Shown here: positions 1 to 64,000 of the stretch, one piece after another
Numbering within the stretch: position 1 is the stretch's first letter
Layout: every line of letters starts with the position of its first letter
IMG/VR virus record: IMGVR_UViG_3300024229_000651
DNA length: 64,000 bases
DNA from: a virus
Taxonomy: Duplodnaviria > Caudoviricetes
Direction: 5' to 3' (one strand)
The notes under the pieces: generated by a model
The model's database searches: none
What the model was told of the DNA's origin: nothing
The model's input: the letters and a program-made list of their open reading frames with translations, nothing else
Program-made: the position numbers and the translations under genes

Positions 1-265
1 AAAATTTGGGGCTACCGATGACCTACAGCCAAAAACTTCAATCATTTCAAGCACTTAGCCGGTACCCCATGGTAATTATTGGAATTTTTATTTTTTTTTA
101 TTTTTTCAGTTTTTTCTGTTGACTGCACTGCCACAGTGTGCGCAACTTGGGGTCGCTGTGTATGTATGGTATACACTTACCACACTGGGTACCACACAGT
201 GCTATCCTCTCACTACAGTGTGTGAAGTCACTGGTGGTAACGGCTTTGCATATGCATATGATCAT

Positions 266-457
266 CTACTTGAAGTAACGCAGCACTAACAGGATCAGCA
301 CCAGCACACCTAACACATAACTCAGCGGCCAGTATAACATGATCCATAACAGTAATGCAATACCCACCACAGCAGGCAGTAAGCTGACTAGGCTTAATGT
401 GAGCTTGACTATCACATAAGCAAACAACAGTAACAGTGCTACAGTTAACAGTTCCAT
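266..457 (-). CDS. small hydrophobic membrane protein
   Basis: 63 aa, almost entirely hydrophobic; abuts the upstream ORF. Confidence 0.6.
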   Translation of the reverse strand: MELLTVALLLLFAYVIVKLTLSLVSLLPAVVGIALLLWIMLYWPLSYVLGVLVLILLVLRYFK

Positions 458-958
458 CTATACATCACACTGTGTAAAGTAGTCACTGAGTTCACTGTAC
501 TGTAGTGTCTCGCCTGTCACCATGACATAACTGTTGGTGTGACTGTTACGCTCACCATCGCGGCCCATTGTGAAAGTTTCAGTTTGGCTTTGGATCTCAG
601 AACGCATGTAGCCCATGTCACCGTTAAGTGTAACACGAGTGGCGCACCACAGTAACGATTCACTGTCGAAGGTTAACACATATGGGCTATCCCATTCCTC
701 ACACACATCAGTATGATCATCCTGGATCATCCAGTCAATGATGTACTCTTCGAACATTTCCGAGCGGCTTTCGATGAGGCATCTCAGCGTGGGGATGCCG
801 TCCACAGCAATCTTATCAATGCTGCGGCGGCTGAGGTTCTCCACAACGTAGGTGGCACCGCCCTTCATCTTCCAATATTGAGGACATGAACCCTCGCCAT
901 CCCAGTCGTGGGCGCCGTAGTTTTCGCGATGCTGTGTGAGGATAACCAACTTGCTCAT
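458..958 (-). CDS. hypothetical phage protein
   Basis: 166-aa ORF directly downstream of a consensus promoter. Confidence 0.7.
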   Translation of the reverse strand: MSKLVILTQHRENYGAHDWDGEGSCPQYWKMKGGATYVVENLSRRSIDKIAVDGIPTLRCLIESRSEMFEEYIIDWMIQDDHTDVCEEWDSPYVLTFDSESLLWCATRVTLNGDMGYMRSEIQSQTETFTMGRDGERNSHTNSYVMVTGETLQYSELSDYFTQCDV

Positions 959-993
959 ATGCTCTACTCTTGTTGCGCTAGTGTATGTGTTAC

Positions 994-1022
994 ATTATAC
1001 CGGATTTTGTGGTACAAGTCAA
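994..1022 (-). promoter_or_regulatory. sigma70-type early promoter
   Basis: minus strand TTGACT-17 bp-TATAAT. Confidence 0.85.
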
Positions 1023-1028
1023 CCTTTT

Positions 1029-1289
1029 TTACTGTGCTGCCAACATGCTGAGTGGTACATTGTACCGCTGTCCACCATTCATGCGCACAATGGCCTTCTT
1101 GATGTTCACCTTCTGCACCACACCAGGTGTACGCTTGGTCTTCTGCACAACCCATACAGTGTCACCAACACTGATGCTGCGCTTGCTGTTCTCAGTCTTC
1201 TGATTGATGCAGAACTGTGTGAGCAAACTGAGCTGCTCATTGTCCAGGTTCGCCGCTAGGATTGCACTTTGGATACTGTGTAAACTCAT
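1029..1289 (-). CDS. hypothetical protein, possible SH3/KOW-like C-terminus
   Basis: 86 aa; VGDTVWV...GVVQKVN pattern; has its own promoter. Confidence 0.6.
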   Translation of the reverse strand: MSLHSIQSAILAANLDNEQLSLLTQFCINQKTENSKRSISVGDTVWVVQKTKRTPGVVQKVNIKKAIVRMNGGQRYNVPLSMLAAQ

Positions 1290-1323
1290 ATTTTTCTGCT
1301 CTTTGATTGTTTAATATGTGTAT

Positions 1324-1352
1324 ATTATACTGGATTTTGCGGCACAAGTCAA
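1324..1352 (-). promoter_or_regulatory. sigma70-type early promoter
   Basis: TTGACT-17-TATAAT. Confidence 0.85.
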
Positions 1353-1357
1353 CCTTT

Positions 1358-1693
1358 TTAGCTGACTGCAGCAAAGGTGTTTATCACATCACCGTCCACG
1401 TCAAAGCTCACATAGTCATAACCCTGCATGCCCTGCTCACTGTAACTGGCTTCACCCACAATGCCAAGATCACTCAGTAGGTTATTAACACCCTTCACAA
1501 ACCCCGAATCTGTGTATATCAATCCGCTGGCTTCCACATCCCAAGTATCCTCATCAAAGTATACTCTCAGCTCACCATATTCACTACTAGTGTCAACATG
1601 TGATAACTCCACGCTGGTCACACGAACAGCACGTTTCTCACTAGTATACAAACCCTTACCATCTGTGTGTAACACTGCGTTCAACTTGATCAT
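1358..1693 (-). CDS. hypothetical acidic phage protein
   Basis: 111-aa ORF with its own promoter. Confidence 0.7.
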   Translation of the reverse strand: MIKLNAVLHTDGKGLYTSEKRAVRVTSVELSHVDTSSEYGELRVYFDEDTWDVEASGLIYTDSGFVKGVNNLLSDLGIVGEASYSEQGMQGYDYVSFDVDGDVINTFAAVS

Positions 1694-1728
1694 ATGTAGT
1701 AGTAACCTTTTGCTTAACTATGTATACT

Positions 1729-1756
1729 ATTATACTGATATCTAGACAGAAGTCAA
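1729..1756 (-). promoter_or_regulatory. sigma70-type early promoter
   Basis: TTGACT-16-TATAAT. Confidence 0.75.
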
Positions 1757-2319
1757 CCATTATTTCTGGTAGAAAAAAGCCATATATTTCATGGTGTTAC
1801 ACACTGTACAGTCACAATGTGGCATTATAGAAGTTTCCGCTGCAGCGAAATAGTTGGAGATACCATGCACACACTGTAACTGCATGATTTTGCTACAGTT
1901 TTTCAAAATTTGATTTGTTCCGGTATAGACGCTAAGTTTTCTGCACTGTGAGACACCCACAAAATACCCACACTGGGCGAATATTCTCCGAAAAACCACA
2001 CAATTCTGCACAATTCTACACTTTTCTACACCCTGCACGGTGCATAGTGCAGCAGTATTGTGGTATGTCTCAGTATGGTTCTGTGCTGTATACACATTGT
2101 GTTACTGTGTACTGCGTGGTGTGTAGTGCTGTGTATAATATCCACCTAAAACTGTTCACACAGTGATATTAATGTTATTGCCTTTGTATTGTTCAAGCAG
2201 TCTGTATCTACGTATGTACAATAACACATTGTGATCAGTCACGCCTCTGCTCACATTACCGTAGCTTAACTGTGAGGGTAGTGGGTATTTTTTGCGTTTT
2301 GCGCCGCGGGTCGCTTCGC

Positions 2320-3393
2320 TCATAAAGGGGTCACCTGGTTGCTCAATTGGTTGTATGCAGTATCATTAAGCTCACACCATGCACTGTTTAACTGTATTCT
2401 TTCAGTGGGTTTGCTGCTCAGTGTTGGCACACTTGTGTTCAGTTCAGTACTTATATGTGGGAACAGTTGTTGAGTTGGTGTGTGATGATGGTATGTGGTT
2501 AACTGCACATTATCGGGCAAAGTTTGTTGTGTCAGAGTGCTCAGTATGGGATAGTCACTGTACAGTTTGAATTGATGATCAATCCAGTTGCGCATCTGTT
2601 GACTGTGTGTGTTGGTATAACTGTGTTGCTTTACTAACTGAATCAGCTGTTCAACTTCACTTGGTTTCAACACAGCACTGAGATGATTGATCCAACTGTG
2701 CATTCGTTCTGTGGGGTTTCGCAAGCCTATTAACAGCTGCACACTGTGAAAGTTTCTGCTGAGTGCATTCACAAAGGTGATTAATTTGTGCTGTCTGTGC
2801 GGCACACTGTGAATCAGTTGAGCAGTTGTGGTGTGATGTTTCACAGTGTACTGCTGTTCATTGGTGAACATTCCGCCGTTTGTGAGTGTGGGTGCAAACG
2901 CCACTATGGGTAAATCACTTAATGTGTCATCACAGTCTCCCCACAATAATGTGTTTGGTTCAACACTGTGAGGGTAGTTCAACTCTGTGCTCAGCCAGGG
3001 TATGTGTTGTTGACAGTTGTGTGTCACACTGTAATGCTGAGGATTTATATCCAGTGTGTGGTTGTTCAGTCTGTTTAACCATAACTGTATCACACTGTCA
3101 ATGTGGGGATTTTCTGTTTGACTGTGTAATGGATGCCCTGTGGTGCTATGTGCATACAGTCTGTTCACTGAAGGATCTTCTTTGATGTTGTTGGCCAACA
3201 TGTAAATGCTGCCAGTTAGTGGATGGTTATGTGGTAACTTTCTGCTGAGTACCCACTGTAATAGCTGTATTTGACTGCGAGGAATGTTCATCTGAGTGCT
3301 CACACCAAACTGATTGTTGTGCAACAACAGATTGAACAGATAGGTGGTGCTGGTTCGTGTGGGGCCTAGATGCAGTATCAACTGTTTTTTCAT
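2320..3393 (-). CDS. sulfotransferase-like P-loop protein
   Basis: N-terminal LILHLGPTRTSTTYL resembles the 5'-PSB loop; later LLIGLRNPTER resembles the 3'-PB motif. Confidence 0.5.
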   Translation of the reverse strand: MKKQLILHLGPTRTSTTYLFNLLLHNNQFGVSTQMNIPRSQIQLLQWVLSRKLPHNHPLTGSIYMLANNIKEDPSVNRLYAHSTTGHPLHSQTENPHIDSVIQLWLNRLNNHTLDINPQHYSVTHNCQQHIPWLSTELNYPHSVEPNTLLWGDCDDTLSDLPIVAFAPTLTNGGMFTNEQQYTVKHHTTTAQLIHSVPHRQHKLITFVNALSRNFHSVQLLIGLRNPTERMHSWINHLSAVLKPSEVEQLIQLVKQHSYTNTHSQQMRNWIDHQFKLYSDYPILSTLTQQTLPDNVQLTTYHHHTPTQQLFPHISTELNTSVPTLSSKPTERIQLNSAWCELNDTAYNQLSNQVTPL

Positions 3394-3401
3394 TATAACT
3401 G

Positions 3402-3409
3402 TATTTATA
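3402..3409 (-). promoter_or_regulatory. T4-like late promoter TATAAATA
   Basis: exact TATAAATA 9 nt upstream of the 3393 start. Confidence 0.55.
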
Positions 3410-3480
3410 TGCCATAAAAAAATGCAGACGCTGAATAGCGGTCTGCATCTGAATCCTTTCTACACTTGCAACATTTGTTC

Positions 3481-4182
3481 TTATGGTTTTTCCAGTACAA
3501 TATTATTTATCAAACTGTTAACACTGTGAGCCAGTTGAACCAATTCAGTTGACAGTAGATGGTATTGATCTCCCACTGAACCATCCTCAATTGACTGTAA
3601 ATGATCAGCTATCATAGCCACACTGTGTGGGTTCCACTGTGTGTTAATTGTGGATTTTGCCCAACCGTAACACTGGCTGTGGTAACCTGACGTGTAGTCG
3701 TTTTCAGTGGAGAGATGTGCTTTCACATGGTTTATGCCTGGGTGTAGCAGTTGCCGTATGGGTCCTGCACCACCTAACACTATGGTTTTTCCTTGTGGTA
3801 ATGCCTGTTGCCACTCCGATTGAATTTTCTCACACCATTCTGTGTGCTGTTGTGGAGTGTAATCTTTGAACTTGTTGTGTAGTCGTTCGTGGTAACTGTG
3901 TGGGTCAGATGATGTTATCCATATACCATCCAGGCATTCTATCTCAGTGTTTAAGAAGATTCTGTAAGGACAAGTGGCGAACACAACCACACAATCATGC
4001 TGTTCGTGGGTCTGAGTTATGATGGTTTTACTCACATTCAAGCAGGTTGCTGGCTGGCAGTAATTGGTAACTGTGTGTCCGTGGCTGTTCAGTGCTTTAC
4101 AAAATTCACTGGGTGAGCTTGCGCTTCGAGGTCCTCTTGTCCAATCCCATGCCCAACTGTCGCCGTATACACCTATATTCAC
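3481..4182 (-). CDS. SGNH/GDSL-hydrolase-like protein
   Basis: N-terminal IGVYGDSW block and C-terminal DxxH (DQYH). Confidence 0.5.
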   Translation of the reverse strand: MNIGVYGDSWAWDWTRGPRSASSPSEFCKALNSHGHTVTNYCQPATCLNVSKTIITQTHEQHDCVVVFATCPYRIFLNTEIECLDGIWITSSDPHSYHERLHNKFKDYTPQQHTEWCEKIQSEWQQALPQGKTIVLGGAGPIRQLLHPGINHVKAHLSTENDYTSGYHSQCYGWAKSTINTQWNPHSVAMIADHLQSIEDGSVGDQYHLLSTELVQLAHSVNSLINNIVLEKP

Positions 4183-5567
4183 TGTGCATATTTCCGTATG
4201 TTGTTATAACTTTTTGTGACTTCTGCTAGTAGTTTTCTATTAAGTGGCGGCTGCTGATGAGGTAACAAAGGCCAATCAGCATTGGCTAATGATTTTTTAC
4301 CGAAATTATTTAAACTGTTCATATCATCGGGCATAATTTCGGAGAAAACACTTTTTACATACTGTTTGTCGTGTAGTCGATCAGTATCATATATTACCAA
4401 CTCACAGTTGGATGGCAGTGCACCCTTATCTAGTAATCGATCAAAGTGGCAATAACTTGCGTGAGTCATACACCACAAGTAATAGTATCTAATTTCGTCT
4501 CTGAGAGCATCAGTTATTTTGTTCCTATGCACGTTCATGAGACTGGTTATGCGTATGTCGTTCAGTTCAGCGTACTCTATATCTCTTAAAAGTTTTTCTA
4601 AGTCTTTTGTTTTTAAGATTTTGCTTTGCTTGATACGATTTATAATTTTTGTGTGGAATACTCTGCTGTCCAGACCTAATTGGCTTGTGTATCTTGCTTC
4701 AGGATCTCGCATGCCGATTACTAGTTTTACGTTGTCGTATTGACTGGATAAGCAATGTACTTGATCTAATAGTTGCTGTTGTTCAGCCGGAAGCCAATTT
4801 TCTAAATAGTCATCAATGCTGGCTTGCCCATTTTGTGTGTCTACATTAAATCTTGTGCTGCACAAATAAGCATCACCTGTTGCAATTGTTTTAACACTGT
4901 CGTCGTTACTGAAATCGAAACTCACACCTAAGTCACGCAATACTCCTCGCCAACTTGGCATTAACCTCAACTCCCACAGTTCTCTTTGTTCCCAATCACC
5001 ATCTACTTCAGGAGTAGGACTCTTGAGCGCATGAAAAATACTGTTGTTGCGAGACTGTATCTTGTCTTCAGAAAGGTGAGAAGTGGTGTGCGGCAATACA
5101 TGATGAAAGGCCGACATCACCGGAGCCATTCTTGCAAATGACTGTACTATATTAGATTGCACAGGCGGCAGTGTGTTAATCCACTGTTCCATTTTGGGCC
5201 ACGTGCCTAATTGGCTTTGGGTAGCCAACCTGTTTCTATAAAGTTGTTCAAATTCGATATATTTTTCTTTGTCTAGTACACCACCACGCATGCCTGTAGC
5301 AGACAACAGACTTCGTTGCCCAGCCAAATACATAGGAGGATCTTCTTTTGTCACTATGTTTAATGTAAACAACATAGCATCGAGCAGTTGTTTTTCTTGG
5401 TCGCTGGAGGGTATTGTGTTCCTAACTTTGTATATAAAGTCTAACCAGTCTTGACTGTGATTTACTTTTACAGTTTTATTATACAGTTGATTATCAATAA
5501 TAGTATCCCAAAGCCACGTAGTACCTGTTCTTGCAGGGCCCAGATGTAACATTAAGTTTCTATTCAT
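4179..5567 (-). CDS. sulfotransferase-like P-loop protein
   Basis: MLHLGPARTGTTWLW and LVIGMRDPEAR motifs; paralog of 2320..3393. Confidence 0.55.
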   Translation of the reverse strand: MNRNLMLHLGPARTGTTWLWDTIIDNQLYNKTVKVNHSQDWLDFIYKVRNTIPSSDQEKQLLDAMLFTLNIVTKEDPPMYLAGQRSLLSATGMRGGVLDKEKYIEFEQLYRNRLATQSQLGTWPKMEQWINTLPPVQSNIVQSFARMAPVMSAFHHVLPHTTSHLSEDKIQSRNNSIFHALKSPTPEVDGDWEQRELWELRLMPSWRGVLRDLGVSFDFSNDDSVKTIATGDAYLCSTRFNVDTQNGQASIDDYLENWLPAEQQQLLDQVHCLSSQYDNVKLVIGMRDPEARYTSQLGLDSRVFHTKIINRIKQSKILKTKDLEKLLRDIEYAELNDIRITSLMNVHRNKITDALRDEIRYYYLWCMTHASYCHFDRLLDKGALPSNCELVIYDTDRLHDKQYVKSVFSEIMPDDMNSLNNFGKKSLANADWPLLPHQQPPLNRKLLAEVTKSYNNIRKYAQ

Positions 5568-6597
5568 CGATAAGTTCTACTTTGGAACAAAAAGGATACT
5601 GTTGTAAGAAGTCTTTTAGGCTTTGGTATGTGTGGTTTAGTAGTTTTCCTACTGGTGCTCTGCCCAGTCTATGTTGAGGCTCATTAATATCGTAACCGTA
5701 CTTGCTAACGCCTATGCTGTTCGCCCACCCTTTATATAAATCATACGTGCTTATAGGTGGATCAGGTCTGTCTAGTTTACTGGTGTAGTCCCACATGTCG
5801 TCAAAGTCGTGTGGCTTACCAAAGAACATTTCACTGCAAGCAAATGCAGTACTGCCGCTTATCACAGTTTGGCTTTTTACTTCCTGTTTGCGTATCAACT
5901 CAGCATCTTTTGTGGAGTATGCTGCTTGCATGTCTTTGCCAACAGTAAAGTAGTCACTGAACAAGTCCCCATTCAGCGTGTTCTGTGAGAAACATTTATA
6001 TATTTCGTCAGTGCATTCAGGGAATAGATGCCTTACATGATCACTGCTGTGACGTATCACTGTGAAGCAGTCAGCCATCCATCGCTTACTGTCCACAGTC
6101 TTTTCTAGTTCGTGCACCAACTTGTTCAATCTTTCTAACACTATGAACAGTTGAGGCTCTGCGGTGAGTTGGACATGGTTGTCTTCTAGCACACTCTCAA
6201 ATGCAAAGTGTATTCTGTTCAGTCGATTAAGAAACTCCTCTGCAGATAGTTCATAATTCACTTTGTAACTGTCATCGAAGTCAATATAATTGTGTTCAAC
6301 ACACCAGTCCATATCACTGTGTAGTTGCTGTATATATTCTAATGCAGCATCGTCAGTTTTATAAACATTCTGATAATGATTCCAGCTGACCCAGCGTTTT
6401 GGGCTAGTGTTACTTTCGTCGCAATCATCCACAGCAAAAATCATTTGTGTGCTTTCCACAAATGCTTTGCCTGCAGCGCTGTTGATTATTTCCCATTCTA
6501 GATAAGTGTTGCTGATCCTTTCTTGCACAAAAGTGTTTGTGCCAGTGTGGTCAGTTTCGCCTATGGGGTCTGCACTAAAATAAACTCTGTACTTCAT
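5560..6597 (-). CDS. hypothetical protein
   Basis: 345-aa ORF overlapping the next gene; GATAAATA at 6604-6611 upstream. Confidence 0.7.
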   Translation of the reverse strand: MKYRVYFSADPIGETDHTGTNTFVQERISNTYLEWEIINSAAGKAFVESTQMIFAVDDCDESNTSPKRWVSWNHYQNVYKTDDAALEYIQQLHSDMDWCVEHNYIDFDDSYKVNYELSAEEFLNRLNRIHFAFESVLEDNHVQLTAEPQLFIVLERLNKLVHELEKTVDSKRWMADCFTVIRHSSDHVRHLFPECTDEIYKCFSQNTLNGDLFSDYFTVGKDMQAAYSTKDAELIRKQEVKSQTVISGSTAFACSEMFFGKPHDFDDMWDYTSKLDRPDPPISTYDLYKGWANSIGVSKYGYDINEPQHRLGRAPVGKLLNHTYQSLKDFLQQYPFCSKVELIDE

Positions 6598-6615
6598 GTA
6601 CAGTATTTATCGGTG

Positions 6616-6792
6616 TTATTTGTTTAGTACGACAGTAACTGAATTGGGTTCGTCTAAGAGAGGTTCACCGGTCTTATAAAGGAAGTCAAACATGGATGAT
6701 GCTCCATGTCTGACCCCTATTTTAAAACTAGTATAACCAGCTCCAACAATTACCATACTTAAAATTATAAAATGATATATGTTGTATTCCAT
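6616..6792 (-). CDS. small membrane protein (58 aa, not in ORF track)
   Basis: manual translation MEYNIYHFIILSMVIVGAGYTSFKIG...VLNK* fills the gap. Confidence 0.6.
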   Translation of the reverse strand: MEYNIYHFIILSMVIVGAGYTSFKIGVRHGASSMFDFLYKTGEPLLDEPNSVTVVLNK

Positions 6793-6805
6793 TGTTAATT
6801 ACCTA

Positions 6806-8920
6806 TTAATAACTAAGTTCGTCTAAGTCATATCCTAGTGAATTTAAGCCTGCAATGATTTGATTTGCATAAAATGTTGCATTGCCTGCCGCCTGTACAT
6901 CGTTAATTAAGAATGTTTGAGCTTCATTGAAATCACTCAATCCTGCTGTACCTGAATAGCTACCAGTACCATTGTATACAGCTTGAGTCATTTGCTTAAA
7001 GCCTGAGAAGGAGTTTGGTCCAGTGTTAATCTGGAACAAGATTGATCTATAATAGTCAGTACCTTCTGCGCTGTTTGATGTTGAAACTGCACTTCTTAAT
7101 GCTGAAATATCACCAGACAACGTACCGTTTGGCGTTGCTGGGTAACTGCCAACAGCCGCATACGGTGAGTTCTCATCTGCAAACACCAAGTTAATAACTC
7201 TAGTTGCATTTGCACTGCCCATTGTGGCTAATTGATCAAACACTCTTTCTGTGCTTATTGATGTAATAGTTACCGCTGCATTGTATGCTGCGCTGTCGTT
7301 ATCATAGAACGGCTCTAGTGCTGTTCTCAACACACCATCTCTCATTGTTTCTAATGGACTTAGTGTGCTGTCCATGCTACCACTGCTGTCAAAGAAGATA
7401 TTGATTTCTGTCGTCTCGTCAATCTCTTGTGTGGTTGGAGCATATGTTGTGCTGTAGTCGAAGAAGTATATAGCACTGTCATCATCAAAGTTATAGATAC
7501 CTGGTGTAAAGTCTTTTTGGTACACCTCTACATTACCTGATGTTTGGTTAGTTAATATGTTTGCAGACCCGTCCTTCAATGTCCAACCTGTTGTGCTAAC
7601 TGCGTTCCACTCGTCGTTTCTGACCATGTATACAGTTGTAGCAGGAATATTCCAGCTTACTGTACCGTTGTTAATATCAGTAACCATAGGATTGCCGTCT
7701 AAGTAACTAGGTAAGTTCTGTAGTTCTACATAGCTGCTACCGCTTGACGTAATTGCTGTGCCGTTACTTGACGATACAATAGTGTTATTACTTGTGCCGC
7801 TAATAACAGGATCTGGTGCAACGTATGTGCCAATGCCACCTATTCCAGTTATGCCACCGCCCATAGAAACATATGTCTTAGAAGCAGCTGCCTCTAACAG
7901 TACAGTACATGTGATTGTAGCAGTACCCGAAGTTGCTCCATCAGCATTAACATACGCAGTTACATTCGATGCTTCTTCATATATCTTTCTGTATTCACTT
8001 GAAAACTTGTCCGACTGAGTTAGGTCTGCTTCACTTGCACCAAACAGATTGTCTGTGGAAGCGGAACTACTACTTCGTTTTTGTACTGAAAGATTTGAAA
8101 ATTCTGTTGTACCGTGCGGTCCTACTCTCATTACAAGTGCTAATTTACTCGCGCCTGAAGCAATAGTAGTGTTTGTTGAATATGACCCTGTGTTCGGATA
8201 ACTGATTGATGTCGGAGTTAAACCGTTTTGCGGATGCACACTTAGTTGTACTATTTGAAGTATTGGATCCACTTGCCCAGTATGAGTGCTGGCAGTGCCA
8301 ACCTCATCTATATCTACTGAAATATCATATATGTCTCCTGCAGAGACATCGAACATTGTACCGTATACGTTTGCGTTACCAAAGTAATCAGCGGCTATGT
8401 TAGCATGTCCTACTACAAACTTGCCTGTAGTTGGTTCTGTTATACCGTAACTACCATAGTAACTGATGTTTCCTGTGGCAGCACTGGAGTTAGTCCAGTC
8501 ACTTAAACTTACATTGGCACCGATATCTGGATTGGAGTTCGCACTCCCGGATCCGTCTCCGATACTTATGCTGGTGCTGTTTGTTGCATTGACCCACGAG
8601 CTTGGTATGTCTACTGTAATGGAATAGATCATACTGTTAGCTGGCGCCTCAAATAATGCTACGTTACCATCGGTATATGATACTTCAGTAGTCACAATGT
8701 TTAAAACACCTTCGCCGTATGTATAGTCCAATTGGGCTTTAGTGATTAAGGAGTCAGCCACGGTTGCATTAGCACCATGAACTTGCACTTCCGTATATCC
8801 ATTGTATGTAGCAACACGGAAATTACCGTCTTGGTGTTCGGCTTCTAGTCTGGGGCCTTTCTTACCAAAGCCAACTAGCTTTCCTAAACCTTTTTGTGCA
8901 AAGTTGAATATGTCTGCCAT
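6806..8920 (-). CDS. virion structural/fibre protein with C-terminal vWA-like domain
   Basis: 704 aa, S/T/G/N-rich; IFFDSSGS MIDAS-like motif near the C-terminus; GATAAATA at 8958-8965. Confidence 0.6.
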   Translation of the reverse strand: MADIFNFAQKGLGKLVGFGKKGPRLEAEHQDGNFRVATYNGYTEVQVHGANATVADSLITKAQLDYTYGEGVLNIVTTEVSYTDGNVALFEAPANSMIYSITVDIPSSWVNATNSTSISIGDGSGSANSNPDIGANVSLSDWTNSSAATGNISYYGSYGITEPTTGKFVVGHANIAADYFGNANVYGTMFDVSAGDIYDISVDIDEVGTASTHTGQVDPILQIVQLSVHPQNGLTPTSISYPNTGSYSTNTTIASGASKLALVMRVGPHGTTEFSNLSVQKRSSSSASTDNLFGASEADLTQSDKFSSEYRKIYEEASNVTAYVNADGATSGTATITCTVLLEAAASKTYVSMGGGITGIGGIGTYVAPDPVISGTSNNTIVSSSNGTAITSSGSSYVELQNLPSYLDGNPMVTDINNGTVSWNIPATTVYMVRNDEWNAVSTTGWTLKDGSANILTNQTSGNVEVYQKDFTPGIYNFDDDSAIYFFDYSTTYAPTTQEIDETTEINIFFDSSGSMDSTLSPLETMRDGVLRTALEPFYDNDSAAYNAAVTITSISTERVFDQLATMGSANATRVINLVFADENSPYAAVGSYPATPNGTLSGDISALRSAVSTSNSAEGTDYYRSILFQINTGPNSFSGFKQMTQAVYNGTGSYSGTAGLSDFNEAQTFLINDVQAAGNATFYANQIIAGLNSLGYDLDELSY

Positions 8921-9004
8921 GTTATTAAGTTCCTATTAGGGTTAGTTATATAACATGTATTTATCTTGTTTTGGATAATGTCCAGGGGTTACCAATCGGA
9001 AAAA

Positions 9005-9190
9005 CTAGGACCGATTTCGCTTGGGTAACACTTTGCCCACTGTTTGCTCAAATGCTGTCCCGGCTGCTTTTGTGAGCGCATCAATGTAAGCAGTATAGAG
9101 TGTAGAAGCAAACTCTTTTTGTTTATCTGAGGGTATAAACAAGTCCTGTGCTTCATCGGGACTTAGCTCTAACTCAACTTTAATTTTCAT
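9005..9190 (-). CDS. hypothetical protein
   Basis: start reassigned to MKIKVEL, overlapping the upstream stop. Confidence 0.55.
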   Translation of the reverse strand: MKIKVELELSPDEAQDLFIPSDKQKEFASTLYTAYIDALTKAAGTAFEQTVGKVLPKRNRS

Positions 9191-9341
9191 TTGAATCTCC
9201 CTCAGAATCTTTAAGTAAGTCCCAGTATGCCTGTTCATTGTCCCAATGACTTCTGCTTTTAATCATGTGGGGGTGTTGGATACGTTCTTTGCGTTCACGT
9301 TCCTTCTTCTTATCTTCAGTGTCGTCCCACTCGTTTTTCAT
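9180..9341 (-). CDS. small charged hypothetical protein
   Basis: start reassigned to MKNEW. Confidence 0.45.
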   Translation of the reverse strand: MKNEWDDTEDKKKERERKERIQHPHMIKSRSHWDNEQAYWDLLKDSEGDSNEN

Positions 9342-9357
9342 AGCATCAACCCTGATC

Positions 9358-9567
9358 TTAGTATGATGTGGGAGGCTGTGCAACAAAGTCCAAGCCTACT
9401 CTACTAGCTCTAAACTCTTGCAGTTTGCTATCCCATTGCATGTTGAGGTCCATGCCTCCCATGTCCACAGTCATGTACTGACCTGAAGCATAAGCCTTAA
9501 CCTCACCTTCCACGACTCTTCCATTATCTTCGCAAAGAATCTCAACTGGCTTATAGTAACCTATCAT
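9358..9567 (-). CDS. hypothetical protein
   Basis: 69 aa; ATGA overlap with the ligase stop. Confidence 0.65.
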   Translation of the reverse strand: MIGYYKPVEILCEDNGRVVEGEVKAYASGQYMTVDMGGMDLNMQWDSKLQEFRASRVGLDFVAQPPTSY

Positions 9568-10832
9568 AGTTTTTCTCCTGGCACAAAGCCTCTAAATGTT
9601 TTAAAACGTGGGAATCTTAAACTGTATGCTGAGTTGTCTTGACTGATTGTAACAGCATCAGCTCGTATTTCAACTAATTGTCCGATAGCAGAATCTTTCA
9701 CAGCCCATACATCTTTACGCATGTCATCGGTAAGCCCACTGCCCACGTTAAGGTGAAAGAACTTTCCGTCGTCTTCACCTTCAACAACCAACGCACCTAA
9801 CATGTCAGCATTCTTACCAGTACCTTCTTCTACACCCACTACTTCGAGTGTTACCTCAATGAAGGGCTTGATCTTCAACCATGCATGACTTCGCTTGCAA
9901 TGGTACAAAGCATCCACAGGCTTTACCATAAGACCCTCGTAACCTTCGTCTAACGCACGTTTATTCATATCAGCAAATTGTGTACGTCCGTTGTCTGTGT
10001 CTAAGTCTACAAGAGTGGCATCCACTACACGGATTGTATCGTCGAGCAACTCTGTTAATGCTTCTAGTCTGTGCCTACGAATACCTGCATTCTCTTTGCT
10101 TACGCCTGCATGGAATTCGTCAATACTGATAAAGTCAAACAGTGCTAAGTATGCATCTTGTGTTTGAGCACCTTCCTTCCTATGCACCTGTTTCATAAGG
10201 GCCTGGAAGTTCTCGCTCATTACTTCTCCGTCGAAAACAATACCATTGAACTCTGTCTTGCTAAGGGCCTCTTCAATATGTGGGAAGTTGGAAAGTAGTT
10301 TCCCGTTGCGGCTATATAGTGTTGCGCAGCCATTTTGCACAATAGCAATAACACGCACACCATCATACTTGTATTCAACGAAGCATTTTCCTGCAATCTT
10401 CTTTTCATGTTTAGCTCCATCGTGCGCTAACATACAACCGAACAATGGAATAGTGTCCTTTTGTACTTTGTTAAACAGTTTAGCACCAGTACCACAGCGT
10501 AGGTCTTTGATAAGAATTCTACGATACCAATCGTTCCATTGTTCGATTGTGCTGTTGTCTGCCATTGTTTGAATAGCATCTCTTGCGGCATATCCTGTGA
10601 GCTCTCTTTTAACTAACTCATCAGCTAACGATTTGAAGTCGTCCCAACTAACCCCAGGACCTATAGTGTCTGTGGTAGGCACTTGTTTTACACCAAACGT
10701 TACAAGCGGATCGATGCACATAGTAGCACCTTCGATAAACTCAGCATTGTCGATGTTGTCTTTGAGTATTACTTGCTTTGCTAGAATGCTATTGTCTGCC
10801 TCTAGTGCCTGTATGATATTCCACGGATTCAT
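9564..10832 (-). CDS. lig: ATP-dependent DNA ligase
   Basis: EYKYDGVR (motif I), FDGEV, LFDF, EGLMVK, WLKIKP, LRFPRF. Confidence 0.95.
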   Translation of the reverse strand: MNPWNIIQALEADNSILAKQVILKDNIDNAEFIEGATMCIDPLVTFGVKQVPTTDTIGPGVSWDDFKSLADELVKRELTGYAARDAIQTMADNSTIEQWNDWYRRILIKDLRCGTGAKLFNKVQKDTIPLFGCMLAHDGAKHEKKIAGKCFVEYKYDGVRVIAIVQNGCATLYSRNGKLLSNFPHIEEALSKTEFNGIVFDGEVMSENFQALMKQVHRKEGAQTQDAYLALFDFISIDEFHAGVSKENAGIRRHRLEALTELLDDTIRVVDATLVDLDTDNGRTQFADMNKRALDEGYEGLMVKPVDALYHCKRSHAWLKIKPFIEVTLEVVGVEEGTGKNADMLGALVVEGEDDGKFFHLNVGSGLTDDMRKDVWAVKDSAIGQLVEIRADAVTISQDNSAYSLRFPRFKTFRGFVPGEKL

Positions 10833-11335
10833 TAAATGTTGCTCCAGCTGATAGTAGGACGAGTATCGCCCTTACCGTTCCAATCGATAGTGCAACCACA
10901 TTCCTCAATAATAGGAAGAATTGCTTTTAAATTCTTTACACCTGTCTTGTCACCATTAAAGCAGAATGTGCTGTCGTGCTGTGCTTCAGGAGTAAGGCAA
11001 GTAAACCCACCCACACTGTGGTCCAAGTCACGTTCGTCACCATCGTAACCTTCCATGTAGTAACCTTCACCATCGCACCGTTCGCATTCGAACCACTCAC
11101 CGGCTTCGTCTTCTTCGCCCATTTCGCCATGGCAACCCATGCAAGTTTCTTCTTCTAACTCTGCCTCACAATCCTGGCTGTGGTTAAACAACACCTTATC
11201 TAAATTAATTTCAGTGCCGTCTTCAAACTCGTCAGGTAATTCGTTCCATGCACAACTTTGGCAACAAGGCATGTTCCAGCCCACAAACCAACCTTCTTCA
11301 CGCAGGCGCTCCTGCATCTTTCTAAACCCGTTCAT
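10832..11335 (-). CDS. hypothetical protein with DnaJ-like CxxCxG zinc motifs
   Basis: CMGCHG and CERCDGEG; start at MNGFRK. Confidence 0.6.
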   Translation of the reverse strand: MNGFRKMQERLREEGWFVGWNMPCCQSCAWNELPDEFEDGTEINLDKVLFNHSQDCEAELEEETCMGCHGEMGEEDEAGEWFECERCDGEGYYMEGYDGDERDLDHSVGGFTCLTPEAQHDSTFCFNGDKTGVKNLKAILPIIEECGCTIDWNGKGDTRPTISWSNI

Positions 11336-11702
11336 TGCGATACTCCAACTCGTTCTGCATAGCAGTTTTGATTGCTTCGTTGATACTTGATACATTTTCC
11401 AATACTGCCTGAATATGATCGGTATCCATATCGCACAATCTTTTGTAAGTTAAAGGTTGATCACCTTTAATACCATACGTACCCCAAACACATTCCTCAC
11501 GTACTAGATCATGCGGATCATCTAGTGTGACAGTTATGTATTCTTCGTCACCATTAGCACTACAACGAATGTATTGAAGACCGCCGTCTATCATATACTC
11601 TTTGCCATTTGCATCCACGTGAGTAACATAGTCGTGCACATGTCGGCTACGAATAATTGTACCGTCAGGTGTTTTTAATGCGTTAGAAATTAAGTTGTTC
11701 AT
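11322..11702 (-). CDS. conserved hypothetical phage protein
   Basis: SRHVHDY...IDGG pattern; start at MNNLIS. Confidence 0.65.
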   Translation of the reverse strand: MNNLISNALKTPDGTIIRSRHVHDYVTHVDANGKEYMIDGGLQYIRCSANGDEEYITVTLDDPHDLVREECVWGTYGIKGDQPLTYKRLCDMDTDHIQAVLENVSSINEAIKTAMQNELEYRNERV

Positions 11703-11710
11703 AGTATCAA

Positions 11711-11929
11711 TCACCACCCTGATGTCCAATGCTTATATTCTTCCTTACAATGAAACGCACCACATATACATTCGCCTGGTTGCAGTTCTTCATTAGGATC
11801 AATGTGTCCTGCAGGATCGTCATTGAAAAATGACCAAGCAAACTCTTCTGCTTGATCATCTGACATACCCAGTGCAATCGCTTGCTCAAACTTGTCTTCG
11901 AGCAAAGTTTCGTTGTAGTGGTTGCTCAT
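11711..11929 (-). CDS. small acidic hypothetical protein with C-terminal Cys/His cluster
   Basis: 72 aa; CICGAFHC...H. Confidence 0.55.
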   Translation of the reverse strand: MSNHYNETLLEDKFEQAIALGMSDDQAEEFAWSFFNDDPAGHIDPNEELQPGECICGAFHCKEEYKHWTSGW

Positions 11930-11932
11930 CGC

Positions 11933-12277
11933 CTACGCTCCAGTGTGAGCGGCAATAGCAGCATGAACGGCCTCAACTGCCTGAGACTTAAAGCCTCCAA
12001 TATGCCAATTGTAGTCAGCACCACTTCGACTGCGCATGCCACCATCATAATCTTTCCAGTCGTAGACTGTAGCAAACACAGTTTCTACTTCGCCGAAGTC
12101 CTCAACTTCAAAACAAAGTTCCCACTCAGTGCTTACTTTTTCATCACCACTGGGAGTATCGTGATGAGGAGCACCAAAAACTTCAACTAGGGTGTCAAAG
12201 TCTACATCAATATACCCTTGTAGCGAAGACATGTTCTGGCGACCTTGGTCAACATTAAGAATTTTCATTACTAGCAT
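11933..12277 (-). CDS. hypothetical protein
   Basis: 114 aa; GGAGG RBS. Confidence 0.65.
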   Translation of the reverse strand: MLVMKILNVDQGRQNMSSLQGYIDVDFDTLVEVFGAPHHDTPSGDEKVSTEWELCFEVEDFGEVETVFATVYDWKDYDGGMRSRSGADYNWHIGGFKSQAVEAVHAAIAAHTGA

Positions 12278-12510
12278 CCTCCATTTTCAAAATTTATAAC
12301 TTCGCGACCTTCTGCAAACAGCATCAGCTCTGTGGCCACTACACGAGCCTCGTCACGAGTGAGCTGAACCTTGTTAAACATTTCCCCAGTGAAGTCAACT
12401 GCTTCGACTTTACGCTGAGTGATTTGAATACAAGTACCGCGGTCGCCCCCACCAAAAAAACGTGTTTGACTGATATCTGTTGTGGGGACGTTGCGTAGAT
12501 CTGTTGACAT
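12271..12510 (-). CDS. hypothetical protein
   Basis: 79 aa downstream of a promoter. Confidence 0.65.
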   Translation of the reverse strand: MSTDLRNVPTTDISQTRFFGGGDRGTCIQITQRKVEAVDFTGEMFNKVQLTRDEARVVATELMLFAEGREVINFENGGC

Positions 12511-12542
12511 ATTTTCTGCTCTTTATTGTTTAATATGTATAT

Positions 12543-12571
12543 ATTATACCGGAAAAAGTGGCTAAAGTCAA
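12543..12571 (-). promoter_or_regulatory. sigma70-type early promoter
   Basis: TTGACT-17-TATAAT. Confidence 0.85.
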
Positions 12572-12576
12572 CCTTT

Positions 12577-12984
12577 TTATGCCGACCAATATGACTCACT
12601 AAGTGGGCTCATGTAGTAAGGCTCGTTGATTGAAGCGGTGTGAGTGATCTCTTTGCCACTGCCAGGGCATATGCCTGTTGTGGTGATCATGGGTTCGATG
12701 AGAGCATACTCTTCTGAGTGCATTACACGATACCGAGCACGATCAGTGAGGTTACTCTTCTTTGCGTCACGAGCGGCGTTGTAGTTGCGAGCAGTGTAGT
12801 CCGGCTTACCTTGTGCTTCAACTTCAGCAACTTCGTCCAGTGCTTTTTGGTAGTACTTCACAGTGCGAGTGATACCAGCTTTGGCAGCACCTTCAGAAGC
12901 ATAACGATTTGATTCCCAACTTCTGCGTGAAGGCTCACGGTAAATTGAGTTGTTTTCAGTGTTAACGATTAAATATGAACCCAT
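12577..12984 (-). CDS. hypothetical phage protein
   Basis: 135 aa; AGAG RBS; has its own promoter. Confidence 0.7.
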   Translation of the reverse strand: MGSYLIVNTENNSIYREPSRRSWESNRYASEGAAKAGITRTVKYYQKALDEVAEVEAQGKPDYTARNYNAARDAKKSNLTDRARYRVMHSEEYALIEPMITTTGICPGSGKEITHTASINEPYYMSPLSESYWSA

Positions 12985-13017
12985 CTTTTTCTACTCTCTT
13001 TTTTAAACTATGCATAT

Positions 13018-13046
13018 ATTATACCAGAAATACTGGCAGAAGTCAA
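13018..13046 (-). promoter_or_regulatory. sigma70-type early promoter
   Basis: TTGACT-17-TATAAT. Confidence 0.85.
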
Positions 13047-13051
13047 CCTTT

Positions 13052-13339
13052 TTAGGCGTATGAATCGTTCTTTTTTAAGAACCAACGCTCTAAGATAGGA
13101 CCGCCTTCGTCCTCATCTACAATGATATAAGCCACGGTCTTCTTCACATTGGCAAATCGCCATCCGCTCATGCCAGCAATACCTTCGCCGCCAACCCATA
13201 CTTTATGTGGGTAGTTAAGGGCAAATCCAACAGGAGCACCTTCGTAAGTCTCGTCGTTGACACTGTACTCGAAGTAATTGCCTGTGTCCTTCTCAACGAA
13301 GCAACCGATTGGATCTTTGGTGTATGTGTAATATGCCAT
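13052..13339 (-). CDS. hypothetical phage protein
   Basis: 95 aa with its own promoter. Confidence 0.7.
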   Translation of the reverse strand: MAYYTYTKDPIGCFVEKDTGNYFEYSVNDETYEGAPVGFALNYPHKVWVGGEGIAGMSGWRFANVKKTVAYIIVDEDEGGPILERWFLKKNDSYA

Positions 13340-13371
13340 ATGCTCTGCCCTTTGCCCTAACTATGTATACT

Positions 13372-13399
13372 ATTATACTGGTTTTTGGGCAAAAGTCAA
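13372..13399 (-). promoter_or_regulatory. sigma70-type early promoter
   Basis: TTGACT-16-TATAAT. Confidence 0.8.
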
Positions 13400-13428
13400 C
13401 CTTTTTGCCAGAAAAAATGGTAAGAATT

Positions 13429-13480
13429 GTAAGTGCTTGTTTTTAATGAAGAAAAAATTCTAATAAAAACAAGCACTTAC
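13429..13480. repeat. perfect 17-bp inverted repeat of the TAAGTGCTTG motif
   Basis: GTAAGTGCTTGTTTTTA-18 nt-TAAAAACAAGCACTTAC. Confidence 0.9.
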
Positions 13481-13500
13481 ACACTTTGCTACAATCAGTC

Positions 13501-13522
13501 AAAAAAAAGCCCCCGAAGGGGC
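13501..13522 (-). terminator. intrinsic terminator
   Basis: GCCCC-TTCG-GGGGC followed by T8 on the minus strand. Confidence 0.9.
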
Positions 13523-13528
13523 AGTAGG

Positions 13529-13807
13529 TTAAAAATCACAGATCTTGTTTGCCAGCTCGTTACGGGCATCCCTTTCTGCCAGCTGTCGGTTAGCATATAA
13601 CCTTGCTTCAAATTCAGAACGTCCCATCTTTAAAGCAGCTTCAGTGTGGCTTTTGAGGAATCGTTCTCGTTCATTGTGGTAATCCTGTTCCATTTCATCC
13701 AGCAAATCGTCTAGGTTGCTTATCATGTTGTCAAATGCAGCATCGCTCTCATAGTATGCTTGATCACGTTGTGCTTTACGTGCGGTGAAATCAATTACAT
13801 TACTCAT
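13529..13807 (-). CDS. hypothetical protein
   Basis: MSNVIDF start with GGAG RBS. Confidence 0.65.
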   Translation of the reverse strand: MSNVIDFTARKAQRDQAYYESDAAFDNMISNLDDLLDEMEQDYHNERERFLKSHTEAALKMGRSEFEARLYANRQLAERDARNELANKICDF

Positions 13808-13817
13808 GTTATGCTCC

Positions 13818-14159
13818 TTATGCTGCAATCGCTGATTTTTTGATACTGTAAATAATGCCCTGCTTGCTGGCTTTGCGCTGCCATCCCTGACTTTCCAGAT
13901 AATCCACATAGTCAGTGTATTTGGCTACGTCCTGGATGTTACGGTTAAACACTTTGATACTTGCAAGCGTTTTACGGTAATTAAGTTTGGTTTCGCTATC
14001 AAAGTGCAACATGCTTAATACTTGCTCTGCACGTTCTAGTCTTAGTTGCAATTCTGCACTAAAGTGCGTTTTGTTTGCAGCGTTAGTGGTCTCTGCATTA
14101 AGTGCTGCAAAGTATTTTTGTTGAGCTGTTTCTGCTTCTACTGTGTTGATAAATTTCAT
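13818..14159 (-). CDS. hypothetical protein
   Basis: 113 aa; AGGAG RBS. Confidence 0.65.
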   Translation of the reverse strand: MKFINTVEAETAQQKYFAALNAETTNAANKTHFSAELQLRLERAEQVLSMLHFDSETKLNYRKTLASIKVFNRNIQDVAKYTDYVDYLESQGWQRKASKQGIIYSIKKSAIAA

Positions 14160-14479
14160 ATATTTTCTCCTGGCCTATTTCTGAGGCGGATTGTTTAAAA
14201 TTAATGTTTTAGGTTTGTGGATTGCGTTTTTAGTTATGTGTGTATACTAGCATGCATTTTGTAAGTGCAATACTTGCTACACAAAACAGTGTTGGTTGCT
14301 AGCCTTCTGTGTGCTAGTCGTTTGCCCTCTACTGTGCCCTAGCTTTAGGTTCTAGGTAACCTTATTACAGTGTTTATAATAGCAAAAGACACTAGATAAG
14401 TCAAATTTATGATGTGTTGTAAGTGCTTGATTTTATTGAAATTTTAAAAATAATGCAGATATTTGCACTAAAATACTGG

Positions 14480-14992
14480 TTAAAATATGAATTTTTCCCA
14501 GCTGGGATGCTTGATATGCACAGACATAGCGGTCTTGTTCTTTACTAGATCATAGTAACTTGGTGGGACAGGTTTCCTTGACGGCAAAGGAGTCAGGTCA
14601 TTTCCCTTATCACTGTTACACGGCTGACATGCTGTAACTACATTTTCAAAGGAAGTGTCTCCGCCTTTACTTACCGGAAGTACATGGTCTATGGTAGCAG
14701 TGCTGTAGGATAGATCTATATCACAATACTGGCATTTAAAACTGTCTCGTAGAAATACATTGTACTTGGAAAATCTAACTTTGGTGTTTTTCCTTACGTA
14801 TGTCTTTATCATTATCACGGCAGGAACTTTAGTTTCCCACGTGGGACTGCTGACCATCCATTCGTCATACCATTCTAGTACATGTACTTTGTCGAGCACC
14901 ATATACTTAACAGACTCTTGCCAACTAATTGCGCTAAGTGGAAGCACTGAGTAAGGTTTACCGTCTGCATTCAATACCAATGTGTCGCTCAC
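14480..14992 (-). CDS. HNH endonuclease
   Basis: RDSFKCQYC...TIDHVLPVSKGG...NVVTACQPCNSDK. Confidence 0.92.
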   Translation of the reverse strand: MSDTLVLNADGKPYSVLPLSAISWQESVKYMVLDKVHVLEWYDEWMVSSPTWETKVPAVIMIKTYVRKNTKVRFSKYNVFLRDSFKCQYCDIDLSYSTATIDHVLPVSKGGDTSFENVVTACQPCNSDKGNDLTPLPSRKPVPPSYYDLVKNKTAMSVHIKHPSWEKFIF

Positions 14993-15021
14993 GACAAACT
15001 CCTATTATCTAATAGTTTTAT

Positions 15022-16095
15022 TTACGCAAAGTCTGTGTAATTCTCTTTAAAACTGATTTCGAAACGGTCAGCAAGTTCTTTCATAAAGGTGCCACTACTA
15101 TGACTAGCGTCTCTACCAACTTCGTTGAATATGTCGGGACACCATTCTCTTTCAACAATCAATCCTTTCCTTTGATAATATTTGTAGGCATCATTGGGAT
15201 TTTCAGTATCATTGGCTAATATAGCTTGGGGTATCTTATAACTAGACTTCTCGTCTATTTGTTGAACCAGTGACTCATCATCGAACCCAGCCATTCGATC
15301 ATTGACATACTCTACTATCGGTACATTGTGCGCCCGGCATAATAAAATTAGGTATTCTCGCTTAATTAAAAACTCTGTTACTATATGCATTTCACTTTTC
15401 GCAAAGTGACCTTTAGCTACCAGTTTAACGTCTAGCGGCAGATCGTCTCTGGGGTCAGCAGGCGAAATCGGAAAAACATCTTTCGACAGTTTGTTCCCTG
15501 GAATACCATCGATAATTGTGGACATAATATCTTCCTCGACTCGACTAGCATTGTCTGATACTATTAATGTTCTATATAAATCGGGCCACCATACTGCTAC
15601 TGCCTTAGGTATGTACCCTTTATCGAAAAACGCTCTAGCAACCCATATGCAATAATCCACGCCTTGCCCACCAGAGCCTAAATTCCAATTAGGCAGGTTT
15701 AAAGCATTCGCTACACGTTGCGGCCAGGCTTCATGGTCTCTAACTCCTACACCAAATGTATGACTGCACCCTAGGCTCATTAGCCCGGGCATGCTTTTTT
15801 CAAAGTTGTCAGGTGTTCTAAAGTTTCTGTTGTTTGTGGTGTACAACATCTCGTCTGGATCGTTGTATGGCCTATGGGAATGCTGGTTTGATCTTATTTT
15901 TAATAAGTGTTGGTTACTTTCTCTACTCCAGTATTTTGGGTGATCCGACGGAACATATTGTACTTGATGGAAGCCATTAGGTAGTTTTTTTACAATGCCG
16001 TTACCACCTTCAATCCCATCGTGGTAGTCCATTAACCTCGGTAGCCTTGTTTGTGGGCCAATTGGTGGTATATGATTAAAGTTTGGTGAGGACAT
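15022..16095 (-). CDS. SGNH-like hypothetical protein
   Basis: LGCSHTFGVG, NLGSGGQG and DASH blocks. Confidence 0.5.
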   Translation of the reverse strand: MSSPNFNHIPPIGPQTRLPRLMDYHDGIEGGNGIVKKLPNGFHQVQYVPSDHPKYWSRESNQHLLKIRSNQHSHRPYNDPDEMLYTTNNRNFRTPDNFEKSMPGLMSLGCSHTFGVGVRDHEAWPQRVANALNLPNWNLGSGGQGVDYCIWVARAFFDKGYIPKAVAVWWPDLYRTLIVSDNASRVEEDIMSTIIDGIPGNKLSKDVFPISPADPRDDLPLDVKLVAKGHFAKSEMHIVTEFLIKREYLILLCRAHNVPIVEYVNDRMAGFDDESLVQQIDEKSSYKIPQAILANDTENPNDAYKYYQRKGLIVEREWCPDIFNEVGRDASHSSGTFMKELADRFEISFKENYTDFA

Positions 16096-16096
16096 G

Positions 16097-16471
16097 TTAA
16101 TCTAGATCTTTAGCAAATTTTTCTACACTGGAGTCAGACAGTTTAAGCCACATAGCATCGTCCCCATTGAATAGATATAGAAATTTCTTATCTAGGTAGT
16201 AAGGCCACTGCATTTTTTCATGCAGTTTGATTAATAGAGATTTTTGTAGACCGGAATCTCCTAACATAAATTTATACGCCTCATATCTTTTTGATAGTAC
16301 TTTGAAGCCTGTTGACGTTAATCTCAGACCTGACACAGTTGTGTCAGTATGTTGTAGATTTTTAAACATCATATAGCAGACCTCTTTGACTGTGAGAGGG
16401 GCCAATGCTTGGGTGTCTTGTTTTATTGCGCTACAAATTTGATATTGTATACTATTCTGCAATGTCGCCAT
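16097..16471 (-). CDS. hypothetical protein
   Basis: 124-aa ORF within an operon. Confidence 0.65.
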
Positions 16472-16766
16472 TGATCTTATTTTCTATAATCTCAACGCCT
16501 TCAGTTAATCTTACTACAGTAAACTCTTTTGTATTAAAAGTTTTGTTTAGCTTTTCTGCAAGATTAAATGCATGGCCACTATTGCTAAAGGACACCTTTT
16601 TATATTTAGGTCCAGGGTAAGATACTAATTTGTTGAGTGTGCGTAAATTAATTGGATTACCTTGGTAAAAGACGCTGTAGATAGCATCAGCTGCAAGAAT
16701 TTGCTCTGCTCTGTATGTATCTTTATAAACTGCTTCTAACAGTATCGTGGGCTTTGGTCTACTCAT
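16452..16766 (-). CDS. hypothetical protein
   Basis: 104 aa; GATAAATA at 16790-16797. Confidence 0.7.
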
Positions 16767-16827
16767 GAGTGTATAGTCTCCTATACACTTATTTATCTAA
16801 AAAACAGTTAAAGCAAGTTTTAATAAA

Positions 16828-17064
16828 TCAAACAATATCTTTTTCTTTTAGAATTGCCATGAACTGTGTATACCCTCCAATGCTTTCTCCGTCTACAACA
16901 ATCTGGGGGAATGTTTTTGCGTTAGGGAATTGCTCTAGAAGTTCGTCTCTATTATAGTCCACATCTAGTTTCTTGACCGTATAATCGAGGTCACAAGACT
17001 GTGCTGCGTACTCTGCTGCGTCACAGTAAGGGCACTGTGGCTTGCTATATATTGTTACTTTCAT
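16828..17064 (-). CDS. grx: glutaredoxin
   Basis: CPYC, TFPQI and IGGY motifs. Confidence 0.93.
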   Translation of the reverse strand: MKVTIYSKPQCPYCDAAEYAAQSCDLDYTVKKLDVDYNRDELLEQFPNAKTFPQIVVDGESIGGYTQFMAILKEKDIV

Positions 17065-17186
17065 TTATTTTTCCTCTTTCTTTGATACCGCAGTTTATGC
17101 ATAAGGTGCCTAGTATCTCGTGCCAGAACCAGCCAACTTGAAAAGTGTCTCTATTACATTTACTACAGTATCTATTTATTTTAGGC

Positions 17187-17378
17187 TTATTCACTAGTGA
17201 AGTTTCCGCCGCTAAAAACTACCTCACTATCTTCTTTAGGGTCTGTTGACTTTATAGTAGCGACTTCTTTGAGCACTTCATTTAAAAATGTTGTGCTCAA
17301 CTCTACTGTAGGAACACCAGCATCAATGAGCTTTTCAATATGTACTTGTAGTTTTTCTACGGCAGACATCTCAGACAT
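17187..17378 (-). CDS. hypothetical protein
   Basis: 63 aa, overlaps the upstream stop. Confidence 0.55.
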   Translation of the reverse strand: MSEMSAVEKLQVHIEKLIDAGVPTVELSTTFLNEVLKEVATIKSTDPKEDSEVVFSGGNFTSE

Positions 17379-17904
17379 CTTGGATCTCGAGCATTGTTCT
17401 CTTCTGCTTATTCAATTGCTTTAGCCGTTGCTTTACTTCTATTTTAGATTTAAATGGACCTTCGTAGCCGTATTGTAATAACGTGCTAACTTTAGGACAG
17501 TTACCGCTCTTCCAACCTTTTTCAAAGTTAATGCAGTACCAACCAGCAGCATAAAACACTGTGCTAGATTCTGTTTTTGCAAACAACGGAATGTCTGCCA
17601 TATAGTACTCAGACTCTTTGTCTACAGGAACAGGATTGGGATAGTCTACTGCATACCCCTTGATATAAAATGTACTAGGTTGCGTAATATCAATAGTGGT
17701 TTCATCATCAAAAACAAAACTATTGTTAAAGAAATCTTTAACGTCTTCGCTGTTATCAAACAGTATAGTTTCTGTTTTGTCCAAATAAGTATACTTGTCT
17801 TGCACAGTTCTATGCAGGATTCCCACGTGCCGCTCATCGTCGTTTACAATCCAAGCATCCTCGCTGATCTTTTGCAACTGTACTTGATCTTTAAATTTAA
17901 TCAT
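17371..17904 (-). CDS. hypothetical phage protein
   Basis: 177-aa ORF within an operon. Confidence 0.7.
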   Translation of the reverse strand: MIKFKDQVQLQKISEDAWIVNDDERHVGILHRTVQDKYTYLDKTETILFDNSEDVKDFFNNSFVFDDETTIDITQPSTFYIKGYAVDYPNPVPVDKESEYYMADIPLFAKTESSTVFYAAGWYCINFEKGWKSGNCPKVSTLLQYGYEGPFKSKIEVKQRLKQLNKQKRTMLEIQDV

Positions 17905-18091
17905 TTCGACTTTCTCCTTTCACTAAAATTCTAGGTTCGCTTGTACCAAATTGTCTGGCATAAACAGTTTTACCACCGTCTGGTGATTCGTAAATGTAAG
18001 GAACCTTTCCCTGAGTTCCGTATCTTCGTTGATAGTTTGGATTTTTCAACTTCTCAAACATCTCATCAATGTTACTGTCTAACTCGCCCAC
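17897..18091 (-). CDS. small hypothetical protein
   Basis: YIYESPDGGKTVYAR pattern; overlaps both neighbours. Confidence 0.5.
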   Translation of the reverse strand: MGELDSNIDEMFEKLKNPNYQRRYGTQGKVPYIYESPDGGKTVYARQFGTSEPRILVKGESRND

Positions 18092-19064
18092 CCAACATCT
18101 CCGAATACTGTGATGCGCTCTCGCCCATTCGCTGCAAGTTCCACTTACCGCAGAACTTCATAAAGTGCAGTCCGATAGTACCTACAGCATCCTTTGCTGA
18201 TTGTTCTTCTATAGCAAGTTTGCATCGTGTCTTTACTTCTTCTGGTTGCAACGTGAGGTCAATCAATATACGATTACGTTCGAAGTCATCCTTAACACGA
18301 TGTTCTACATCTTCGTGGTCTACCCAACGTTGTAACATAAAGTTATTGTAGTCAAACCCAGCATTCTTTCTATCTGCAAATGCCTCTGCAATACCAATCT
18401 TATTCTTACTGCCTTTCTTCCTAGCACCAGGGTACGCACTGAACACGTTGTCAGTCGCATCACCACGCACACACTTCTCAAACAGAATATACTCAGGATC
18501 GCCTAATACCTTGTCTTCTCCTGTCTTCTTGTCTTTAACTATCTTACCTGTTTTGAGATCTTTAAACCCTTCAAGACTAACAACTTGATCAGTAGTGCCG
18601 TTATACTGCGTTACATTGGGAGCAATGAGCTGATAAAAGTCGCTGTCAGTACTAATAATGTAATGATTATCGTCTGGCTTCTGTTGGATCCAAGATGCTA
18701 TCAAATCATCTGCTTCTGCTGTAGGACAGTGTAGCACGGAGCAATTAGTCCTGTCCTTAAAGAACTGTACCATATCGTCGTATGCTTCAAAGTACATTTC
18801 ATCGTCTTCCTGCTCGCGGACACTACGCTTGTCTGCAACTACTTTACGGTTTGCTTTGTAAGGTGTAAAAAAGTCCTTACGCCAGCTACGGCCTTCTAAA
18901 CATAGTACGATATGATCACCATCGAACTCTCTCCAACACTTGTTTAAACTGTTAAACATGATATGCATAGCCATGCCAATTTTAGTATCAATGTCCTGAC
19001 CACGCCCACCTACATGCTTTGCTCGCATAAACATGTTTAAGCCGTCAACTAACAAGTAATTCAT
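18072..19064 (-). CDS. rnh: T4-type RNase H / 5'-3' exonuclease
   Basis: LVDG, YKANR, EADD, STDSDFYQL, GDATDNV. Confidence 0.92.
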   Translation of the reverse strand: MNYLLVDGLNMFMRAKHVGGRGQDIDTKIGMAMHIMFNSLNKCWREFDGDHIVLCLEGRSWRKDFFTPYKANRKVVADKRSVREQEDDEMYFEAYDDMVQFFKDRTNCSVLHCPTAEADDLIASWIQQKPDDNHYIISTDSDFYQLIAPNVTQYNGTTDQVVSLEGFKDLKTGKIVKDKKTGEDKVLGDPEYILFEKCVRGDATDNVFSAYPGARKKGSKNKIGIAEAFADRKNAGFDYNNFMLQRWVDHEDVEHRVKDDFERNRILIDLTLQPEEVKTRCKLAIEEQSAKDAVGTIGLHFMKFCGKWNLQRMGESASQYSEMLGGRVRQ

Positions 19065-19073
19065 ACAAATATC

Positions 19074-19313
19074 CTATATTTCATTAATGATATCATCGAA
19101 CGGACTATCTTCTGTCCATTGCTTAGTGACTATTTTACGCTCTTTTGCGGCAATAGTCAAGTCTTTTATGAGATCAATATTCATGGTAGAAAATTGTTTT
19201 AGCAATTGTAGTAGTTCATCGTCAGTTAAATCATCCACAAATGTTTTGATGCTAGGAGAAAGTATCTCTTTGACGTACTTGGCTAGCTTGGTTTCAGCTG
19301 TCGTCTGAGTCAT
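19074..19313 (-). CDS. hypothetical protein
   Basis: 79-aa ORF within an operon. Confidence 0.55.
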   Translation of the reverse strand: MTQTTAETKLAKYVKEILSPSIKTFVDDLTDDELLQLLKQFSTMNIDLIKDLTIAAKERKIVTKQWTEDSPFDDIINEI

Positions 19314-19815
19314 CGTCTTTGTTCCTATAACGGATTACGTCACCATTCTTACCATATCCACCTTCCAAACCAAAGTCCATGTCAGCTTGTTCTTGTAATA
19401 ACACAGTCCTGCATACATCGTTAAACCACAGATTAACAATGTCTTCGTCGCTTTTACCCTTGTATCCTGTGTCCATTAACATTTTAACAAATTCGTCGTT
19501 CCAGTCTAGTTCCATGAATCCTTGTTTAGGATCTTCTGGATTCACGTCAACGTTTTTAACGTCAACCCAAGGCTCGTGTTTTAAATTAGCAGATGTTTTA
19601 TGATACTCGCTTTGTGTGATATCCTCATGCTTTAATTCAATCTCGAGTTTTGCTAATTTAGCACTAACATCATCTTCTGCATTTATCTCTGCCAGTCTGA
19701 GTTCTAAGTCCTTACCGTCATAGTAGTACTCTGCTTCAGCTGTTTGTCGTGTCTTTCCTGATAGTCCCCAGCTCGCCGGTAGTAATTTAAACGGTATTAG
19801 TTTTTTATGTTTCAT
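19294..19815 (-). CDS. hypothetical phage protein
   Basis: 173-aa ORF within an operon. Confidence 0.7.
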   Translation of the reverse strand: MKHKKLIPFKLLPASWGLSGKTRQTAEAEYYYDGKDLELRLAEINAEDDVSAKLAKLEIELKHEDITQSEYHKTSANLKHEPWVDVKNVDVNPEDPKQGFMELDWNDEFVKMLMDTGYKGKSDEDIVNLWFNDVCRTVLLQEQADMDFGLEGGYGKNGDVIRYRNKDDDSDDS

Positions 19816-19816
19816 A

Positions 19817-20704
19817 TTATTTTCCTATTGCGTTGCCATATATGTGTACGTGTACTCGGCTTGTGTAATTGTATCCACGTTGTATTGCTTCATCGGCTAT
19901 ACTTGCTTCTGTTTGTACCAAGCCTTCGAATGTACCGCCGACACCCATAATCCATACTGGGAAGTTACATCCTGCTTCTCTGAATAGTTTGGTATTTTCT
20001 TCTACTTCTCTCCAACTTTCATCAGTGCCATTTACTACAAATTTTAGTTGACCACGACTAGAGACTTCGGCATACTTACCTACCACTTCAGGCTGAATAG
20101 CCTTTTTAGATTTCTCACCAGCAGTGCTCCACAGTTTAGGACTGATACTCCAATACCATTCTTTGCCTTCACATCTAGTATAACAACGATTAATATAATC
20201 AGCAAACTCGTCAGTGATAGGTCTAGTACCATTTGTTTCTACAGTAACAAAGTTGGGCATATTATCTCTTTTAGCAAACTCGTCTAACACACCAATCATA
20301 CCTGGCTGTGTGTTCTTTAACATAGGCTCGCCACCTGTAAACACCATGTGCGTTTCTTGTAATGTTGCAGGATGAATAAAGCTACCGTGCGGCAGAAGGG
20401 CTGTAAGCTCGTCTACTGCATCCTTTACACTACGATCGGTAATGAGATGCTTAAACTTCTTACTCCACGTATACGAACTATCACATCCTTTGTCAAACAC
20501 AGGAAGATCAAACACATTATCGATGTGCGTGATATCAATTTTCTCATATGGTAAGTCGTATGTGCTAGGGTCAGTAGGATCTGTTTGACCAAAGCCATTG
20601 CATTGTAAATTACACAAAAAGAATCTCATCCACAGGCTAGGTATGCCTACATACTGCCCTTCTCCTTGTGCTGAATAAAATGTTTCGCTGTACTTTAAGT
20701 TCAT
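19817..20704 (-). CDS. queE: 7-carboxy-7-deazaguanine synthase (radical SAM)
   Basis: ETFYSAQGEG, CNLQC...CDS cluster, FTGGEP, VETNGT, ISPK, LKFVV, HVHIYGN. Confidence 0.88.
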   Translation of the reverse strand: MNLKYSETFYSAQGEGQYVGIPSLWMRFFLCNLQCNGFGQTDPTDPSTYDLPYEKIDITHIDNVFDLPVFDKGCDSSYTWSKKFKHLITDRSVKDAVDELTALLPHGSFIHPATLQETHMVFTGGEPMLKNTQPGMIGVLDEFAKRDNMPNFVTVETNGTRPITDEFADYINRCYTRCEGKEWYWSISPKLWSTAGEKSKKAIQPEVVGKYAEVSSRGQLKFVVNGTDESWREVEENTKLFREAGCNFPVWIMGVGGTFEGLVQTEASIADEAIQRGYNYTSRVHVHIYGNAIGK

Positions 20705-20967
20705 ATGTCTATGCCCTTTAACTTGAGATACACCATCTCATCTGGTGTAGCCCATTCTGTTCTGTTCAAGTGGTGTCTGGGGAATTGCGGCGGGTCTATT
20801 TTCATTTTCCTAGTTCTAGTGTAACCTACTCTAAACCAAATTAACGACTTATTAAAAGTAGACCTTCTTGGAAAAAGTACAAAGGTTTTCTTCCAATCAC
20901 TGTATATTAGGTTATCTGCAGAATAAATATAGTCTACAGCATTACCGCTCTCACCCGGAATGGGCAC
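20701..20967 (-). CDS. hypothetical protein
   Basis: 88 aa, translationally coupled to queE. Confidence 0.6.
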   Translation of the reverse strand: MPIPGESGNAVDYIYSADNLIYSDWKKTFVLFPRRSTFNKSLIWFRVGYTRTRKMKIDPPQFPRHHLNRTEWATPDEMVYLKLKGIDI

Positions 20968-21503
20968 TACATACCCATCCGTTCTTTTGTTTCTAAGTAT
21001 TCATCGTAGTCTAAGTCTTGGCGTGTGCGCTCAATATCAACTAACACATTGGGTATATTTCTTATTAGAGCACTGTTAACTAATGTTTCTATATCAGTTA
21101 GACTATGCTCTCCCCGTTCATGTAAGTCGATTATTCTTAGACAACAAACTCTCAATGCTAGGTTTACTAGTGTTGTAAAGGATTGTTTGTGCGGATAGTA
21201 CTGAAGCGAAGCTGCTAGTAGTTTCATATACGGAACTTGATGCAGCCTAGTAATTTCTATTACAACATCAAATTCATCTTTACCCACATTTATCAAGTCA
21301 AGTAACTGATCGTCTGGTGCTCCAGGTAACGTGGTATTTTCTGCATAAAAACTAATAGCATCCACAATGTCTTGCCTGTCCATCGATGGATAAAGTTCAT
21401 ACAATTTTTCAAATGTTGCCCCACTTGCAATCTTATCACAAATGCCATCGACTGGGACAAGCCCGTTTGTTACAACGAATGTGTTCTGTCTTTTCTCGAT
21501 CAT
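20967..21503 (-). CDS. DUF433-like N-terminal domain protein
   Basis: VPVDGICDKIASGATFEKLYELYPSMDRQDIVDAISFY pattern. Confidence 0.55.
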   Translation of the reverse strand: MIEKRQNTFVVTNGLVPVDGICDKIASGATFEKLYELYPSMDRQDIVDAISFYAENTTLPGAPDDQLLDLINVGKDEFDVVIEITRLHQVPYMKLLAASLQYYPHKQSFTTLVNLALRVCCLRIIDLHERGEHSLTDIETLVNSALIRNIPNVLVDIERTRQDLDYDEYLETKERMGM

Positions 21504-21513
21504 TGTTAGTGCC

Positions 21514-22191
21514 TTATTTAGATGAGTTTACAATGTTCATGAATTCAGCACGAACGTCTGGTTCGTTCTTAAAGCAACCTCCTAGCTTGCTAGTGATTGT
21601 TGAGGAGCCTGTGTCCTCGACACCTCGACTCTTAACGCAATAATGTTGTGCATCAACAATAACTCCAATATTGGGCGTATCTAATATATACGACAATGCA
21701 TGATAAACTTGTTCAGTTAATCTTTCTTGGATTTGTGGACGTTTAGCAAAATATTCAACAACTCTGTTAAGTTTACTAAGTCCTAGCACTCTTTCATTTG
21801 GGATGTAGCCCACTGTAGCAACACCATCAATTACAACAAAGTGATGCTCGCAGTTTGATTGAACATTAATGTTACGCTCAATAACCATTTCGTCGTACTT
21901 CATTTTATTGTCTACTGCTGTACACTTTGGGAATGCTTCGTAGTCAAGTCCCCAAAAGATTTCGTTAACATACATCTTTGCCACACGCTTAGGTGTGTCC
22001 ATAAGACTGTCATCTGAAAGGTCTAGCCCCATGACGTTCATGATGTTTTTAAAGTGTTCTTCGATTAGATCAATTTTATCTGTACGAGAAAACCCGTTGT
22101 TATCAACTGGTGTTTCAACACCCATCTTTACTAGATGTTCGTGTACTCTGCGACCCAGATCTGGGTCAGTTTTAGTCTTATTATAAGCCAT
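21514..22191 (-). CDS. folE: GTP cyclohydrolase I
   Basis: TPKRVAKM, CEHH, GLSKLNR, RPQIQERLT, HYCVKSRG. Confidence 0.96.
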   Translation of the reverse strand: MAYNKTKTDPDLGRRVHEHLVKMGVETPVDNNGFSRTDKIDLIEEHFKNIMNVMGLDLSDDSLMDTPKRVAKMYVNEIFWGLDYEAFPKCTAVDNKMKYDEMVIERNINVQSNCEHHFVVIDGVATVGYIPNERVLGLSKLNRVVEYFAKRPQIQERLTEQVYHALSYILDTPNIGVIVDAQHYCVKSRGVEDTGSSTITSKLGGCFKNEPDVRAEFMNIVNSSK

Positions 22192-22262
22192 TCGATTCTC
22201 CTTCCTAACGCGGATTTAAATTTTTGAATTGTGTTGCTACCTTTGTGTAGCATTTATATTTA

Positions 22263-22469
22263 TCAACTGTCAAGTTTGATAATACCATTTTCCCAATTTT
22301 CTACTACATCCTCAGCATAGTGGATGCTTTTATTGAGCAATGTACGTGTCTCTTTCATAACACCATCCTCGAACAAGTCGACGACATAAGTCATGTCAGG
22401 GCCTTTAGTACCATCGCTGATATATTTAACTTTTCTTATTTTTGCAATACGTTCCATTACTTCCACCAT
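22263..22469 (-). CDS. hypothetical protein
   Basis: 68 aa between the PRTase and folE. Confidence 0.55.
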   Translation of the reverse strand: MVEVMERIAKIRKVKYISDGTKGPDMTYVVDLFEDGVMKETRTLLNKSIHYAEDVVENWENGIIKLDS

Positions 22470-22921
22470 TCCTCATAAGGAAAAACGATCCAATTGTTAT
22501 CCTCAAGTTCAATTTCTTCTGCATAATAGTCTACACCATCGAACGAACTTGATTGCTTGTTAAATATTGTAGCATATCTGATGTCAGAATACAAGCTATT
22601 ATTTTTATTAATAGCTTCAGATATACCAGACAGAGTGCTACCAGTGTCGTTGATATCATCGATAACAAGAATATCTGTGTTACTATGATTGCTTAAAATA
22701 CTTTGTAGTTGTTCAGCATCTTCGAAATCACCATCCCTTGTTTGCCAGTTGAATCCTTCGAACGGAACGTTTAAATAGTGACTGAGCATTACACCGGGTA
22801 TATATCCTCCTCTACCAGGCCCAATTACTACACCTGGATTAAACGAGTCCAAGGAAATCATACGCACCAAATCAGCAAGGTATGATTCTAAATCATCCCA
22901 TGTATAAAATTTCTTCATCAC
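22457..22921 (-). CDS. purine (xanthine-guanine-type) phosphoribosyltransferase
   Basis: YTWDD, VLVIDDINDTGST PRPP loop, WIVFPYE. Confidence 0.88.
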   Translation of the reverse strand: MMKKFYTWDDLESYLADLVRMISLDSFNPGVVIGPGRGGYIPGVMLSHYLNVPFEGFNWQTRDGDFEDAEQLQSILSNHSNTDILVIDDINDTGSTLSGISEAINKNNSLYSDIRYATIFNKQSSSFDGVDYYAEEIELEDNNWIVFPYEEWWK

Positions 22922-23901
22922 GTTTTCCTTTTAGATTTTGCAGATTGCCATTTGATCTCATCTCTGATAATATCTTCAATAGACATAGCAGGACTCCATC
23001 CTAATACTTTAGCGGCTTTGCTATTATCTGCAAAAGTACCTACCATATCACCCGGTCGCCTAGGCGTAATAGATGTATCAATCTCTGTGTCTAGTTCTTT
23101 TGCAACCAGATCAACAAGTTGTTTTGTGCTGACAGGATTGCTACTACCAATGTTTAATGTAGTTGAATCGCCACCGTCACTCAAGTAGTTAACAGCGGAT
23201 TGGAACGCTCTTGCAACGTCACTCACGTGGGTATAGTCACGAATGTTTGTTCCGTCTACAGTGTCGTAGTCGTCGCCGTTAATCTCAAACCCTTCGTTCT
23301 CCATAGCTTTTCGTGTAAGTATGGGAAGAACATGAACAAGCGGATCTTTTTGATAACCGTATCGGCCATTAGCACTGCCTGCAACATTAAACAGTCTCAA
23401 GTTAACAAAGTTAAAATCGTTTGCCGTTGCATAGTCTTGGATAATTTGCTCACAGATCATTTTTGATCTGCCATATGGATTGATTGGACTTAGGCTATCG
23501 TCTTCTTTGAACATACCATTGTCTTGTTGGCTTGTACCGTATACACTACTACTTGATGCAAATATAAAGTTCTTTACACCAGCGTCAGCGCAGTTATTAA
23601 GCAAGTTGATTGTTTGATAGACATTTTGTGTGTACGTGGTCGCCGGGTCCTTCATACTAGCTGGTACACTGTTATTTGCCGCTATATGAATAACTACATC
23701 AGGTTTAAGTAACTTTAATATACCGTTAACTTGTTTGTTATCAACCTCAAACGGGTATTGGGTTACACCTTCTAATGTGCGTTTGCTTTTATCAATGTTA
23801 ACAACATTGTATCCGCTGTCTGATAACAATCGACAAACGTTACTTCCAATAAAGCCGCTGCCTCCCGTTACAACCACAGATTTTTCTGTTATGTTATTCA
23901 C
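22918..23901 (-). CDS. galE: NAD-dependent nucleotide-sugar epimerase (GalE-like)
   Basis: VTGGSGFIG, SSSSVYG, YGRSK, RDYTHV; GTG start at 23901 with GAGGA RBS. Confidence 0.88.
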   Translation of the reverse strand: MNNITEKSVVVTGGSGFIGSNVCRLLSDSGYNVVNIDKSKRTLEGVTQYPFEVDNKQVNGILKLLKPDVVIHIAANNSVPASMKDPATTYTQNVYQTINLLNNCADAGVKNFIFASSSSVYGTSQQDNGMFKEDDSLSPINPYGRSKMICEQIIQDYATANDFNFVNLRLFNVAGSANGRYGYQKDPLVHVLPILTRKAMENEGFEINGDDYDTVDGTNIRDYTHVSDVARAFQSAVNYLSDGGDSTTLNIGSSNPVSTKQLVDLVAKELDTEIDTSITPRRPGDMVGTFADNSKAAKVLGWSPAMSIEDIIRDEIKWQSAKSKRKT

Positions 23902-24952
23902 TTGTGTGTCCTCTAATAATTGTGTACAGTTTCTCACCACTGAAAAACTCTTTTCTTAAATTGCTTTCCAAATCTTGTATTCGATTATCTCGTTCGTAAC
24001 TAGGAGTAAGAACTGCTTGTATGTATTCAACTATCTTATCCTTGTGGTTCAAATAGCTGTCCCAATCCTCTGTCCATGCACTTGGATATTTAAAGTAGTC
24101 ATCGTACATCTCTGTATAACTAAGTCTGTCTGGAACAATAGGTTGAGCACCTACAATGGCTCCTTCGTAACAACTGATGCCTAATGTTTCTTGTGTGTTA
24201 GCACTGAACACTGCTTTGGCTTTACCAAGTAGATCATGATACTCGTCTTTGGTTAGCGTTTGTTCCTGACAAACAATAAAGTCTGTGTCTGGAAAGCTGT
24301 TAGCTAAGTCTTTGAAAATATCAACTTGTTTTTCAGGTGCGACCCGATGAGGGAATAGTACAATATCTTCTTTGTCGGCAGAAGTATGTGTGTCTAATAA
24401 TCCCTTCATGTACTCCATTGGCCAACCCACTTTGTGAATTTTATTTAAATCCACATCTGGGAATGCCTCTAAAAATAATTCTATATGAAAGTCGGTAGCA
24501 TAAAAATTATCATCGAAGGCATTGAACATTGCAAGTTCTGTGTGTCTGCACCATGGAGCGTTACCTATCAGCCTTCCTAAAAAGTCTGCTGGGTCATAAC
24601 TACCGGCATGCCACATGCCTCCGATTTTAATTTTTACATCAAGTAATTCAGCCATATACTTTAATTGAAGAACTGTAGGGTTCCAAGCATCAGTGTATAA
24701 GAAGTAGTCTCCGTCTTGTACAGTACCGTCTGCAAACATCTGGCTAATTGTTTTCAGTTGCTCGCTTTTCCAGTAATTAGTTCCACTGAAGTTTAAAAAT
24801 GCTCCCGGAGTTGTGTCTTGAGGAGCATCAGCTGGTCCCTCTATAACATGTACCTCTAGCCCAGCATCACGCATTTGCTGAGGCAAATGCTTTTTCCACT
24901 GCGCAGTGTATCTTGTTTCTACAGGTTCTATTTCAACTAAGTATACTTTCAT
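23894..24952 (-). CDS. GT-B (GT4-like) glycosyltransferase
   Basis: FPHRVAPEK and QETLGISCYEG (E-x7-E) motifs. Confidence 0.75.
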   Translation of the reverse strand: MKVYLVEIEPVETRYTAQWKKHLPQQMRDAGLEVHVIEGPADAPQDTTPGAFLNFSGTNYWKSEQLKTISQMFADGTVQDGDYFLYTDAWNPTVLQLKYMAELLDVKIKIGGMWHAGSYDPADFLGRLIGNAPWCRHTELAMFNAFDDNFYATDFHIELFLEAFPDVDLNKIHKVGWPMEYMKGLLDTHTSADKEDIVLFPHRVAPEKQVDIFKDLANSFPDTDFIVCQEQTLTKDEYHDLLGKAKAVFSANTQETLGISCYEGAIVGAQPIVPDRLSYTEMYDDYFKYPSAWTEDWDSYLNHKDKIVEYIQAVLTPSYERDNRIQDLESNLRKEFFSGEKLYTIIRGHTSE

Positions 24953-24954
24953 AA

Positions 24955-25137
24955 TTACATGCTGTTCTTTTTATCTTGAATTTCTGCACGTCTAGTCTTA
25001 GCTAGTTTACCTAAATCGCCTAATGCTTTACGAGCACGAGCTGATGCAGCTTTCACACCCTTTGATTCGAATTTTTCACTCTCCTCTAAGTATGTTTCCA
25101 TTGCCGCTTTGATTTGTAAATGTGTTTCTGAACTCAT
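24955..25137 (-). CDS. histone H1-like Hc1-family DNA-binding protein
   Basis: KGVKAASARARKALGDLGKLAKTRRAEIQ signature. Confidence 0.8.
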   Translation of the reverse strand: MSSETHLQIKAAMETYLEESEKFESKGVKAASARARKALGDLGKLAKTRRAEIQDKKNSM

Positions 25138-25153
25138 AGTTCTCTCCTTAGTG

Positions 25154-26188
25154 TTATTCCGTATTTGATACGGATTCGATTATGGCACCATAATTTTTTT
25201 GATATTCCATTAGGGTGTCGTAATTATGTTGTAATATTTCTGCAGTTTCTAGTGAATACATATCGATATGCATTTGTTTAATGGACAGTCCTTTTAGCTG
25301 TTCCAGCACATGATTCATTCTCTTGTCGTCATCGAGCGAATCGTATCTTTCGTCAAATATGTGTGGGAAGGTTTTAAATCCCATTTTGCGTAACTCTTTC
25401 AATGAATTTTTATTACCGATAAGTAAGAAAGGTCTCTTATTATATATGCTTCGGAATATCTTCTCACTGAAAAATACTGGTTCCCAATGCGCTAATTGTG
25501 CACAATGAAACTGATCATGGAAATAAAATGTTTCAGGGACCAAGTCGAAGTAAGTTCTATCGTAAATATCAAAAAACTCTTTCCCTGGATCTTGAAAGGT
25601 TCTGCGCTCCATTACAGTTTTGTGTCCCTCAGCAGACTTTGGAACTTTGTCGTGAAACCATGGATGTAACTCTTCCTTAAAGTCGTTTATCCATGTCCAT
25701 TCGCAACTGTCAATGAGATTATTTTCGTAGATATAATTCATTGCTTCGATACGATGGTCTCTTGGCTCTCCGCACAAGTATGTGAATAACTTTTCTCTGT
25801 GGGTATTGTTTCGTAATACCTCATATTGTGCATGGTAATCAGTTGTGTTTGTGACAAGTACGGATGCCCAAATTGGATAGTATGCTACAGTTAGTCTACT
25901 ACTTGGGTTGTTTTCTTTGCACCACATATCGTATAGATCTTGGACATTAACATTACCCCACCATAGTGTTACTAAACTGGGGTCAACGGATGCAATACTG
26001 CACTGCTCGTATATAACAGTAAACAAGTCCATGCCACGAGAAGTGTGAGTAGATTGCCTATCCGGATCTATAAAAAGCCCGCCCTCAGTGATTAAGTCCA
26101 TTGAGATAGTCTCGCCAGCTGGCATCAGGGCTAACTCTTCGTGCAAAGTTTCGCCTGGGTAACCTGAATACAGCTGGATATGATTCAT
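25154..26188 (-). CDS. putative glycosyltransferase-like protein
   Basis: YFDLVPET...FFSEK...RPF C-terminal block resembles GT10-type motifs. Confidence 0.4.
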   Translation of the reverse strand: MNHIQLYSGYPGETLHEELALMPAGETISMDLITEGGLFIDPDRQSTHTSRGMDLFTVIYEQCSIASVDPSLVTLWWGNVNVQDLYDMWCKENNPSSRLTVAYYPIWASVLVTNTTDYHAQYEVLRNNTHREKLFTYLCGEPRDHRIEAMNYIYENNLIDSCEWTWINDFKEELHPWFHDKVPKSAEGHKTVMERRTFQDPGKEFFDIYDRTYFDLVPETFYFHDQFHCAQLAHWEPVFFSEKIFRSIYNKRPFLLIGNKNSLKELRKMGFKTFPHIFDERYDSLDDDKRMNHVLEQLKGLSIKQMHIDMYSLETAEILQHNYDTLMEYQKNYGAIIESVSNTE

Positions 26189-26556
26189 TCCTGATACTCT
26201 ATTTCACAACCATTTTCGTTGTCTTCTGCAACAGATATCTTTAGCCAGCGGTCTGGGTACTTGGCTTGTACATGCTCCGCTAAATCATCTGCGATCATTT
26301 CACAGCTCTTGTAATCCAACTGCAATGTGTCTTGTGTGTACAGTCTTTCCATCCAGCGTTTAAACTGAATAAACTCCACGTCTCTGTCATTGTGGAACAC
26401 TTCAAGCCAAACTTTAAAATGGAATATATGTCGGTGGGGATATCCTAAAAAAGATACGTCATCCCAATCGCCTGTTGCTAGATTGGGATCAGTATCAGCG
26501 CCTGGATACTTGTGTACACCTTCCTTTTGAAACGTTACCCAAATACTTCTCATCAA
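26185..26556 (-). CDS. QueD-like T-fold protein (DpdL candidate)
   Basis: LGYPHRHIF, RDVEFI, SCEMIA, EDNENG. Confidence 0.65.
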   Translation of the reverse strand: MMRSIWVTFQKEGVHKYPGADTDPNLATGDWDDVSFLGYPHRHIFHFKVWLEVFHNDRDVEFIQFKRWMERLYTQDTLQLDYKSCEMIADDLAEHVQAKYPDRWLKISVAEDNENGCEIEYQE

Positions 26557-26626
26557 TCGTCCTCAGTTTTTATTACTATCCAAACTACTAGTATACTAAA
26601 CAATATTCCTGCAAATGCATATTCCA

Positions 26627-27103
26627 TTACGCATCACTACCAAACGTATCGATATACTCTGCTAGGTCTTTGATGTCATCCTCTGACAACATACCTGCTT
26701 GCCCCCACATAAGTGCACTCTGTGCCCCTACTGTTTCTCCTGCTTTGTAACTACGTAAACGATCTACGATATATTCCACAGTCTGTCCTGCAAGCATGGG
26801 ACCAACTCCGCCTTGCCCACGTGCTCCGTGACAAGCACCACAAGAAGCATATTTTGCTTGCCCGGGCATAACATCAGCAGATGCTAATTGCACTCCGGCG
26901 CTTACAACATAGGCACTTGCTGACCCAGTAAAGTTTGCAGGTTCAGCAGATACGTGAACTACACCGAAGCCTTTGATTCTTTCTTCGATGCCTGCTAGTT
27001 GTTCTTTTGTAGTATCAGTACGTTTTGCTGCGAACACAGCTTGCTCGCCACAGCCGCCAATGAACAGTGTTGCTGCTAAGATTGTTGTTGTTAATAGTTT
27101 CAT
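26627..27103 (-). CDS. class I c-type cytochrome (c553/c4-like) with export signal
   Basis: CGACH heme motif, GPMLAGQ, distal Met (ALM); N-terminal signal/lipobox-like LFIGGC. Confidence 0.88.
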   Translation of the reverse strand: MKLLTTTILAATLFIGGCGEQAVFAAKRTDTTKEQLAGIEERIKGFGVVHVSAEPANFTGSASAYVVSAGVQLASADVMPGQAKYASCGACHGARGQGGVGPMLAGQTVEYIVDRLRSYKAGETVGAQSALMWGQAGMLSEDDIKDLAEYIDTFGSDA

Positions 27104-27333
27104 GTGTTATCTCCGTCAAAATATTTAACATCACTTTTATTAAAAGGTTTATTATCGTCGCCTTTGACCAAAGAAACTAGTCGGGCGATCTCGTCTTTAA
27201 CCTTGAGTTTGGTTTTCTTAAGAAAGTTTACTCGCATATCACCTTCATAGTTTTCACTTGCAAGCTCAATTTGACTATCAAGTCTTTTGTGTTTTGTTTT
27301 AAGAACTTCAATTCTATCTTTCATTGTAGTCAT
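27100..27333 (-). CDS. DUF465/YdcH-like protein
   Basis: LKTKHKRLDSQI...LKKTKLKVKDEI. Confidence 0.65.
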   Translation of the reverse strand: MTTMKDRIEVLKTKHKRLDSQIELASENYEGDMRVNFLKKTKLKVKDEIARLVSLVKGDDNKPFNKSDVKYFDGDNT

Positions 27334-27511
27334 CTTCTTCTCCTCCTAAGCACTTTCTGTCTTCAGGTTCAATTGGATTATCGTAATAATCGTGCGTTCC
27401 TGCTCTGTACCTTGCTTTCTTTTCGCTGACTAGAACACAACTCATATATGCCATCCATCCCATGCCCGCAAGAAAAATCAAACTGAATATAGTTTGTATT
27501 ACTTCAATCAT
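27314..27511 (-). CDS. small membrane protein
   Basis: N-terminal TM helix. Confidence 0.55.
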   Translation of the reverse strand: MIEVIQTIFSLIFLAGMGWMAYMSCVLVSEKKARYRAGTHDYYDNPIEPEDRKCLGGEEDDYNER

Positions 27512-27629
27512 CGGATAGCTCTGCCGTTGTGTTATAAAGACCTTTCATACTTTCGATAACTGCAATAATCTCTTCGACTTCGTCAGCATCATCTTTAGTA
27601 TCAATTTCTATTTCAATTTTAATTTTCAT
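27504..27629 (-). CDS. 41-aa acidic protein (not in ORF track)
   Basis: manual translation MKIKIEIEIDTKDDADEVEE...; TTGACT-17-TATAAT at 27636-27664 directly upstream. Confidence 0.5.
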   Translation of the reverse strand: MKIKIEIEIDTKDDADEVEEIIAVIESMKGLYNTTAELSDD

Positions 27630-27653
27630 AATAATATTATACTGTATATAGGA

Positions 27654-28100
27654 TCAATAGTCAACCATTTTATTTGGCGTATCACCCCTTTGCTCCCTCA
27701 AATTCACCTTTTCCAAACTAAGTTTATCCTTCAAACTCAATACATATGCACTCGCAGCAAGTATAGCAATACCTGTTGTTTCATAAAGTATAAATTCAGG
27801 CTCAGTTCCTTTAGTTGTTAATACAATCATTCTAGTCAGTGCTGTGATTGCAATAATGATAGGTAGTGTGACTGGTATTCTATGATCTTTATAAAATGCA
27901 CCAACCATACCTAATATTTCTGCGTAAATAAACAATAGGAATAAGTCGGCCAATGCCATCTTTCCGCTTGTTGTGAACATATGCAAAATATCAAACCCAG
28001 CTGCCCATACTGTACCTGCTACAATAAACAATAGCAATGCTTTTTCCATATGCATAATAATTCTATGGACAGAGTTCTTATATTTTCTACTGAATGACAT
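27654..28100 (-). CDS. psiE: phosphate-starvation-inducible PsiE-family membrane protein
   Basis: LADLFLLFIYAEI...IPVTLPIIIAITALTR. Confidence 0.85.
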   Translation of the reverse strand: MSFSRKYKNSVHRIIMHMEKALLLFIVAGTVWAAGFDILHMFTTSGKMALADLFLLFIYAEILGMVGAFYKDHRIPVTLPIIIAITALTRMIVLTTKGTEPEFILYETTGIAILAASAYVLSLKDKLSLEKVNLREQRGDTPNKMVDY

Positions 28101-28630
28101 TACTCTATTACCTCGTCGCCCACATATTCAGTCCAATCGGTGTACTTGGATCTGTCTTTGAGGTCGTGTAAACTGTGGCACCAAACACCTGTGTTTGTTC
28201 CTTTGAATGATTTATCATCTAGTTTGAGTGTTGTATTGTAGTTAAACAATTTGATATTCGGAAGTCGAACAGCAATCATAGGGATAAATTTATTGTAGTC
28301 AGTCCAGCCGTTATCGTGAAACCATTCGTGATTAGCATAGGAGCTGTCGAAATCAAGTGTGACCCATACATCAGCGTCTAACAGTTGCGTAATAATGTAA
28401 TCCCATTCTGCCCACGAGTTCGAATCATCTTGTGGCTGAAATGAGTCAGCACATCCTAAGTACACATGATCAATTTTGTTGTTTAGACATCTTGCTAAAA
28501 TCTCCTTAACATTTTGTCTACCAATAACAAACAACGTTTTTTTGCCATACAGAGGAGTATGCTCAACTTCAGTACCAATAAAGAACTTTGGATCGTCTCC
28601 AAAGTTGGTCCTACCTTCTACTGTTGCCAT
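28100..28630 (-). CDS. hypothetical protein in the dpdA operon
   Basis: 176 aa; overlaps both neighbours; GTEVEHTP...TLFV and GVWCH motifs. Confidence 0.7.
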   Translation of the reverse strand: MATVEGRTNFGDDPKFFIGTEVEHTPLYGKKTLFVIGRQNVKEILARCLNNKIDHVYLGCADSFQPQDDSNSWAEWDYIITQLLDADVWVTLDFDSSYANHEWFHDNGWTDYNKFIPMIAVRLPNIKLFNYNTTLKLDDKSFKGTNTGVWCHSLHDLKDRSKYTDWTEYVGDEVIE

Positions 28631-29508
28631 GTTAAATATGTCCTGTTCTTGTCTATGCTTGTTGTTCTGTTGTTAAATGCAGTACCGGCTTCTGTAGTAG
28701 GATACTCGGCGCCCCACATATCGTCAACGTTAATGATATTCTTTTGTACTAATAAGTTTGCCTTAACCATACTGTTATAAAACGTTTTTGTTCTCGGACT
28801 AGGAAAATCCGTTCTAATCGATTTCCATAGAAACGGAGCAAAGTCTACATCACCGTGCTTCTCTGCACACATTAAATAGTGACCATTGTTATTAAGTATG
28901 TCGGCAGTAAAATACTTTATATGACTCGACAAGTCGACAACTACATCATACTGATCAGATAGATTATGTTCTCGCCTAGCACCTTTATCATCCCACCAGT
29001 CAGAGTATGCTTTACCTGTTACTGTAACATTACGTAATCTGCTTTTGTTATTGTACTCTAACACTTCATATATTACTCTTGCTAAGAAGCCTGTGCCTAT
29101 CATTAGCAATGACCTATTACCTAATTTACCAATTATGTCTGCAATGTTTACAGCACATGCCACAGGCTCTAGTATATATTTAGGCATTGCCGCTGGAACA
29201 ACAACAAATTCTCCGTCTCTAACATTATAGTAGTCTGCAAATGCAGGCTCTCCTCTAGTGGCTACAATGTCGCCTACCTTTGCAGTACTTACATTTTTGC
29301 CAACAGACATAACTTCGCCTAGCCCTTCATGCCCGTGCATGTTATCAGGCAACATGTTCATGTCACCATTAAACATGGCTACGTCACTACTGCATATACC
29401 TGTGTATATAGACTTAACTACTATTTGGTCTTCGGTGTGTTCAGGTTTATCCCACTCGATATGAGATATTGTCTTATCGCTGTTCACTTTAATTAAATTA
29501 CATTTCAT
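28618..29508 (-). CDS. zinc-binding (MDR) dehydrogenase-like protein
   Basis: GICSSD, GHEGLGEV, GDIV, EPVAC. Confidence 0.85.
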   Translation of the reverse strand: MKCNLIKVNSDKTISHIEWDKPEHTEDQIVVKSIYTGICSSDVAMFNGDMNMLPDNMHGHEGLGEVMSVGKNVSTAKVGDIVATRGEPAFADYYNVRDGEFVVVPAAMPKYILEPVACAVNIADIIGKLGNRSLLMIGTGFLARVIYEVLEYNNKSRLRNVTVTGKAYSDWWDDKGARREHNLSDQYDVVVDLSSHIKYFTADILNNNGHYLMCAEKHGDVDFAPFLWKSIRTDFPSPRTKTFYNSMVKANLLVQKNIINVDDMWGAEYPTTEAGTAFNNRTTSIDKNRTYLTWQQ

Positions 29509-30379
29509 TTTCGTGGTACCTTTCTAGCTGACTATGTATCCATAGATCCATATCAATGTGGTCTTGGTAACTATCTTTCTCTGAACGTGCTATCATTCTT
29601 CCGTATGCGTCATTAGGGCATAACCCAAACCGCCATTCGTATGTGCTGTCTTCTGTGTATACTTTTACACTCTGATCATCAATGCCAGTCTTCCATCCTG
29701 CTTTTATTGTAACAGGCACATTGTTCCAAGTCCAATGCTCTTCGGCATAGTCACACACATCATATACACCTTCTGCATTTACATTACCGTAGTTTGTTGA
29801 TAATAATTCTTCTAGTTCCCACTGTCTTGTTTTAGTATGGCTCACAAAAGACATCTCTGTTAACGGAACAATTTTACTTAGGTTACAATATAAGTGTGGG
29901 AACAAATCTAAAGCCACTCCACCCCATGCAAGTTTTTTATTTGTGAACCAACTACCCGGACTAGGAACACGATTTGCATTCAACCATGATACTTCAATCT
30001 TGGTTGGTCTTATACTCTTATTCAACAGATCGTCTAGTGCGCCGTATGATGTTCGATATAGATTATTTTTACACATGATGTACTTTGTATCAGTGTATCT
30101 ATTCTGCAGGCGTGTTAATGCTTCCACACTGGGTAAACCAGGCTTTTCAATAAACACAGTTTTGCAATACATACCAACTTTTTCGGCAATAGGAAGGTGT
30201 GTAAAATTAGGCGTACAAATAACAGCAACATCAAATTCTCCACGAACATCGTCGACGTTGTTATAATTTGCTGTAACAACTTGCTGATCCACAGTTGTGA
30301 CTGTGTACCCTAACTGAGTTAACTCAGGTAAGTAAACGTTAGACCCTATACCCCCTAGACCAACAAGTAATGCTCTCAT
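29498..30379 (-). CDS. Gfo/Idh/MocA-family oxidoreductase
   Basis: VGLGGIG, ICTPNFTH, EKP, GGVALDLFPH. Confidence 0.85.
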   Translation of the reverse strand: MRALLVGLGGIGSNVYLPELTQLGYTVTTVDQQVVTANYNNVDDVRGEFDVAVICTPNFTHLPIAEKVGMYCKTVFIEKPGLPSVEALTRLQNRYTDTKYIMCKNNLYRTSYGALDDLLNKSIRPTKIEVSWLNANRVPSPGSWFTNKKLAWGGVALDLFPHLYCNLSKIVPLTEMSFVSHTKTRQWELEELLSTNYGNVNAEGVYDVCDYAEEHWTWNNVPVTIKAGWKTGIDDQSVKVYTEDSTYEWRFGLCPNDAYGRMIARSEKDSYQDHIDMDLWIHSQLERYHENEM

Positions 30380-31911
30380 AGTTCTCCTACTAGCTCTCCG
30401 AGTGCCTCTTCTTGAATAGCATCAAACTCTCCTTCGACTTGTTGCTCTACTTCCTCATCGAAGAACATACTAGCAGCACTAGTCTTAAATGCAGTATCAT
30501 GATCTTTGTGTTTGTTATTGCTAACGTCATTTAGGAATTCATGCGCATCATCTAACAATTGGTGAGGATTGTCGCTTTGGAATAACTCTTCAACAAACGT
30601 GTTAAACATCAGTAAGTTTCTAGGAGTGTATAAACTCTCTTGATTGAGTTTCTTACCCTTCTTCTGCCAGCTTCTCCAATCCAACTTGTAGTTTTCAAAC
30701 TCAATAGTTGCTAGACTATTTGCTTCCTGTACTGCTCTAATATGCATGTAAACATTGTGTGCCATCAGCATACCATACGTAAAACTATCCCAAGAAGTTT
30801 TACCTTCTTTGTTGATCTTGTTTAACATACCGGGAGCATACCAATTAACATCACCAGTTACAAGCCTACTACCAATCTCACTCTCCCACGGGAAAGGATT
30901 AGCAGACAAGTTACCAGGACTAAAGTGTGAGTTCGCTTTATTGTCGAAGCACTTCTCCATTATGTAACTCATTTGTTCACTGGTAATTTTATTACGTGTG
31001 TATACTAATCCATTAGCACTACTGATATATGGACTAGCACAATCAAAACTAACTGTGATGTTTGGATTAACATGCTCTCTGAGTTGTCGTTGCACACTTG
31101 TAAGCATAACTGCCCACTCTAGTTTACTTGTACCCAAGAAGTGAATCCAATCTCGATCCTGTAGTTTTTCATCATCACGTAAAGTAATGATACGTTTCAG
31201 TGCCATGTGCATGTCACGGATATTATTACCACCCATGCCCCAGCCTTCTGTGTCGTAGTCCTTAACTTTTTGATACCATTCTTCTGCATCTTCCCAATAG
31301 GTTCCTTGCAGTACATTCAAGAACTTTGTCTTGCCTTGTCTATGATCCATAAACCAATCTAAGTTGTATGCAGTACACTTCAAGCACTCATCAAAGTTCT
31401 GTAGTCCAGTCTTCTCTCTAAAGCCCGGCTTACATGCCCAGCTAGGAACATCAAACGTCATACTCCAGTCTGCTGTGTGTTCTAGCCAGTTAAGGATCTT
31501 GCCCCTAACTTTGTCAGCATCGCCTTTGTATCCAACATCGCCAGGCTTCTCAAAGAAGTTTTCCCAGTCAAACTTAATAACACCTTTACCAATCTGGAAA
31601 CCACCTGAATCCCCTACGATAGTTGTGTTAGCTCTGTCTCTATGTTGTATGATGTGTTCCATTACCTTACTCTTCTCTATGTCCAAGTAAGCATGTCCAG
31701 CACTATACAACCCTTTGTTATAGTAGTAGTAACCCTTCTCTTTGTCCAAGAAGTTCATGCCCTCAAAGCCATGTTCGAAGCCTTTGGGTACTCGACCGTC
31801 CGGAATATATCCATCCACACTGTTGCATCTGCCTAGTAGCTCTGTCATAAAGCCACTAATAGCTGGGAGGAAAGTTGCGTAATCGCTATGCTTGGAGGAT
31901 AGATCTCTCAT
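30376..31911 (-). CDS. dpdA: TGT-fold transglycosylase, probable DNA 7-deazaguanine insertase
   Basis: DSGGFQ, MTFDVP, NVLQG, GMGG, IHFLG, SFDCAS; queE/folE nearby. Confidence 0.8.
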   Translation of the reverse strand: MRDLSSKHSDYATFLPAISGFMTELLGRCNSVDGYIPDGRVPKGFEHGFEGMNFLDKEKGYYYYNKGLYSAGHAYLDIEKSKVMEHIIQHRDRANTTIVGDSGGFQIGKGVIKFDWENFFEKPGDVGYKGDADKVRGKILNWLEHTADWSMTFDVPSWACKPGFREKTGLQNFDECLKCTAYNLDWFMDHRQGKTKFLNVLQGTYWEDAEEWYQKVKDYDTEGWGMGGNNIRDMHMALKRIITLRDDEKLQDRDWIHFLGTSKLEWAVMLTSVQRQLREHVNPNITVSFDCASPYISSANGLVYTRNKITSEQMSYIMEKCFDNKANSHFSPGNLSANPFPWESEIGSRLVTGDVNWYAPGMLNKINKEGKTSWDSFTYGMLMAHNVYMHIRAVQEANSLATIEFENYKLDWRSWQKKGKKLNQESLYTPRNLLMFNTFVEELFQSDNPHQLLDDAHEFLNDVSNNKHKDHDTAFKTSAASMFFDEEVEQQVEGEFDAIQEEALGELVGEL

Positions 31912-31912
31912 C

Positions 31913-32680
31913 TTAACTCCTAGCCGGTAGTAAGTATGTGTAGTTGCCTAAGCCACTGTCTACAGTTAGTTGAAGTAAGCCTTGATTATTAAAGCTCATA
32001 CTAACATTTGAGCTATCACCTAATCGAAGAATCTTTAATACAACTTCAAGAGGCCAATTCCATTCTGTAGTGATGTCTCCACTAACATTGTTATCAATAA
32101 GAATCTTAGTTCGGTTGCTACCCAATGTGCCTACGTAGAAATATAATGCACCGTTCTCAGTTTTTGGCATAAAGTTTGCTTCATAAGAACCTAATACTCC
32201 AGTGAAGTAGCCCAAATCTTGTAGCATCTTCTTAGTAGGAGAAATAGTTACATCAAATGCTGCACCTTTAAACTTAATGTCTTTTAACTGCTGATTGATA
32301 ACATCAGCTAACATAAATCTGTAATGAGCATCCGTACCTTCTGTAGTCTTAAATTCTACTTCAACAGGTACTTCTTCATCGTTTCGAGTTTGCTTTAGTA
32401 CTTGTATAGTTGCACTCTCATCGTCAAAGCCAGGATACTGTAAGTAACCCTTCAGTACGTTCATAGTACTTAGACCCACAGTTGAACCTGCAAAGTCTAC
32501 AACAGGGTTAGCTGTCTCGCCCTTAAAGATAACTGTTTTGTCTGCGTCTACAGTTTCTACTACAGTTTCTGATGTAGTACCTTTGATCTTTACCATTTCG
32601 AATATACCCAGGTCGTGAGTGTGTCTCACAACATCTTTCAGCACATCTTTAATATAATTGTTACTCATAGTTTCCTCCAA
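31913..32680 (-). CDS. probable DNA polymerase sliding clamp (gp45-like)
   Basis: 255 aa, adjacent to polB, alpha/beta pattern; called from context and size. Confidence 0.65.
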   Translation of the reverse strand: MEETMSNNYIKDVLKDVVRHTHDLGIFEMVKIKGTTSETVVETVDADKTVIFKGETANPVVDFAGSTVGLSTMNVLKGYLQYPGFDDESATIQVLKQTRNDEEVPVEVEFKTTEGTDAHYRFMLADVINQQLKDIKFKGAAFDVTISPTKKMLQDLGYFTGVLGSYEANFMPKTENGALYFYVGTLGSNRTKILIDNNVSGDITTEWNWPLEVVLKILRLGDSSNVSMSFNNQGLLQLTVDSGLGNYTYLLPARS

Positions 32681-32723
32681 ATAGAACTAGTTGTGTGTAT
32701 TGTATATGATATATTTAGAAAAG

Positions 32724-32981
32724 TCAAGCTGATTCCGAGTCTTTTCTTCGATTTCTTTTTTCAAAATATAATCTCATGTATGTTTTTCTTGCTATTGCTA
32801 CTACTGTGAATATGATTGTAAAGAAAATGGTTGTTAATAGCACAGACATTTCGTATGTTCTTGCAATAACAATCAGTCCCATGTTTAACGGAAAGTTAAT
32901 TAATAATGCAATGCCAGTGTCTGCTACTGCCTCTTTAAACGCCGCAAATTTAGAATTCAAAGAATGCCTCCAGTGTTTCAC
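32724..32981 (+). CDS. small membrane protein
   Basis: two hydrophobic helices; fills the gap on the opposite strand. Confidence 0.55.
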
Positions 32982-35643
32982 TTTCGTTAGCTCTATTAAG
33001 ATCCCATCCCATAATGCCGATCACATTACCAATCTTCTTATCTAGTACAGCCTTTTCCATAGCCTCTTCATCGAACGGCAAATCTTTAAACCATTGAGGC
33101 AACTGAAGTTCGTCTGTAGGATATGCTATGCTGGCATAGTTCATTGCATTATTCTTCAAGCGGCAAACGACTACCTTAGCACCATCCATAATTGATGTGC
33201 TATAGTTATCGCTGTTCGCAAATTTTAGATTGTTGTAATTAATACTAGCACGTACATGTCCTGGTATCATTTTGTTTTCTTTTTCTTCCTTTAACGCATT
33301 TAACTTATACAAACGTTCATGCCCACCTGGGCCTTTGATTTGTTTGTTATACTTTTTTGTGTATGTAGTCAAATTGTTCACACGCTTAGGCATACCTTTA
33401 CGCCAAGGATCCATTGAGCGAAACTCCTTCTTGAACTCTTTGATTTTTAAGATAACATCATCTTCGGTAAAGCCTTCTAATGCATCATCGAGGATCTCTT
33501 CTAGGAAGTCTTGTACGAACTCAGGCGTGTCTGAACGCTTAATGTCCATACCCATGATCTTTAGTTTGCCGCCTTCTGGCTGCCAGCCTTCTAAGTCTAG
33601 CACCTTAATAGCATAACGCTTCTTAGTAATAAACACACCTGACTTTCCAACTACTTCTCTACCTGCCTTCATTACAGCGCCAGCTGACAGCGGAACATTA
33701 AATGTATCGTGTAACCATTGTGGGAAAGTATCACTAACAGTATCTGAAACATGGTCGTACAATTTAATAGCACCTTCCATATCTAGCGTTTGTCCTTCTG
33801 GCAACGCCGGAACAGCACTAAAATACACAGAGTCAGTATCACCGTATATCATACAGTCTCCTGTGTGATCATACTTACCTGTGAACAGTTCGTTTGTTTT
33901 CGCCCCCATATGTTTCGTGATTGCTCTGCCAGTGAGCGTTGTACTTTGCCCAATGCGCTTATCGTAAAACCTACAACCCGGATTAAGAATAGCACCATAC
34001 AAACTGTTCAAGTTAATCTTCTTAACCAACTGTCTTTTATCCCAAAATGCAATCTGCTCAGGGTCAGTGGCTTCTTTCTTCTTTGCTTGCAGTTCTTGCC
34101 GCTCTGCATACCAACGCTCTAGTAGTCCTGGCACAATGCCTTGGAAGTCTGTTCTAAAGATAGTACCGTTAGCACTAATGTTCCAAGGTTGCCCAGAGTT
34201 AAAAATTAAATTATACACGTCAGCGCCTGTAGTTTCTACGCTACCACCAGTCTCCATATCCAATATTAGAGGCTTGTTTATGTCCTTATCCATCACAAGC
34301 TCATATTCGTTGCTTCCGAACTTGCCTAACCATGCGTCAGCAAATGAGCTTTTCTCAAGTTTCATTTTACTATCAATTTCTTCGTCAGTATAGACAGGCT
34401 TGAGCTGACCTACTATAGTCTCCGGAGCCATGTTAAGTGCTCTAAACACACTAGGATACAGTGAATTCAAATCCATACTGCCAATCCATTTGTGGAAACC
34501 TTTCTTAGGGAATGCAACATACGCACCAGCTGCTTGTGTACTTTCACCCGGATCGCTACGCCTTCTGTCAGGGACTACATATCCACGCCGGTGTGCTTCG
34601 TTAATGATTGCTTGCTCTGTGGTTGCTACAGCACCCATCGTAGTAAACAGCAATACAGTGTTATCGTGAGCGATAGTATTTGCTAAGTCGATGAACTGTA
34701 ATTTTTTATCTAACTTGTCCAGCAACATAACGTCTTGGATATTATATTCAATGAACTTAGCATAGTCATGATTATAAAGACGATCTAATGATCCTTCGTA
34801 TGCAACTTTCTTTTCGCCTACTTCGATCTCGCCGATAAAGTCTAGTCTGTAACTGTGTCGCTCTTCATAATTGAACTTTCTATACAATTGCATATAGTCC
34901 AAATGCACACGCCCTACTAGGTCATAGCTCTGTCGTTCCTCACCGAAGTTATCATACGTCCTATCTTTTGGAAGTTGATCAAATAAGCACAGTTTTCGAG
35001 TTTCTGCCTTGCCTAGTACTTTGATAATACGATTAACAGTATACGGAATATCATATCCTTCACTGTTCCATCCACTTAGAATGTCTGCATCATCTATCAA
35101 TTGCAAAAAGACTTTAAGCATTTCGGCTTCGTCTTTGAACAACAACACTTCTTTATACTGACTGCCAATGGCTTGGGCTTGCTCCCAAGTAAGTGTCTTA
35201 GGTGGGACTGTTAAACACACCATTGCGTCCATCCACTGCAAGTAAACACCGATAGCTGTGATAGGCATGAATGCTTCTTCGGGTGAACTAAAACCTCTTA
35301 CTGGGTCAAAGTCCACCTCAATATCAAACATACATGTATGTAGCTTTGGCGGCTCTACTCCGTTATAATGTAATGCAAGTGTCTTGTTCAGAGGCTTAAT
35401 ATCAGTCTCGAATAGTTTTCCACTTTTTCTAGCAATAGCTACATTCTTTCTGAAATCTTTGAAGTTTTTGCATGATACTTCAGTGACTTTGTCACCATAC
35501 ACGCTTTGTGATTTGCCCTTAGGATCTGGGTAATAAAAATTGTACACCGGCTTATGCTCAGTGATAATTCGCTTGCCGTCAACACGCTCTGACACATGTA
35601 TGACATCGCGACTCTTGTCATGATGTGCATCAACATAACTCAT
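32950..35643 (-). CDS. polB: B-family DNA polymerase with 3'-5' exonuclease
   Basis: DIEV, GWNSEGYD, DLNSLYPS, KINLNSLYG, YGDTDS; no intein visible. Confidence 0.97.
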   Translation of the reverse strand: MSYVDAHHDKSRDVIHVSERVDGKRIITEHKPVYNFYYPDPKGKSQSVYGDKVTEVSCKNFKDFRKNVAIARKSGKLFETDIKPLNKTLALHYNGVEPPKLHTCMFDIEVDFDPVRGFSSPEEAFMPITAIGVYLQWMDAMVCLTVPPKTLTWEQAQAIGSQYKEVLLFKDEAEMLKVFLQLIDDADILSGWNSEGYDIPYTVNRIIKVLGKAETRKLCLFDQLPKDRTYDNFGEERQSYDLVGRVHLDYMQLYRKFNYEERHSYRLDFIGEIEVGEKKVAYEGSLDRLYNHDYAKFIEYNIQDVMLLDKLDKKLQFIDLANTIAHDNTVLLFTTMGAVATTEQAIINEAHRRGYVVPDRRRSDPGESTQAAGAYVAFPKKGFHKWIGSMDLNSLYPSVFRALNMAPETIVGQLKPVYTDEEIDSKMKLEKSSFADAWLGKFGSNEYELVMDKDINKPLILDMETGGSVETTGADVYNLIFNSGQPWNISANGTIFRTDFQGIVPGLLERWYAERQELQAKKKEATDPEQIAFWDKRQLVKKINLNSLYGAILNPGCRFYDKRIGQSTTLTGRAITKHMGAKTNELFTGKYDHTGDCMIYGDTDSVYFSAVPALPEGQTLDMEGAIKLYDHVSDTVSDTFPQWLHDTFNVPLSAGAVMKAGREVVGKSGVFITKKRYAIKVLDLEGWQPEGGKLKIMGMDIKRSDTPEFVQDFLEEILDDALEGFTEDDVILKIKEFKKEFRSMDPWRKGMPKRVNNLTTYTKKYNKQIKGPGGHERLYKLNALKEEKENKMIPGHVRASINYNNLKFANSDNYSTSIMDGAKVVVCRLKNNAMNYASIAYPTDELQLPQWFKDLPFDEEAMEKAVLDKKIGNVIGIMGWDLNRANESETLEAFFEF

Positions 35644-35706
35644 TGTTTCTCCTTCTTCAATGCGCCACTTGTGGCTGGCGCAATACCCGCATAAATAATT
35701 AGCTTG

Positions 35707-35970
35707 TTAAAGCGTTCTGCCAACAGTTTCTAGGATAGTCTCTAGTTGATCAAACTTGTCTGACTCTTCACCAAAACTCGCTTTGTGTGCAATCTTAATT
35801 GCTTTGTTAAGCACACCGGGTTTTAGGTCCATTTCTTCTGCAATAGCCTTTACTGTTTCTCTGAGTCCAGTCTGCAACAAATCAACCTCTGCCAGTACCT
35901 GCTCACCTTCCTGAATGAGCCGCTTTAACCTAGCTTGCTCTTCGCCGTTAAAACTTCTGTTAAATGCCAT
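35707..35970 (-). CDS. DsbA/GapR-like small dsDNA-binding protein
   Basis: helical 87 aa, LRETVKAIAEEMDLKPGVLNKAIK; GGAGG RBS. Confidence 0.55.
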   Translation of the reverse strand: MAFNRSFNGEEQARLKRLIQEGEQVLAEVDLLQTGLRETVKAIAEEMDLKPGVLNKAIKIAHKASFGEESDKFDQLETILETVGRTL

Positions 35971-36070
35971 ATAGCCTCCTGTGAATGTATTTACGTTAAC
36001 ATAGTGTAGTATAGCATCTTTTGTGGAGCAGTCAAGTGATAAATACAATTATATACTGTAGGAGTACAAC

Positions 36071-36397
36071 ATGACAGAAGAAGTAAAACCAACGACACAC
36101 CATCCTGCAGATTCAAATGGAGATGGTAAAGTGTCTAAACAAGAAGAAACAATGTTCCTCGAGTTCAAACGTAAAGAGCTAGAAGATGCAGATGCGATGC
36201 GAGATGCCCAGCGTAAGATGGCTTGGTTCTCATTGTTCGGTATGTTATTATACCCTTTCGCAGTAGTTGTCGCCAGCCTAGCAGGTTTAAGTGAAGCACA
36301 AGCAACGCTTGGATCAATGGCACCAACATACTTTGTAGCCGTTGCGGGTATTGTAGCCGCATTCTTTGGCGCTCAAGCGTTTAGCAAAGGTAAGTAG
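36071..36397 (+). CDS. two-TM membrane protein with EF-hand-like loop (holin-like)
   Basis: DSNGDGKVS followed by two TM helices; GATAAATA at 36038-36045, AGGAG RBS. Confidence 0.6.
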   Translation: MTEEVKPTTHHPADSNGDGKVSKQEETMFLEFKRKELEDADAMRDAQRKMAWFSLFGMLLYPFAVVVASLAGLSEAQATLGSMAPTYFVAVAGIVAAFFGAQAFSKGK

Positions 36398-36401
36398 TTA
36401 T

Positions 36402-36710
36402 ATGTTCACCAAACACTTCACCCGACTCGTATCAAGAGAGCAACTTGACAACGATGATGTAGAGCTTTTCTACGACATCGTGCAGAGTGTTGTCTCAACA
36501 AAAGTAGTAACAGCATATGACACAGACAAAGATGAAGTGTCTGTGGATGTAATAGCATATGAAGACTCAGACGAGGACGGTGATTTGTTTGTGTACGAAA
36601 TAGTCTTATCAGAAGAGATAGCTCCATCAGAAGGCGATGAGATAGCCGGCTTGATATTTGATGAGTTTGATAGCGAGAGTATCACATTCGAGGCAAGTAT
36701 CGAGATATAG
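36402..36710 (+). CDS. highly acidic small protein
   Basis: about 29 D/E versus 5 K/R in 102 aa. Confidence 0.65.
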   Translation: MFTKHFTRLVSREQLDNDDVELFYDIVQSVVSTKVVTAYDTDKDEVSVDVIAYEDSDEDGDLFVYEIVLSEEIAPSEGDEIAGLIFDEFDSESITFEASIEI

Positions 36711-36711
36711 T

Positions 36712-37521
36712 ATGGCATTAGATCGCCTTGGCATACCTTTCCATCCTGCAGAATACGATCCTGATTTCCCAAGGGTAAAGTGCAAAGTTTGCAACCTAAT
36801 GAATAGTTGCACACACGGTCAACAAGAGATGGTACCATGGTACCCTAGACTCCCTATATTATTAGACGGCGGCATGATAACTTCCGTACCAGAAAACAAC
36901 AGGTACTTTCATGAGTACACCTTGTGGAGTATAGAAAAAATTGCTAATGCTAATATTATAAATCACAAACTGATAATAGAAGATTTTATACACCCAGAGC
37001 TTCTTGCTGACTTGCTGGATTCATGGCCAAATGAAATGCCAGAAGATGAGGATGTTCCAGGCAGGTTCTTTCACAGCAATGATATTTCTGCTTATAGACA
37101 ACTAGAAGAAACTGTGTTCGGAAACTGGTACATACAATGTGCATTGGTAGATAAGTTTGATCTACATATAGAATATAAAAGCACACAGTTTTGGTTATGG
37201 AAGGACACAGATGTGTTCAGCATTAATGATGTGCATGTAGACTACACTGATTTTGAAATGACGTTTGGATTGTATTTACCTGGTAACAACAAGATCGCCA
37301 ATTACGGAACTCAATTTTGGAAACCGTTGATAGATGTATCCGAAATATGGGATAAAGATATGAGTATCAACAGAGAGGACTGCGTACTAACTGAGCAAGC
37401 TCCTTTTACTAACGGCACTTGCTACTTTATGCCTAGGTCTATCCATAGTTGGCATAGTAGTCCTATAATAGATAAGCCAATGGACAGGAAACATGTTTAC
37501 GGATTTTATAAAACAGTTTGA
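36712..37521 (+). CDS. 2OG-Fe(II) oxygenase-like protein
   Basis: HVD...FGLYL...YGT...WHS...RK; start reassigned to 36712. Confidence 0.65.
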   Translation: MALDRLGIPFHPAEYDPDFPRVKCKVCNLMNSCTHGQQEMVPWYPRLPILLDGGMITSVPENNRYFHEYTLWSIEKIANANIINHKLIIEDFIHPELLADLLDSWPNEMPEDEDVPGRFFHSNDISAYRQLEETVFGNWYIQCALVDKFDLHIEYKSTQFWLWKDTDVFSINDVHVDYTDFEMTFGLYLPGNNKIANYGTQFWKPLIDVSEIWDKDMSINREDCVLTEQAPFTNGTCYFMPRSIHSWHSSPIIDKPMDRKHVYGFYKTV

Positions 37522-38206
37522 TCATATAGCAGAAAGAGTGAAAGCCACAACTTTATCTACAGAGCCGTGGGATCATCTGTATGTTCGTAATATTTTTGAG
37601 GAAGATTTTTATGAAGAGATGATTAAATTTCCTCAGTGGCAAGAAACACAGTTATGTCTGGATGCAAATGCACAAGAGCTTGGCCGGCAAACGACTATAT
37701 TCAATACAGAAAATAATGTGTATCGAAATAATTTAGAAGAGTTTAATGACAAAACTAACATGTTATTTCATTTGTTAACAGATAAGTTTTCTGAGACAGA
37801 ATATCGGGATGACTATGTCACATGTACTTCGAATTTTTGGGAAGACACAAATGCGTTGGTCATTCAGGATATACATACTGATGCATTCTTTGACACACGT
37901 TTTTCATTAAGTGGGCAGTTTTATCTACCACCTTTAAACGACCAGTCACAAATAGATTACGGTACTTCGTTATACAAATATATAGGTGACGATATATCTA
38001 AGCACTCTCAACAGAATGAGGGACTGCTACACCCATCCTTAGTTTTCGAAGAGCATGAGTGTTATTATGAGAATTCGCTAACAGTGCCTTTCGAATCGAA
38101 TAGTGCGTTGTTCACAATCAACAAAGCGAATACATGGCATCGAGCACCCAGGAATATAAAGCCCAGCGACATACGTAAAAGTATGATGTTTCGTTGGAAA
38201 GTTTAG
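37493..38206 (+). CDS. 2OG-Fe(II) oxygenase-like protein
   Basis: HTD...QFYLP...YGT...TWH...RKS. Confidence 0.7.
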   Translation: MFTDFIKQFDHIAERVKATTLSTEPWDHLYVRNIFEEDFYEEMIKFPQWQETQLCLDANAQELGRQTTIFNTENNVYRNNLEEFNDKTNMLFHLLTDKFSETEYRDDYVTCTSNFWEDTNALVIQDIHTDAFFDTRFSLSGQFYLPPLNDQSQIDYGTSLYKYIGDDISKHSQQNEGLLHPSLVFEEHECYYENSLTVPFESNSALFTINKANTWHRAPRNIKPSDIRKSMMFRWKV

Positions 38207-38215
38207 TTTATGCTT

Positions 38216-39952
38216 TTAGTACGACAACGTACTAATTGATGTATATCCCAAGTTGTTTAATGCACCGATAACTTGGTTAGCATAATACGTAGCATTACTT
38301 GCAGCAATAACATCAGTCTCTACAGATATTGTAGCAGTCATATCACTAAGCCCTGCAGTCCCATTGTAGTTCCCTGTGCCGTTAATCACAGCACTAACAT
38401 ACTCTTTGTAACCGGAATAAGTTCCGGGACCAGTGTTTATCTGGAACAACACACCTCTAAAGTAGGCACTTCCGTTTGTGGATAGTGCAGAGTTCACGTC
38501 ACTGCGTAGAGCAGCAATATCTGTATTGTGTTGAGTAGTAGGAAGCGTTGGATAGTTTTGTACAGCACCGTACGGTGAGTTCTCATCTGAGAATACTAAG
38601 TTAATAACTTGCGTAATGTTAGCATTACTGCCCATAGTATTCATTTGATCCCAAACTTTCTCGTCGGGCTTTTCAAAGAATGTTACGTTTTCATCGTAGA
38701 TATCACCATCATTATTATAGAATGGTAGCAATGCATTTTTAAGTACATTAGTCTTCATTGTTTGCATAGGAGTTAGTGACGTATTCATACTGCCGCTTGT
38801 ATCGAAGAATATATTAATTTCAGTGTTTGTGTCAATAGTAACTTCTGCTTCTTCTTCTTCGGTCTCATCGCATGGGCAAGTTGCATCACTGTCACCAGCA
38901 ATACCGTTGTCTGATACTCTTCTCCAATTGGTCCCGTCAAATACAACAATAGTCGGTCCAAACGGATCGTTTACACAAAAAACAAATGTACCTGCACTTA
39001 TGTTTATAGTAGGTAGTTCTACAACACGATATGTAGGCATCATAGGTAAACCACTATCTGTGACTACAAAACCTTGATCCACAATAGCACCAGTTCTGCT
39101 AGTAATAGAACCCAAGTCACTTCTGATCTCGTCACTACCCACAATCAAGTCATAGTCTGTGAACTGTTCAAACGACACACTTCTAACTAAGCCTGTGGTG
39201 AGATGTCCCGTGTTCCGCTGGTATGTTAAGCCAGGCGTTCCATGAAATGCGCCACTATTGTTAAATTGTATTTCTGTATTGCTACCGCCAGGAGAGATAT
39301 TAAAATTAGCAAAAGTTAAATTACCTTGGCCATCTGTAGTTAATATTTGATCAGCGGTGCCATCTGCTGTAGGGAAACTGTATGCATTAGTTACTGATAG
39401 TGATCCTGCACTAATAGTGTTACCTTCAATAACGTTCGGAGAACCGTTAGGTCTAATACTACCTATGACATTGCCGTGCAAGTCGCCAACAAAGCCGCCT
39501 GCTACTAATGTTTCAGTGCCTAGTGTCCACTCACCTTCTGACTCGTCCCACAAGAAAGTAACATTAGGCTCATCGCCTCTGTTCATTTCTATGCCACCAT
39601 CACTAACATTGTCAGCACCAGAGAAGTCGCTGTTTAGAACAACAATGTTGTCCTCAACTTCTAACACGTTTGTGCTGATTGTAGTTTGATTGCCTGTAAC
39701 AGTTAGATTGCCTGTTACTGTGAGGTCTTGCGTTGTGGCATTACTGCCAGCTACTATTAAGTCGTTCCACGTTACTACACCATTTGATATTTCGGCAATT
39801 TTGATAGCAGCATTAGTGCTATCTAGCCATATATCACCTGCTGTAACATTTGCGTCAATAGGTGTGGATGTTGAGCCAAAGACTTTACCACCGCGTTTAC
39901 CAAACTGAAAGTTTGAATTGGTGGTTCCTTTGGCATTCATGTAAACTGCCAT
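38216..39952 (-). CDS. virion structural/fibre protein with C-terminal vWA-like domain
   Basis: tail-fibre-like TVTGNLTVTG...WDES segment; IFFDTSGS; paralog of 6806..8920; GATAAATA at 40021. Confidence 0.65.
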   Translation of the reverse strand: MAVYMNAKGTTNSNFQFGKRGGKVFGSTSTPIDANVTAGDIWLDSTNAAIKIAEISNGVVTWNDLIVAGSNATTQDLTVTGNLTVTGNQTTISTNVLEVEDNIVVLNSDFSGADNVSDGGIEMNRGDEPNVTFLWDESEGEWTLGTETLVAGGFVGDLHGNVIGSIRPNGSPNVIEGNTISAGSLSVTNAYSFPTADGTADQILTTDGQGNLTFANFNISPGGSNTEIQFNNSGAFHGTPGLTYQRNTGHLTTGLVRSVSFEQFTDYDLIVGSDEIRSDLGSITSRTGAIVDQGFVVTDSGLPMMPTYRVVELPTINISAGTFVFCVNDPFGPTIVVFDGTNWRRVSDNGIAGDSDATCPCDETEEEEAEVTIDTNTEINIFFDTSGSMNTSLTPMQTMKTNVLKNALLPFYNNDGDIYDENVTFFEKPDEKVWDQMNTMGSNANITQVINLVFSDENSPYGAVQNYPTLPTTQHNTDIAALRSDVNSALSTNGSAYFRGVLFQINTGPGTYSGYKEYVSAVINGTGNYNGTAGLSDMTATISVETDVIAASNATYYANQVIGALNNLGYTSISTLSY

Positions 39953-40030
39953 ATGTAATATACTCCGATCTGCTAATAAAGCAGTCTAGGGCAGTATGCC
40001 CTAGCTCTAAGTTATATTACTATTTATCTT

Positions 40031-40729
40031 TTATTGATCGAAGGTGACTCGATTTACAAACGTTTCTTTGCACTTACTGTAATCAGACACTTCGTGGCTT
40101 TTAACGAATGCTGAGAACTCCATTTTTGTGCCTACTGAAAAGTCTTCAACTGTGTTTTTGTGAAAACGTGACATATCCAAGAAACACTTTACAATGTTTT
40201 CATCCTCTGTCAGCACGGCAACTAGCACACTGTGGCTCCGGGCAATGTATCTACTCATTGCTATAGTGCCGTTGAAGTGCCCACGCTTGCCTAGTTCTCC
40301 CTCAAAATCAGCTGTCTTGCGCAAACTACGCTCTTTATCAGACCATACATCGTGCTTGATGTTGTTACGGTACATGTTGGGCAAGCTAGGGGCTACAGCG
40401 AGCCTATCGTCCCTACCGTTGACATTGATATCTTCGGCTTTGATTAGGTCAACAATTTTCTGCTCAAAGTCGCTGAGGTTGCGCTGAATAGCCTTAAATA
40501 TCAATCCCTGAAAGTAATCGATAATTTCGCTGGCTTTTTCATTGTGAGCATCAGTCACTTGCAAATCTCTATTACCACGCAAACACTCGAGCAGAATATG
40601 GAAGTTTGCTTCTTCGCCTTCTTCCTTTTCTCGAGACTTCACATAGCGAAATCCTTGATGTTCGTCAACTGCCACACAAAGGCTAAGAATTTCCTTAGCA
40701 TCATACACTGATCTTTTTGAATCCTTCAT
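40031..40729 (-). CDS. hypothetical phage protein
   Basis: 232-aa ORF. Confidence 0.7.
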   Translation of the reverse strand: MKDSKRSVYDAKEILSLCVAVDEHQGFRYVKSREKEEGEEANFHILLECLRGNRDLQVTDAHNEKASEIIDYFQGLIFKAIQRNLSDFEQKIVDLIKAEDINVNGRDDRLAVAPSLPNMYRNNIKHDVWSDKERSLRKTADFEGELGKRGHFNGTIAMSRYIARSHSVLVAVLTEDENIVKCFLDMSRFHKNTVEDFSVGTKMEFSAFVKSHEVSDYSKCKETFVNRVTFDQ

Positions 40730-40739
40730 AGTATAATCC

Positions 40740-41063
40740 TTAGTCTAACCGTGAGCGTGAAAACAGTTTAACTTCTGGTAGATACTTGTTAACAGTATCC
40801 ACATAAGCATCAGTACCAGCCATCTTAGCACTCATGTCTTGAGTATAGCTACCGCTTGGGTTCCATAACTTGTACCCGCCTTCGTAACTTTTATCAAAGC
40901 CCTGAGCAATAAAACTCTTGCCTACTCTGGTGTTGCCTTTTTCGTAACAGGACACCCATGCAAATCCACAGTTACCTGGATGCTCGCCGTGAGCCTTAAT
41001 ATAGTTGTCTGTGGCTTGCGCCGCATTAAGAAGTGCTTCGTTGTGAATTTGTTCTGTTAACAT
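40740..41063 (-). CDS. hypothetical phage protein
   Basis: start at MLTEQI; has its own promoter. Confidence 0.7.
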   Translation of the reverse strand: MLTEQIHNEALLNAAQATDNYIKAHGEHPGNCGFAWVSCYEKGNTRVGKSFIAQGFDKSYEGGYKLWNPSGSYTQDMSAKMAGTDAYVDTVNKYLPEVKLFSRSRLD

Positions 41064-41094
41064 ATTTTCTACCCTTTGCTTAATTATGTATACA

Positions 41095-41123
41095 ATTATA
41101 CCGGAAAAAGTGGCGCAAGTCAA
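41095..41123 (-). promoter_or_regulatory. sigma70-type early promoter
   Basis: TTGACT-17-TATAAT, nearly identical to 12543-12571. Confidence 0.85.
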
Positions 41124-41128
41124 CCTTT

Positions 41129-41416
41129 TTAGGCAGACTCGACCACAGAAACTCTTTCGTCATATTCCATCATGCTAACTTGAAATGGAACAAAACCTGT
41201 GTCGCCTTGGCGAACGTTGTCACTACACTCAGTGACTTCGATAGTGTATCCATCGCACAGATAAATCTCACGTCCCAGCTCTGGTTCAAAACGATGAATT
41301 GGACCTTTCTCAATAACCTTACCAACTAGGAAACTGTCCTCACGACCTTCCATTGGCTTAAAATCAAACGCTTTGATTACGTCACCAACTTTAGCCGTCT
41401 CTGCAAATTTCAACAT
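41129..41416 (-). CDS. hypothetical phage protein
   Basis: 95 aa with its own promoter. Confidence 0.7.
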   Translation of the reverse strand: MLKFAETAKVGDVIKAFDFKPMEGREDSFLVGKVIEKGPIHRFEPELGREIYLCDGYTIEVTECSDNVRQGDTGFVPFQVSMMEYDERVSVVESA

Positions 41417-41448
41417 ATCTTCTACCCTTTTGCTTAATTATGTATACT

Positions 41449-41476
41449 ATTATACTGGTTTTTGGGGAGAAGTCAA
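41449..41476 (-). promoter_or_regulatory. sigma70-type early promoter
   Basis: TTGACT-16-TATAAT. Confidence 0.8.
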
Positions 41477-41548
41477 GTTTTGGAAACGCTGTAAGTCGTT
41501 GATTTTGTTAGGTTTTTAAAATAATTTCCAGAAATTCCGGCATGTTTT

Positions 41549-41598
41549 TAAGTGCTTGATTACACTAGAGTTTTTTCTGTATGTAAATCAAGCACTTA
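41549..41598. repeat. 13-bp inverted repeat of TAAGTGCTTGATT
   Basis: TAAGTGCTTGATT-24 nt-AATCAAGCACTTA. Confidence 0.85.
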
Positions 41599-41599
41599 G

Positions 41600-43222
41600 T
41601 TAAAATAGGCAAATATCTGGGTGAGTTTGGATGCTAAACGCTGGAGATTGGGTACGTATTATATTGTGATTCAATTCGTGTAACTGACTCATCAGCCATC
41701 GGGTACGTTGGATTGTATTGGTGTTGTTGGTGGGAGGAGGTTGTTCCTCCTTTCCATCTAAGCAAAAGCAACCACCATCAGTGCCCAGCTGTACTGACTG
41801 CCCCGTTTCAGGAATTATGCACGTTGAATTAGGATCAGAGAATCTACCTGTAGATAAGTCTGCATAACTCATGATAGTTCCGTACCCACCGTACGTACCA
41901 GCATAGTTCGGATTGTCTGATTGTAAGTCAAACCCGGGAAGATTATATCCATAGGAGTGTTCGAACAGCCCGGGCGTATCAGTGTCATTCCATTCGTGTG
42001 CCGCACCAAGTAAGTGTCCTACTTCGTGTGCAAATGTTTCGTTCGCACGTTGATAGTAACGTGTACTCGCAGTTGATTTAAATTGACTGTTATGGTAGCA
42101 CTGTGTGATCCCCCGTGTTTTATCCAAGCCCCGACTAGCATCTAAACTGGCTACCCCACATGCAATAGCATCGCTGGGTTTTGCTTTAAACAAGAATGCC
42201 ATATCTGCATTGGCATCACGTTGCCAGTTATCTAATCCTTGAAACTCGTAACGTCCATTAAAGAATGCCGCATACTGCCTATACAAATCGCCTGGCTGTA
42301 CGTCAACAATTTTGATGTCAGCTACACGTAACAAAGTGTACACACCTGATATCATGTATATATGGTTAGCGTCAAAAAATTGTTTGTCCACAAACTCTTC
42401 TATGGTCATCCCGTCGAGTTGCTCATCGCTGATGTTGGAATCAAAAACTACTAGCATATCAATAACAGCTCTGCCTGCATCGGCTGTGACAGGCTGGTAA
42501 GGGAAGTTTACATCCGACTTTTGCAGTATACCATCGCATGTCATGTAGTTGTATCTGGTGTCAATTCCTGCAGAGAAATCTGTTGGGCATTCGTCTGGCT
42601 TCGCCATTTGTATAAAGCATGATTGATCAATGTGTACAACTCGATCAGTATAAGTTCCGCCCTCACCGTCAGCAAAGTCCTGTAACCTATCCTCAGACAA
42701 TAAGTGATTTATACTGTCCTTGTGCTGGTCAAATTCTTCCTGTGTAACAGTATTTGCGCAGTACGATTCTCCTATAGGAGTTCCTTCTTCTGGCTCTTCG
42801 CTGGCTCCGCAATCTGTAGATTCTGATTCTACAATCTCTGTGTACACACCTCCAATGCCGTTAGCGAAGTCCTGTACTTTATCATGCTGTCTTAGTTGCG
42901 TAAGAATAGCAAGGAGAGTGTTAAACACTGTTTGTGTTTTGTTTGCGCAGTATGCACTGCCAATTGGAGTGCCGTATTGGGGAGGATCTTCGTAGCCGCA
43001 TGCCTCTGAATTCTCAGTCTGCGTTTCCGTTGATCCGCCTAGCCCATCGGCAATTACTTCTATAAGAGTTGTATCGGAACAGCGTTGTTCGAGTACTGTG
43101 CCTTGTGAGGGGTTATTGGGAGTTGTTGCTACTACTGTGGGAGGCGTAGCTTCTTCAGTAGAACTTGAGCCTCCACAGCTAGATAGAATCAGAATGGTTG
43201 AGATTAAAATTGCGTGTTTCAT
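41600..43222 (-). CDS. lipoprotein metzincin (reprolysin/M12B-like) metalloprotease
   Basis: lipobox LSSC; HEVGHLLGAAH; Met-turn TIMSY; three N-terminal Cys repeats. Confidence 0.85.
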   Translation of the reverse strand: MKHAILISTILILSSCGGSSSTEEATPPTVVATTPNNPSQGTVLEQRCSDTTLIEVIADGLGGSTETQTENSEACGYEDPPQYGTPIGSAYCANKTQTVFNTLLAILTQLRQHDKVQDFANGIGGVYTEIVESESTDCGASEEPEEGTPIGESYCANTVTQEEFDQHKDSINHLLSEDRLQDFADGEGGTYTDRVVHIDQSCFIQMAKPDECPTDFSAGIDTRYNYMTCDGILQKSDVNFPYQPVTADAGRAVIDMLVVFDSNISDEQLDGMTIEEFVDKQFFDANHIYMISGVYTLLRVADIKIVDVQPGDLYRQYAAFFNGRYEFQGLDNWQRDANADMAFLFKAKPSDAIACGVASLDASRGLDKTRGITQCYHNSQFKSTASTRYYQRANETFAHEVGHLLGAAHEWNDTDTPGLFEHSYGYNLPGFDLQSDNPNYAGTYGGYGTIMSYADLSTGRFSDPNSTCIIPETGQSVQLGTDGGCFCLDGKEEQPPPTNNTNTIQRTRWLMSQLHELNHNIIRTQSPAFSIQTHPDICLF

Positions 43223-43300
43223 TATGGCTCCTTGTGTACATCATAATCACAATGAGTGCATAATACCGCCTTGAGTCCACTCTATTAGTTTACTGTTTTG

Positions 43301-43957
43301 CTATTTTTTCTTTCTAGATCTTGCTACATGTTTAAGCATGTTTCTACTTGCAACGTCAAATGTTGTTAACATCTCTTCATCAGAAGAAAACGTGCAATTA
43401 ATAACTTGCTCTGCTATGTTATAGTCCTTATTTTCCATCAAATCAATTAGTGCAAACGCAGCTGCTTCTTCACCAATAAGATCTTCAGTTTGGTTGATTG
43501 TTTTGTTAGTGTTTGTAATTAACGGTGTAGCAACAAAGCCGAAGCTAATACAATGTATACGACATTTGTTAGCCCACGGATAGTTGAAGCTGTTTCTAAT
43601 GCAAAACTCTGACAACGCTCGCTTATCATTAACATAGTCACTGTCGTCATTAAGCAGTATACCTTTCAAGTATCCGCTAATTGATCCTGTGTTTATTATA
43701 ATCTTATCGCGATCGGACCATTTTTCATACAGTGTTTCTAGAATCTTGTTTTGTATTCCAGGATAGTATGCATTGTTAAAAACAACATCGGGATCGTAGT
43801 CGAGGATAGTGTCAATGATTGATTCACCATTATCGTCTGCAATATTGAACCCGTTGCTTTTAGAAAACCCACGAACTTCATGCTTACTAGTAAGCGATAG
43901 TACAGTGTCTAATGATAGACCAATTCCGCTACTATTACCAGTGATCGCTATTTTCAT
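43301..43957 (-). CDS. short-chain dehydrogenase/reductase-like protein
   Basis: IAITGNSSGIG, NNA, INTGS, YxxxK (YVNDK). Confidence 0.8.
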   Translation of the reverse strand: MKIAITGNSSGIGLSLDTVLSLTSKHEVRGFSKSNGFNIADDNGESIIDTILDYDPDVVFNNAYYPGIQNKILETLYEKWSDRDKIIINTGSISGYLKGILLNDDSDYVNDKRALSEFCIRNSFNYPWANKCRIHCISFGFVATPLITNTNKTINQTEDLIGEEAAAFALIDLMENKDYNIAEQVINCTFSSDEEMLTTFDVASRNMLKHVARSRKKK

Positions 43958-43966
43958 TATGAACCT

Positions 43967-44293
43967 TTAGTCGAAAAACTTATCCAACATAGAGCCAACT
44001 TTGCTGTCGACAGCTCGTTCTATTTTCCGAACGTCGACAACAATGCTGACTTTACTAACGTTGGAGAACGCTTTTATCATTGTTTGCCATGTTTTGTTGG
44101 GTGACGTGGGAAGCGGTTCATTGAGCTCTTTATGATTCATAATAGCCTGTTGACCGTCTTTGAATTCCAACACTACTTTGTCGATTATATCAAGAGGTAT
44201 CTCACTAGGAAAAATTTCCTTGAGTAACTCCTCAAAATCTCCATTGTTACTGTTCTTTGCTACCAAAAGTATTCTTACATCATTAGATGCCAC
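43967..44293 (-). CDS. hypothetical protein
   Basis: 108-aa ORF. Confidence 0.65.
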   Translation of the reverse strand: MASNDVRILLVAKNSNNGDFEELLKEIFPSEIPLDIIDKVVLEFKDGQQAIMNHKELNEPLPTSPNKTWQTMIKAFSNVSKVSIVVDVRKIERAVDSKVGSMLDKFFD

Positions 44294-44332
44294 GTCATCT
44301 CCTACAAATTTTGTGATATACTATTACTTATA

Positions 44333-44953
44333 TCAGATATTATCAATGGTAGCTTTTTGGGGCCTACCTGGCCCTTTCTTGGGTCTTAGACCTGGATCCA
44401 TTTCGTATGCTTCATTACGCTTACGTTCTGCATCCTCAACCAAAGACTTAGCATCTTGCTCAAGTAACGATGCTTGTGTAAGCAAGTTCTTAGCAATATC
44501 GCTAGGCTCTGATGATGTATTAGCCGTAGTACCCTCAATCTGTGCTGTAGTAACTCGGGTCTCAGGAGAATCAGTTTTCAGCGGAGGATTTGTTCCCTCT
44601 GCGATCTTTTTGATTTCCTTATTAATATCACCCAATGGTACAGATTGATTTGGAGCAGGAGTTAACTGCACCATACTGACCGGAACTTTTTGCAACTTGC
44701 CACGTGCATGTAATGCAGACAACATGTTTTCGCCGTCGGACAACATTCTGCGATGTAGTACTTCGCTGATGTCTTGCGCACTTTGTGCTTCATGACTATC
44801 AACTACGTTCATAACGTCATCGTGCAATTGACCTTCTAGTGTATTACTAGGTACAATCAATGCCGAGTCGTTGTCGTCTGGCAATTCTCTAAACACTATG
44901 ACACAAGGCTTACCGCCATATGTGCCTACGTGTTTCATGATTTTAGTAGACAT
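44333..44953 (-). CDS. hypothetical phage protein
   Basis: 206 aa; C-terminal AT-hook-like KKGPGRP. Confidence 0.7.
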   Translation of the reverse strand: MSTKIMKHVGTYGGKPCVIVFRELPDDNDSALIVPSNTLEGQLHDDVMNVVDSHEAQSAQDISEVLHRRMLSDGENMLSALHARGKLQKVPVSMVQLTPAPNQSVPLGDINKEIKKIAEGTNPPLKTDSPETRVTTAQIEGTTANTSSEPSDIAKNLLTQASLLEQDAKSLVEDAERKRNEAYEMDPGLRPKKGPGRPQKATIDNI

Positions 44954-44955
44954 AT

Positions 44956-45243
44956 TTACTCACCTTCGGATGCTTCTGCACCCTCTTCTGTTTCAGCAGA
45001 CTCTGCTTCAGCCGCCGCTTGTTGTTGTGACTGTACATATGATAGGAATGCTACCAATTTGTTATAAAGTGCTCCAACAACTTCTAGTTCACCTGCTCGG
45101 TATGCACCACGCTGGCTTCCCAAGTCAATTACTTGTGCCAATTGATCCAATTCACGCAGGGTTAAATTCTCTGGTGCAACTTGCTCTGCTGCATCGTTGT
45201 TTACAATCTCAGTTTCACCTGAGGTAGTAGCTTCTTCGCTCAT
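44956..45243 (-). CDS. hypothetical acidic protein
   Basis: 95 aa; GGAG RBS; TATAAATA at 45285-45292. Confidence 0.65.
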   Translation of the reverse strand: MSEEATTSGETEIVNNDAAEQVAPENLTLRELDQLAQVIDLGSQRGAYRAGELEVVGALYNKLVAFLSYVQSQQQAAAEAESAETEEGAEASEGE

Positions 45244-45298
45244 TTTTTAATTCTCCGTTAGTTAGTGTGTTTTTAACACAGTTTTATTTATATAGTGG

Positions 45299-46033
45299 TT
45301 ATTTAAAGCTGATACTTTCTTGGTACTTTGCTTCGTTATCTAGCACTACAGCTGATACAAAACCGCCCTTGCCACCACCAGTATCGGTAAAAATGGCTGT
45401 GCCGCCTTGCACATTCTTGTTAACACTTACCTTTGTTATGTTCTTATCAAAGGTAGGTATTGTTTCAAATGGGCTTCGATCGTGCCCTACAACAACTGTC
45501 TTGTCTTCGGGTATTCCTAAAGTCCAATCATATAATCTGCTGGGATACTCTTGCCCTCGCAACATTATTTTTTTAGTTCTGTCTGGATTTATTTCTCCAT
45601 ATAAGAACCCACGCTGAGTTTTTTTAGTATCTTTCTCACCTTCCCAAAACTCAGGTAGTACTGCCCCGTGAGTCAAAACAGTGTTGCTTATTTCAACGTA
45701 AGGCACCATGTTAGCATACAAACTAAAGAATGCATCCTTGACTACTGGATCTTCTAATGCGCTGATAGTTGTATCCATAGCCGGCGGGTACAGTTTAACA
45801 TCGTTGCCCTGGGCCCACCGGTAAATTTTGTTGTCATGGTTACCTTCAACAAATAAAGCCTTGCCTGTTTCTGCTAGGTACGAAGCAAACAATATAGTAT
45901 TAGCTGGATCAGGGCCATAATCCACAATGTCACCAAGGAAGATTGGCGTTGCCCGTAGCTCAACACTCTTGTTATATGCCGCTAACAAGGACCTATAATC
46001 GTTATGTACGTCACTGATCGCTAAATAAGTCAT
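45299..46033 (-). CDS. calcineurin-like metallophosphoesterase
   Basis: SDVH, GDIVDYG, GNHD, THG, GHD. Confidence 0.92.
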   Translation of the reverse strand: MTYLAISDVHNDYRSLLAAYNKSVELRATPIFLGDIVDYGPDPANTILFASYLAETGKALFVEGNHDNKIYRWAQGNDVKLYPPAMDTTISALEDPVVKDAFFSLYANMVPYVEISNTVLTHGAVLPEFWEGEKDTKKTQRGFLYGEINPDRTKKIMLRGQEYPSRLYDWTLGIPEDKTVVVGHDRSPFETIPTFDKNITKVSVNKNVQGGTAIFTDTGGGKGGFVSAVVLDNEAKYQESISFK

Positions 46034-46059
46034 AGTGTTTCTGCACTGTTTAATAGTAT

Positions 46060-46088
46060 ATTATACTGAAAACCACAAGTAAAGTCAA
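46060..46088 (-). promoter_or_regulatory. sigma70-type promoter
   Basis: TTGACT-17-TATAAT. Confidence 0.8.
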
Positions 46089-46091
46089 GAA

Positions 46092-47162
46092 TTAATATGA
46101 TTCTAGGGTGCCTTCTCGCACTAAATCACAGCTCACACAGTGAGGTCCGCCAGCTAATGTACGCATATGACGCATTCTAACGGGCACTGCGTTGACTCCG
46201 TGTTTCTCTATTTCACGTATCAAACCCACTTCTTCTTGGGGCACTATGACGCTGTCAGGGCTTATACTGAGCACATTCATGCCTATCCATTCACTTGCAG
46301 GAGCATAGTCTTCCAAGCAGGGCTGTCCCACGCACATTTCTTCAGTGTACCAGATTTTATCCCAGTCCTTAAAGATAGATGGGATCTTGTCCTTATCGAC
46401 TCTACTAGCATTAAGTATTACCAGACCAGGACGCAAAGGCATAATAGTGCTATCAACGTGAGCCCAACTGTATAAGTCGTGCATTTCGTGAACCCTAAAC
46501 TGTGGGCCGAGCGTGTTACGAAGCCATTGAGCTCCTTTAGCATTTCCTGTATTAGATATAAGATAAAGGATGTCATAGCCGCACCTAATTAAGTTTGCTG
46601 GATCGAGTATAGGCTCATTGTTGTTTACACTTGGGTCTCTGCCTGGTTGCAGTTTAAACAAATTATCTTGCAACATAGGTTTAGGCATAGGTAACCAACG
46701 AGCACCCTGCATCATCTTGTCCTGAAATAACTGATTGAACAAGAACGTTTCGTGATAGCGAGCCCTAAGACTCATAGCACCCTCGATAATTGCGTCACCT
46801 ATTACTGTGACACTATCCCTGGGGCAGTATGCTTCATATTGATCAGACTGCCATAATCCATTGGAAACGTTACTAGCGAAGTCTACGGCAGTCATGTCGG
46901 GTCTGTGAACTTTAACACCTTCCCCTTCTAACACATCTATCATGCCTGCTAAGTCTTCTTCAGCTTCTTCGTATACGTGAGCAGGATATCTGCCCTTGGG
47001 TACGTTAGCATACTCTTCTGGAGTAAGATTTGCATAATTAGTAGCATGGTGGCTTAGATCACCGTGAGGTATATTTGCACCAGTTGCTGTACCAATTATA
47101 ATTTCTTTTAACGGATCCCATTCATTGGGAGACCATATAGGTTTAGTTTGATTCATGTACAA
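46092..47162 (-). CDS. amidinotransferase (glycine/inosamine-phosphate amidinotransferase family)
   Basis: NEWDPLKEIIIG, CPRD, DPAN, HVDST, GGPHC (Asp-His-Cys triad). Confidence 0.88.
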   Translation of the reverse strand: MYMNQTKPIWSPNEWDPLKEIIIGTATGANIPHGDLSHHATNYANLTPEEYANVPKGRYPAHVYEEAEEDLAGMIDVLEGEGVKVHRPDMTAVDFASNVSNGLWQSDQYEAYCPRDSVTVIGDAIIEGAMSLRARYHETFLFNQLFQDKMMQGARWLPMPKPMLQDNLFKLQPGRDPSVNNNEPILDPANLIRCGYDILYLISNTGNAKGAQWLRNTLGPQFRVHEMHDLYSWAHVDSTIMPLRPGLVILNASRVDKDKIPSIFKDWDKIWYTEEMCVGQPCLEDYAPASEWIGMNVLSISPDSVIVPQEEVGLIREIEKHGVNAVPVRMRHMRTLAGGPHCVSCDLVREGTLESY

Positions 47163-47436
47163 TATTTATAGAATGGATTGGTGGTTGGCTTACAGTATCT
47201 GAACCGTTTGAGTACTGATTTGCTAAGTGTGCATCCTCTAGGCTTTCGAAGTATAAAATATATCCTTCACCGTGCACAATGCAACACCACTGACAAATAG
47301 CAGATTGTTCTAAGTGTCGAACCACATCGGGATCATCTGTATAAAATTTGTTAGAAAGCATACTTGCTAATTTCTCTGTGCCTTTTAACAATACAATTTC
47401 ATCTTCGGTTAGTCTGTTAAATCTTCTAAATGTCAT
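47143..47436 (-). CDS. hypothetical protein
   Basis: 97 aa, overlaps both neighbours. Confidence 0.65.
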   Translation of the reverse strand: MTFRRFNRLTEDEIVLLKGTEKLASMLSNKFYTDDPDVVRHLEQSAICQWCCIVHGEGYILYFESLEDAHLANQYSNGSDTVSQPPIHSINIVHESN

Positions 47437-48014
47437 CGTTTTACTAATACCTGTCTTTCGCTAAGTTGTTCAAGGGTTAGATTATTTGAGGATACAAATT
47501 CATTTACAGCCTGCATAACTTCAGGCCATGCATCATCGCAATCATCAAATACTATGATCCCATCCTTCTTTAAATACTTGAGTGCAAACTTTGCATCGTT
47601 AAGCACACTCAGGTATCTGTGAGTTCCGTCGATGTATACCATGTCGTACATAATCTGCAGATGTTTCATTACTGCAATGCCGTACTGGTTATAGTATCTT
47701 ATCTTGGGGAACGATTTTAATCGATTGTCAGCATATTCATCTATGCCTTGCTTGGGGTCTATACCTGCTGTATGTATAAAACTCTCAGGATGCTTACATA
47801 TATGGGTGTTCATCCACTCTGCACTAGATCCTATGCCTGTCCCTATCTCCATGATAATAACAGGCTGTGTAGTATCCAAATGTGCGCCTATGATCTTTTC
47901 CTTCCATACTTCCGCATGGGAGGAGTCGCCGAAGTACTCATATTGCTTCAGCAACTCCTCCAAAGACAACTGGGTGTCTTGTGAAAATATCAAATCATCT
48001 GGCTTAAATTCCAC
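47433..48014 (-). CDS. class I SAM methyltransferase (Methyltransf_24-like)
   Basis: MEIGTGIGSS, YIDGTH, IVFDD. Confidence 0.85.
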   Translation of the reverse strand: MEFKPDDLIFSQDTQLSLEELLKQYEYFGDSSHAEVWKEKIIGAHLDTTQPVIIMEIGTGIGSSAEWMNTHICKHPESFIHTAGIDPKQGIDEYADNRLKSFPKIRYYNQYGIAVMKHLQIMYDMVYIDGTHRYLSVLNDAKFALKYLKKDGIIVFDDCDDAWPEVMQAVNEFVSSNNLTLEQLSERQVLVKR

Positions 48015-49349
48015 TTACGCAGCATCTCTCTCGTAAGGAACAGTTATACCGAAAGGTGCTTCTGGTACTTTGTTACCAAAGCCACCTCCGTGTACAATAA
48101 ACAGCGTATCACAGTAGCTCTCATCTCCCCAACTGTTCCAAGGGTAACCGTCTGTGAACATGATAAACTTCTTGGGTTGAATACCTTGCTCTTTCATGTA
48201 ATCGAAACAGCAATCAAAGTCAGTGCCACCGCCTCCAGCTGTTTCGTAATCCATAAACTCTTCCATGTTGTGCTCAGTGAACACTTGCGGATTGTGTACT
48301 TCTGTGTCAAAGCAGAACAAGTGAATTTTAAAGTCACTGTATTGATCCATACAGCCCTTAACCTCACTGAGTATGTCTCTGCACATAGCATCAGTCATTG
48401 AACCTGACGTGTCAATACCAATAGCAACATCGATCGTTTGTTCACGATCCATTCCAGGTAACCAAATACCTTGGTCCATACCTTTTCTACTGGGACGGCT
48501 AAACGTGTAGTCACTTCTAATAATACTTTGAATTTGCTGTGGTAACAATTCTTTCCAGCTGAGTTGTGGATTAACAAGTGAATCGATCAGTCGCTTGATT
48601 CCTTTGGGAGTATTGGCAGCGCCAGAACTTTTTGCTGCTTGGATCGTTGCGTTCTTAAACTTCTCACGAATTTCACGCTTTTGATCAGCAGTGTATTTTT
48701 CTGGGCCTTGCCCTTCTTTACCTTCAGCATCTTTGTTACCATTGCTCGGAGCACCAGCGCCTTCGTCATCAGATGAGTCGTCCATGTCCAAGTGAACATC
48801 TAATGTAGACATGTCAATGACTCTGCCTTCCTCCTCCGCTTGTTTGAACAAGTCGTCATACACCTCGTCTGAAGTATAGTCTCTATATTTCCAGTCAAAG
48901 CAGATGTCAACTAACTTAATTTTCTCACCAACCTTACCTTCTACTAGATCCATGTTAACCACATAGTCATTGGCAACATTCCATAGGATAGGGTTGCGGT
49001 CACCACGTCGACCCATATGGTCATAAACACAGTGCTCTACTTCATGACCCCATAAGAACACCAGTTCCTGATTGCTCAGTGCGGCAACAAAGTTGCGGTT
49101 GTAATAAAAGTATCTGCCATCAGTAGCGGCTGTGGGGCACCAGTCGGTAGCGTCTCTAATGTCTAACTGACATGCTAGATTACCGTAGAACGGAGTGTGC
49201 AGAAGCATACTGATTCTTGCTGTTATTAGTTTGTCTTCAATCTCCGCGGTAGTCAGCGTTGTTTCTGGAATGGCTTCTAACGCCTTGTGGGCAGTATCAT
49301 TGGGTGTCCCGGATATTTTGGGGGATTTAGCGTGTACTATATCGGCCAT
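48015..49349 (-). CDS. DUF2201-type metallopeptidase-like + vWA domain protein
   Basis: TAATDG, HEVEH (HExxH), IDTSGS, GGGTDF, FTDG. Confidence 0.88.
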   Translation of the reverse strand: MADIVHAKSPKISGTPNDTAHKALEAIPETTLTTAEIEDKLITARISMLLHTPFYGNLACQLDIRDATDWCPTAATDGRYFYYNRNFVAALSNQELVFLWGHEVEHCVYDHMGRRGDRNPILWNVANDYVVNMDLVEGKVGEKIKLVDICFDWKYRDYTSDEVYDDLFKQAEEEGRVIDMSTLDVHLDMDDSSDDEGAGAPSNGNKDAEGKEGQGPEKYTADQKREIREKFKNATIQAAKSSGAANTPKGIKRLIDSLVNPQLSWKELLPQQIQSIIRSDYTFSRPSRKGMDQGIWLPGMDREQTIDVAIGIDTSGSMTDAMCRDILSEVKGCMDQYSDFKIHLFCFDTEVHNPQVFTEHNMEEFMDYETAGGGGTDFDCCFDYMKEQGIQPKKFIMFTDGYPWNSWGDESYCDTLFIVHGGGFGNKVPEAPFGITVPYERDAA

Positions 49350-49381
49350 TTCTCTGTCCTATTTGCTAATTTATACATACT

Positions 49382-49409
49382 ATTATACTGATTTTGAGTC
49401 AGAAGTCAA
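49382..49409 (-). promoter_or_regulatory. sigma70-type promoter
   Basis: TTGACT-16-TATAAT. Confidence 0.75.
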
Positions 49410-49419
49410 GTTTTTTATG

Positions 49420-49443
49420 AAAAAAACCCCGCCGAAGCGGGGT
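49420..49443 (-). terminator. intrinsic terminator
   Basis: ACCCCGC-TTCG-GCGGGGT followed by a T-run. Confidence 0.88.
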
Positions 49444-49504
49444 GAAAAATTGGATGCAGCTGTTGTAGGAGTAACATTGTAGGATACAGCAACCAATTTT
49501 ATTA

Positions 49505-50596
49505 CTACGCCGCCGGGAATAGGTATTTCCAGTAGCGATCTTTGAACTCCTTTTTACTTTGGAGTTTTCTCGGTTTTATATCAATATCGTGATCACTGAG
49601 CACTGTTTTTGCACTGTATATCACTAGCTCGGGCTGGAAGTTGTTGATGATAAAGTCGAAGAAGTAATCAACACCTTTATCAAATAACTTCTCATCAGTA
49701 GTCGATAACTCAGCAAGCTCGTAGCATAGTCCTACAGCGAACGAGTATTGTGCACTTCGCTCCTTGATTTCTAGCTTCTTGACCTTACCGTTGAGCACAT
49801 CTTCTGGGTTGGGCAGTTTGGACGCAATCTTTCGATGCTCAACAAACTTCATAGCCATGCCCTCCCCTACAGCAGATGCGATCTCTGCCTTCTGCTCAAA
49901 CTCGGGTGCAGAGTCAAAGCCATCAGTGTAAAGTATATCGCTAACACCGTTAACCCACGAACGAGGTGTAGCAAATGCCGTGCTGTTAGACTTAGGATCA
50001 AAGTCAAATAGATCTGCCTTAGCATAAGTCAAGTAACCAACTACATCAGGGTGAACACGGTTCTCAGATGCCCAAGAGCTCCAATCATCAAAGTTCACAG
50101 TCATGTATACGTGTCGAAACCTGTTAGCCAACGGTGCTGGCATTCTGTATGTAACACCACGATCCGTCTCACGGTTACCAGCCGCTACAATTCTTACATT
50201 GTTTGGCATCACATACTGACCAATGCGCCCGTTCAGTATCAACTGATACGCCGCAGCCTGTACACTTGGCGGAGCACTGTTAAGCTCGTCTAGGAACAAC
50301 ACAATTGTGTCGTATTGATCAGCCGTTTCTTGGCTAGGAAGATCAGCTGGGGGAGCCCATTCCATTTGGTTTGTTTCCGGGTTACGGAAAGGATAGCCAC
50401 GAAGATCGGTTGGCTCCATAAGTGCCAATCGCATGTCTATCATTAGGTTATTACCGGGCATGTCATTAACAATGCTCTGCACTAGATCTGACTTACCAAT
50501 ACCAGGAGCACCCCATACAAAGATAGGACGCTTGCCTGTTAATGCCCGACCTACAATATTGCGGGTCTCTGTGGGGCGAATTTGTAAAGTTTCCAT
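49505..50596 (-). CDS. MoxR/dynein-related AAA+ ATPase
   Basis: GAPGIGKS, LFLDE, AAGNR, LANRF, TPRSW. Confidence 0.92.
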   Translation of the reverse strand: METLQIRPTETRNIVGRALTGKRPIFVWGAPGIGKSDLVQSIVNDMPGNNLMIDMRLALMEPTDLRGYPFRNPETNQMEWAPPADLPSQETADQYDTIVLFLDELNSAPPSVQAAAYQLILNGRIGQYVMPNNVRIVAAGNRETDRGVTYRMPAPLANRFRHVYMTVNFDDWSSWASENRVHPDVVGYLTYAKADLFDFDPKSNSTAFATPRSWVNGVSDILYTDGFDSAPEFEQKAEIASAVGEGMAMKFVEHRKIASKLPNPEDVLNGKVKKLEIKERSAQYSFAVGLCYELAELSTTDEKLFDKGVDYFFDFIINNFQPELVIYSAKTVLSDHDIDIKPRKLQSKKEFKDRYWKYLFPAA

Positions 50597-50633
50597 ACGT
50601 TTCTCCTACGTGTTTTTGTAACCTACAAGTACT

Positions 50634-50661
50634 ATTATACTTCTTTACAGCCTAAAGTCAA
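50634..50661 (-). promoter_or_regulatory. sigma70-type promoter
   Basis: TTGACT-16-TATAAT. Confidence 0.75.
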
Positions 50662-51083
50662 CCTTTATTTAAGGTGTTGTATCCCTCAACAACCTTACCT
50701 AATGCTTCATTTAGAAACATTAGGTTCTTATTTTCTAAATCTGCATAGCATTGGGCAGTAATATAGATCAATCCAATTAAATTACCCATAGTCCCCTGAT
50801 ATGAATGCTCTAGCTCTTCTATCTGAGAAGCAATCTTATCAACGTCTATTTGAATGTCTTCAAAACGTACCCCATCTGACTCGCCAAACATTTTCATTGC
50901 AAGCTCAGGGTGTTTCTCCCACAGAAATTCTTTGAATTGACCTTGATCATCCTCACTGAGAGCAGCAAACAGATCATGCATTGCAGTGTCAACGAGATTT
51001 GATACTTTTAGAAAGTCTGTTTTTCTTTTCTTAGTCTTTGAAAAGATATCTATGACTTTCCCTTTGTCATTCTCATCGGTCAT
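50658..51083 (-). CDS. hypothetical protein
   Basis: 141-aa ORF. Confidence 0.65.
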   Translation of the reverse strand: MTDENDKGKVIDIFSKTKKRKTDFLKVSNLVDTAMHDLFAALSEDDQGQFKEFLWEKHPELAMKMFGESDGVRFEDIQIDVDKIASQIEELEHSYQGTMGNLIGLIYITAQCYADLENKNLMFLNEALGKVVEGYNTLNKG

Positions 51084-51084
51084 A

Positions 51085-51591
51085 TTATTGTACTCGAAGG
51101 CTTACAGGAATATAATCGCCTACACTTGGTGCAAACGGTCGGTTAACAACAAACGTGGAACCTTCCATCTCAACGGTAATACGATAGCTGCTGATCTCTT
51201 GTGTTCGGTACGGCTCTCTGCGCTCAACATCTTCGAACTCACATTGTGATCGACGATTGTTTGCAACATTGTTACCAATCTTGTTACCAATCAGTCCACC
51301 GATAATCTTTGCAGCATCGTTTCCACGTCCACCGCCAATCTTATCGCCAATCGCAACACCAACCCCAGCGCCGATCAACCCTTCAGTGCTACCAAATCCG
51401 CCATCTACTACACGCTCTAATAGACCACTGGAACGATTTTCACGATAACAAACTTTGCGAGTTTCCACTACTGTGTGATATCGTGTAACGTCTCGCATTA
51501 CAGGATCAACGTCAAGTACACGAAGCTCGACGCCTTGTGCTAATACCGTTGTTGATGCGCTAAGTGCTAGTGCTAGTACAGTCTTTTTCAT
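51085..51591 (-). CDS. exported glycine-zipper (YcfJ-like) protein
   Basis: signal peptide; GAGVGVAIGDKIGGGRGN...GGLIGNKIG. Confidence 0.8.
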   Translation of the reverse strand: MKKTVLALALSASTTVLAQGVELRVLDVDPVMRDVTRYHTVVETRKVCYRENRSSGLLERVVDGGFGSTEGLIGAGVGVAIGDKIGGGRGNDAAKIIGGLIGNKIGNNVANNRRSQCEFEDVERREPYRTQEISSYRITVEMEGSTFVVNRPFAPSVGDYIPVSLRVQ

Positions 51592-51626
51592 AAATGCTCC
51601 AATGCATTAATTGTTAATATGTATAT

Positions 51627-51655
51627 ATTATACCGGTTTTTCCGGCTAGAGTCAA
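51627..51655 (-). promoter_or_regulatory. sigma70-type early promoter
   Basis: TTGACT-17-TATAAT. Confidence 0.85.
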
Positions 51656-51872
51656 CCTTTTTGTGATTTGTAAGTGCTTGATTACATTGAGAATTGTAAA
51701 AAAATGCTAGATTTTTGTGTTTTTTGGGGTATTTTTGGGCTGAACACCCATGGATTTTAGGTATTCTACCTTGTCTGATTGAGGTAATACGACTAATTCA
51801 ACAGGCTGATCGTTATACCACCATTGTCCCTCGCTATCCTGTTTAGGATAAATCCAGTTGTTAGGATTATAA

Positions 51873-52418
51873 TTAGTCCCAGAGGTTTTCATAGTATTTT
51901 CCAAATAACTTAAACCCGTTTGTGATACGCTCTTGGTATGCTCTAAGTCCTTCCCAATCAATTTCAAATGTATCGTTAGGTCCTTTAACCAGTTCGCCTA
52001 GGCCTTCACTTTCCGGTACTTCAATCCACTGCACATCGTGTTCGCCTGAGCGAAACTGTTCTTCCCAGTCGTTATGTTTGCTCTCAAAGGCAAAGATCAT
52101 TTCATCCATTACCCAATCCCAACGCTCAAAGAACTTGCTATCAGTCTCACCATTTTTAGTGTATGCTGTTAGTTCTTTCTTAGTAGGACGCAACTCTGCA
52201 GGAACATCCTCTGGGTACACATAAGGAGCACCATGCTTGGTTAGTTTGAGTTGCTTGAGCATTGGCTCAATAATATACGAGAGGGTGTGATCCATGCTCC
52301 AAGTATCAAAGTCGTCTATGTGCACAGATACTTTAGGCTCATTACCGATACCAAACTTCTCGTATAGAAAGTTATGATACCAACGATGCTTGGGGTATGG
52401 TCCTATTTTAATTTTCAT
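51873..52418 (-). CDS. hypothetical phage protein
   Basis: start MKIKIGPY via ATGA overlap. Confidence 0.7.
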   Translation of the reverse strand: MKIKIGPYPKHRWYHNFLYEKFGIGNEPKVSVHIDDFDTWSMDHTLSYIIEPMLKQLKLTKHGAPYVYPEDVPAELRPTKKELTAYTKNGETDSKFFERWDWVMDEMIFAFESKHNDWEEQFRSGEHDVQWIEVPESEGLGELVKGPNDTFEIDWEGLRAYQERITNGFKLFGKYYENLWD

Positions 52419-52756
52419 ACTAACTCCATCCAATCTGTATCTTCAGGCATCAATTGAATTTGACCTCCGAACTCCTGCTTTTCTATCAACTGATTATAGA
52501 TACCAGCAGTACTCATTCTAAGTCCGTAGGCTCCTTTAGGACATCTGTAGACTGACCCACTTTCACCATAGAAATGAACTTCATCCTCGTGATCAAACGT
52601 AAGAGTAATACCACTGTTCATTCTCCAACTATCACCGCTTAGATAACCACCGCTCCATCCTGCGAGAACTTTGTAGAAAGGGAATGCGCCTTTACCTGGC
52701 TTGATCTTTAATACTACCCAACTGTCAGGGCTATAATCCACTGTTCCACTCCCCAA
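52415..52756 (-). CDS. hypothetical phage protein
   Basis: 113 aa; GWSGGYL...WRMNSGI. Confidence 0.7.
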   Translation of the reverse strand: MGSGTVDYSPDSWVVLKIKPGKGAFPFYKVLAGWSGGYLSGDSWRMNSGITLTFDHEDEVHFYGESGSVYRCPKGAYGLRMSTAGIYNQLIEKQEFGGQIQLMPEDTDWMELV

Positions 52757-52940
52757 ATATGTTAGGTGCCTGTTCAGCCGCTTCTTCCATATAGTATTCG
52801 CCTGGGTAATGCTTTAAGCAACGATATGCTTCTTTGCGTATAGCACTTGGCACCCTAGGTGTCTTCTTAGGATCCATTAAGTCTACCAGGAACTGCCTAG
52901 TATAGTTAACAGCATTTCGTCTTTCATTTGGCATTGTCAT
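52731..52940 (-). CDS. hypothetical phage protein
   Basis: 69 aa; PKKTPRVP...LKHYP. Confidence 0.65.
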   Translation of the reverse strand: MTMPNERRNAVNYTRQFLVDLMDPKKTPRVPSAIRKEAYRCLKHYPGEYYMEEAAEQAPNIFGEWNSGL

Positions 52941-52976
52941 TGCGATACTCCAACTCGCTGTGCATAGTAGTTAATT

Positions 52977-53007
52977 TGGTGGGCCCTGTTGGATTTGAAC
53001 CAACGAT
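52977..53007 (-). pseudogene. tRNA 3' fragment (T-arm, acceptor strand and CCA)
   Basis: GTTGG-TTCAAAT-CCAAC-AGGGCCC-A-CCA; the 5' half is absent. Confidence 0.8.
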
Positions 53008-53034
53008 GCTTGGGGTATGGTCCTATTTTAATTT

Positions 53035-53430
53035 TCATATAAACACCTTAGATAAATTCATACATACGGCTGTGCCTGTGATAGCACTACCGATCATAAT
53101 TGCTTTGTCATTCCAGCAATGTCCTACATATGTCCACGCTATAGAACTTAACGCATATGCCACTTTGCCAGCAAGCATGAACTCTGCACTCTGTAAAAAT
53201 ACACCAACAACTGCAAAGATAGTTGCTATCCATTTGATGCGGCTGTCAATGGTGCCAGTTGGTGTGGACGGTGTTAGTTCGTCTACTAGGTCTTGAATAT
53301 CATCTAGTTCCTGACGCAATCTATTTCGTTCTGTCCTGACACGCATTATGCTTTTGCTGCTTTCGCTCATGGCGCTGTCTTTAAACTGCTCGGATACCTC
53401 TGCTTGTATTTCTTCTGATTTATTTTTCAC
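53035..53430 (-). CDS. membrane protein
   Basis: coiled-coil N-terminus plus 3 TM helices. Confidence 0.65.
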   Translation of the reverse strand: MKNKSEEIQAEVSEQFKDSAMSESSKSIMRVRTERNRLRQELDDIQDLVDELTPSTPTGTIDSRIKWIATIFAVVGVFLQSAEFMLAGKVAYALSSIAWTYVGHCWNDKAIMIGSAITGTAVCMNLSKVFI

Positions 53431-54554
53431 TTGTTAACCTTCTCGAACACATATACGCCTTCGTATTTTTCAACACCTTCTTGCTTTCCGTTGCCTGCTC
53501 CGGGTCGAGTGTTTAGCATCATCTTTAATGTTTCTGTGTGTTTAAAACCTATTTTTTCCGCTGTACTTATCCATCTGTCTACAACCTTGAACTCTTCTTT
53601 TGGCGTTTTATAATCTGCAATGTTTGTTGCAAACACACCTTCTGAGTTTAGTCCTGTGTGTATGTTTTGCATAGTAGGTGCAACGTATCCCTCAAACCAT
53701 TCATCTATACTGTTGAACTGATTCATACACTGCGTGGGTTCGTCTGAATACTTCTCTAGGTTAAAGTATGGTGGGCTACTAAATGCACAATCAATGTTCT
53801 CAGGCACAAACTCTTCGCTTACACTTTGATGTATTTCTCCTGGACGTCCACCAGCTTGTTCTATAAAACTGTTTAATAATTTTAAGTTCTCAACAGTTTC
53901 CGTGTTAGGATCTACGCCTACGTATTCAAGTTGAAGATTGCTACTGGTTACGCCTAATAATCTTCCGCCGTAACCACAACTATAATCGTACACTCGCCCC
54001 CACAGCACAGGACAACAATACTCTACTATTGCCCTAGCATTTTGAGACTTAAAGTTCTGTATGTTTTCTCCTGTGACTAGCTCTAGTGATCTGCGAATAG
54101 CAGTGGGGTGCACAAGATTATTACCTTCTCTGAATTCAAAGCAAATTCGGATAGCTCTACGTAATTTAGTGTCGTTGTAGAATCTGTCCCTAAGGCTATT
54201 TGATCCTCTGCCCTTGGGTTCTGCAGTCATCATGTTTGTAAACAAGAAACGGTTTATCGATTGGCCTTTGTTATTACCTAAACCTATACGTCCTAAACTT
54301 ACATTGTTATAACTGGAACGCTTAAAATCTTTTATTGCTTGTATTAAGCCGCTGTCTGTGAAGTAAACAATAGGCACAAGATTAATACTACGGTATAAAT
54401 CAAACACTTCCTCAATTGTTTTTTCTGGGTCTTCATTGTAAACTTCCTTAGTGTATTTTGCTAGTTGCGGATATAGTGATTCGTACCCAGTGAACTCATC
54501 ACCGGATATATGATCTGCTTCTATTTCCCAAAATTTATATATACGTTCAAGCAT
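53427..54554 (-). CDS. amino (N6A/N4C) DNA methyltransferase-like protein
   Basis: YDYSCGYGGR SAM motif preceding SPPY; start moved to MLERI because the track start lies inside tRNA-Trp. Confidence 0.75.
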   Translation of the reverse strand: MLERIYKFWEIEADHISGDEFTGYESLYPQLAKYTKEVYNEDPEKTIEEVFDLYRSINLVPIVYFTDSGLIQAIKDFKRSSYNNVSLGRIGLGNNKGQSINRFLFTNMMTAEPKGRGSNSLRDRFYNDTKLRRAIRICFEFREGNNLVHPTAIRRSLELVTGENIQNFKSQNARAIVEYCCPVLWGRVYDYSCGYGGRLLGVTSSNLQLEYVGVDPNTETVENLKLLNSFIEQAGGRPGEIHQSVSEEFVPENIDCAFSSPPYFNLEKYSDEPTQCMNQFNSIDEWFEGYVAPTMQNIHTGLNSEGVFATNIADYKTPKEEFKVVDRWISTAEKIGFKHTETLKMMLNTRPGAGNGKQEGVEKYEGVYVFEKVNK

Positions 54555-54575
54555 ATTTAATACACTGTGCATAAA

Positions 54576-54650
54576 TGGCAGGCGAGCAGGGATTCGAACC
54601 CCAACCAACGGTTTTGGAGACCGCCATGCTACCGTTAACACCACTCACCT
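54576..54650 (-). tRNA. trnW: tRNA-Trp(CCA)
   Basis: cloverleaf, CT-CCA-AA loop, GTTCGAATC, encoded CCA. Confidence 0.93.
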
Positions 54651-54756
54651 AAAAACGACTTCACTTCACCATTCTTTGCATGTTCCCAATAAACATGCAC
54701 AAAGATCCGCCTACCTACTCGTTCTCAGTATAACTAAACACTTCAAACTCATGTAC

Positions 54757-54784
54757 ATTATATATGACATTGTACGAATGTCAA
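54757..54784 (-). promoter_or_regulatory. sigma70-type promoter
   Basis: TTGACA-16-TATAAT upstream of tRNA-Trp. Confidence 0.7.
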
Positions 54785-55416
54785 GTTTTTATTTTAGTAA
54801 AAACACGCCAATCATACTTCGCAAGCGGAATTTCTGTATAGTCATATCTAGGTACAATGTTATCGCATACAAAATTCACAGCCGCAATAGTAGATTCTTC
54901 CTGTGACATTCTGGGATAAATGGTACTATAATCACATGGTAAGTCTCTTTGAGCATTCCAATTGGTATCATCGAAAATTATCATTCCGCCTGGGGCTGTG
55001 AGCTTGTCAACTAAAGTAAAGGCTAATGCGCTAGTTGGGAAGTCGTGTCCACCATCAATATAACATAAATCGTATATTGGTGTACTATTCTGCTCAACCA
55101 ACTTACCCAACTCCCACAAGAAACATTTCTCCGCTCTTGTAATTGTTACTAGCTCTTGTAAATCAAGTTTAGATAGTACTTGATCTATATTAGGCTTTAC
55201 TAGATTAGTTTTACGATCAAAGGTGTGGACTTTGCCAAAACCTTGTTCTTTAAGTATAGAGGCAAAGTATGCTGTGCCTTTACCGTGATAGAAACCTAGT
55301 TCACAGATACTCGAGTACTCGTTATCCATTATAACATCACGCAACCATGCAGCTTGCTCGTGCGACATATAACTTAAATTTTCGTACTCTTGTGTTACAG
55401 TATCTATTAGTGACAC
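54781..55416 (-). CDS. class I SAM methyltransferase (Methyltransf_24-like)
   Basis: ELGFYHGKG, YIDGGH, IIFDD; GTG start with AGAGGAG RBS. Confidence 0.85.
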   Translation of the reverse strand: MSLIDTVTQEYENLSYMSHEQAAWLRDVIMDNEYSSICELGFYHGKGTAYFASILKEQGFGKVHTFDRKTNLVKPNIDQVLSKLDLQELVTITRAEKCFLWELGKLVEQNSTPIYDLCYIDGGHDFPTSALAFTLVDKLTAPGGMIIFDDTNWNAQRDLPCDYSTIYPRMSQEESTIAAVNFVCDNIVPRYDYTEIPLAKYDWRVFTKIKT

Positions 55417-55436
55417 AGTATCTCCTCTAACTAATA

Positions 55437-55513
55437 TGGTGGGCCCAGTAGGACTTGAACCTACGACCAATCGATTATGAGTCGAGTGCTCTGACCAACT
55501 GAGCTATGGGCCC
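55437..55513 (-). tRNA. tRNA with CAT anticodon (probably Ile2; Met not excluded)
   Basis: GGGCCCATAGCTCAGTTGG...CT-CAT-AA...GGGCCCACCA; no C1 mismatch, so not an initiator. Confidence 0.9.
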
Positions 55514-55519
55514 AAAACT

Positions 55520-55876
55520 TCAATCTTTATCTTTTGTAATAATTATGCTGCTATCTTCGCGACTTACTGTAACAGAATCGCCTGGGGATAATCCAACAGC
55601 TTCACATGCCTCTTGGGGTATAGTGAGCTGTACATTGCTGTCGTCGCCCGGTATATCCTCAAACAAGCTGTCTGCACTGTATGTTTGATTAAACTGTACT
55701 CGACGAGCATTTTGTTGTCGCTGTGACACTGCCCTTTGCTGCCTACGGTTGACCATTGTTTCCTCTTTTACTAGATCACTGAAGTCTAGATCATCTTTAA
55801 TATACCTGTATACACTAATACAGGACCACACAAATATAACAGTACACAACCCAACTAAAATATATATACTTTCCAT
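55520..55876 (-). CDS. N-terminal TM plus C-terminal AbrB/SpoVT-like domain protein
   Basis: IPQEACEAVGLSPGDSVTV; start moved out of tRNA-Pro. Confidence 0.55.
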   Translation of the reverse strand: MESIYILVGLCTVIFVWSCISVYRYIKDDLDFSDLVKEETMVNRRQQRAVSQRQQNARRVQFNQTYSADSLFEDIPGDDSNVQLTIPQEACEAVGLSPGDSVTVSREDSSIIITKDKD

Positions 55877-55890
55877 ACATATCTCCTTAA

Positions 55891-55967
55891 TGGTCGGAGT
55901 ACAAGGATTCGAACCTTGGACCTCTGCCTCCCAAAGGCAGCGCACTACCAGGCTGTGCTATACTCCG
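55891..55967 (-). tRNA. trnP: tRNA-Pro(TGG)
   Basis: CGGAGTA...TT-TGG-GA...GTTCGAATC...CCA. Confidence 0.93.
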
Positions 55968-55972
55968 TTAAC

Positions 55973-56048
55973 TGGCTCCGCAACTTGGGCTCGAACCAAG
56001 GACCCACAGATTAACAGTCTGTTGCTCTACCAACTGAGCTATTGCGGA
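55973..56048 (-). tRNA. trnN: tRNA-Asn(GTT)
   Basis: TCCGCAA...CT-GTT-AA...GCCA. Confidence 0.93.
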
Positions 56049-56096
56049 ATAAATTGTTGGCTCTCTTTTTTACCCTGGGAGAGCCAAACCAGAATG

Positions 56097-56183
56097 TGGT
56101 ACCCGGAGACGGACTTGAACCGTCATGCCATTGCTGGCGAGGGATTTTAAGTCCCTTGTGTCTACCAATTCCACCACCCGGGC
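56097..56183 (-). tRNA. trnL: tRNA-Leu(TAA)
   Basis: long variable arm, CT-TAA-AA loop, ACCA end. Confidence 0.93.
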
Positions 56184-56189
56184 ATTATT

Positions 56190-56381
56190 CTATATATTAA
56201 GACTTAACTGACCACTATCAATATCTTTACCGTGGAATTCAACTGCATCATTTAAAGATTCTGTCAATGCAGTAGTAATACCTATTTTTGCAAAAAAATT
56301 AATCGCTTCAGAATCCATGTCAAACGATATTGTTGCTCCACCACCATCAGACTCAATATAATCCAATACGTCTATTTTCAT
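56190..56381 (-). CDS. small acidic hypothetical protein
   Basis: start at MKIDVLDY. Confidence 0.55.
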   Translation of the reverse strand: MKIDVLDYIESDGGGATISFDMDSEAINFFAKIGITTALTESLNDAVEFHGKDIDSGQLSLNI

Positions 56382-56414
56382 TGTGTTTCTTTCCTTTCTC
56401 TTATTTACTTCCTT

Positions 56415-56502
56415 TGAAAAGGCCCCGCTCTCAATATTGAATGAGTTGTACATAAACTGTACTGCACCTCACGACCCCGAATACTTTGGGACCGCCTTTT
56501 CA
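56415..56502 (-). ncRNA. candidate structured small RNA in the tRNA cluster
   Basis: 9-bp closing stem TGAAAAGGC/GCCTTTTCA with internal hairpins. Confidence 0.4.
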
Positions 56503-56565
56503 CGCCCTCTAACTAATACCCTCTTTTAACTGGTTGGAGTTATCCAAACTCCTTAAACATTGTAA

Positions 56566-56642
<77 letters not shown>

Positions 56643-56661
56643 ATAAACTTGTTGCACTTCT

Positions 56662-57078
56662 TTAATCCTTATCAAACTCTAGAACTAACTTATTTTGTAA
56701 ACGCCGTGCTTCTTTCTCCCACGGCTGATCCCAATATGCAATATGGTCTACATACCTGTTGCTTTTCCATCTGGACATGCAGGGGTCTAGTTCGCTATTA
56801 GCAAATTGCTTTACATGAACCATTTCATGTGCAAGAGTGCTCAGCCAATTACCAAATAGTGCTACATCGATAACAAAGTTTCGATTATCGACTGCTTCGC
56901 AGAGACCCATACTGTTTTCTTTATCAACAAAAAGATTGTTATGAATTTTAATATGCAGATTTGTATGCAGGCGACTAATACCTAATTGCTTTGCAAAACT
57001 TTTGACAGCTAACGTTGCATATGCTTGTAAGCCAATATCCAACTCAGCACCACGTGGACCAGTAACAGAAATATTCAA
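56662..57078 (-). CDS. small HExxH metallopeptidase-like protein
   Basis: LAHEMVHVKQ...WEKEA; TTGACA-17-TATAAT at 57108-57136. Confidence 0.75.
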   Translation of the reverse strand: MNISVTGPRGAELDIGLQAYATLAVKSFAKQLGISRLHTNLHIKIHNNLFVDKENSMGLCEAVDNRNFVIDVALFGNWLSTLAHEMVHVKQFANSELDPCMSRWKSNRYVDHIAYWDQPWEKEARRLQNKLVLEFDKD

Positions 57079-57238
57079 ACGTATTCTCCTACGTAAACAA
57101 TGTGGATATTATAGTTGAAATGACCAGTCATGTCAACCGAAATAATTGTAGTGGACAAAGGTACACTTAGGGAATTTACAAGGATACATCCTAACCCAAT
57201 TTACGAAATACCAGCCGCTTTGCCCAACTACAATACGT

Positions 57239-57266
57239 ATTATAATGATATTTGGGCTAAAGTCAA
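57239..57266 (-). promoter_or_regulatory. sigma70-type promoter
   Basis: TTGACT-16-TATAAT. Confidence 0.7.
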
Positions 57267-57328
57267 CCTTTTTTTTGTGTTTGCTAAGTGCTTGTTTTTG
57301 TTACGGTTTTTGTACGGAAGTTAAGAGA

Positions 57329-57703
57329 TCAAACGAGTTTGTGCCACGGATCTCCAGGTTCTAGCCCGCTTACGTACAAAAAAGTGTACCCTATGCGTTC
57401 TAGTTGTTGTTTGGTTTTTACTGAAGTTTGCCTGTTATCGAGTATATAATTACCTGATGCACAAACTAAGTGCATCTCACCAGTTTCGCATTTACATACC
57501 ACTAATCTACTATCAAGCTCTTCCTTACGAATTTTAGTCCTACATGCAATAGCAAACCCATCGCAGTCATCCTTAATGTCTGACATATCATCGGGAAATT
57601 GCCAATGCTCATTCATACCATGCATTTCAGTGTCAGTTTTATATGTGAACGCTTTGCTAATATCAGTATGGATCTGGTCGACTATTTCTTTTATATCTTT
57701 CAT
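57329..57703 (-). CDS. bacterial transglutaminase-like cysteine proteinase (BTLCP)
   Basis: DDCDGFA...HLV...ILDN triad pattern. Confidence 0.8.
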   Translation of the reverse strand: MKDIKEIVDQIHTDISKAFTYKTDTEMHGMNEHWQFPDDMSDIKDDCDGFAIACRTKIRKEELDSRLVVCKCETGEMHLVCASGNYILDNRQTSVKTKQQLERIGYTFLYVSGLEPGDPWHKLV

Positions 57704-57906
57704 TAGCAGTCTGCCTCCTCATTACGCTCCTTCCAATCCTCACATCCTTTTATTGTTACTTCTTCACCGAGGTTACCCCAAGTGTCTGCATCATTCTGAT
57801 AATTGCCCGGAGCAACATATTGCTCGTTACCTTGCTCTACGACTTGATCTGTATCGCTACATGCTATTAGTAGTGACATACCTACCACGATTAGTATATT
57901 CTTCAT
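57703..57906 (-). CDS. small lipoprotein
   Basis: MKNILIVVGMSLLIAC lipobox. Confidence 0.65.
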   Translation of the reverse strand: MKNILIVVGMSLLIACSDTDQVVEQGNEQYVAPGNYQNDADTWGNLGEEVTIKGCEDWKERNEEADC

Positions 57907-57949
57907 ATGAATTCTCCTTTTGCAACATGTATTTGTATTTATTACAGCC

Positions 57950-57975
57950 AAAAAAATAGGGCCCGTAGGCCCTAT
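57950..57975 (-). terminator. intrinsic terminator
   Basis: ATAGGGCC-TACG-GGCCCTAT followed by a T-run. Confidence 0.88.
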
Positions 57976-57996
57976 CTTCTATTTTTCTAACTTCTA

Positions 57997-60900
57997 TTAA
58001 TTAGAGAAGTTGTACTCAACTGTTACTGTTACAGCGCCTGAAGTAGGAGCACTGCTAGAATCGCTAGTGTCCTTAAAGGATGCTGTTACAGTTGCACCAG
58101 ATGCAATTGCTTCTGCACCGAGGTCAACTACATAAGTGCCTGCACTTGTTGGATCAGTTAATGCATTGCTTACTAATGTGTTTGTACCATCAGATATAAC
58201 AATTGCGTCAACGTCAGCACCAGCAAATGGAGTTGAAACTTTAACAATGACTCTTGAGCCAATGTAAGTTCTACCCGCTGTGCTTGGCATTGTACCTACT
58301 GTGAAGCTGCTTGCAGAACTGTCTGCTGTGAAAGCTGCTCTAAGTATAGTATCGTCAACTTGACTTACTTGTGCGTCAACGTATGCTTTAACAGATTGCT
58401 GTGTTGGAACATGAGTAGCACTGTCTGACGCTAGGTCGTCTTCATCTTTGAAGCCAGCCAATGTCAATGTACCATCGCTTAATGAACCAAACTGTACAGT
58501 ACCAGAAGCAGTTACAGTTGCACCGTTTAGGTCACCAGTTACATCACCAGTTAAATCACCAGTTACGTTACCTGTTACGTTACCTGTTACGTTACCAACT
58601 ACTGCACCAGTATGTGTACCAGCACTGTCACCAGTTAAATCACCAGTTACATCGCCTGTTACATTACCAGTTACGTTACCAGTTAAATCACCAGTTACGT
58701 TACCAGTTACGTTACCTGTTACATCACCAGTTAAATCACCAGTTACGTCACCTGTTACGTTACCTGTTACACTACCAGTAAAGCTATCTGCTTTAACGCC
58801 TTCAGAACCAAAGTCCCACTCACTACCAACTGTTGTATAAAGGATCTGCTTGACACCGCTAGCTGTATTAGCTTCAAAACCTGCGTCAGTTGCAGCACCA
58901 TTTGCGTTAGTGCGGAAAATTGAATCGTTAGTCTGAACTGTTGTTGAGTTAACGATTGTCTGAGTACCTTGTACTGTTAAGTTACCAGTAATAGTAGCGT
59001 CACCGTCGATGCTGATCTGTGAAGATGTAATATCGTCGGATGTGAACGTACCAGTTACACTCAAGTTTGCAATGCTTGCACCGTCAACAATGCCGATTTC
59101 AACTTTGTTGTCAGTTACAGTTGTTTCCAACTGATTTGCAGTACCAGTAAACTCTAAAGTTTGACCGCCTGCTACAGCATCGTTTGTGCCGTTGTCGCCA
59201 GCAATATCGAAACCAGTTGCGATTGTTGCTGTTGAAGTCGAAGTAACACGACCTTGTGCGTCAATTGTTAAGATTGGCACAGCAGTTGTACTACCAACAG
59301 TACCAGCAGTTACGCCAGTAGCTGGCATGCTGATCTGTCCGCCTGTCTTGCTCAAAGTAGAATCTACAGTGATCAAGCCTTGTACTTCTGCGTCAGTTCT
59401 TTCTGTGAAGCTTATTACGCCAGTTGCACTATCGTAACTTAGATCACCACTTGCTGATACTAAACCACGTACTTCTGCGTCTGTGCGCTCTGTGAAGCTC
59501 ATAACACCTGTAGCACTATCGTAACTTAAATCACCACCTGCGCTAACAGCACCACGTGCTCTTGCAGTTGTGTGGTATAAGTTAGTGCCTTCTGATAAAT
59601 CAGTTGTGCTATGGTTGCTGATGTCGCTAACTGTACCTGTTACAGAACCTGTGAACACTGCATCAGTGCCATCAGTACCGTTGTCAAGTACTTTAGTACC
59701 GTTTGTTGCAAATACATCACCTGTCAAAGATGTTGCTTCTGCACCAGTAACTTCAACTGCTAGTGTAACATCGCCTGAACCGTCAATGCTTACATTACCA
59801 GCGGCATCGCCAGATAGTGTAATAGTTCTTGCAGTTGCCCATGCACTTGCTGTGTCAGCGTTACCTGTTACATCACCAGTTACATCACCTGTTACGTTAC
59901 CTGTTACGTTACCAGTTAAATCACCAGTTACATCACCAGTTACATCACCAGTTACATCACCAGTTAAATCACCTGTATACGATTGACCAGCTGCAATTGA
60001 AACGCTGTTAAACGTTACGTCAGCAGTTGTGCCAACATCTTGACCAATTGCAATAGCGCCTGCACCACTTACAGATACACCAGTACCGCCACTAATGTGT
60101 GCTAGTACTTCTGCTTGACTTGGGCCAGTGTATGTTAATACGCCAGTGCCACTATCGTATGCTAATGAACCGTCGCCGCCTGCATCTGTTACACTGATTG
60201 CACTACGTGCTCTAGCATCAGTGAAGTATAAGTTGCTTGAACCTTCTGACAATGCATCCGTATCATGGTTTGCAATGCTAGAAACTTGACCAGTTACATC
60301 ACCAGTGATGTCACCAGTAAAGCTGTCTGCTTTAACGCCTTCAGAACCGAAGTCCCATTCGCCGCCAACAGATGTATAAAGAATCTGCTTAACGCCGCTT
60401 GCAGTGTTAGCTTCGAAACCAGCGTCAGTGTCTGAACCGTTGCTGTTTGTTCTAAAGATAGCGTCTGCTGTTTCTACAGTTGTCGAATTAACTGTTGTTT
60501 GTGTACCTTGTACTGTTAAGTTACCAGTAATAGTTGCATCACCATCAATACTAATTTGACTAGATGTAATGTCATCACTTGTAAATGTGCCAGTTACGCT
60601 CAAGTTTGCAATGCTTGCACCATCAACGATACCAATTTCAACTTTGTTGTCAGAAATTGTTGTTTCGATTTGGTTAGCTGTGCCTTCGAATGTAATAGTC
60701 TCGCCACCAGCTACTGAGTCAGCTGAACCATTGTCGCCTGCTAAACCGAAGCCAGTTGCAATAGTTGCTGTTGTAGCTGCTGTGATACGACCTTTTGCGT
60801 CTACTGTTAAAACAGGAACCGCTGTTGAGCCACCAACTACGCCAGCTGTTACACCACTGTTTGCTAATGTTAGGTCTAGTGTTAAGTTACCTGAACCATC

Positions 60901-61503
60901 GAAAAACTCATCAGGTGCAGTTGCATCGCCGATGATGTTGAAGGTACGTTGTGTAGCAAGTTTGGTTGCTGTATCTGCATTACCAGTTACATCACCAGTT
61001 ACATCACCAGTTACGTCACCAGTTAAGTTACCAGTGAAGCCTGATGAAGCTGCTAACGTTGTGAATGAGCCAGCTGCTGCTGTTGATCCACCAATTACGA
61101 CATTGTCTAACGTGCCGCCTGTTAATGCAATAGCATTAGCATTTTGTGTTGCTACTGAGCCTAAGCCCAATGTTGTTCTACCTGCTGCAGCATCAGCTGA
61201 ACCCAATAAGGATATGCCTGTTGCAGTTATATCAGTGGTACCAAATGTATCAGCGCCAGTTGTGTAAAGGATCTTGTCAGCCGCTACAGTAGACAAACCA
61301 GTACCACCATAGGTGACACCAATTGTTGAACCTTGCCAAGTACCAGCTTCTACAGTTGCAAACTGTACGTTCTCTAATGAAGAGCCGCTGTCCTTGAATT
61401 CAAATCTACCGTTAGCAGAATCGTATACTACGAAGCCGCCGCCTTTACCCATTTGTACGTCTGAGGCAATACCTTTGATTCCAAAGTTTTTAATATTAGC
61501 CAT
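57997..61503 (-). CDS. long tail-fibre-like virion protein
   Basis: 1168 aa, G/T/A/S-rich; (V/L)TG(D/N) repeats, LSEGxNLY repeats, internal duplication; GATAAATA at 61580. Confidence 0.8.
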   Translation of the reverse strand: MANIKNFGIKGIASDVQMGKGGGFVVYDSANGRFEFKDSGSSLENVQFATVEAGTWQGSTIGVTYGGTGLSTVAADKILYTTGADTFGTTDITATGISLLGSADAAAGRTTLGLGSVATQNANAIALTGGTLDNVVIGGSTAAAGSFTTLAASSGFTGNLTGDVTGDVTGDVTGNADTATKLATQRTFNIIGDATAPDEFFDGSGNLTLDLTLANSGVTAGVVGGSTAVPVLTVDAKGRITAATTATIATGFGLAGDNGSADSVAGGETITFEGTANQIETTISDNKVEIGIVDGASIANLSVTGTFTSDDITSSQISIDGDATITGNLTVQGTQTTVNSTTVETADAIFRTNSNGSDTDAGFEANTASGVKQILYTSVGGEWDFGSEGVKADSFTGDITGDVTGQVSSIANHDTDALSEGSSNLYFTDARARSAISVTDAGGDGSLAYDSGTGVLTYTGPSQAEVLAHISGGTGVSVSGAGAIAIGQDVGTTADVTFNSVSIAAGQSYTGDLTGDVTGDVTGDVTGDLTGNVTGNVTGDVTGDVTGNADTASAWATARTITLSGDAAGNVSIDGSGDVTLAVEVTGAEATSLTGDVFATNGTKVLDNGTDGTDAVFTGSVTGTVSDISNHSTTDLSEGTNLYHTTARARGAVSAGGDLSYDSATGVMSFTERTDAEVRGLVSASGDLSYDSATGVISFTERTDAEVQGLITVDSTLSKTGGQISMPATGVTAGTVGSTTAVPILTIDAQGRVTSTSTATIATGFDIAGDNGTNDAVAGGQTLEFTGTANQLETTVTDNKVEIGIVDGASIANLSVTGTFTSDDITSSQISIDGDATITGNLTVQGTQTIVNSTTVQTNDSIFRTNANGAATDAGFEANTASGVKQILYTTVGSEWDFGSEGVKADSFTGSVTGNVTGDVTGDLTGDVTGNVTGNVTGDLTGNVTGNVTGDVTGDLTGDSAGTHTGAVVGNVTGNVTGNVTGDLTGDVTGDLNGATVTASGTVQFGSLSDGTLTLAGFKDEDDLASDSATHVPTQQSVKAYVDAQVSQVDDTILRAAFTADSSASSFTVGTMPSTAGRTYIGSRVIVKVSTPFAGADVDAIVISDGTNTLVSNALTDPTSAGTYVVDLGAEAIASGATVTASFKDTSDSSSAPTSGAVTVTVEYNFSN
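58530..58780 (-). repeat. 12-bp tandem coding repeats (VTGD/LTGD/VTGN); further arrays at ~59865-59975 and ~60985-61035
   Basis: recurring ACCAGTTACATC / ACCTGTTACGTT units. Confidence 0.9.
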
Positions 61504-61609
61504 TTATATTACTCCTAGGATTGTTAATTAAATTCCTTTCTTATAAGAATACATGCAGAACAATTTAGTCTGCACTCTTTATTTATCAGTTTTTCTGGTT
61601 AGTGTGTGG

Positions 61610-63634
61610 TTAGACGTAAGTTACTGACACAGTAAATTCGCCCTGTAATGCGTTTCTATGTGTGATTCGTGCTTTGATTTGTAAATCTGTTGTTTGTGTT
61701 TCTGGGTATAGATAATTGGGAGATGCACTGTATGTTGCTGCTTCTTCCAAATCTGATTCTTCACCGGTCATAAATTGATCTATGTCATTTGTTACGCCGA
61801 CTTCTACTATGGGAGGGTTGCCATTATAACTTCCCATGGGAGTTACAACTTCTACAACAATTTCTACTATTCGACAACCAGGTGAAATGTTGCCTAAGTT
61901 AATAGTTTCTATTCCGTTCAATCCTCCACCTGGTGTTGTGTACGTTGTTGTTAATGTTTGCGCATCTGTTGCAGCACTGTCTTGGTTACCTACTTCGACC
62001 CAGCCGCCGCCATCATATATAAACAAACCCCACTCACCGCCGCCTGCATCTGTTACATATGCCATGTCGCCGCCTTGTGAACTGAGATTGTCTCTTGCTG
62101 TTACTGAATTAACAACAACAATACCACCTGTTTTAACACCGTGCTCAATATAAAGTGCTAGTGGAAATTGTCCGTTGTGTACGCTATAAATCTCTAAGTC
62201 TGTGGTAGGAGTCCCAACTCTGTTTCTTAAATCTATCGGTCCTCCATCTGACCTAGTTAACTTCATTAATTCTAATGTTGATGACCCGGTACTTGTTGCT
62301 AATCCGGTTACACTACCCGAACCTGCAAATGGTGTTCCGTTTGTGTCGTTGTTAATATTGAATATGGTTACTGCATTACCTTCTGATTCTGTTAATTCTA
62401 TTTCACCTGATCCTAATACAATAGCAGATAAATTTGTTATTCCAGCACTGTTAATTGAAGTTACGATGTCATTTGCATCAGCAATACCTGCGCCATAAGC
62501 AACAGAACCAGATGCATCACTGTTAAAATTAATTGTTGTATTTCCGCTACCACTGTCTATAGCAGCAGAGAACGGTATAAAACCGCCCGCTAGACCGTAC
62601 AGATAGTCGCCAGTTGAACTTGTTACTTTTGCTACATCTAACACTACTGATGCAACAACATTTGTGTTTGCAGCAGTTATATCGCTTACGACAGTAGATA
62701 TGTTGCCGCCTGTAAGTGTTACATTTGTATCATTAACTTCTAGTACACTATTAACATTAGCCAATGCACTTGAGTTTCCGCTTATTAATGTTGTTGGTAT
62801 ACTGTCTTTAATTTTTAGAAACAGTACTTTGTTTGTGGTATACGATGTAGTTAAGTCACCATCTGTATCAGCGTAAATATAATCACCAGCAACACCTGGT
62901 ATCGCTGGATTAAAATCAATAATTCTATTCTGAGGCATAAGCATAAATTGATCCGGGCCTGGGCCAGTCACACTTACTACACCAATAGTTCGTGCCACTG
63001 TTGAAGCATTTGCTTTGTCAAACTCCCCAGTTTCTGTACACACAATAACATCTCCACGAGCAAATCCGTGGCTTGTTTTTTGTAATCTAAAGTTCTCTGC
63101 CGGGTTAAAATATTCAAATCTACTTGTGATATTAGGGAAGAAGTCTGTGCTTACGACACTTGCTGGCAAAGGATCAAGCAATGGCTTACCAGTTTCATTT
63201 ACTGTAAACACAATTGCAGTTCCTGGAACGGAAAATAAAGGAGAACCTGTAGCACTTCTAAATGTATTATATCTTAACACATCTTCCACTACACAAGTTA
63301 CTTCCGTTTCCGTTTTAGCAGTAACACTAATTATCTGCATGCACTTACCGTCTTGAGAACCTGCTATCCAATCACCTACTGCAATGTCTAAGCCGTTGTA
63401 TTTACGTGGATCTCTAGTCTTGTGTGAGCCATGCGTATAAGTGGATACAGTAAAAGTAATACTGTATTGATAAAACTTTGGACTCGAGGAGCCAGACCAC
63501 CATGGATCATTTTCTCCGTCGTCAAATGGCCAAGTTCTTTCACCTGTTGAGCTAGTTACTGTGCACTGTAAAACCTTTGCTGGTTTATAAATGTCAAGTA
63601 CCGGGGAGGCACTTTTGTTTATAGTATTGCTCAT
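61610..63634 (-). CDS. virion structural (tail/baseplate-associated) protein
   Basis: 674 aa, beta-rich, between structural genes. Confidence 0.6.
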   Translation of the reverse strand: MSNTINKSASPVLDIYKPAKVLQCTVTSSTGERTWPFDDGENDPWWSGSSSPKFYQYSITFTVSTYTHGSHKTRDPRKYNGLDIAVGDWIAGSQDGKCMQIISVTAKTETEVTCVVEDVLRYNTFRSATGSPLFSVPGTAIVFTVNETGKPLLDPLPASVVSTDFFPNITSRFEYFNPAENFRLQKTSHGFARGDVIVCTETGEFDKANASTVARTIGVVSVTGPGPDQFMLMPQNRIIDFNPAIPGVAGDYIYADTDGDLTTSYTTNKVLFLKIKDSIPTTLISGNSSALANVNSVLEVNDTNVTLTGGNISTVVSDITAANTNVVASVVLDVAKVTSSTGDYLYGLAGGFIPFSAAIDSGSGNTTINFNSDASGSVAYGAGIADANDIVTSINSAGITNLSAIVLGSGEIELTESEGNAVTIFNINNDTNGTPFAGSGSVTGLATSTGSSTLELMKLTRSDGGPIDLRNRVGTPTTDLEIYSVHNGQFPLALYIEHGVKTGGIVVVNSVTARDNLSSQGGDMAYVTDAGGGEWGLFIYDGGGWVEVGNQDSAATDAQTLTTTYTTPGGGLNGIETINLGNISPGCRIVEIVVEVVTPMGSYNGNPPIVEVGVTNDIDQFMTGEESDLEEAATYSASPNYLYPETQTTDLQIKARITHRNALQGEFTVSVTYV

Positions 63635-63637
63635 GTA

Positions 63638-64000
63638 TTATGATCCCATCGTAAAGTAAATCCAAGCATGCGACACTTGTCCAAATGTACTACTAGCGCC
63701 AGTTTCACCTCTAGTTAAGCTCATAGTGATCCCTGCAGAAGCAAGTGCACCGTGTGGGTTACTACCTGCGTCTAGCTTTAGTGTTGTACTAACGTCTACC
63801 AAACTTGGTTGTTTAATGTTGTATTCTGCAGTAGCCTGAGACAAACCGTATGACATCATGCCAATTGGTGGGAAGCTATAGTTTCCGCCAAAGTCTACCT
63901 CAATCTCACAACTGTTTGAAGAGGCATTATTTACTGATACATTGCCTAATCCTGAACTCATATCTGATATGCCGTTTGTTCCTTGTGAAGTATCAATGCC
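63638..64000 (-). CDS. C-terminal part of a structural protein truncated by the window edge
   Basis: the frame stays open from 63961 to 64000 (GIDTSQGTNGISD). Confidence 0.6.
   Translation of the reverse strand, partial: GIDTSQGTNGISDMSSGLGNVSVNNASSNSCEIEVDFGGNYSFPPIGMMSYGLSQATAEYNIKQPSLVDVSTTLKLDAGSNPHGALASAGITMSLTRGETGASSTFGQVSHAWIYFTMGS

Follow-up and report, generated by a model that had tools for sequence, protein, structure and literature searches.

An 8-kb hypervariable cassette with a distinct DNA composition in a giant T4-type phage

The overrepresentation of the heptamer CACAGTG (or its complement CACTGTG) and the deficit of CpG near the start of the 64,000-nucleotide stretch of phage DNA analysed here (the window) are side effects of a compositional domain of about 8 kb. 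In a family of marine giant T4-like phages, this island marks the recombining gene cassette that diverges fastest. Its compositional bias resides in the DNA and not in the encoded proteins, because all codon phases and the non-coding stretches carry it and amino-acid-preserving shuffles leave it standing.

Hypervariable islands in phages are usually put down to gene shuffling and selection alone. Here the most rapidly changing cassette of the family also retains a DNA “dialect” of its own, and since this dialect persists across lineages in which silent sites have been replaced many times over, it implies a local force (mutational, repair-linked or structural) that acts on one locus only. The identification of that force could show how large phages focus variation on genes for host interaction and decoration without a retroelement, and the composition of the island would serve as a sequence signature by which such cassettes may be found in metagenomes.

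Setting and gene content of the island

The window comprises positions 25,549 to 89,548 (G000:C1) of a 339,794-bp record, a T4-type phage contig which carries a gp23 capsid gene, lacks end repeats and is 91% complete. Capsids of the gp23 type suggest headful packaging. The island extends over 22.0-29.8 kb of the genome, or -3548 to 4252 in window coordinates, and it contains the genome-wide extremes of composition: CpG is at its minimum there, and CA/TG, AC/GT and CAC/GTG are at their maximum. The first-pass annotation had placed the anomaly at a left end, which does not agree with the contig, since the window starts 25.5 kb inside the contig and the island reaches about 3.5 kb further leftward, to genome position 22,000. 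It straddles a strand switch at the convergent junction of a glycan/peptide-tailoring locus, and it includes enzyme-sized genes as well as the catalytic end of a giant glycosyltransferase, within whose gene the sharp left boundary falls, at the point where the distances to lineages L015 and L017 switch. The features within the window are as follows.

1..4250, no strand: in-window part of the island core; CpG-poor, rich in CA/TG, AC/GT and CAC/GTG, GC about 5% higher, hypervariable
98..265, minus: ORF for a 55-aa Cys-rich peptide; first ~41 codons nearly invariant in nucleotides in 5 lineages; heptamers at 132 and 195
266..457, minus: 63-aa hydrophobic (membrane-like) ORF
458..958, minus: 166-aa ORF of no known family; amino acid identity 88% to L019, 70% to L015, 57% to L017
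991..1034, minus: early sigma70-type promoter cassette, PeSL-like (TTGACT-17-TATAAT), copy 1
1029..1289, minus: 86-aa ORF; weak OB/S1-like Pfam hints only, below cut-off
1321..1364, minus: early promoter cassette, copy 2
1358..1693, minus: 111-aa ORF of no known family
1694..2155, no strand: stretch without a conserved gene call in relatives, with the full composition signature; a 111-aa ORF at 1760-2095 is doubtful
1725..1768, minus: early promoter cassette, copy 3, more diverged
2289..2321, no strand: 33-bp inverted repeat, perfect and CpG-rich, right arm; left arm at window -614..-582
2320..3393, minus: 357-aa protein, rich in H/Q/T/N; 4 heptamers; distant paralogue of the 462-aa gene
3481..4182, minus: 233-aa protein of no known family; last gene of the island core
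4179..5567, minus: 462-aa paralogue of the 357-aa protein; near-backbone composition
4251..6600, no strand: shoulder with a CpG o/e of 0.5-0.7 and a CA/TG of 1.3-1.55, signature and divergence both being intermediate; 462-aa and 345-aa genes

The ORFs of the island are real. The 357-aa protein, whose orthologues have 51-55% identity and the same composition, shares with the 462-aa protein the N-terminal LGPxRTxTT and an RxPxxR motif, which may recall, at motif level only, a sulfotransferase-like fold; searches with the two proteins gave no Pfam or PHROG match and no PDB sequence match, and the AlphaFold model has a pLDDT of 53. The inverted-repeat pair encloses the most divergent 2.9 kb, and its core, GAGCGAAGCGACCCGCGGCGCAAAA, is invariant in both arms in 4 lineages. 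No internal repeats besides the promoters and this pair were found in the island.

Dinucleotide bias and the heptamer

The CpG o/e of the first 4 kb of the window is 0.34-0.58, as compared to 0.81 genome-wide. The 357-aa gene has the lowest value (0.20) among the 304 ORFs of at least 100 aa, and the 8 genes with the highest CA+TG o/e in the genome, like the lowest CpG o/e values, are all found at 23.4-29.7 kb. A recount reproduced exactly the CG dinucleotide numbers in the first-pass annotation (10 in 2341-3420 and 20 in 33001-33600), and the H/Q/T/N-richness that it ascribed to the 357-aa protein was borne out. The GC content of the island is raised and not lowered (0.44-0.48 vs 0.39). The enriched steps are those in which purines alternate with pyrimidines and strong with weak bases (CA, AC, TG, GT), while AG, GA, CT and TC are not enriched; CAG/CTG and CAGT/ACTG are also abundant, A/T runs are strongly depleted, and words such as TTAAAA and AATTTA are absent.

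Each of the three codon phases has a 2-4 fold enrichment of CAC and GTG, with a shift in codon usage (GTG 0.60 vs 0.15, for example), and the non-coding stretches of the island have CpG values of 0.22-0.64 and 50-83 CAC+GTG per kb, where intergenic DNA elsewhere has 26. The depletion of CpG is uneven across NCGN words. When the coding sequences of the island are shuffled synonymously, so that amino acids and local codon usage are kept, 204±7 CpG are obtained vs 132 observed, and 5.5±1.9 heptamers (at most 12 in 500 shuffles) vs 16 observed. An enrichment lost in such a shuffle, or a CpG o/e equal to that of the rest of the genome, had been named beforehand as grounds for discarding the proposal of a distinct regime; the excess persists in the shuffle and the CpG o/e differs.

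A bias of this kind could be produced by selection on RNA, if the transcripts of the converging operons shed CpG along with UA- and AU-rich nuclease targets, which might, for example, stabilise them or protect them from an RNase or toxin of the host. As this explanation would predict, the coding parts of the island are short of TpA, the codons GTA, CTA and TTA are avoided and AU-rich words are scarce. However, the bias is strand-symmetric (the sense strand has CAC and GTG in equal measure), the non-coding stretches of the island show no shortage of TpA, and both the raised dS and the altered substitution spectrum described below are left unexplained, so that selection on RNA is very unlikely to be the cause.

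Another explanation, an unlikely one, is selection on the DNA itself for a physical property or for protein binding, by which alternating purine-pyrimidine, flexible or Z-prone, A-tract-free DNA would be favoured at a zone of convergent transcription. In its favour, the enriched steps are exactly the alternating ones, A/T runs are depleted, the symmetric bias is also present in non-coding DNA, and the domain straddles the strand switch. In addition, the invariant block of the 55-aa peptide gene is itself rich in CA/TG, so that part of the signal is under purifying selection. Such DNA might be acted upon by a gyrase or other type II topoisomerase or by a recombinase with a preference for GT-rich DNA, or it might escape a silencer that binds AT tracts. 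Against this explanation, the island DNA has no helical periodicity, no spacing pattern and no fold excess over dinucleotide shuffles, the bias is missing from early-promoter regions elsewhere in the genome, and the analysis turned up no binding protein; such selection alone would also leave the raised dS, the altered ts/tv and the mosaicism unexplained.

The counts of the heptamer must be read against this background. All 13 copies reported earlier in 1-4200 (at 132, 195, 468, 1944, 2159, 2742, 2805, 2842, 2964, 3522, 3621, 3635 and 4180) are exact, compared to 0.62 expected from the background of 0.149 per kb (P(≥13)=2e-13), and the copies described as scattered elsewhere number 11 in the remaining 59.8 kb of the window. 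Among the 7-mers of the island it ranks first or second in every lineage, and 105 copies are found in the pooled lineages vs 73.8 expected at order 3 (z about 3.6). In addition, two copies fall within a 27-nt block and a neighbouring one, both of them invariant in 4 lineages. These observations would be expected if CACAGTG were a specific recognition site, for a binding protein or as a heptamer of the transposase/recombinase type, held at high density. This is nevertheless highly improbable. The expected count rises to 89.4 at order 5 and no excess is left under a maximal-order Markov model; in the island of the present genome, local models of order 4/5 give 15.6-18 copies vs 20 observed. The sister words CACACTG, ACACTGT and ACACAGT are almost as frequent, the irreducible overrepresented words of the island are short ones, and the orientation bias of the heptamer tracks ordinary coding-strand asymmetry. 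Because shorter words largely account for its count, the heptamer is a by-product of composition, and words such as CACAGTG should not be taken as sites before the local composition has been modelled.

The array of binding sites suggested in the first-pass annotation is contradicted by the turnover of heptamer positions between orthologues (only the copies at 132 and 195 are positionally conserved), by the lack of periodicity, and by the order-4/5 models, which nearly give the count. An array similar to iterons or parS can likewise be rejected, as the heptamer has no conserved flanks, conserved positions or regular spacing.

The same annotation proposed that terminal, first-injected, unmodified DNA had been shaped by CpG deamination or by restriction-site avoidance. 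The depletion of CpG with an excess of TG/CA and the host-type early promoters are in keeping with this idea, but it is extremely improbable, since 22-30 kb separate the island from the contig end in this gp23-type phage and 41 further early promoters elsewhere on the minus strand are free of the bias. A pre-early region of first-step transfer, like that of T5, would be expected in a terminal repeat at a fixed genome end, whereas the record, 91% complete, shows no end repeats. A footprint of CpG methylation and deamination does not fit, because although CpG is lost and TG/CA gained, the record has no match to PF00145 (C5-methyltransferases), the GC content is raised and AC/GT is enriched too. 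Restriction avoidance fails as well, since palindromes of 4 and 6 nt are not specially avoided in the island, where the 6-mers have a median log2 o/e of -0.03 (P=0.39), whereas the genome outside the island does avoid 6-mer palindromes (median -0.13, P=5e-6).

Divergence, mosaicism and the origin of the composition

The same signature is present at the syntenic locus in five further lineages, at 30-98% protein identity; those with the syntenic signature are L011-L013, L015, L017, L019 and the distant L025. Between the present phage and L019, nucleotide divergence is 3-12% in the island and 0.4-1.1% in the flanks, a difference of about 10-fold (3-12 times), and dS is 0.09-0.26 as compared to 0.016-0.05 (4-10-fold), with dN/dS of 0.2-0.8. 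The spectrum of changes also differs: ts/tv is 0.8 in the island vs 2.05 (Fisher P=4e-6), A<->T and C<->G changes are overrepresented (P=0.01), and the changes are clustered. Protein identity to L015 is 93-98% in the flanks and 50-84% for the island genes, and gene content varies, L017 having genes of 231 and 114 aa and lacking the 86-aa gene. The composition index is correlated with divergence (Spearman 0.67-0.78). At 22.4-22.8 kb and 25.6-26.0 kb the phage is nearer to L017 than to L015, while the flanks show the reverse. Synonymous sites are saturated between lineages, yet the bias is kept at the same locus in every one of them.

Sharp boundaries, like the one in the giant glycosyltransferase gene, and mosaic ancestry would be produced if alleles were repeatedly imported from an unsampled donor lineage that has the signature genome-wide, and the island would therefore never ameliorate. 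The database searches make such a foreign pool of alleles distinctly unlikely: the few relatives found among 5.8 billion and 1.84 billion proteins all occur in the same synteny, with flanks of normal composition, none was found in 185,579 bacterial and archaeal species genomes or in INPHARED, and the sole IMG/VR match, to the N-terminus of the 704-aa neighbour gene, is non-syntenic and without the signature. Composition moreover grades through the shoulder and follows divergence.

The explanation tentatively preferred here, which is quite possible, is a local substitution regime associated with recombination in a hyperplastic cassette. The locus would be a recombination hotspot, and as heteroduplexes were formed or breaks repaired there time and again between co-infecting relatives, a local, context-biased and partly multi-nucleotide pattern of substitution would arise; the island would have the equilibrium composition of that regime, and CACAGTG/CACTGTG would be the word which that composition most often makes. 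The polarised changes in the island (64 AT>GC and 75 GC>AT) exhibit no net drive, which agrees with an equilibrium without pointing to a particular force. Against this explanation, the high divergence could alternatively reflect old alleles under balancing selection instead of a raised input of mutations, the CA/TG-rich invariant block of the 55-aa peptide gene puts part of the signal under purifying selection, neither the island nor the adjoining genes yielded an enzyme candidate, and to our knowledge no biased mismatch repair has been described in T4-type phages. The earlier suggestion of a distinct mutational pressure thus survives in its general form, since a locus-specific regime at the DNA level fits, but not in the specific mechanisms offered for it.

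Comparison with known variable loci

The island is a variable block of genes between conserved blocks of a T4-type genome, as are the hyperplastic regions (HPRs) of T4-type phages. HPRs with PeSL promoter/terminator cassettes, in which early promoters with stem-loops flank the small ORFs, share with it small, mostly orphan early genes, differences in gene content, strong divergence between close relatives (PMC2839356; PMC4122927), the repetition of early-promoter cassettes (here 3 in the island and others in the genome) and modular exchange by recombination, which is evident here. Differences are that the island has enzyme-sized genes, the catalytic end of the glycosyltransferase and an internal, conserved, CpG-rich inverted repeat. 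It also has a locus-specific dinucleotide signature, of which the abstract on PeSL makes no mention; we know of no such signature described for HPRs.

Bacterial O-antigen and capsule loci, in which variable tailoring cassettes lie between conserved flanks and GC is anomalously low, resemble the island in their central variable cassette, deeply divergent recombining alleles and shared atypical composition. The island differs in being viral, in its dinucleotide pattern and raised GC, and in the extension of the bias to all codon phases and non-coding DNA.

Diversity-generating retroelements (DGRs) of phages likewise produce localised hypervariability at loci linked to the surface or to host interaction, but on a scale of about 0.1 kb as against 8 kb, and a DGR is rejected here, there being no RVT_1 match, no pair of template and variable repeats and no adenine-specific pattern. 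The locus may conceivably represent a targeted diversification of another kind in T4-like jumbo phages, although this is doubtful: a cassette of about 8 kb with tailoring and early genes, centred on a strand switch and a conserved inverted-repeat pair, would accumulate substitutions about ten-fold faster, the changes being multi-nucleotide and rich in transversions, and would bear a CA/TG/AC/GT-rich, CpG-poor footprint.

The perfect 33-bp inverted repeats around about 3 kb, beside genes for tail or decoration functions, recall the short repeats that bracket the invertible segments of Mu and P1 (G and C, with gix and cix sites). Inversion of the Gin/Cin/Hin type is rejected, as the 340-kb record has no Resolvase or Phage_integrase match (serine and tyrosine recombinases), and unlike the segments of Mu and P1, the island is in a single orientation across the assemblies of five lineages.

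Position and composition of the island

The viral record, which is classed as linear and 91% complete, comprises 339,794 bp and carries a gene for a major capsid protein of the T4 gp23 type. The window occupies positions 25,549-89,548 of this record, and therefore the "left end" at which the first-pass annotation had placed a CpG-poor region rich in the heptamer CACAGTG/CACTGTG is merely where the window begins, 25.5 kb into the contig. The signal itself is accurately described: all 13 heptamer positions reported for window 1-4200 are correct, with 11 further copies in the other 59.8 kb of the window, and both hand-made CpG counts are exact on recount. The genome as a whole contains 71 heptamers, 20 of which lie at genome 22.0-29.8 kb (2.56 per kb, versus 0.149 per kb elsewhere); the excess has a P value of 2e-13 in the flagged 4.2 kb and of 3e-18 in this larger segment.

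In sliding windows and per-gene statistics, a single segment stands out by its composition: an island at genome 22.0-29.8 kb (window -3550..4250), bordered on the right by a weaker shoulder that extends to about 32.1 kb. The observed/expected ratio (o/e) of CpG in the island is 0.2-0.5, versus a genome median of 0.82, while that of CA and TG is 1.5-2.2 versus 1.2; AC and GT are also raised, GC content is 0.42-0.48 versus 0.39, and the top eight genes of the genome by CA+TG all lie inside the island. The left boundary (genome 22,000-22,836; window -3548..-2712) falls within a 1953-aa repeat protein, in which island composition and raised divergence are confined to the C-terminal ~280 residues.

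A bias of short DNA words

The cause of the composition lies in the DNA rather than in the proteins. In each of the three codon phases of the island, both CAC and GTG are increased 1.9-4.2-fold. The choice among synonymous codons differs too (GTG 0.60 versus 0.15, CTG 0.31 versus 0.08, CAG 0.60 versus 0.32), NNC codons are favoured over NNT, and the amino acids are dragged along, H, C, W and Q becoming more common and K, F, A, D and G less so. Gene-free stretches in the island share this signature, which intergenic DNA in other parts of the genome lacks. The number of heptamers expected in the island coding sequences is 0.8 for a typical gene, 2.0 given the island amino acids with genome codon usage, and 5.5 when the island's own codon usage is added; the real codon order contains 16. 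The coding sequences hold 132 CpG, versus 204 and 176 in two shuffle nulls. The finding therefore survives the amino-acid-preserving shuffle which the first-pass annotation had named as its refutation.

A protein-level cause is ruled out by the codon-phase analysis and the synonymous shuffles. The island is also not non-coding junk, since its open frames are far longer than those in composition-matched simulations (six of at least 150 codons, versus 0.5 expected) and are genuine genes, with full-length orthologues and dN/dS <1. Adaptation of early genes to host tRNAs is rejected because 41 other minus-strand sigma70-type promoters occur elsewhere without the bias, and the codon shift is not tracked by the 10 phage tRNAs.

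Relative to the rest of the genome, the island is enriched in CAC/GTG (2.6-fold), CACA/TGTG (3.8-fold), CAGTG/CACTG (4.8-fold), CACAC (7-fold) and TCACAC (15-fold), while words made up mostly of A and T (CTAA, TAAA and TTAAAA, for example) are scarce or missing. Maximal-order Markov models leave an irreducible excess only of dinucleotides, CAG/CTG (z 5.5) and CAGT/ACTG (z 3.4), and no 7-mer stands out. The expected number of island heptamers grows with Markov order, from 4.9 (order 1) through 12.5 (order 3) to 15.6-17.5 (orders 4-5), against 20 observed. When six lineages of the locus are pooled, the heptamer is the commonest 7-mer, with 105 copies in 36.8 kb versus 73.8 (order 3) or 89.4 (order 5) expected, and the sister words CACACTG (99) and ACACTGT (85) are close behind.

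The suggestion that the heptamers form an array of discrete binding sites has three observations against it: the sequences flanking the copies have nothing in common, their spacing carries no 10-11-bp or other signal, so that helical phasing is rejected, and the switch of orientation at the strand change mirrors the ordinary coding-strand asymmetry of the sub-words. Given these observations and the Markov expectations, the heptamer is the word that a bias in shorter words generates most often, with a residual preference that is modest at most.

Persistence, hypervariability and origin of the signature

Relatives of the locus were found by exact-protein look-ups, which recovered syntenic loci from marine metagenomes.

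Syntenic relatives of the island locus
L019: about 98% protein identity
L015 and L016: about 68-94% protein identity
L017 and L018: about 50-90% protein identity
L011-L013: marine metagenome loci
L025: a more distant relative

All of these relatives have the same composition shift in the same place, with normal flanks; it begins in the last ~0.8 kb of the gene for a giant 1950-2160-aa protein and ends past the gene for a 233-aa protein. Heptamer density in their islands is about 3 per kb, the positions differ among orthologues, and histidine ranks with the residues that are conserved least. Since synonymous sites are saturated between lineages (dS above 1), a one-off foreign acquisition would have ameliorated, and the composition must therefore be actively maintained at this locus. 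L010, a partial relative that is not syntenic, lacks the signature.

Nothing useful was obtained from DNA and protein searches of INPHARED, from IMG/VR with single proteins or an alignment, or from bacterial species genomes, and the sole match in JGI metagenomes was a near-identical copy. Database searches exclude a sampled foreign donor; that the island is instead fed by an unsampled reservoir of alleles is rather improbable.

The island is also hypervariable. Nucleotide difference from L019 is 3-12% in the island versus 0.4-1.1% in the flanks, with dS of 0.09-0.26 versus 0.016-0.05 and dN/dS of 0.2-0.8 versus 0.07-0.2; protein identity to L015 is 50-84% versus 93-98%. The substitution spectrum differs as well: the transition/transversion ratio is 0.8 in the island versus 2.05 (P=4e-6), A<->T and C<->G substitutions are over-represented (P=0.01), and adjacent multi-base clusters make up many of the differences. 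At genome 22.4-22.8 kb and 25.6-26.0 kb the studied genome is nearer to L017 than to L015, while the flanks show the reverse; such mosaic distances, as judged from sequence comparison, show recombination. In 500-nt windows, divergence rises with the composition index (rho 0.67-0.78).

The coincidence of a recombining hypervariable cassette with a conserved domain of DNA-level compositional bias is well supported. As for the cause, a recombination-linked local substitution regime, which would set the composition of the island, is tentatively favoured because it would account at one stroke for the higher dS, the changed substitution spectrum, the mosaic distances, the gradation through the shoulder and the correlation of composition with divergence. 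The locus works like the hyperplastic regions of T4-type phages and is similar to those glycan loci of bacteria that are hypervariable and atypical in composition. The abstract of PMC4122927 makes no mention of a dinucleotide signature that is conserved at a single phage locus and has a substitution spectrum of its own, and a search of the literature for such a signature found no description.

Several other mechanisms were rejected. Cytosine-5 methylation, the route to CpG deamination, is excluded as the cause by a search for C5-methylases. Avoidance of restriction-type palindromes is a property of the backbone, where six-base palindromes are significantly depleted (genome outside 21-33 kb; median log2 o/e -0.13, P=5e-6), and is absent from the island. 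A diversity-generating retroelement is excluded by test, and a serine or tyrosine invertase by search. Quasi-palindromes or secondary structure are not in excess (fold z -0.19 in the island versus about -0.45 in the flanks). Rfam families are likewise rejected by search, and PF01702 (TGT) has no match in the genome.

Many of the relatives' metagenome contigs, among them L011, L012, L013, L014, L020 and L025, are short and start or end inside or beside the island, which is consistent with microdiversity disrupting assembly there.

Conserved elements and observations elsewhere

Features inside the island
Genome 24,934-24,966 (window -614..-582) and 27,837-27,869 (window 2289-2321): arms of a perfect 33-bp CpG-rich inverted repeat
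Window 98-265, - strand: ORF for a 55-aa Cys-rich peptide, holding the heptamers at 132 and 195
Window 991, 1321 and 1725: three early sigma70-type promoter cassettes

The inverted-repeat pair, which occurs just twice in the genome, brackets the most divergent 2.9 kb; it is a CpG-rich element within a CpG-poor, fast-diverging island, and its 25-nt core is identical in the two arms and across four diverged lineages. Each arm follows directly on the final gene of one of two converging operons. Selection for a DNA property at this convergent junction is an unlikely alternative source of the composition favoured above as the outcome of recombination-linked substitution. An arm does not fold as a hairpin terminator, a search of IMG/VR with the core gave nothing useful, and no recombinase was found.

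The 55-aa peptide begins MIICICK and has a repeated x-C-G/S pattern. Across 5 lineages its first ~41 codons hardly vary, silent sites included, and the ORF may carry additional constraint at the nucleotide level; the opposite strand is likewise open. Conserved non-coding blocks, including an A-run, lie 3' of it at about window 1-90 (- strand), where an invariant block of ~45 nt reads TTCCAATAATTACC and then GGGGTACCGGCTAAGTG, with 2 variable bases between them, and where a GC stem with a T-run after it resembles an intrinsic terminator. For the 357-aa protein (window 2320-3393, - strand), the structure modelled by AlphaFold is of poor quality.

The three promoter cassettes resemble the promoter/stem-loop (PeSL) motifs of T4-type hyperplastic regions (PMC4122927). 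Promoter-like sites of the form TTGAC-N16-19-TAnAAT occur genome-wide, 44 of the 46 on the - strand, and many have an extended, PeSL-like common sequence between the hexamers, at about 38, 67, 77 and 139 kb.

CpG is also low (o/e 0.48-0.62) at window 29,500-32,500 (genome 55-58 kb); this second stretch has no CA/TG excess, and so represents a different phenomenon. The only other gene that nears the island's profile is a 1168-aa ORF (window 57,997-61,503, - strand), in which CA and AC are moderately raised (o/e about 1.55) and the loss of CpG is not strong.

Follow-up and report, generated by a model that had tools for sequence, protein, structure and literature searches.

A GT4-type glycosyltransferase accompanies DpdL and a remote DpdA3-like transglycosylase in phage deazaguanine modules

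INTRODUCTION

The closest described counterpart of the locus reported here is found in Cellulophaga phage phiST, which carries plain dDG in its DNA and encodes FolE, QueD, QueE, DpdL and DpdA3 (Hutinet et al., NAR 2023, PMC10516641). The same study gave LxxxHRHxF as the DpdL signature, obtained no dDG from dpdL and dpdA of phage ACP17 alone, and suggested that other enzymes were needed (PMC10516641). DNA of PA5oct, a Pseudomonas jumbo phage (Wroclawvirus), resists cutting at G-containing restriction sites, and the digests indicate modified G (PMC12191111). Glycosylation of nucleic acids is described for T-even phages, in which the T4 alpha- and beta-glucosyltransferases act on hmC, and for tRNA queuosine, which is mannosylated by QTMAN/GTDC1.

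Here we describe a module within a 64,000-nucleotide window of the 340-kb genome of a giant marine phage. It resembles phiST in its precursor genes, the absence of QueC, a DpdL with LxxxHRHxF, a DpdA3-type transglycosylase and adjoining polymerase genes. It differs in that the phiST DpdA3 is short (259 aa) and comes with no glycosyltransferase (GT), 176-aa partner or PRTase, whereas the transglycosylase here has 511 aa, is related to DpdA3 by profile-profile comparison only, and shares its module with a GT4-type enzyme and sugar-supply genes. PA5oct (EST35_0316-0322, annotated as hypothetical in two records inspected) has the same order of polB, clamp-like, TGT-like, GT, DpdL, PRTase and QueE genes, with identities of 38% (TGT-like), 46% (GT), 60% (DpdL) and 36% (QueE, annotated there as 7-carboxy-7-deazaguanine synthase). 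Unlike the marine phage, it lacks GalE, the Gfo-MDR pair and the marine inserts, and its 176-aa homologue lies ~28 kb away.

RESULTS

Conserved genes of the module

The module lies on the minus strand between the polB and clamp genes and an RNaseH-like gene. All of the genes named in the preliminary description of this DNA were confirmed, on that strand and in the positions it gave. The replication genes and the recurrent module genes are as follows.

32950-35643, minus: family-B DNA polymerase (polB), homologous to PA5oct polB
within 31913-35643, minus: 85-aa ORF between the clamp-like gene and polB (context)
31913-32680, minus: sliding-clamp-like protein, 255 aa, 31% identical (E 2e-41) to the annotated Phosso sliding clamp
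30376-31911, minus: divergent DpdA3-like DNA transglycosylase of the TGT superfamily, 511 aa (motifs, hhalign)
28100-28630, minus: conserved 176-aa protein, function unassigned; core partner in the jumbo clade, PA5oct and ACP17
26185-26556, minus: DpdL, a Cys-less QueD paralogue and proposed CDG decarboxylase, 123 aa (motif, homology)
23894-24952, minus: GT4-type (retaining-like) GT-B glycosyltransferase, 352 aa (predicted fold, motifs)
22457-22921, minus: 6-oxopurine (xanthine/guanine-type) PRTase, 154 aa (PF00156, phrog_8995)
21514-22191, minus: GTP cyclohydrolase I (FolE), 225 aa (PF01227, E 2.8e-61)
19817-20704, minus: QueE-like radical SAM enzyme (CDG synthase type), 295 aa (phrog_2076, E 1.7e-50)

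The arrangement is far beyond chance, because 80 + 80 independent viral contigs (jumbo and T4-like loci) share this gene order. The clamp-like gene and polB are each present in 75-79 of 80 related loci.

FolE is 80% identical to its counterpart in a T4-like marine contig. Read directly, the sequence of the QueE-like protein shows SAQGEG in its N-terminal part and a C-x3-C...C pattern that is split by a long insert; the protein scores far under the cut-offs of the NCBIfam QueE equivalogs. QueD is encoded outside the block, ~104 kb away (genome positions 151014-151394). Across the whole genome we found no QueC, the single weak match being a NadE-like PP-loop protein that was rejected as a candidate, and no canonical TGT. 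By homology, FolE, the distant QueD and the QueE-like enzyme would convert GTP to 7-carboxy-7-deazaguanine (CDG); with no QueC, the route cannot reach preQ0. DpdL matches phrog_17812 and, by tblastn, phiST CGPG_00067 (E 4e-7). It lacks the catalytic Cys of PTPS/QueD, and F-L-x3-H-R-H-x-F is invariant across 27 DpdL sequences. On the model of phiST, DpdL would convert CDG to 7-deazaguanine.

The 176-aa gene is found in 72/80 loci, usually straight after the transglycosylase, and also in the ACP17 cluster. Its predicted structure (AF2 pLDDT 87.7) had no convincing fold match (best VIA Z 6.3; three QueE structures at Z 5.7), and in AFDB it fell only into its own unnamed cluster.

The transglycosylase retains its catalytic motifs

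The 511-aa protein, a homologue of PA5oct EST35_0316, has no Pfam match, including to PF01702 and PF23859, and every one of its >7000 homologues is unannotated. In the family alignment GDSGGFQ (D101), HxLGT (H257-G260) and FDCASP (D290) are all invariant. Comparison by hhalign with the long DpdA3 family, including that of ACP17, gave 95.3% probability (E 2e-8, 239 columns) with the catalytic motifs aligned, and look-alikes in the ESM Atlas are labelled TGT and DpdA. Homology thus shows a predicted remote DpdA3-type transglycosylase with both catalytic Asp motifs kept. By analogy with phiST, it would exchange G for 7-deazaguanine in DNA after replication.

The PRTase, which among solved structures is closest to purine PRTs and E. 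coli XGPRT, occurs in 31/80 jumbo and 26/80 T4-like loci as well as in PA5oct and BUCT-ZZ01. It may recycle excised guanine to GMP and GTP, feeding FolE. PRTase-type conversion of a deazapurine to a ribonucleotide is a step in toyocamycin and tubercidin biosynthesis. We weighed entry before replication, in which the PRTase would make a 7-deazaguanine ribonucleotide, host kinases and ribonucleotide reductase would bring it to the dNTP, polB would incorporate it, and the TGT-like protein would be otherwise employed. The recurrence of the PRTase in the module is consistent with this, as are a GMP-reductase-like gene, a HIT hydrolase and a YhhQ-type deazapurine transporter added in some loci. Many loci nevertheless lack the PRTase, for which guanine salvage is the simpler account. 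The transglycosylase, with both Asp motifs, is the most conserved gene of the module, and DpdA is encoded by all phages in which deazaguanine DNA is known (PMC10516641). We consider such early entry very improbable.

A GT-B glycosyltransferase is linked to DpdL and DpdA3

Foldseek searches of PDB and Swiss-Prot with the predicted GT structure (AF2 pLDDT 89.8, pTM 0.87) placed GT4/GT5 retaining GT-B enzymes at the top (E about 1e-10), among them glycogen synthase, GlgM, BshA, MshA, PimB and PglA. Residues R203, K208 and E263 are invariant. The retaining small-molecule GT4 enzymes BshA and MshA are the best structural matches (TM 0.65-0.70) and have the Arg/Lys pair spacing and the [E/D]x7E motif in common with the phage GT, although identity is only 12-17%. 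Homologues in BUDD, BCSR5, BUCT-ZZ01 and L099 exceed the Glycos_transf_1 cut-off, and no sequence family matches the N-terminal acceptor domain.

As in T4, the replication genes would include one for a GT-B enzyme that transfers a sugar from a UDP-sugar to a non-canonical base, and as in T-even hmC glucosylation the sugar would differ between lineages. Unlike the T-even case, the base would be a purine analogue without a hydroxymethyl handle and the enzyme is GT4-like; T4 glucosyltransferases were not among its top Foldseek matches. An alternative acceptor, hmC or hmU, would call for a thymidylate-synthase-like gene, and none is present. QTMAN is also a GT4-class GT-B enzyme, and its target is a 7-deazaguanine-derived base in nucleic acid, but queuosine has a cyclopentenediol acceptor and dDG has none. 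QTMAN_N (PF12038) was not detected in the genome, and 48 module GTs scanned gave no Pfam match to it.

We surveyed 80 PA5oct-like jumbo-phage loci and 80 T4-like loci with a long DpdA3, of which 63 and 72, respectively, were informative for DpdL and GT. The two genes occur together in 61/63 jumbo and 68/72 T4-like loci (129/135 pooled, with both absent in three), and the two jumbo exceptions without the GT have a different, weak GT-like ORF at that place. The preliminary description had asked whether the GT, Gfo and MDR genes co-occur with dpdA, and for the GT the survey supports this. The cultured phages ACP17, BUDD, BCSR5, Phosso, BUCT-ZZ01 and PA5oct all carry the pair. Comparative genomics shows a GT4-type GT-B enzyme with conserved nucleotide-sugar-binding residues that is a core partner of DpdL and DpdA3. 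The transglycosylases of the two lineages are only remotely related, and the survey supports the view that in both of these unrelated lineages the DpdA3/DpdL module hardly ever lacks the GT. In the literature we found no paper describing a link between a GT and the deazaguanine module.

We favour, at a probability of roughly one half, the reading that the module carries out a replication-linked guanine modification of the phage's own DNA, the known dDG route extended by a GT. From the gene content there is good reason to infer that the DNA base may be an undescribed sugar-bearing deazaguanine. The GT would add a sugar to the deazaguanine, acting on the base once it is in DNA or while it is still free, and a base of this kind would be expected to shield the phage against restriction and further defences that target DNA. 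In favour of this reading, phiST combines plain dDG with a DpdL but no GT, PA5oct DNA resists digestion at sites with G, and dpdL and dpdA of ACP17 gave no dDG by themselves. Against it, there is no obvious hydroxyl on 7-deazaguanine that could take a sugar, and we know of no precedent for its glycosylation.

With DG lacking an obvious acceptor group, the DNA could instead hold plain dDG (or dCDG) as in phiST, where full replacement by dDG takes place without a GT. The GT would then be coupled to the pathway without decorating DNA. Its target might be a protein of the pathway, or else an intermediate in free form, a deazapurine or a pterin, that is made soluble, sequestered or exported in this way. 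Its closest structural relatives (BshA, MshA, GlgM, LmbT) act on small molecules, not nucleic acids, which counts against DNA glycosylation and for this alternative. On the other side, the GT stays beside DpdA3 and DpdL in the DNA-replication blocks of very different phages, and the variable donor-supply genes and second GT look more like signs of a surface mark that diversifies, as it would on DNA, than of a housekeeping step. We regard unglycosylated dDG as somewhat unlikely.

Sugar-supply genes vary around a fixed core

The block also contains genes of narrower distribution and unrelated inserts.

29498-30379, minus: Gfo/Idh/MocA oxidoreductase, 293 aa (PF01408, E 3.4e-8)
28618-29508, minus: MDR/Zn-dehydrogenase-like protein, 296 aa (PF08240 ADH_N, E 2.9e-11)
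26627-28100, minus: local insert with PsiE (27654-28100), a 65-aa ORF, DUF465 (27100-27333) and cytochrome c (26627-27103) (Pfam)
25154-26188, minus: 344-aa ORF, possibly GT10-like, lineage-specific, outside the conserved module
24955-25137, minus: Hc1-like histone-like protein, 60 aa (PF07432, E 3.6e-12)
22918-23940, minus: UDP-glucose 4-epimerase (GalE), 340 aa (TIGR01179, 279.2 bits against a cut-off of 262.3)
20701-21503, minus: DUF433 protein (20967-21503; PF04255) and 88-aa ORF (20701-20967)

GalE, a UDP-sugar dehydrogenase or a cytidylyltransferase-like gene repeatedly comes straight after the GT, and the transglycosylase tree shows at least 11 changes of sugar-supply state. GalE follows the GT directly in 9-10 jumbo loci and a type-2 GT in 31 T4-like loci; a second GT accompanies the type-2 GT and GalE in 33 T4-like loci. 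GalE is an accessory gene with a predicted role in sugar-donor supply. Under the glycosylated-base reading, donor supply would be lineage-specific, with GalE here and a UDP-sugar dehydrogenase or second GT elsewhere, and the sugar in this phage would probably be galactose or another GalE-derived hexose.

Gfo and MDR are accessory genes. Gfo is always paired with MDR, between the transglycosylase and the 176-aa gene, in 8/75 informative loci, and the presence of the pair changes state six times on the tree. The nearest solved relative of Gfo is WbpB, a UDP-sugar 3-dehydrogenase (weak, E 2.6e-4). Only a GroES-like N-terminal domain was detected in the MDR protein, whose relatives in the PDB are dehydrogenases acting on polyols, ketoses and threonine. 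The pair may tailor the sugar or prepare the acceptor.

The 344-aa ORF, listed in the preliminary description as a second GT-like gene, has no Pfam or PHROG match, only weak GT10 leads in the Atlas, and no counterpart in the 80 related loci. Its structure matches are phage proteins that join the same fold to a methyltransferase or NDP-sugar epimerase domain. The proposal of a glycosylated deazaguanine in DNA thus keeps a GT fixed in the module with adjoining sugar-supply genes, and loses this ORF and, as regular dpdA companions, the rare Gfo and MDR; the rest of the gene list largely stands.

GalE, Gfo, MDR and the 344-aa ORF could all be passengers of a variable island for virion or host-envelope glycosylation, leaving only the conserved GT in the module. 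Clear inserts do lie in the same interval: cytochrome c and PsiE are found in 0/80 loci and DUF465 in 1/80, and these, with the 65-aa ORF, were rejected as module members; DUF433 (1/80) and the 88-aa ORF (0/80) are likewise local. Paralogues of the 344-aa ORF lie at other places in the genome (L003 169-1401, L004 2394-3176). The genome also has other sugar-tailoring genes, including another SDR epimerase, and GalE and Gfo-MDR could serve these, a point against the glycosylated-base reading. The identical place of GalE straight after the GT, the constant Gfo-MDR insertion point and the several independent state changes of each argue against passengers, which we think improbable.

In a further reading, FolE, the T-fold protein, the GT and GalE would make a pterin glycoside (tetrahydrobiopterin-glycoside or cyanopterin type) with Gfo and MDR serving as ketoreductases, and the product would be an auxiliary metabolite separate from DNA modification. 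Pteridine GTs use UDP-Glc, UDP-Xyl, UDP-Gal and UDP-GlcNAc on pterins made from GTP via FolE and a T-fold PTPS (PMC5683033), and two reductases plus a GT match such chemistry on paper. DpdL, however, has no equivalent of the Cys that is catalytic in PTPS and QueD, ~90% of loci keep DpdL and GT without Gfo-MDR, and QueE and the DNA transglycosylase are always in the module. The known PGT is described as GT1/AviGT4-like (PMC5683033), whereas the phage GT groups with GT4/GT5, and the cultured carriers infect hosts such as Pseudomonas, Acidovorax, Xanthomonas, Burkholderia and Sinorhizobium. Of the readings weighed, we give a pterin product the least credence.

Among the inserts that interrupt the block (Hc1, cytochrome c, DUF465, PsiE, DUF433), the Hc1-like gene is found inside the module again in three jumbo and six T4-like loci.

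A deazaguanine and sugar gene module flanked by replication genes

The window corresponds to bases 25549-89548 of the 339,794-bp virus record, which has an estimated completeness of 91%. The preliminary description had seen a block in which deazaguanine genes and sugar enzymes lie together, and this block proved to be real: FolE, a QueE-like protein, DpdL, a TGT-like protein, a glycosyltransferase (GT), GalE, a PRTase, a Gfo/Idh/MocA protein and an MDR protein were all located, and all module genes are on the minus strand.

Genes of the module and its flanks (window coordinates, strand, assignment and its basis)
18072-19064, RNaseH/FEN-like gene; opposite flank of the module
19817-20704 (-), QueE-like radical SAM protein; PHROG 'QueE-like', E 1.7e-50
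21514-22191 (-), FolE; plain family match
22457-22921 (-), PRTase, 6-oxopurine type; plain family match
22918-23940 (-), GalE, UDP-glucose 4-epimerase; equivalog TIGR01179, 279.2 bits against a cut-off of 262.3
23894-24952 (-), GT, 352 aa; AlphaFold2 and Foldseek
26185-26556 (-), DpdL, 123 aa; signature motif and phiST homology
28618-29508 (-), MDR N-domain protein; plain family match
29498-30379 (-), Gfo/Idh/MocA protein; plain family match
30376-31911 (-), TGT-like protein, 511 aa; profile-profile match to long DpdA3
31913-32680 (-), clamp-like gene; flank of the module
32950-35643 (-), family-B DNA polymerase; flank of the module

A megablast search of GenBank phages with the 12-kb block returned no match. 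The QueE-like protein fell below the cut-off of the curated QueE equivalog models in NCBIfam (best 35 bits, cut-off 240); read from the sequence, it carries SAQGEG, then C-x3-C and a third Cys about 38 residues on, which is an unusual spacing. The closest solved relative of the Gfo protein is the UDP-sugar 3-dehydrogenase WbpB, at a weak E of 2.6e-4. The sole QueD/PTPS of the genome is distant from the module (genome 151014-151394; 1495-1944 of L003, another part of the same genome) and adjoins a paralogue of the window's 344-aa ORF; it shows C-x3-H-G-Y in place of the QueD CxxxHGH. No QueC was found in the genome. One weak genomic QueC match was rejected as a NadE-like PP-loop protein, with SGGVDS in the NadE-type SGGxDS context (922-1866 of L004, a further part of the genome, at ~113.4-114.4 kb); a B12-binding-like radical SAM N-terminus adjoins this ORF.

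The 511-aa protein resembles long DpdA3 enzymes

The 511-aa protein had no match in Pfam, PHROG, NCBIfam or PDB sequences, and neither PF01702 (TGT) nor PF23859 (DpdA) was matched by the protein, by 22 homologues or in a six-frame search of the genome, in which no canonical TGT/DpdA was found anywhere. Its relatives number more than 7000, all unannotated, and throughout this family the motifs GDSGGFQ, HxLGT and FDCASP are invariant; in 22-24 homologues, D101-S-G-G-F-Q, H257xLGT and D290 do not vary. When an alignment of the protein and its homologues was compared by hhalign with an alignment of the long DpdA3 family, the two matched with 95.3% probability (E 2e-8, 239 columns), and the motifs stood in register with DSGGLQ, HLLGVGS and SYDS of long DpdA3. 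The latter alignment was built around a 424-aa protein of phage ACP17, taken as DpdA by its neighbours and one JGI label, 'tRNA-guanine family transglycosylase'; in a Pfam scan, 26 long-DpdA3 homologues likewise gave no TGT or DpdA match. Following the Z. mobilis TGT, we take DSGG[FL]Q and the second Asp (xDxx after the [LM]G[VT][GS] strand) to be the TGT catalytic motifs. Look-alikes of the 511-aa protein in the ESM Atlas bear TGT and DpdA domains. The alignment of the 511-aa family shows no invariant Cys cluster, and the protein thus apparently lacks a canonical CxCxxC...H zinc site. Homology predicts that this PA5oct-type protein is a DpdA3-like enzyme, catalytically intact.

DpdL and a GT-B glycosyltransferase

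What had been described as a QueD/DpdL-like T-fold protein can be assigned to DpdL, both by motif and by homology to phiST. F-L-x3-H-R-H-x-F (F36, L37, H41, R42, H43 and F45) is invariant in 27 homologues. The published DpdL signature is LxxxHRHxF, which replaces the QueD CxxxHGH in this Cys-less QueD paralogue, a proposed CDG decarboxylase (PMC10516641). The window protein matched phiST CGPG_00067 (tblastn E 4e-7, 32.5% identity, 98% of query), and the genome around it has the expected context, with FolE, QueD, QueE-like and DpdA3-like genes present and QueC absent. Its profile gave only noise against PDB sequences. We propose that it is a putative CDG decarboxylase yielding 7-deazaguanine.

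The 352-aa protein scored 16.1 bits against Pfam Glycos_transf_1, below the cut-off of 26.4, which several homologues exceeded (BUDD 45.7, BCSR5 42, the viral contigs L099 and L079 32.3 and 27.0, and BUCT-ZZ01 26.5). Its AlphaFold2 model, from an alignment of 28 homologues (pLDDT 89.8, pTM 0.87), shows the two Rossmann domains of a GT-B fold, and Foldseek placed it among retaining GT-B enzymes of GT4/GT5 type (E ~1e-10, TM 0.6-0.7), with glycogen synthase, GlgM, BshA, MshA, PimA/B and PglA as best matches. Both GT subtypes keep R203, K208 and E263 without exception, with E255 or D eight residues ahead of E263; an Arg/Lys pair with [E/D]x7E is the donor-binding pattern of GT4 enzymes. The GT profile gave only noise against PDB sequences. 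By homology, the protein is predicted to be an NDP-sugar-dependent glycosyltransferase. The predicted complex of TGT-like protein and GT scored 0.00, which gives no verdict for or against binding. Kinship with QTMAN/GTDC1 was considered and found no support: QTMAN_N (PF12038) was found neither in the genome at E <= 10 nor in 28 and 20 module GTs.

DpdL and GT are inherited together in two phage groups

The preliminary description had named co-occurrence of the GT, Gfo and MDR genes with dpdA across phage genomes as a check. We ran it on two sets, 80 viral contigs encoding a relative of the 511-aa protein (jumbo set) and 80 contigs encoding long DpdA3 with UvsW, UvsY and gp46/47 as neighbours (T4-like set). 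DpdL and GT occurred together in 61 jumbo loci with enough sequence, DpdL being alone in 2, and in 68 T4-like loci, with neither gene in 3 and GT alone in 1. Both DpdL-only jumbo loci have, at the GT position, a different ORF with a weak Glyco_trans_1_2 match.

Jumbo loci keep a fixed order, namely polB, clamp-like gene, TGT-like gene, [Gfo-MDR], 176-aa gene, DpdL, GT, [GalE or UDP-sugar dehydrogenase], FolE, PRTase, QueE and replication genes, brackets marking optional members. The closest cultured relatives are PA5oct-like jumbo phages of Pseudomonas, in which polB, clamp-like gene, 540-aa, 353-aa and 125-aa proteins, PRTase and QueE follow the order of the window. GalE comes directly after GT in 9-10 jumbo loci; in 9 loci the gene behind GT encodes a UDP-glucose/GDP-mannose dehydrogenase, four of these loci also having a cytidylyltransferase-like gene. 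Gfo and MDR occur in only 8/75 loci, always as a pair and always with the transglycosylase on one side and the 176-aa gene on the other. The transglycosylase tree calls for at least 11 changes in sugar-supply state and for 6 in Gfo-MDR; therefore the sugar cassettes have been repeatedly gained or lost, at the same position each time. The GalE, Gfo and MDR of the window may be passengers, as the genome bears other sugar genes; the recurrent exact placement of GalE and of Gfo-MDR argues against this.

Some jumbo modules (L056, L066, L074-L076) also contain a GMP-reductase/IMPDH-like gene and a YhhQ-type (Vut_1) 7-deazapurine transporter (e.g. L076 17341-18411, L075 14558-15328), and HIT hydrolases (16 loci), HhH-GPD glycosylases (6 loci) and dCMP deaminases (5 loci) are further additions. 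These extra genes suggest lineage-specific handling of purine and deazapurine pools.

In T4-like loci the order is QueE, [PRTase], FolE, 3'-5' exonuclease-like gene, [second GT], DpdA3, [EndoV-like], DpdL, GT, [GalE] and QueD. The exonuclease-like gene lies ahead of DpdA3 in 61 loci, and in 22 a 190-aa protein that weakly matches an EndoV-type family (Pyr_excise) lies between DpdA3 and DpdL (L096 8141-8713). The type-2 GT has GalE behind it in 31/35 loci, and a second GT-like protein accompanies type-2 GT and GalE in 33 (447 aa, Glyco_trans_1_4, E 3e-5; L096 3373-4716). The same gene set is found in the cultured phages ACP17, BUDD, BCSR5, Phosso and BUCT-ZZ01.

Compared with the T4-like contig L097, the window shows 80% identity in FolE, 64% in DpdL and 48% in GT, in spite of the remote relationship of the two transglycosylases; the accessory genes thus seem to pass jointly from one phage family to another. 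The FolE identity (window 21514-22191, L097 5778-6452) is far above that of the rest of both genomes, consistent with a recent exchange of module genes across phage families.

The gene content could also be read as a pterin-glycoside pathway, with which FolE, a T-fold protein, two reductases, GT and GalE match on paper (PMC5683033). This fits poorly: DpdL is Cys-less, Gfo-MDR is rare, QueE and a transglycosylase are always present, and the affinity of the GT is to GT4 and not GT1. The pteridine glycosyltransferase CtPGT is described as GT-1/AviGT-4-like (PMC5683033), and the best structural matches of the window GT were all GT4/GT5, a comparison that takes PGT by its published description only.

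A candidate glycosylated 7-deazaguanine

By homology, then, the phage is predicted to have genes leading from GTP to CDG, no preQ0 route, DpdL, a DpdA3-like enzyme and an NDP-sugar-dependent GT. We propose that DpdL would yield 7-deazaguanine, which the transglycosylase would insert post-replication, and that the GT would then attach a sugar to it, with the donor set by GalE and with Gfo-MDR tailoring the sugar or the acceptor. The PRTase would most simply recycle excised guanine to GTP for FolE; its use in a nucleotide route like that of toyocamycin is a less favoured alternative. Across lineages, sugar identity would be set by cassettes, namely GalE, UDP-sugar dehydrogenase, the second GT, and Gfo-MDR, the last possibly creating or tailoring the attachment site.

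The weak point of this mechanism is the glycosyl acceptor, because 7-deazaguanine is without a hydroxyl. One conceivable, speculative route is attack by the electron-rich, nucleophilic C7; were C7 exposed through decarboxylation by DpdL, the co-inheritance of DpdL and GT would make sense. Alternatively, the substrate of the GT may be a free intermediate or a protein, the DNA then carrying plain dDG. We place at roughly 0.4, somewhat short of even, the probability that a glycosylated 7-deazaguanine occurs in the DNA of these widespread phages (PA5oct-like and marine jumbo phages, T4-like cyanophages, other marine myoviruses, ACP17, BUDD and BCSR5). The glycosylated or elaborated deazaguanine put forward in the preliminary description is thus partly supported, by the module genes and the co-occurrence of DpdL and GT; the addition of the sugar itself we infer.

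To our knowledge, none of the eight 7-deazaguanine derivatives found in phage DNA bears a sugar, and DNA glycosylation is known only from hydroxymethyl-pyrimidines. Should deazaguanine be the substrate of the GT, this would be a new class of DNA hypermodification and the first sugar-bearing purine analogue known in any genome. Full-text literature searches found no paper describing a GT in a DpdA3/DpdL deazaguanine pathway, and relative to the searched literature the GT-containing module is new. In phiST, dG is wholly replaced by dDG (PMC10516641); its cluster comprises QueD, QueE, FolE, a MazG-like gene, DpdL, an AAA-like 159-aa gene and a 259-aa DpdA3, without a GT. Hutinet et al. obtained no dDG in E. 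coli with dpdL and dpdA of ACP17 or phiST and considered that further enzymes are perhaps needed; the word 'glycosyl' is absent from the main text (PMC10516641). A glycosylated base could explain the failed reconstitution from ACP17 dpdA and dpdL alone. It could also account for the modified G in PA5oct, a candidate for phage therapy, whose DNA withstands several restriction enzymes that recognise sites containing G and in which QueE and PTPS were noted, a transglycosylase and the final base not being reported (PMC12191111). The module is abundant, its transglycosylase family comprising more than 7000 clusters and occurring in hundreds of viral contigs, and it is present in phages already cultured; the modification, if real, bears on restriction and CRISPR evasion, on modification-sensing defences (END nucleases, DNA glycosylases), on nanopore base-calling of environmental phage DNA and on enzyme tools for DNA labelling.

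Other genes in the block

The 176-aa core partner gave a confident model (pLDDT 87.7), with its best structural matches at noise level; three QueE structures score Z 5.7. No trustworthy match was found in Foldseek PDB, VIA-wide or AFDB clusters, its profile gave only noise against PDB sequences, and it showed no homology to the same-position small proteins of Phosso or BUCT-ZZ01, nor to the TGT-like protein. A GH-A barrel identity from Atlas feature matches was rejected, too few features being in common.

The preliminary description had counted two GT-like ORFs. The 352-aa protein is the GT-B enzyme; the other, of 344 aa (25154-26188, -), occurs in 0/80 related loci and has weak GT10 leads. 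Its family is restricted to phages and is represented in the genome by at least three paralogues (including L003 169-1401 and L004 2394-3176), which have the C-terminal motif …EK…PF…GF…F in common, and in the ESM Atlas its fold is also fused to methyltransferase or NDP-sugar epimerase/dehydratase domains. The family is probably a new GT-like one.

Cytochrome c, DUF465, a 65-aa ORF and PsiE (26627-28100, -) form an insert absent from the 80 related jumbo loci (cytochrome c and PsiE 0/80), except for DUF465 in one; DUF433 is likewise found in 1/80. Sigma-70 promoter and terminator scans gave no excess over shuffled controls, and the best sigma-70-like match of the region within them, TTGACT-17-TATAAT (11/12, 27664-27636), sits where the PsiE ORF begins, with the 65-aa ORF, DUF465 and cytochrome c downstream of it. 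The insert is possibly a moron that brings its own promoter; for a phage, a secreted c-type cytochrome is unusual. Lastly, an Hc1-like (chlamydial histone H1-like) 60-aa protein (24955-25137, -) recurs in the module, in L005, L007, L070 and six T4-like loci (e.g. L105-L109), adjoining GT in one lineage and lying between QueE and FolE in the other, and it might serve the modification machinery as a DNA-binding partner.

Follow-up and report, generated by a model that had tools for sequence, protein, structure and literature searches.

A Gfo/Idh/MocA-family oxidoreductase and a zinc dehydrogenase/reductase as a candidate sugar-tailoring pair in a dpdA-type phage DNA modification locus

The DpdL-type system (PMC10516641), represented by phage ACP17, has FolE, QueD and QueE and no QueC, and combines a QueD paralog carrying the LxxxHRHxF signature with a TGT-superfamily DpdA, all near replication genes. 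CDG decarboxylase activity of DpdL is a proposal of the same paper, in which sugar enzymes are not mentioned (PMC10516641). We analysed a 64,000-nucleotide window (the whole stretch considered here) from an uncultured phage with a 340 kb genome, in which a predicted guanine-replacing DpdA-like enzyme is coupled to two sugar-type oxidoreductases. The locus shares all of the above features with the DpdL-type system, and adds u176, a GT4-like glycosyltransferase (GT), GalE and the two oxidoreductases, a Gfo/Idh/MocA-family enzyme (GFO) and a minimal zinc dehydrogenase/reductase (MDR); ACP17 has u176 and the GT but not the two oxidoreductases.

Glycoside 3-dehydrogenases (DgpA and the levoglucosan and glucuronide 3-dehydrogenases) share with GFO the Rossmann domain, the EKP motif and the Asp/His pair, but are longer (360-410 aa, compared with 293 aa for the phage protein). 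In those systems the keto-sugar is a deglycosylation intermediate, whereas here a reductase partner is predicted and no lyase is evident. IolG and IolW are the two enzymes that epimerise myo- to scyllo-inositol. This route, like that predicted for the phage pair, uses an NAD+-type dehydrogenase and an NADPH-type ketoreductase and inverts a hydroxyl via a keto intermediate; the phage reductase, however, is an MDR and not a second GFO, and its cofactor preference, like that of GFO, is read from the sequence only.

In the T-even phages, which make glucosyl-hydroxymethylcytosine, GT-B-type enzymes use a UDP-sugar to put a hexose on a non-canonical base for protection from host nucleases, as predicted here. 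The base modified by the T-even alpha- and beta-glucosyltransferases is a pyrimidine made at the nucleotide level, whereas here it would be a transglycosylated purine analogue; a ThyA-type hydroxymethylase was looked for in the genome and not found, which leaves the GT without an evident hydroxymethyl-pyrimidine acceptor. T-even phages do not have a sugar-redox tailoring pair. The huimycin and dapiramicin clusters of actinomycetes, which combine a 7-deazapurine core with a base-glycosylating GT and sugar-tailoring enzymes (bioRxiv 10.64898/2026.04.15.718813), provide a precedent for sugar-bearing deazaguanines. Their products are preQ0-based small molecules made without DpdA, whereas the present pathway, from a virus, lacks QueC and is linked to a DNA transglycosylase.

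Gene layout and the DpdA-like protein

A preliminary description had noted overlapping junctions in the run dpdA, GFO, MDR and the following gene. All three were confirmed on the minus strand from the ORF coordinates and the sequence letters. The DpdA-like stop and the GFO start overlap by 4 nt and share ATGA (30376-30379), the GFO stop (TAA) and the MDR start overlap by 11 nt (29498-29508), and the MDR stop (TAG) and the start of u176 by 13 nt (28618-28630). The starts chosen for these genes agree with the N-termini in the family alignments. Overlaps are common in this region: by ORF coordinates, 9 of the 15 successive junctions from 19.8 to 35.6 kb overlap. They are the norm in the genome, and thus indicate only one compact transcription/translation unit. 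What stands above chance is the conservation of the GFO/MDR arrangement in relatives, rather than the overlaps. Between u176 and the DpdL-like gene lie genes for PsiE and a cytochrome c, evident cargo that is not conserved in relatives.

Table 1. Genes of the modification locus, with positions in the window and the evidence for each assignment
Feature	Position	Strand	Evidence
DpdA-like DNA guanine transglycosylase candidate, 511 aa	30376..31911	-	AF2/Foldseek, hhalign, motifs
GFO, Gfo/Idh/MocA-family oxidoreductase, 293 aa	29498..30379	-	PF01408, motifs
MDR, minimal zinc dehydrogenase/reductase, 296 aa	28618..29508	-	PF08240, motifs
u176, 176-aa protein without assigned function, fourth in the overlapping run	28100..28630	-	linkage
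DpdL-like T-fold protein, proposed CDG decarboxylase	26185..26556	-	HRH signature, tblastn
GT4-like (GT-B) glycosyltransferase	23894..24952	-	weak PF00534, E-x7-E, synteny
UDP-glucose 4-epimerase GalE	22918..23940	-	TIGR01179, PF01370
Gpt-like purine phosphoribosyltransferase (PRTase)	22457..22921	-	PF00156, synteny
GTP cyclohydrolase I FolE	21514..22191	-	PF01227, 206.5 bits
QueE-like radical-SAM CDG synthase	19817..20704	-	identity to PA5oct QueE

The identification of the first gene as dpdA-like is supported by the predicted structure, which has a TGT fold. The AF2 model (pLDDT 80, pTM 0.82) was compared with the PDB by Foldseek, and the best 50 matches were all to Z. mobilis TGT (best E 3.7e-9, probability 1.0). 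With hhalign the protein matched a 'TGT domain-containing protein' of Vibrio phage GR7B (probability 96.5%, E 8.8e-10), the DSGGFQ motif being aligned. Among 12 relatives DSGGFQ (101-106), D154, LQG (201-203) and D290 in FDCASP are invariant, and GG (227-228) is almost invariant. Pfam and PHROG searches gave no match and the zinc motif CxCxxC is absent, which sets this divergent TGT-superfamily member apart from the DpdA of the DpdL-type system as a distinct, longer subfamily; hhalign with the ACP17 DpdA reached only 68% probability.

The DpdL-like protein reads L-G-Y-P-H-R-H-I-F, in agreement with the DpdL signature, and by tblastn is 53% identical to the ACP17 protein and 32% to that of phiST. 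PF00534 matches in the GT-like family are weak (11 of 16 members, best E 4.8e-5). All members share E255 and E263, in E-x7-E spacing, and an Atlas feature search grouped the protein with GT1-family clusters. Acidovorax phage ACP17 has a homolog (hhalign E 1.5e-72) flanked by DpdA and DpdL, and in PA5oct another adjoins the DpdA-like gene; together with the DpdA-like and DpdL-like genes, the GT belongs to the conserved core. GalE exceeds the equivalog cut-off of TIGR01179 (279.2 bits; cut-off 262.3) and matches PF01370 with E 2.9e-53. The PRTase scored 46.5 bits with PF00156, its best NCBIfam match being a xanthine PRTase under the cut-off of that family, and is syntenic with PA5oct gp321. The QueE-like protein is 36% identical to the annotated PA5oct QueE, its NCBIfam QueE matches being weak. 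QueD is encoded elsewhere in the phage genome, and no QueC was found above its cut-off.

For u176, searches of Pfam, PHROG and NCBIfam gave no match. Its AF2 model (pLDDT 77) has a partial beta/alpha-barrel-like arrangement and found no significant match in the structure search. The gene adjoins the DpdA-like gene also in loci lacking GFO and MDR and occurs in PA5oct and ACP17; it is linked to the DpdA-like gene more widely than the oxidoreductase pair.

The oxidoreductase pair and its linkage in viral relatives

Both family assignments of the preliminary description hold: GFO scored 34.7 bits with PF01408 (cut-off 24), and MDR, in which the structural-zinc lobe is missing, 44 bits with PF08240 (cut-off 23.5). 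The active sites are intact. Across 63 distinct homologs of GFO, the GxGxxG motif, D31 at the end of beta-2, EKPG (78-81), D158 and H162 show no or almost no variation. For MDR, all 61 distinct homologs share C39, H60, E61, C118 and the GxGxxA/S motif, and 59 of them have E114. This strict conservation extends over both sets despite identities down to about 35%.

A profile search of solved structures with GFO gave as best match the C-glycoside 3-oxidoreductase DgpA (7xr9, E 8.5e-12, 47.9 bits), followed by levoglucosan, glucuronide-3 and inositol-2 dehydrogenases; in these relatives the oxidation takes place at C3 of glycosides or at hydroxyls of cyclitols. The likeness to DgpA-type enzymes is too modest to define the substrate. 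GFO is probably an NAD+-dependent sugar or glycoside dehydrogenase. The best solved relatives of MDR, matching in the N-terminal domain only, are ketose reductase and sorbitol, xylitol and threonine dehydrogenases, and MDR is predicted to be the ketoreductase partner of GFO. By general Rossmann-fold rules, the invariant Asp at the end of GFO beta-2 suggests NAD+ dependence. In MDR an invariant Gly precedes a residue that varies, and is often basic or small, at the position of the Asp of NAD enzymes; by the same rules this suggests NADPH dependence.

A GFO-seeded scan of IMG/VR yielded 63 distinct viral homologs, many in incomplete loci. MDR follows GFO in 61 loci, with overlapping or abutting junctions in 55 of these. 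The DpdA-like gene is on the same contig in 62 of the 63 loci and within 10 kb of GFO in 61; in an apparent exception (L108) it is about 100 kb away on the same contig. Near GFO, u176 and the DpdL-like gene were each found in 54 loci and the GT-like gene in 50, and FolE and QueE are likewise on the same contig in most loci. The pair is kept inside reshuffled clusters: FolE-GFO-MDR-DpdL-GT (L032), QueE-DpdA-FolE-GFO-MDR-GT (L107) and, in a PolA-type phage (L109), QueD-QueE-FolE-DpdL-GFO-[second GT]-MDR-GT-DpdA, where the second GT matches PF00534 with E 2e-10. These results support the suggested tie between the pair and the dpdA modification locus.

The GFO subfamily is virus-specific. Among 185,579 prokaryote genomes there was a single match, on a 6-kb MAG contig with the order GFO-MDR-u176. 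Within a clade whose DpdA-like proteins are 80-96% identical, between-group identity is 49-58% for GFO and 43-61% for MDR, the pattern that would be expected of a specificity-determining cassette.

Looked at from the DpdA side, the pair is present in 21 of 26 informative loci, namely in all 20 with DpdA-like identity of at least 65% and in one at 37%. Thus close DpdA homologs do not usually lack both oxidoreductases, but many distant ones do. The DpdA-like family (at least 7,097 clusters) is far larger than the GFO (777) and MDR (896) families, which indicates that only a minority of it uses the pair. Three sampled loci without GFO and MDR, at about 50% DpdA-like identity, retain u176, FolE, PRTase and a gene of GT size. 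Confirmation by tblastn was obtained for the DpdL-like gene in two of them, L118 and L119, and for the GT-like gene in one, L118. Next to the gene of GT size there is a cytidylyltransferase-like gene in L118, an epimerase and a cytidylyltransferase-like gene in L119, and a UDP-glucose/GDP-mannose dehydrogenase in P0332. The pattern suggests a conserved core with a variable slot for sugar tailoring; other sugar enzymes at the same place in distant homologs point to an accessory sugar-tailoring role for the pair, not to absence of linkage. ACP17 has the core (u176, DpdA, GT, DpdL) without GFO and MDR, which argues that the pair is dispensable for the core modification.

Proposed pathway and alternative roles

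From the gene identities, folds, intact active sites, co-occurrence and synteny we infer a route, in which the chemistry throughout, the sugar and its acceptor atom, and the sequence of events are all predictions. FolE, QueD and QueE would make 7-carboxy-7-deazaguanine, which the DpdL-like T-fold protein would decarboxylate, and the DpdA-like transglycosylase would swap guanine in phage DNA for the deazapurine. The GT4-like enzyme would attach a hexose, with the phage GalE balancing UDP-galactose and UDP-glucose. GFO would oxidise one sugar hydroxyl to a ketone (C3 is a guess from the nearest solved relatives) and MDR would reduce the keto group, the net result being an epimerised or otherwise redox-altered sugar. 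On weak grounds, we lean slightly towards the sugar after transfer, over the UDP-sugar donor, as the substrate of the pair. A counterpoint is that plain 7-deazaguanine offers no obvious hydroxyl for glycosylation. We hold it somewhat more probable than the opposite that the pair epimerises, by oxidation and re-reduction, or otherwise tailors the GT-handled sugar in a QueC-less 7-deazaguanine DNA hypermodification.

The pair might instead act on the deazapurine side, either on a C7 substituent (aldehyde/alcohol) or, if the PRTase makes a deazapurine nucleotide, on the ribose of that product. Interconversion of 7-formyl and 7-hydroxymethyl groups would in principle be within the reach of an MDR alcohol dehydrogenase, the PRTase is part of the cluster, and in roughly half of the loci the DpdA-like gene is immediately followed by GFO and MDR. 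We nevertheless consider this unlikely: QueC was not found above its cut-off and the DpdL signature predicts that the 7-carboxyl is lost, in which case the base would probably carry nothing at C7 to tailor; the nearest GFO relatives work on secondary sugar or cyclitol hydroxyls; reshuffled loci keep the pair with the GT, not with DpdA or PRTase, and in L109 a GT separates the two enzymes; and PRTase was detected in only 25 of the 63 loci, many of them incomplete. Of the functions offered by the preliminary description, redox tailoring of the 7-substituent therefore fits poorly, whereas building or tailoring of a sugar fits best, given the GT and GalE in the operon, the solved relatives of GFO and the GT between the two L109 genes. 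A cyclitol (inositol-type) moiety in place of a hexose, by analogy to IolG-type GFO and IolM-type MDR enzymes, appears rather improbable: inositol dehydrogenases are among the solved GFO relatives, but the NCBIfam matches of GFO to IolG and MDR to IolM are weak, far under the family cut-offs, and the cluster contains GalE and a nucleotide-sugar-type GT instead of an inositol-phosphate synthase or a cyclitol-transfer enzyme.

Evident cargo in the same gene run and the frequency of overlapping junctions would also fit auxiliary metabolic genes for host sugars or polyols, accumulated in a hot spot beside the DNA polymerase and having no role in DNA modification. Against this quite improbable origin stand the co-occurrence with the DpdA-like gene, the retention of the pair in rearranged and PolA-type clusters, the near absence of the GFO subfamily from cellular genomes and the conservation of GFO and MDR, but not of PsiE and cytochrome c, in relatives. 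In the cultured PA5oct group a GFO-MDR-u176 triplet lies 26 kb from the DpdA-like gene, and its full-length GFO and MDR proteins have lost the dinucleotide-binding motif, EKP and the zinc ligands. Such proteins can thus persist without redox chemistry, with a non-catalytic role at least there. That the pair in general is mainly a scaffold or regulatory subunit acting with u176, and perhaps with the DpdA-like enzyme, redox activity being secondary, is very improbable, as catalytic and cofactor residues are strictly conserved here and in the 63 and 61 uncultured homologs, which would not be expected of a pure scaffold.

In summary, sugar tailoring is the reading that we favour, and with modest confidence we regard GFO and MDR as a fixed, translationally coupled pair of active NAD(P)-dependent enzymes and as the lineage-specific sugar-tailoring part of a 7-deazaguanine hypermodification pathway. 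We found no published description of this module. The recurrence of the pair with this pathway and a GT in dozens of related phages suggests a hitherto undescribed sugar-decorated, redox-tailored guanine substitute in phage DNA.

A compact gene run around a DpdA-like gene

The window sits in a 339.8-kb IMG/VR virus record estimated by CheckV to be about 91% complete. According to the ORF coordinates every gene between 19.8 and 35.6 kb lies on the minus strand (Table). The preliminary description had reported three overlapping stop/start junctions in the stretch where dpdA overlaps the genes of a Gfo/Idh/MocA oxidoreductase (GFO) and a medium-chain dehydrogenase (MDR, here of the minimal zinc type). 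Reading of the sequence bore these out exactly: dpdA and GFO share an ATGA at 30376-30379, GFO and MDR overlap by 11 nt (29498-29508), and MDR overlaps the fourth gene, u176, by 13 nt (28618-28630). In this genome neighbouring genes often overlap (9 of the 15 consecutive junctions in the 19.8-35.6 kb region), and the overlaps alone show only a compact operon. A promoter and terminator scan of the region gave nothing above shuffled expectation; its best sigma-70-like match (11/12, 27664-27636) is just upstream of the cytochrome unit. The PsiE and cytochrome genes, which separate u176 from the gene of a T-fold (DpdL-like) protein, are not conserved at this place in relatives. Among the relatives compared, cytochrome c was found only in loci L016 and L041; PsiE turned up in L028 alone, at the opposite side of the cluster. 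These two genes look like cargo inserted into a modification operon. The locus had no blastn match among 50,697 phage records, and the isoelectric points, all acidic, were uninformative on DNA binding.

Features of the gene run and of the compared loci (G000, the whole viral record)
Feature	Position	Strand	Remarks
1-2: family-B DNA polymerase, then virion protein		-	virion protein homologous to gp314 of Pseudomonas phage PA5oct
3: DpdA-like protein	30376-31911	-	511 aa
4: GFO	29498-30379	-	293 aa
5: MDR	28618-29508	-	296 aa; ADH_N domain
6: u176	28100-28630	-	176 aa; family not placed
7-8: PsiE, then c-type cytochrome	26627-28100	-	PF06146, 63 bits; PF00034
9: T-fold (DpdL-like) protein		-	123 aa
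10: 344-aa protein	25154-26188	-	virus-only family; no Pfam match
11-12: GT-like protein, then GalE		-	GT-like protein 352 aa
13: Gpt-like phosphoribosyltransferase	22457-22921	-	
14-16: FolE, DUF433 protein, QueE		-	
QueD	G000:151014-151394		52.8 bits; outside the run
QueC-like signal	G000:C1:113990-114166		in a 315-aa ORF
L109 (IMGVR_UViG_3300035698_005593), cassette	7765-15495		contiguous QueD-QueE-FolE-DpdL-GFO-(second GT)-MDR-GT-DpdA; DpdA 400 aa
PA5oct (L117), overlapping triplet	4870-7147		full-length GFO, MDR and u176 homologs; EST35_0362-0364
L118, beside GT-sized gene			cytidylyltransferase-like gene
L119, beside GT-sized gene			epimerase and cytidylyltransferase-like gene
P0332 locus, beside GT-sized gene			UDP-glucose/GDP-mannose dehydrogenase

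An AF2 model of the DpdA-like protein, built on 12 relatives (pLDDT 80, pTM 0.82), has the (beta/alpha)8 barrel fold of the TGT type. The top 50 Foldseek matches in the PDB were all Zymomonas mobilis TGT (best E 3.7e-9, probability 1.0, target TM about 0.5). The DSGGFQ motif (101-106), D154, LQG (201-203) and D290 within FDCASP do not vary among the 12 relatives, the most distant of which is 37% identical, and GG 227-228 is almost as constant; we take D101 and D290 to be the counterparts of the catalytic D102 and D280 of the Z. mobilis enzyme. In hhalign the family matched a 'TGT domain-containing protein' of Vibrio phage GR7B with 96.5% probability and with the DSGGFQ motifs aligned. The canonical TGT zinc motif is missing, the CxCxxC of the GR7B protein facing a cysteine-free stretch of the DpdA-like family.

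Pfam (PF01702) and PHROG gave no match for the protein, TIGR00430 scored far below its cut-off (E 0.064, 12 bits against 307), and an HMM search of PDB sequences with the family returned nothing. The homologs of PA5oct, ACP17 and Vibrio phage 2.275.O likewise lack a TGT sequence-profile match, and the placement came from fold comparison and hhalign only. Homologs adjoin QueE in PA5oct, and QueF, QueC and FolE in Vibrio phage 2.275.O. Because fold, conserved motifs, profile comparison and the neighbouring 7-deazaguanine synthesis genes agree, we accept the original dpdA call in the form 'DpdA-like', a divergent subfamily of the TGT superfamily predicted to exchange guanine in DNA for a 7-deazaguanine. 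Compared with DpdA3 proper, the family reached just 68% hhalign probability with the DpdA of ACP17, and phiST gp042 gave no alignment with its profile.

7-Deazaguanine genes and the conserved core

FolE (206 bits), QueE (36% identical to the annotated PA5oct protein) and the DpdL-like protein are encoded in the same run as the DpdA-like protein, QueD elsewhere in the genome. No QueC reached the cut-off in the genome, an absence that is not absolute in a record of this completeness. The sole QueC-like signal was a sub-threshold match of 20 bits to the QueC N-terminus, the PP-loop region; the 315-aa ORF carrying it probably encodes a different PP-loop ATPase. Neither a Pfam TGT nor a ThyA-type enzyme was detected in the genome. 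The T-fold protein, 53% identical to the ACP17 and 32% to the phiST protein, contains L-G-Y-P-H-R-H-I-F, which matches the LxxxHRHxF signature defining DpdL, the proposed CDG decarboxylase (Cui, Hutinet et al.; PMC10516641). The gene set parallels the QueC-less dDG pathway of phiST: FolE, QueD and QueE are present, no QueC reaches its cut-off, and the DpdL motif is there.

The GT4-like glycosyltransferase (GT) family gave weak Glycos_transf_1 matches in 11 of 16 members and has invariant E255 and E263 in E-x7-E spacing; an HMM search of PDB sequences returned nothing for it. In ACP17, DpdA and DpdL flank a homolog (hhalign E 1.5e-72), and in PA5oct one directly follows the DpdA-like gene. Homologs of u176 occur directly upstream of the ACP17 DpdA and also in PA5oct. 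For u176 itself the PDB profile search, Foldseek against the PDB, the AFDB clusters and the VIA wide search yielded no more than likenesses to part of a barrel, all of them sub-threshold (best Z 6.8, QueE), and a language-model feature search gave weak glycoside-hydrolase-like leads. On this evidence the conserved core consists of DpdA-like, u176, DpdL-like, GT, FolE and QueE, often joined by the phosphoribosyltransferase.

The Gpt-like phosphoribosyltransferase is syntenic in PA5oct and was detected in 25 of the 63 GFO loci. Its role could be to recover the guanine that base exchange sets free, or to form a deazapurine nucleotide in the way of the phosphoribosyltransferases of the toyocamycin and tubercidin pathways. 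At this position the 344-aa protein is shared with the closest relatives alone (L016, L045). In an Atlas structure search its fold was found fused, in other viruses, to an Epimerase/GDP-mannose-dehydratase domain or to a methyltransferase, and a weak feature lead (0.79) pointed to GT10 fucosyltransferases. A second enzyme acting on sugars may be encoded here.

The oxidoreductase pair and its linkage to the module

We surveyed the active sites of 63 distinct GFO and 61 distinct MDR proteins from viral contigs, with identities to the window proteins down to about 35%. GFO matches PF01408, the N-terminal Rossmann domain, with 34.7 bits (cut-off 24). In its GxGxxG motif G7 and G12 are kept in all 63 homologs and G10 in 62; E78-K79-P80-G81, which includes the catalytic Lys of the EKP motif, and the downstream Asp/His pair D158 and H162 are invariant except for E78D in two. 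Another invariant residue, D31 at the end of beta-2, suggests by general Rossmann-fold rules a preference for NAD+. The C-terminal alpha/beta substrate domain scored below cut-off with PF22725 (20 bits against 27), for which several homologs have a precomputed match. The nearest solved relatives by profile are DgpA, a C-glycoside 3-oxidoreductase (E 8.5e-12, aligned up to residue 234), levoglucosan dehydrogenase, glucuronide 3-dehydrogenase and inositol 2-dehydrogenase, with WbpB appearing weakly. The subfamily is virus-only: its one match in 185,579 prokaryote genomes, a 6-kb MAG contig reading GFO-MDR-u176, is a mis-binned phage fragment.

MDR matches PF08240, the GroES-like N-terminal domain, with 44 bits (cut-off 23.5). 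The zinc ligands C39, H60, E61 and C118 never vary in the 61 homologs, 59 of which also keep E114. Residues 84 to 114 contain no cysteine cluster in the alignment, so the structural-zinc lobe is absent, as it is in some other MDR subfamilies. In length the protein falls about 50 aa short of the solved relatives. These are of the polyol- and threonine-dehydrogenase types and match mainly over the N-terminal domain. G138-T-G140-F-L-A143 (GxGxxA) is conserved, and a PF00107 (ADH_zinc_N) match was not reported. At the position where NAD enzymes have Asp, MDR carries a variable residue, often basic or small, just after the invariant G165, which suggests that it prefers NADP(H). Such opposite cofactor preferences would suit an oxidise-then-reduce relay. 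With key residues essentially invariant across the survey, both proteins read as working enzymes under purifying selection.

The preliminary description had proposed profiling the pair against this DpdA clade. In a DpdA-seeded scan GFO and MDR were present in 21 of the 26 informative IMG/VR loci. The association held for all 20 loci with at least 65% DpdA-like identity and for one at 37%, and failed in five loci at 44-51%. Seeding with GFO, we found MDR following in 61 of 63 distinct homologs, with 55 of the 61 junctions overlapping or abutting. A DpdA-like gene lies within 10 kb of GFO in 61 of the 63. The 62nd, L108, a candidate for a pair without a DpdA-like gene, was ruled out as such by the gene about 100 kb away on the same contig; the 63rd is a 13-kb fragment in which FolE abuts GFO. 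Shuffled clusters still hold the pair inside the module. The clearest of them, L109 (Table), belongs to a phage with a family-A (PolA-type) DNA polymerase, which suggests that the cassette moves between unrelated phage lineages. Neither GFO nor MDR was seen in the partial contigs of L026-L031, which at 4-32% completeness could well have missed them. In the INPHARED set no cultured phage with an intact GFO/MDR was found.

Signs of a variable slot and a possible role in sugar tailoring

Clustered at 90% identity, GFO forms 777 and MDR 896 clusters, the DpdA-like family at least 7,097. In three sampled DpdA-like loci at about 50% identity the pair is missing; u176, a GT-sized gene, FolE and the phosphoribosyltransferase are kept, and other genes stand beside the GT-sized gene (Table). 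There, tblastn confirmed the DpdL-like gene in L118 and L119 and the GT-like gene in L118 only. In a clade with 80-96% identity between DpdA-like proteins, alleles from different groups share just 49-58% identity for GFO and 43-61% for MDR; on these identities the pair looks mosaic and among the most diverged parts of the module. When loci L005-L025 were compared, the window and L016 shared 96% identity in the DpdA-like protein, 54% in the adjoining GFO, 47% in MDR and 39-80% in other genes of the run, a step in identity that implies recombination with a boundary in or close to the 4-nt overlap of dpdA and GFO. Taken together, the other sugar-nucleotide enzymes in the slot and the strong divergence of the pair fit a conserved core for base insertion and glycosylation with an exchangeable sugar-tailoring cassette.

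On balance we lean towards a role of the pair in sugar tailoring: in a DNA hypermodification based on deazaguanine, the two enzymes would modify the hexose that the GT4-like transferase uses, GFO by oxidising a sugar hydroxyl and MDR by reducing a keto group. Action after glycosyl transfer is weakly favoured, because the nearest GFO relatives act on glycosides and because the GT-like proteins of phages that have the pair are about as far from that of the window as those of phages that lack it. For N-glycosylation of a deazapurine at its 2-amino group, huimycin-type natural products offer a precedent (bioRxiv 10.64898/2026.04.15.718813). A variant in which the deazapurine bears the sugar through a C-linkage, at its electron-rich C7 or C8, would echo the best GFO match, a C-glycoside 3-oxidoreductase; we consider it a long shot.

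Redox chemistry on the base, as in the 7-substituent tailoring put forward in the preliminary description, or on a nucleotide ribose is a reading that we regard as improbable; the nearest solved GFO relatives act on sugar or cyclitol hydroxyls. The cyclitol named there beside a rare sugar finds an echo in inositol 2-dehydrogenase; with GalE and a GT-like protein encoded in the same run, we think it very unlikely. Unrelated auxiliary metabolism appears a shade less likely again in view of the linkage that persists in shuffled clusters. A scaffold role, the least likely of these, would draw on the cultured PA5oct group, which has a GFO-MDR-u176 triplet 26 kb from the DpdA-like gene (hhalign 99.8% and 100%). 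Its GFO copy has lost GxGxxG and D31 and reads DIN for EKP, and its MDR copy has lost zinc ligands (C39S, H60C, C118R). Both appear to be retained pseudoenzymes. Loss of redox chemistry thus need not remove such proteins, and for the redox steps PA5oct is no stand-in; the copies in the survey have kept their active sites. ACP17 has the core and lacks the pair.

Returning to hexose tailoring, we tentatively extend it to a broader picture: uncultured aquatic jumbo phages of a large clade, together with at least one phage of the PolA type, might carry in their DNA a glycosylated 7-deazaguanine whose sugar is epimerised or oxidised by virus-specific GFO/MDR enzymes, the cassette being swapped or diversified between otherwise near-identical phages. 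To our knowledge, the eight known 7-deazaguanine DNA modifications all have small C7 substituents and none has a sugar. If the picture is true, the base would be the first purine analogue in DNA described as bearing a sugar. No paper found by full-text literature search connected DpdA-type systems with glycosyltransferases or sugar oxidoreductases, Gfo/Idh/MocA not being covered by name, and the phiST/ACP17 paper makes no mention of either (PMC10516641). It reports that DpdL and DpdA of these phages gave no product in E. coli, which could then point to a need for additional partners, u176 or the GT for example. The modification would also explain why PA5oct DNA resists restriction at G-containing sites (PMC12191111).

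Cassette exchange would in that case resemble an O-antigen-type arms race with modification-sensing nucleases, and the hypervariable cassette may explain escape from modification-dependent nucleases. Given the abundance of the GFO, MDR and DpdA-like families in metagenomes, the chemistry may be widespread in metagenomic phages. Phage DNA chemistry would gain a glycosylated purine analogue and a new class of DNA-linked sugar-tailoring enzymes.
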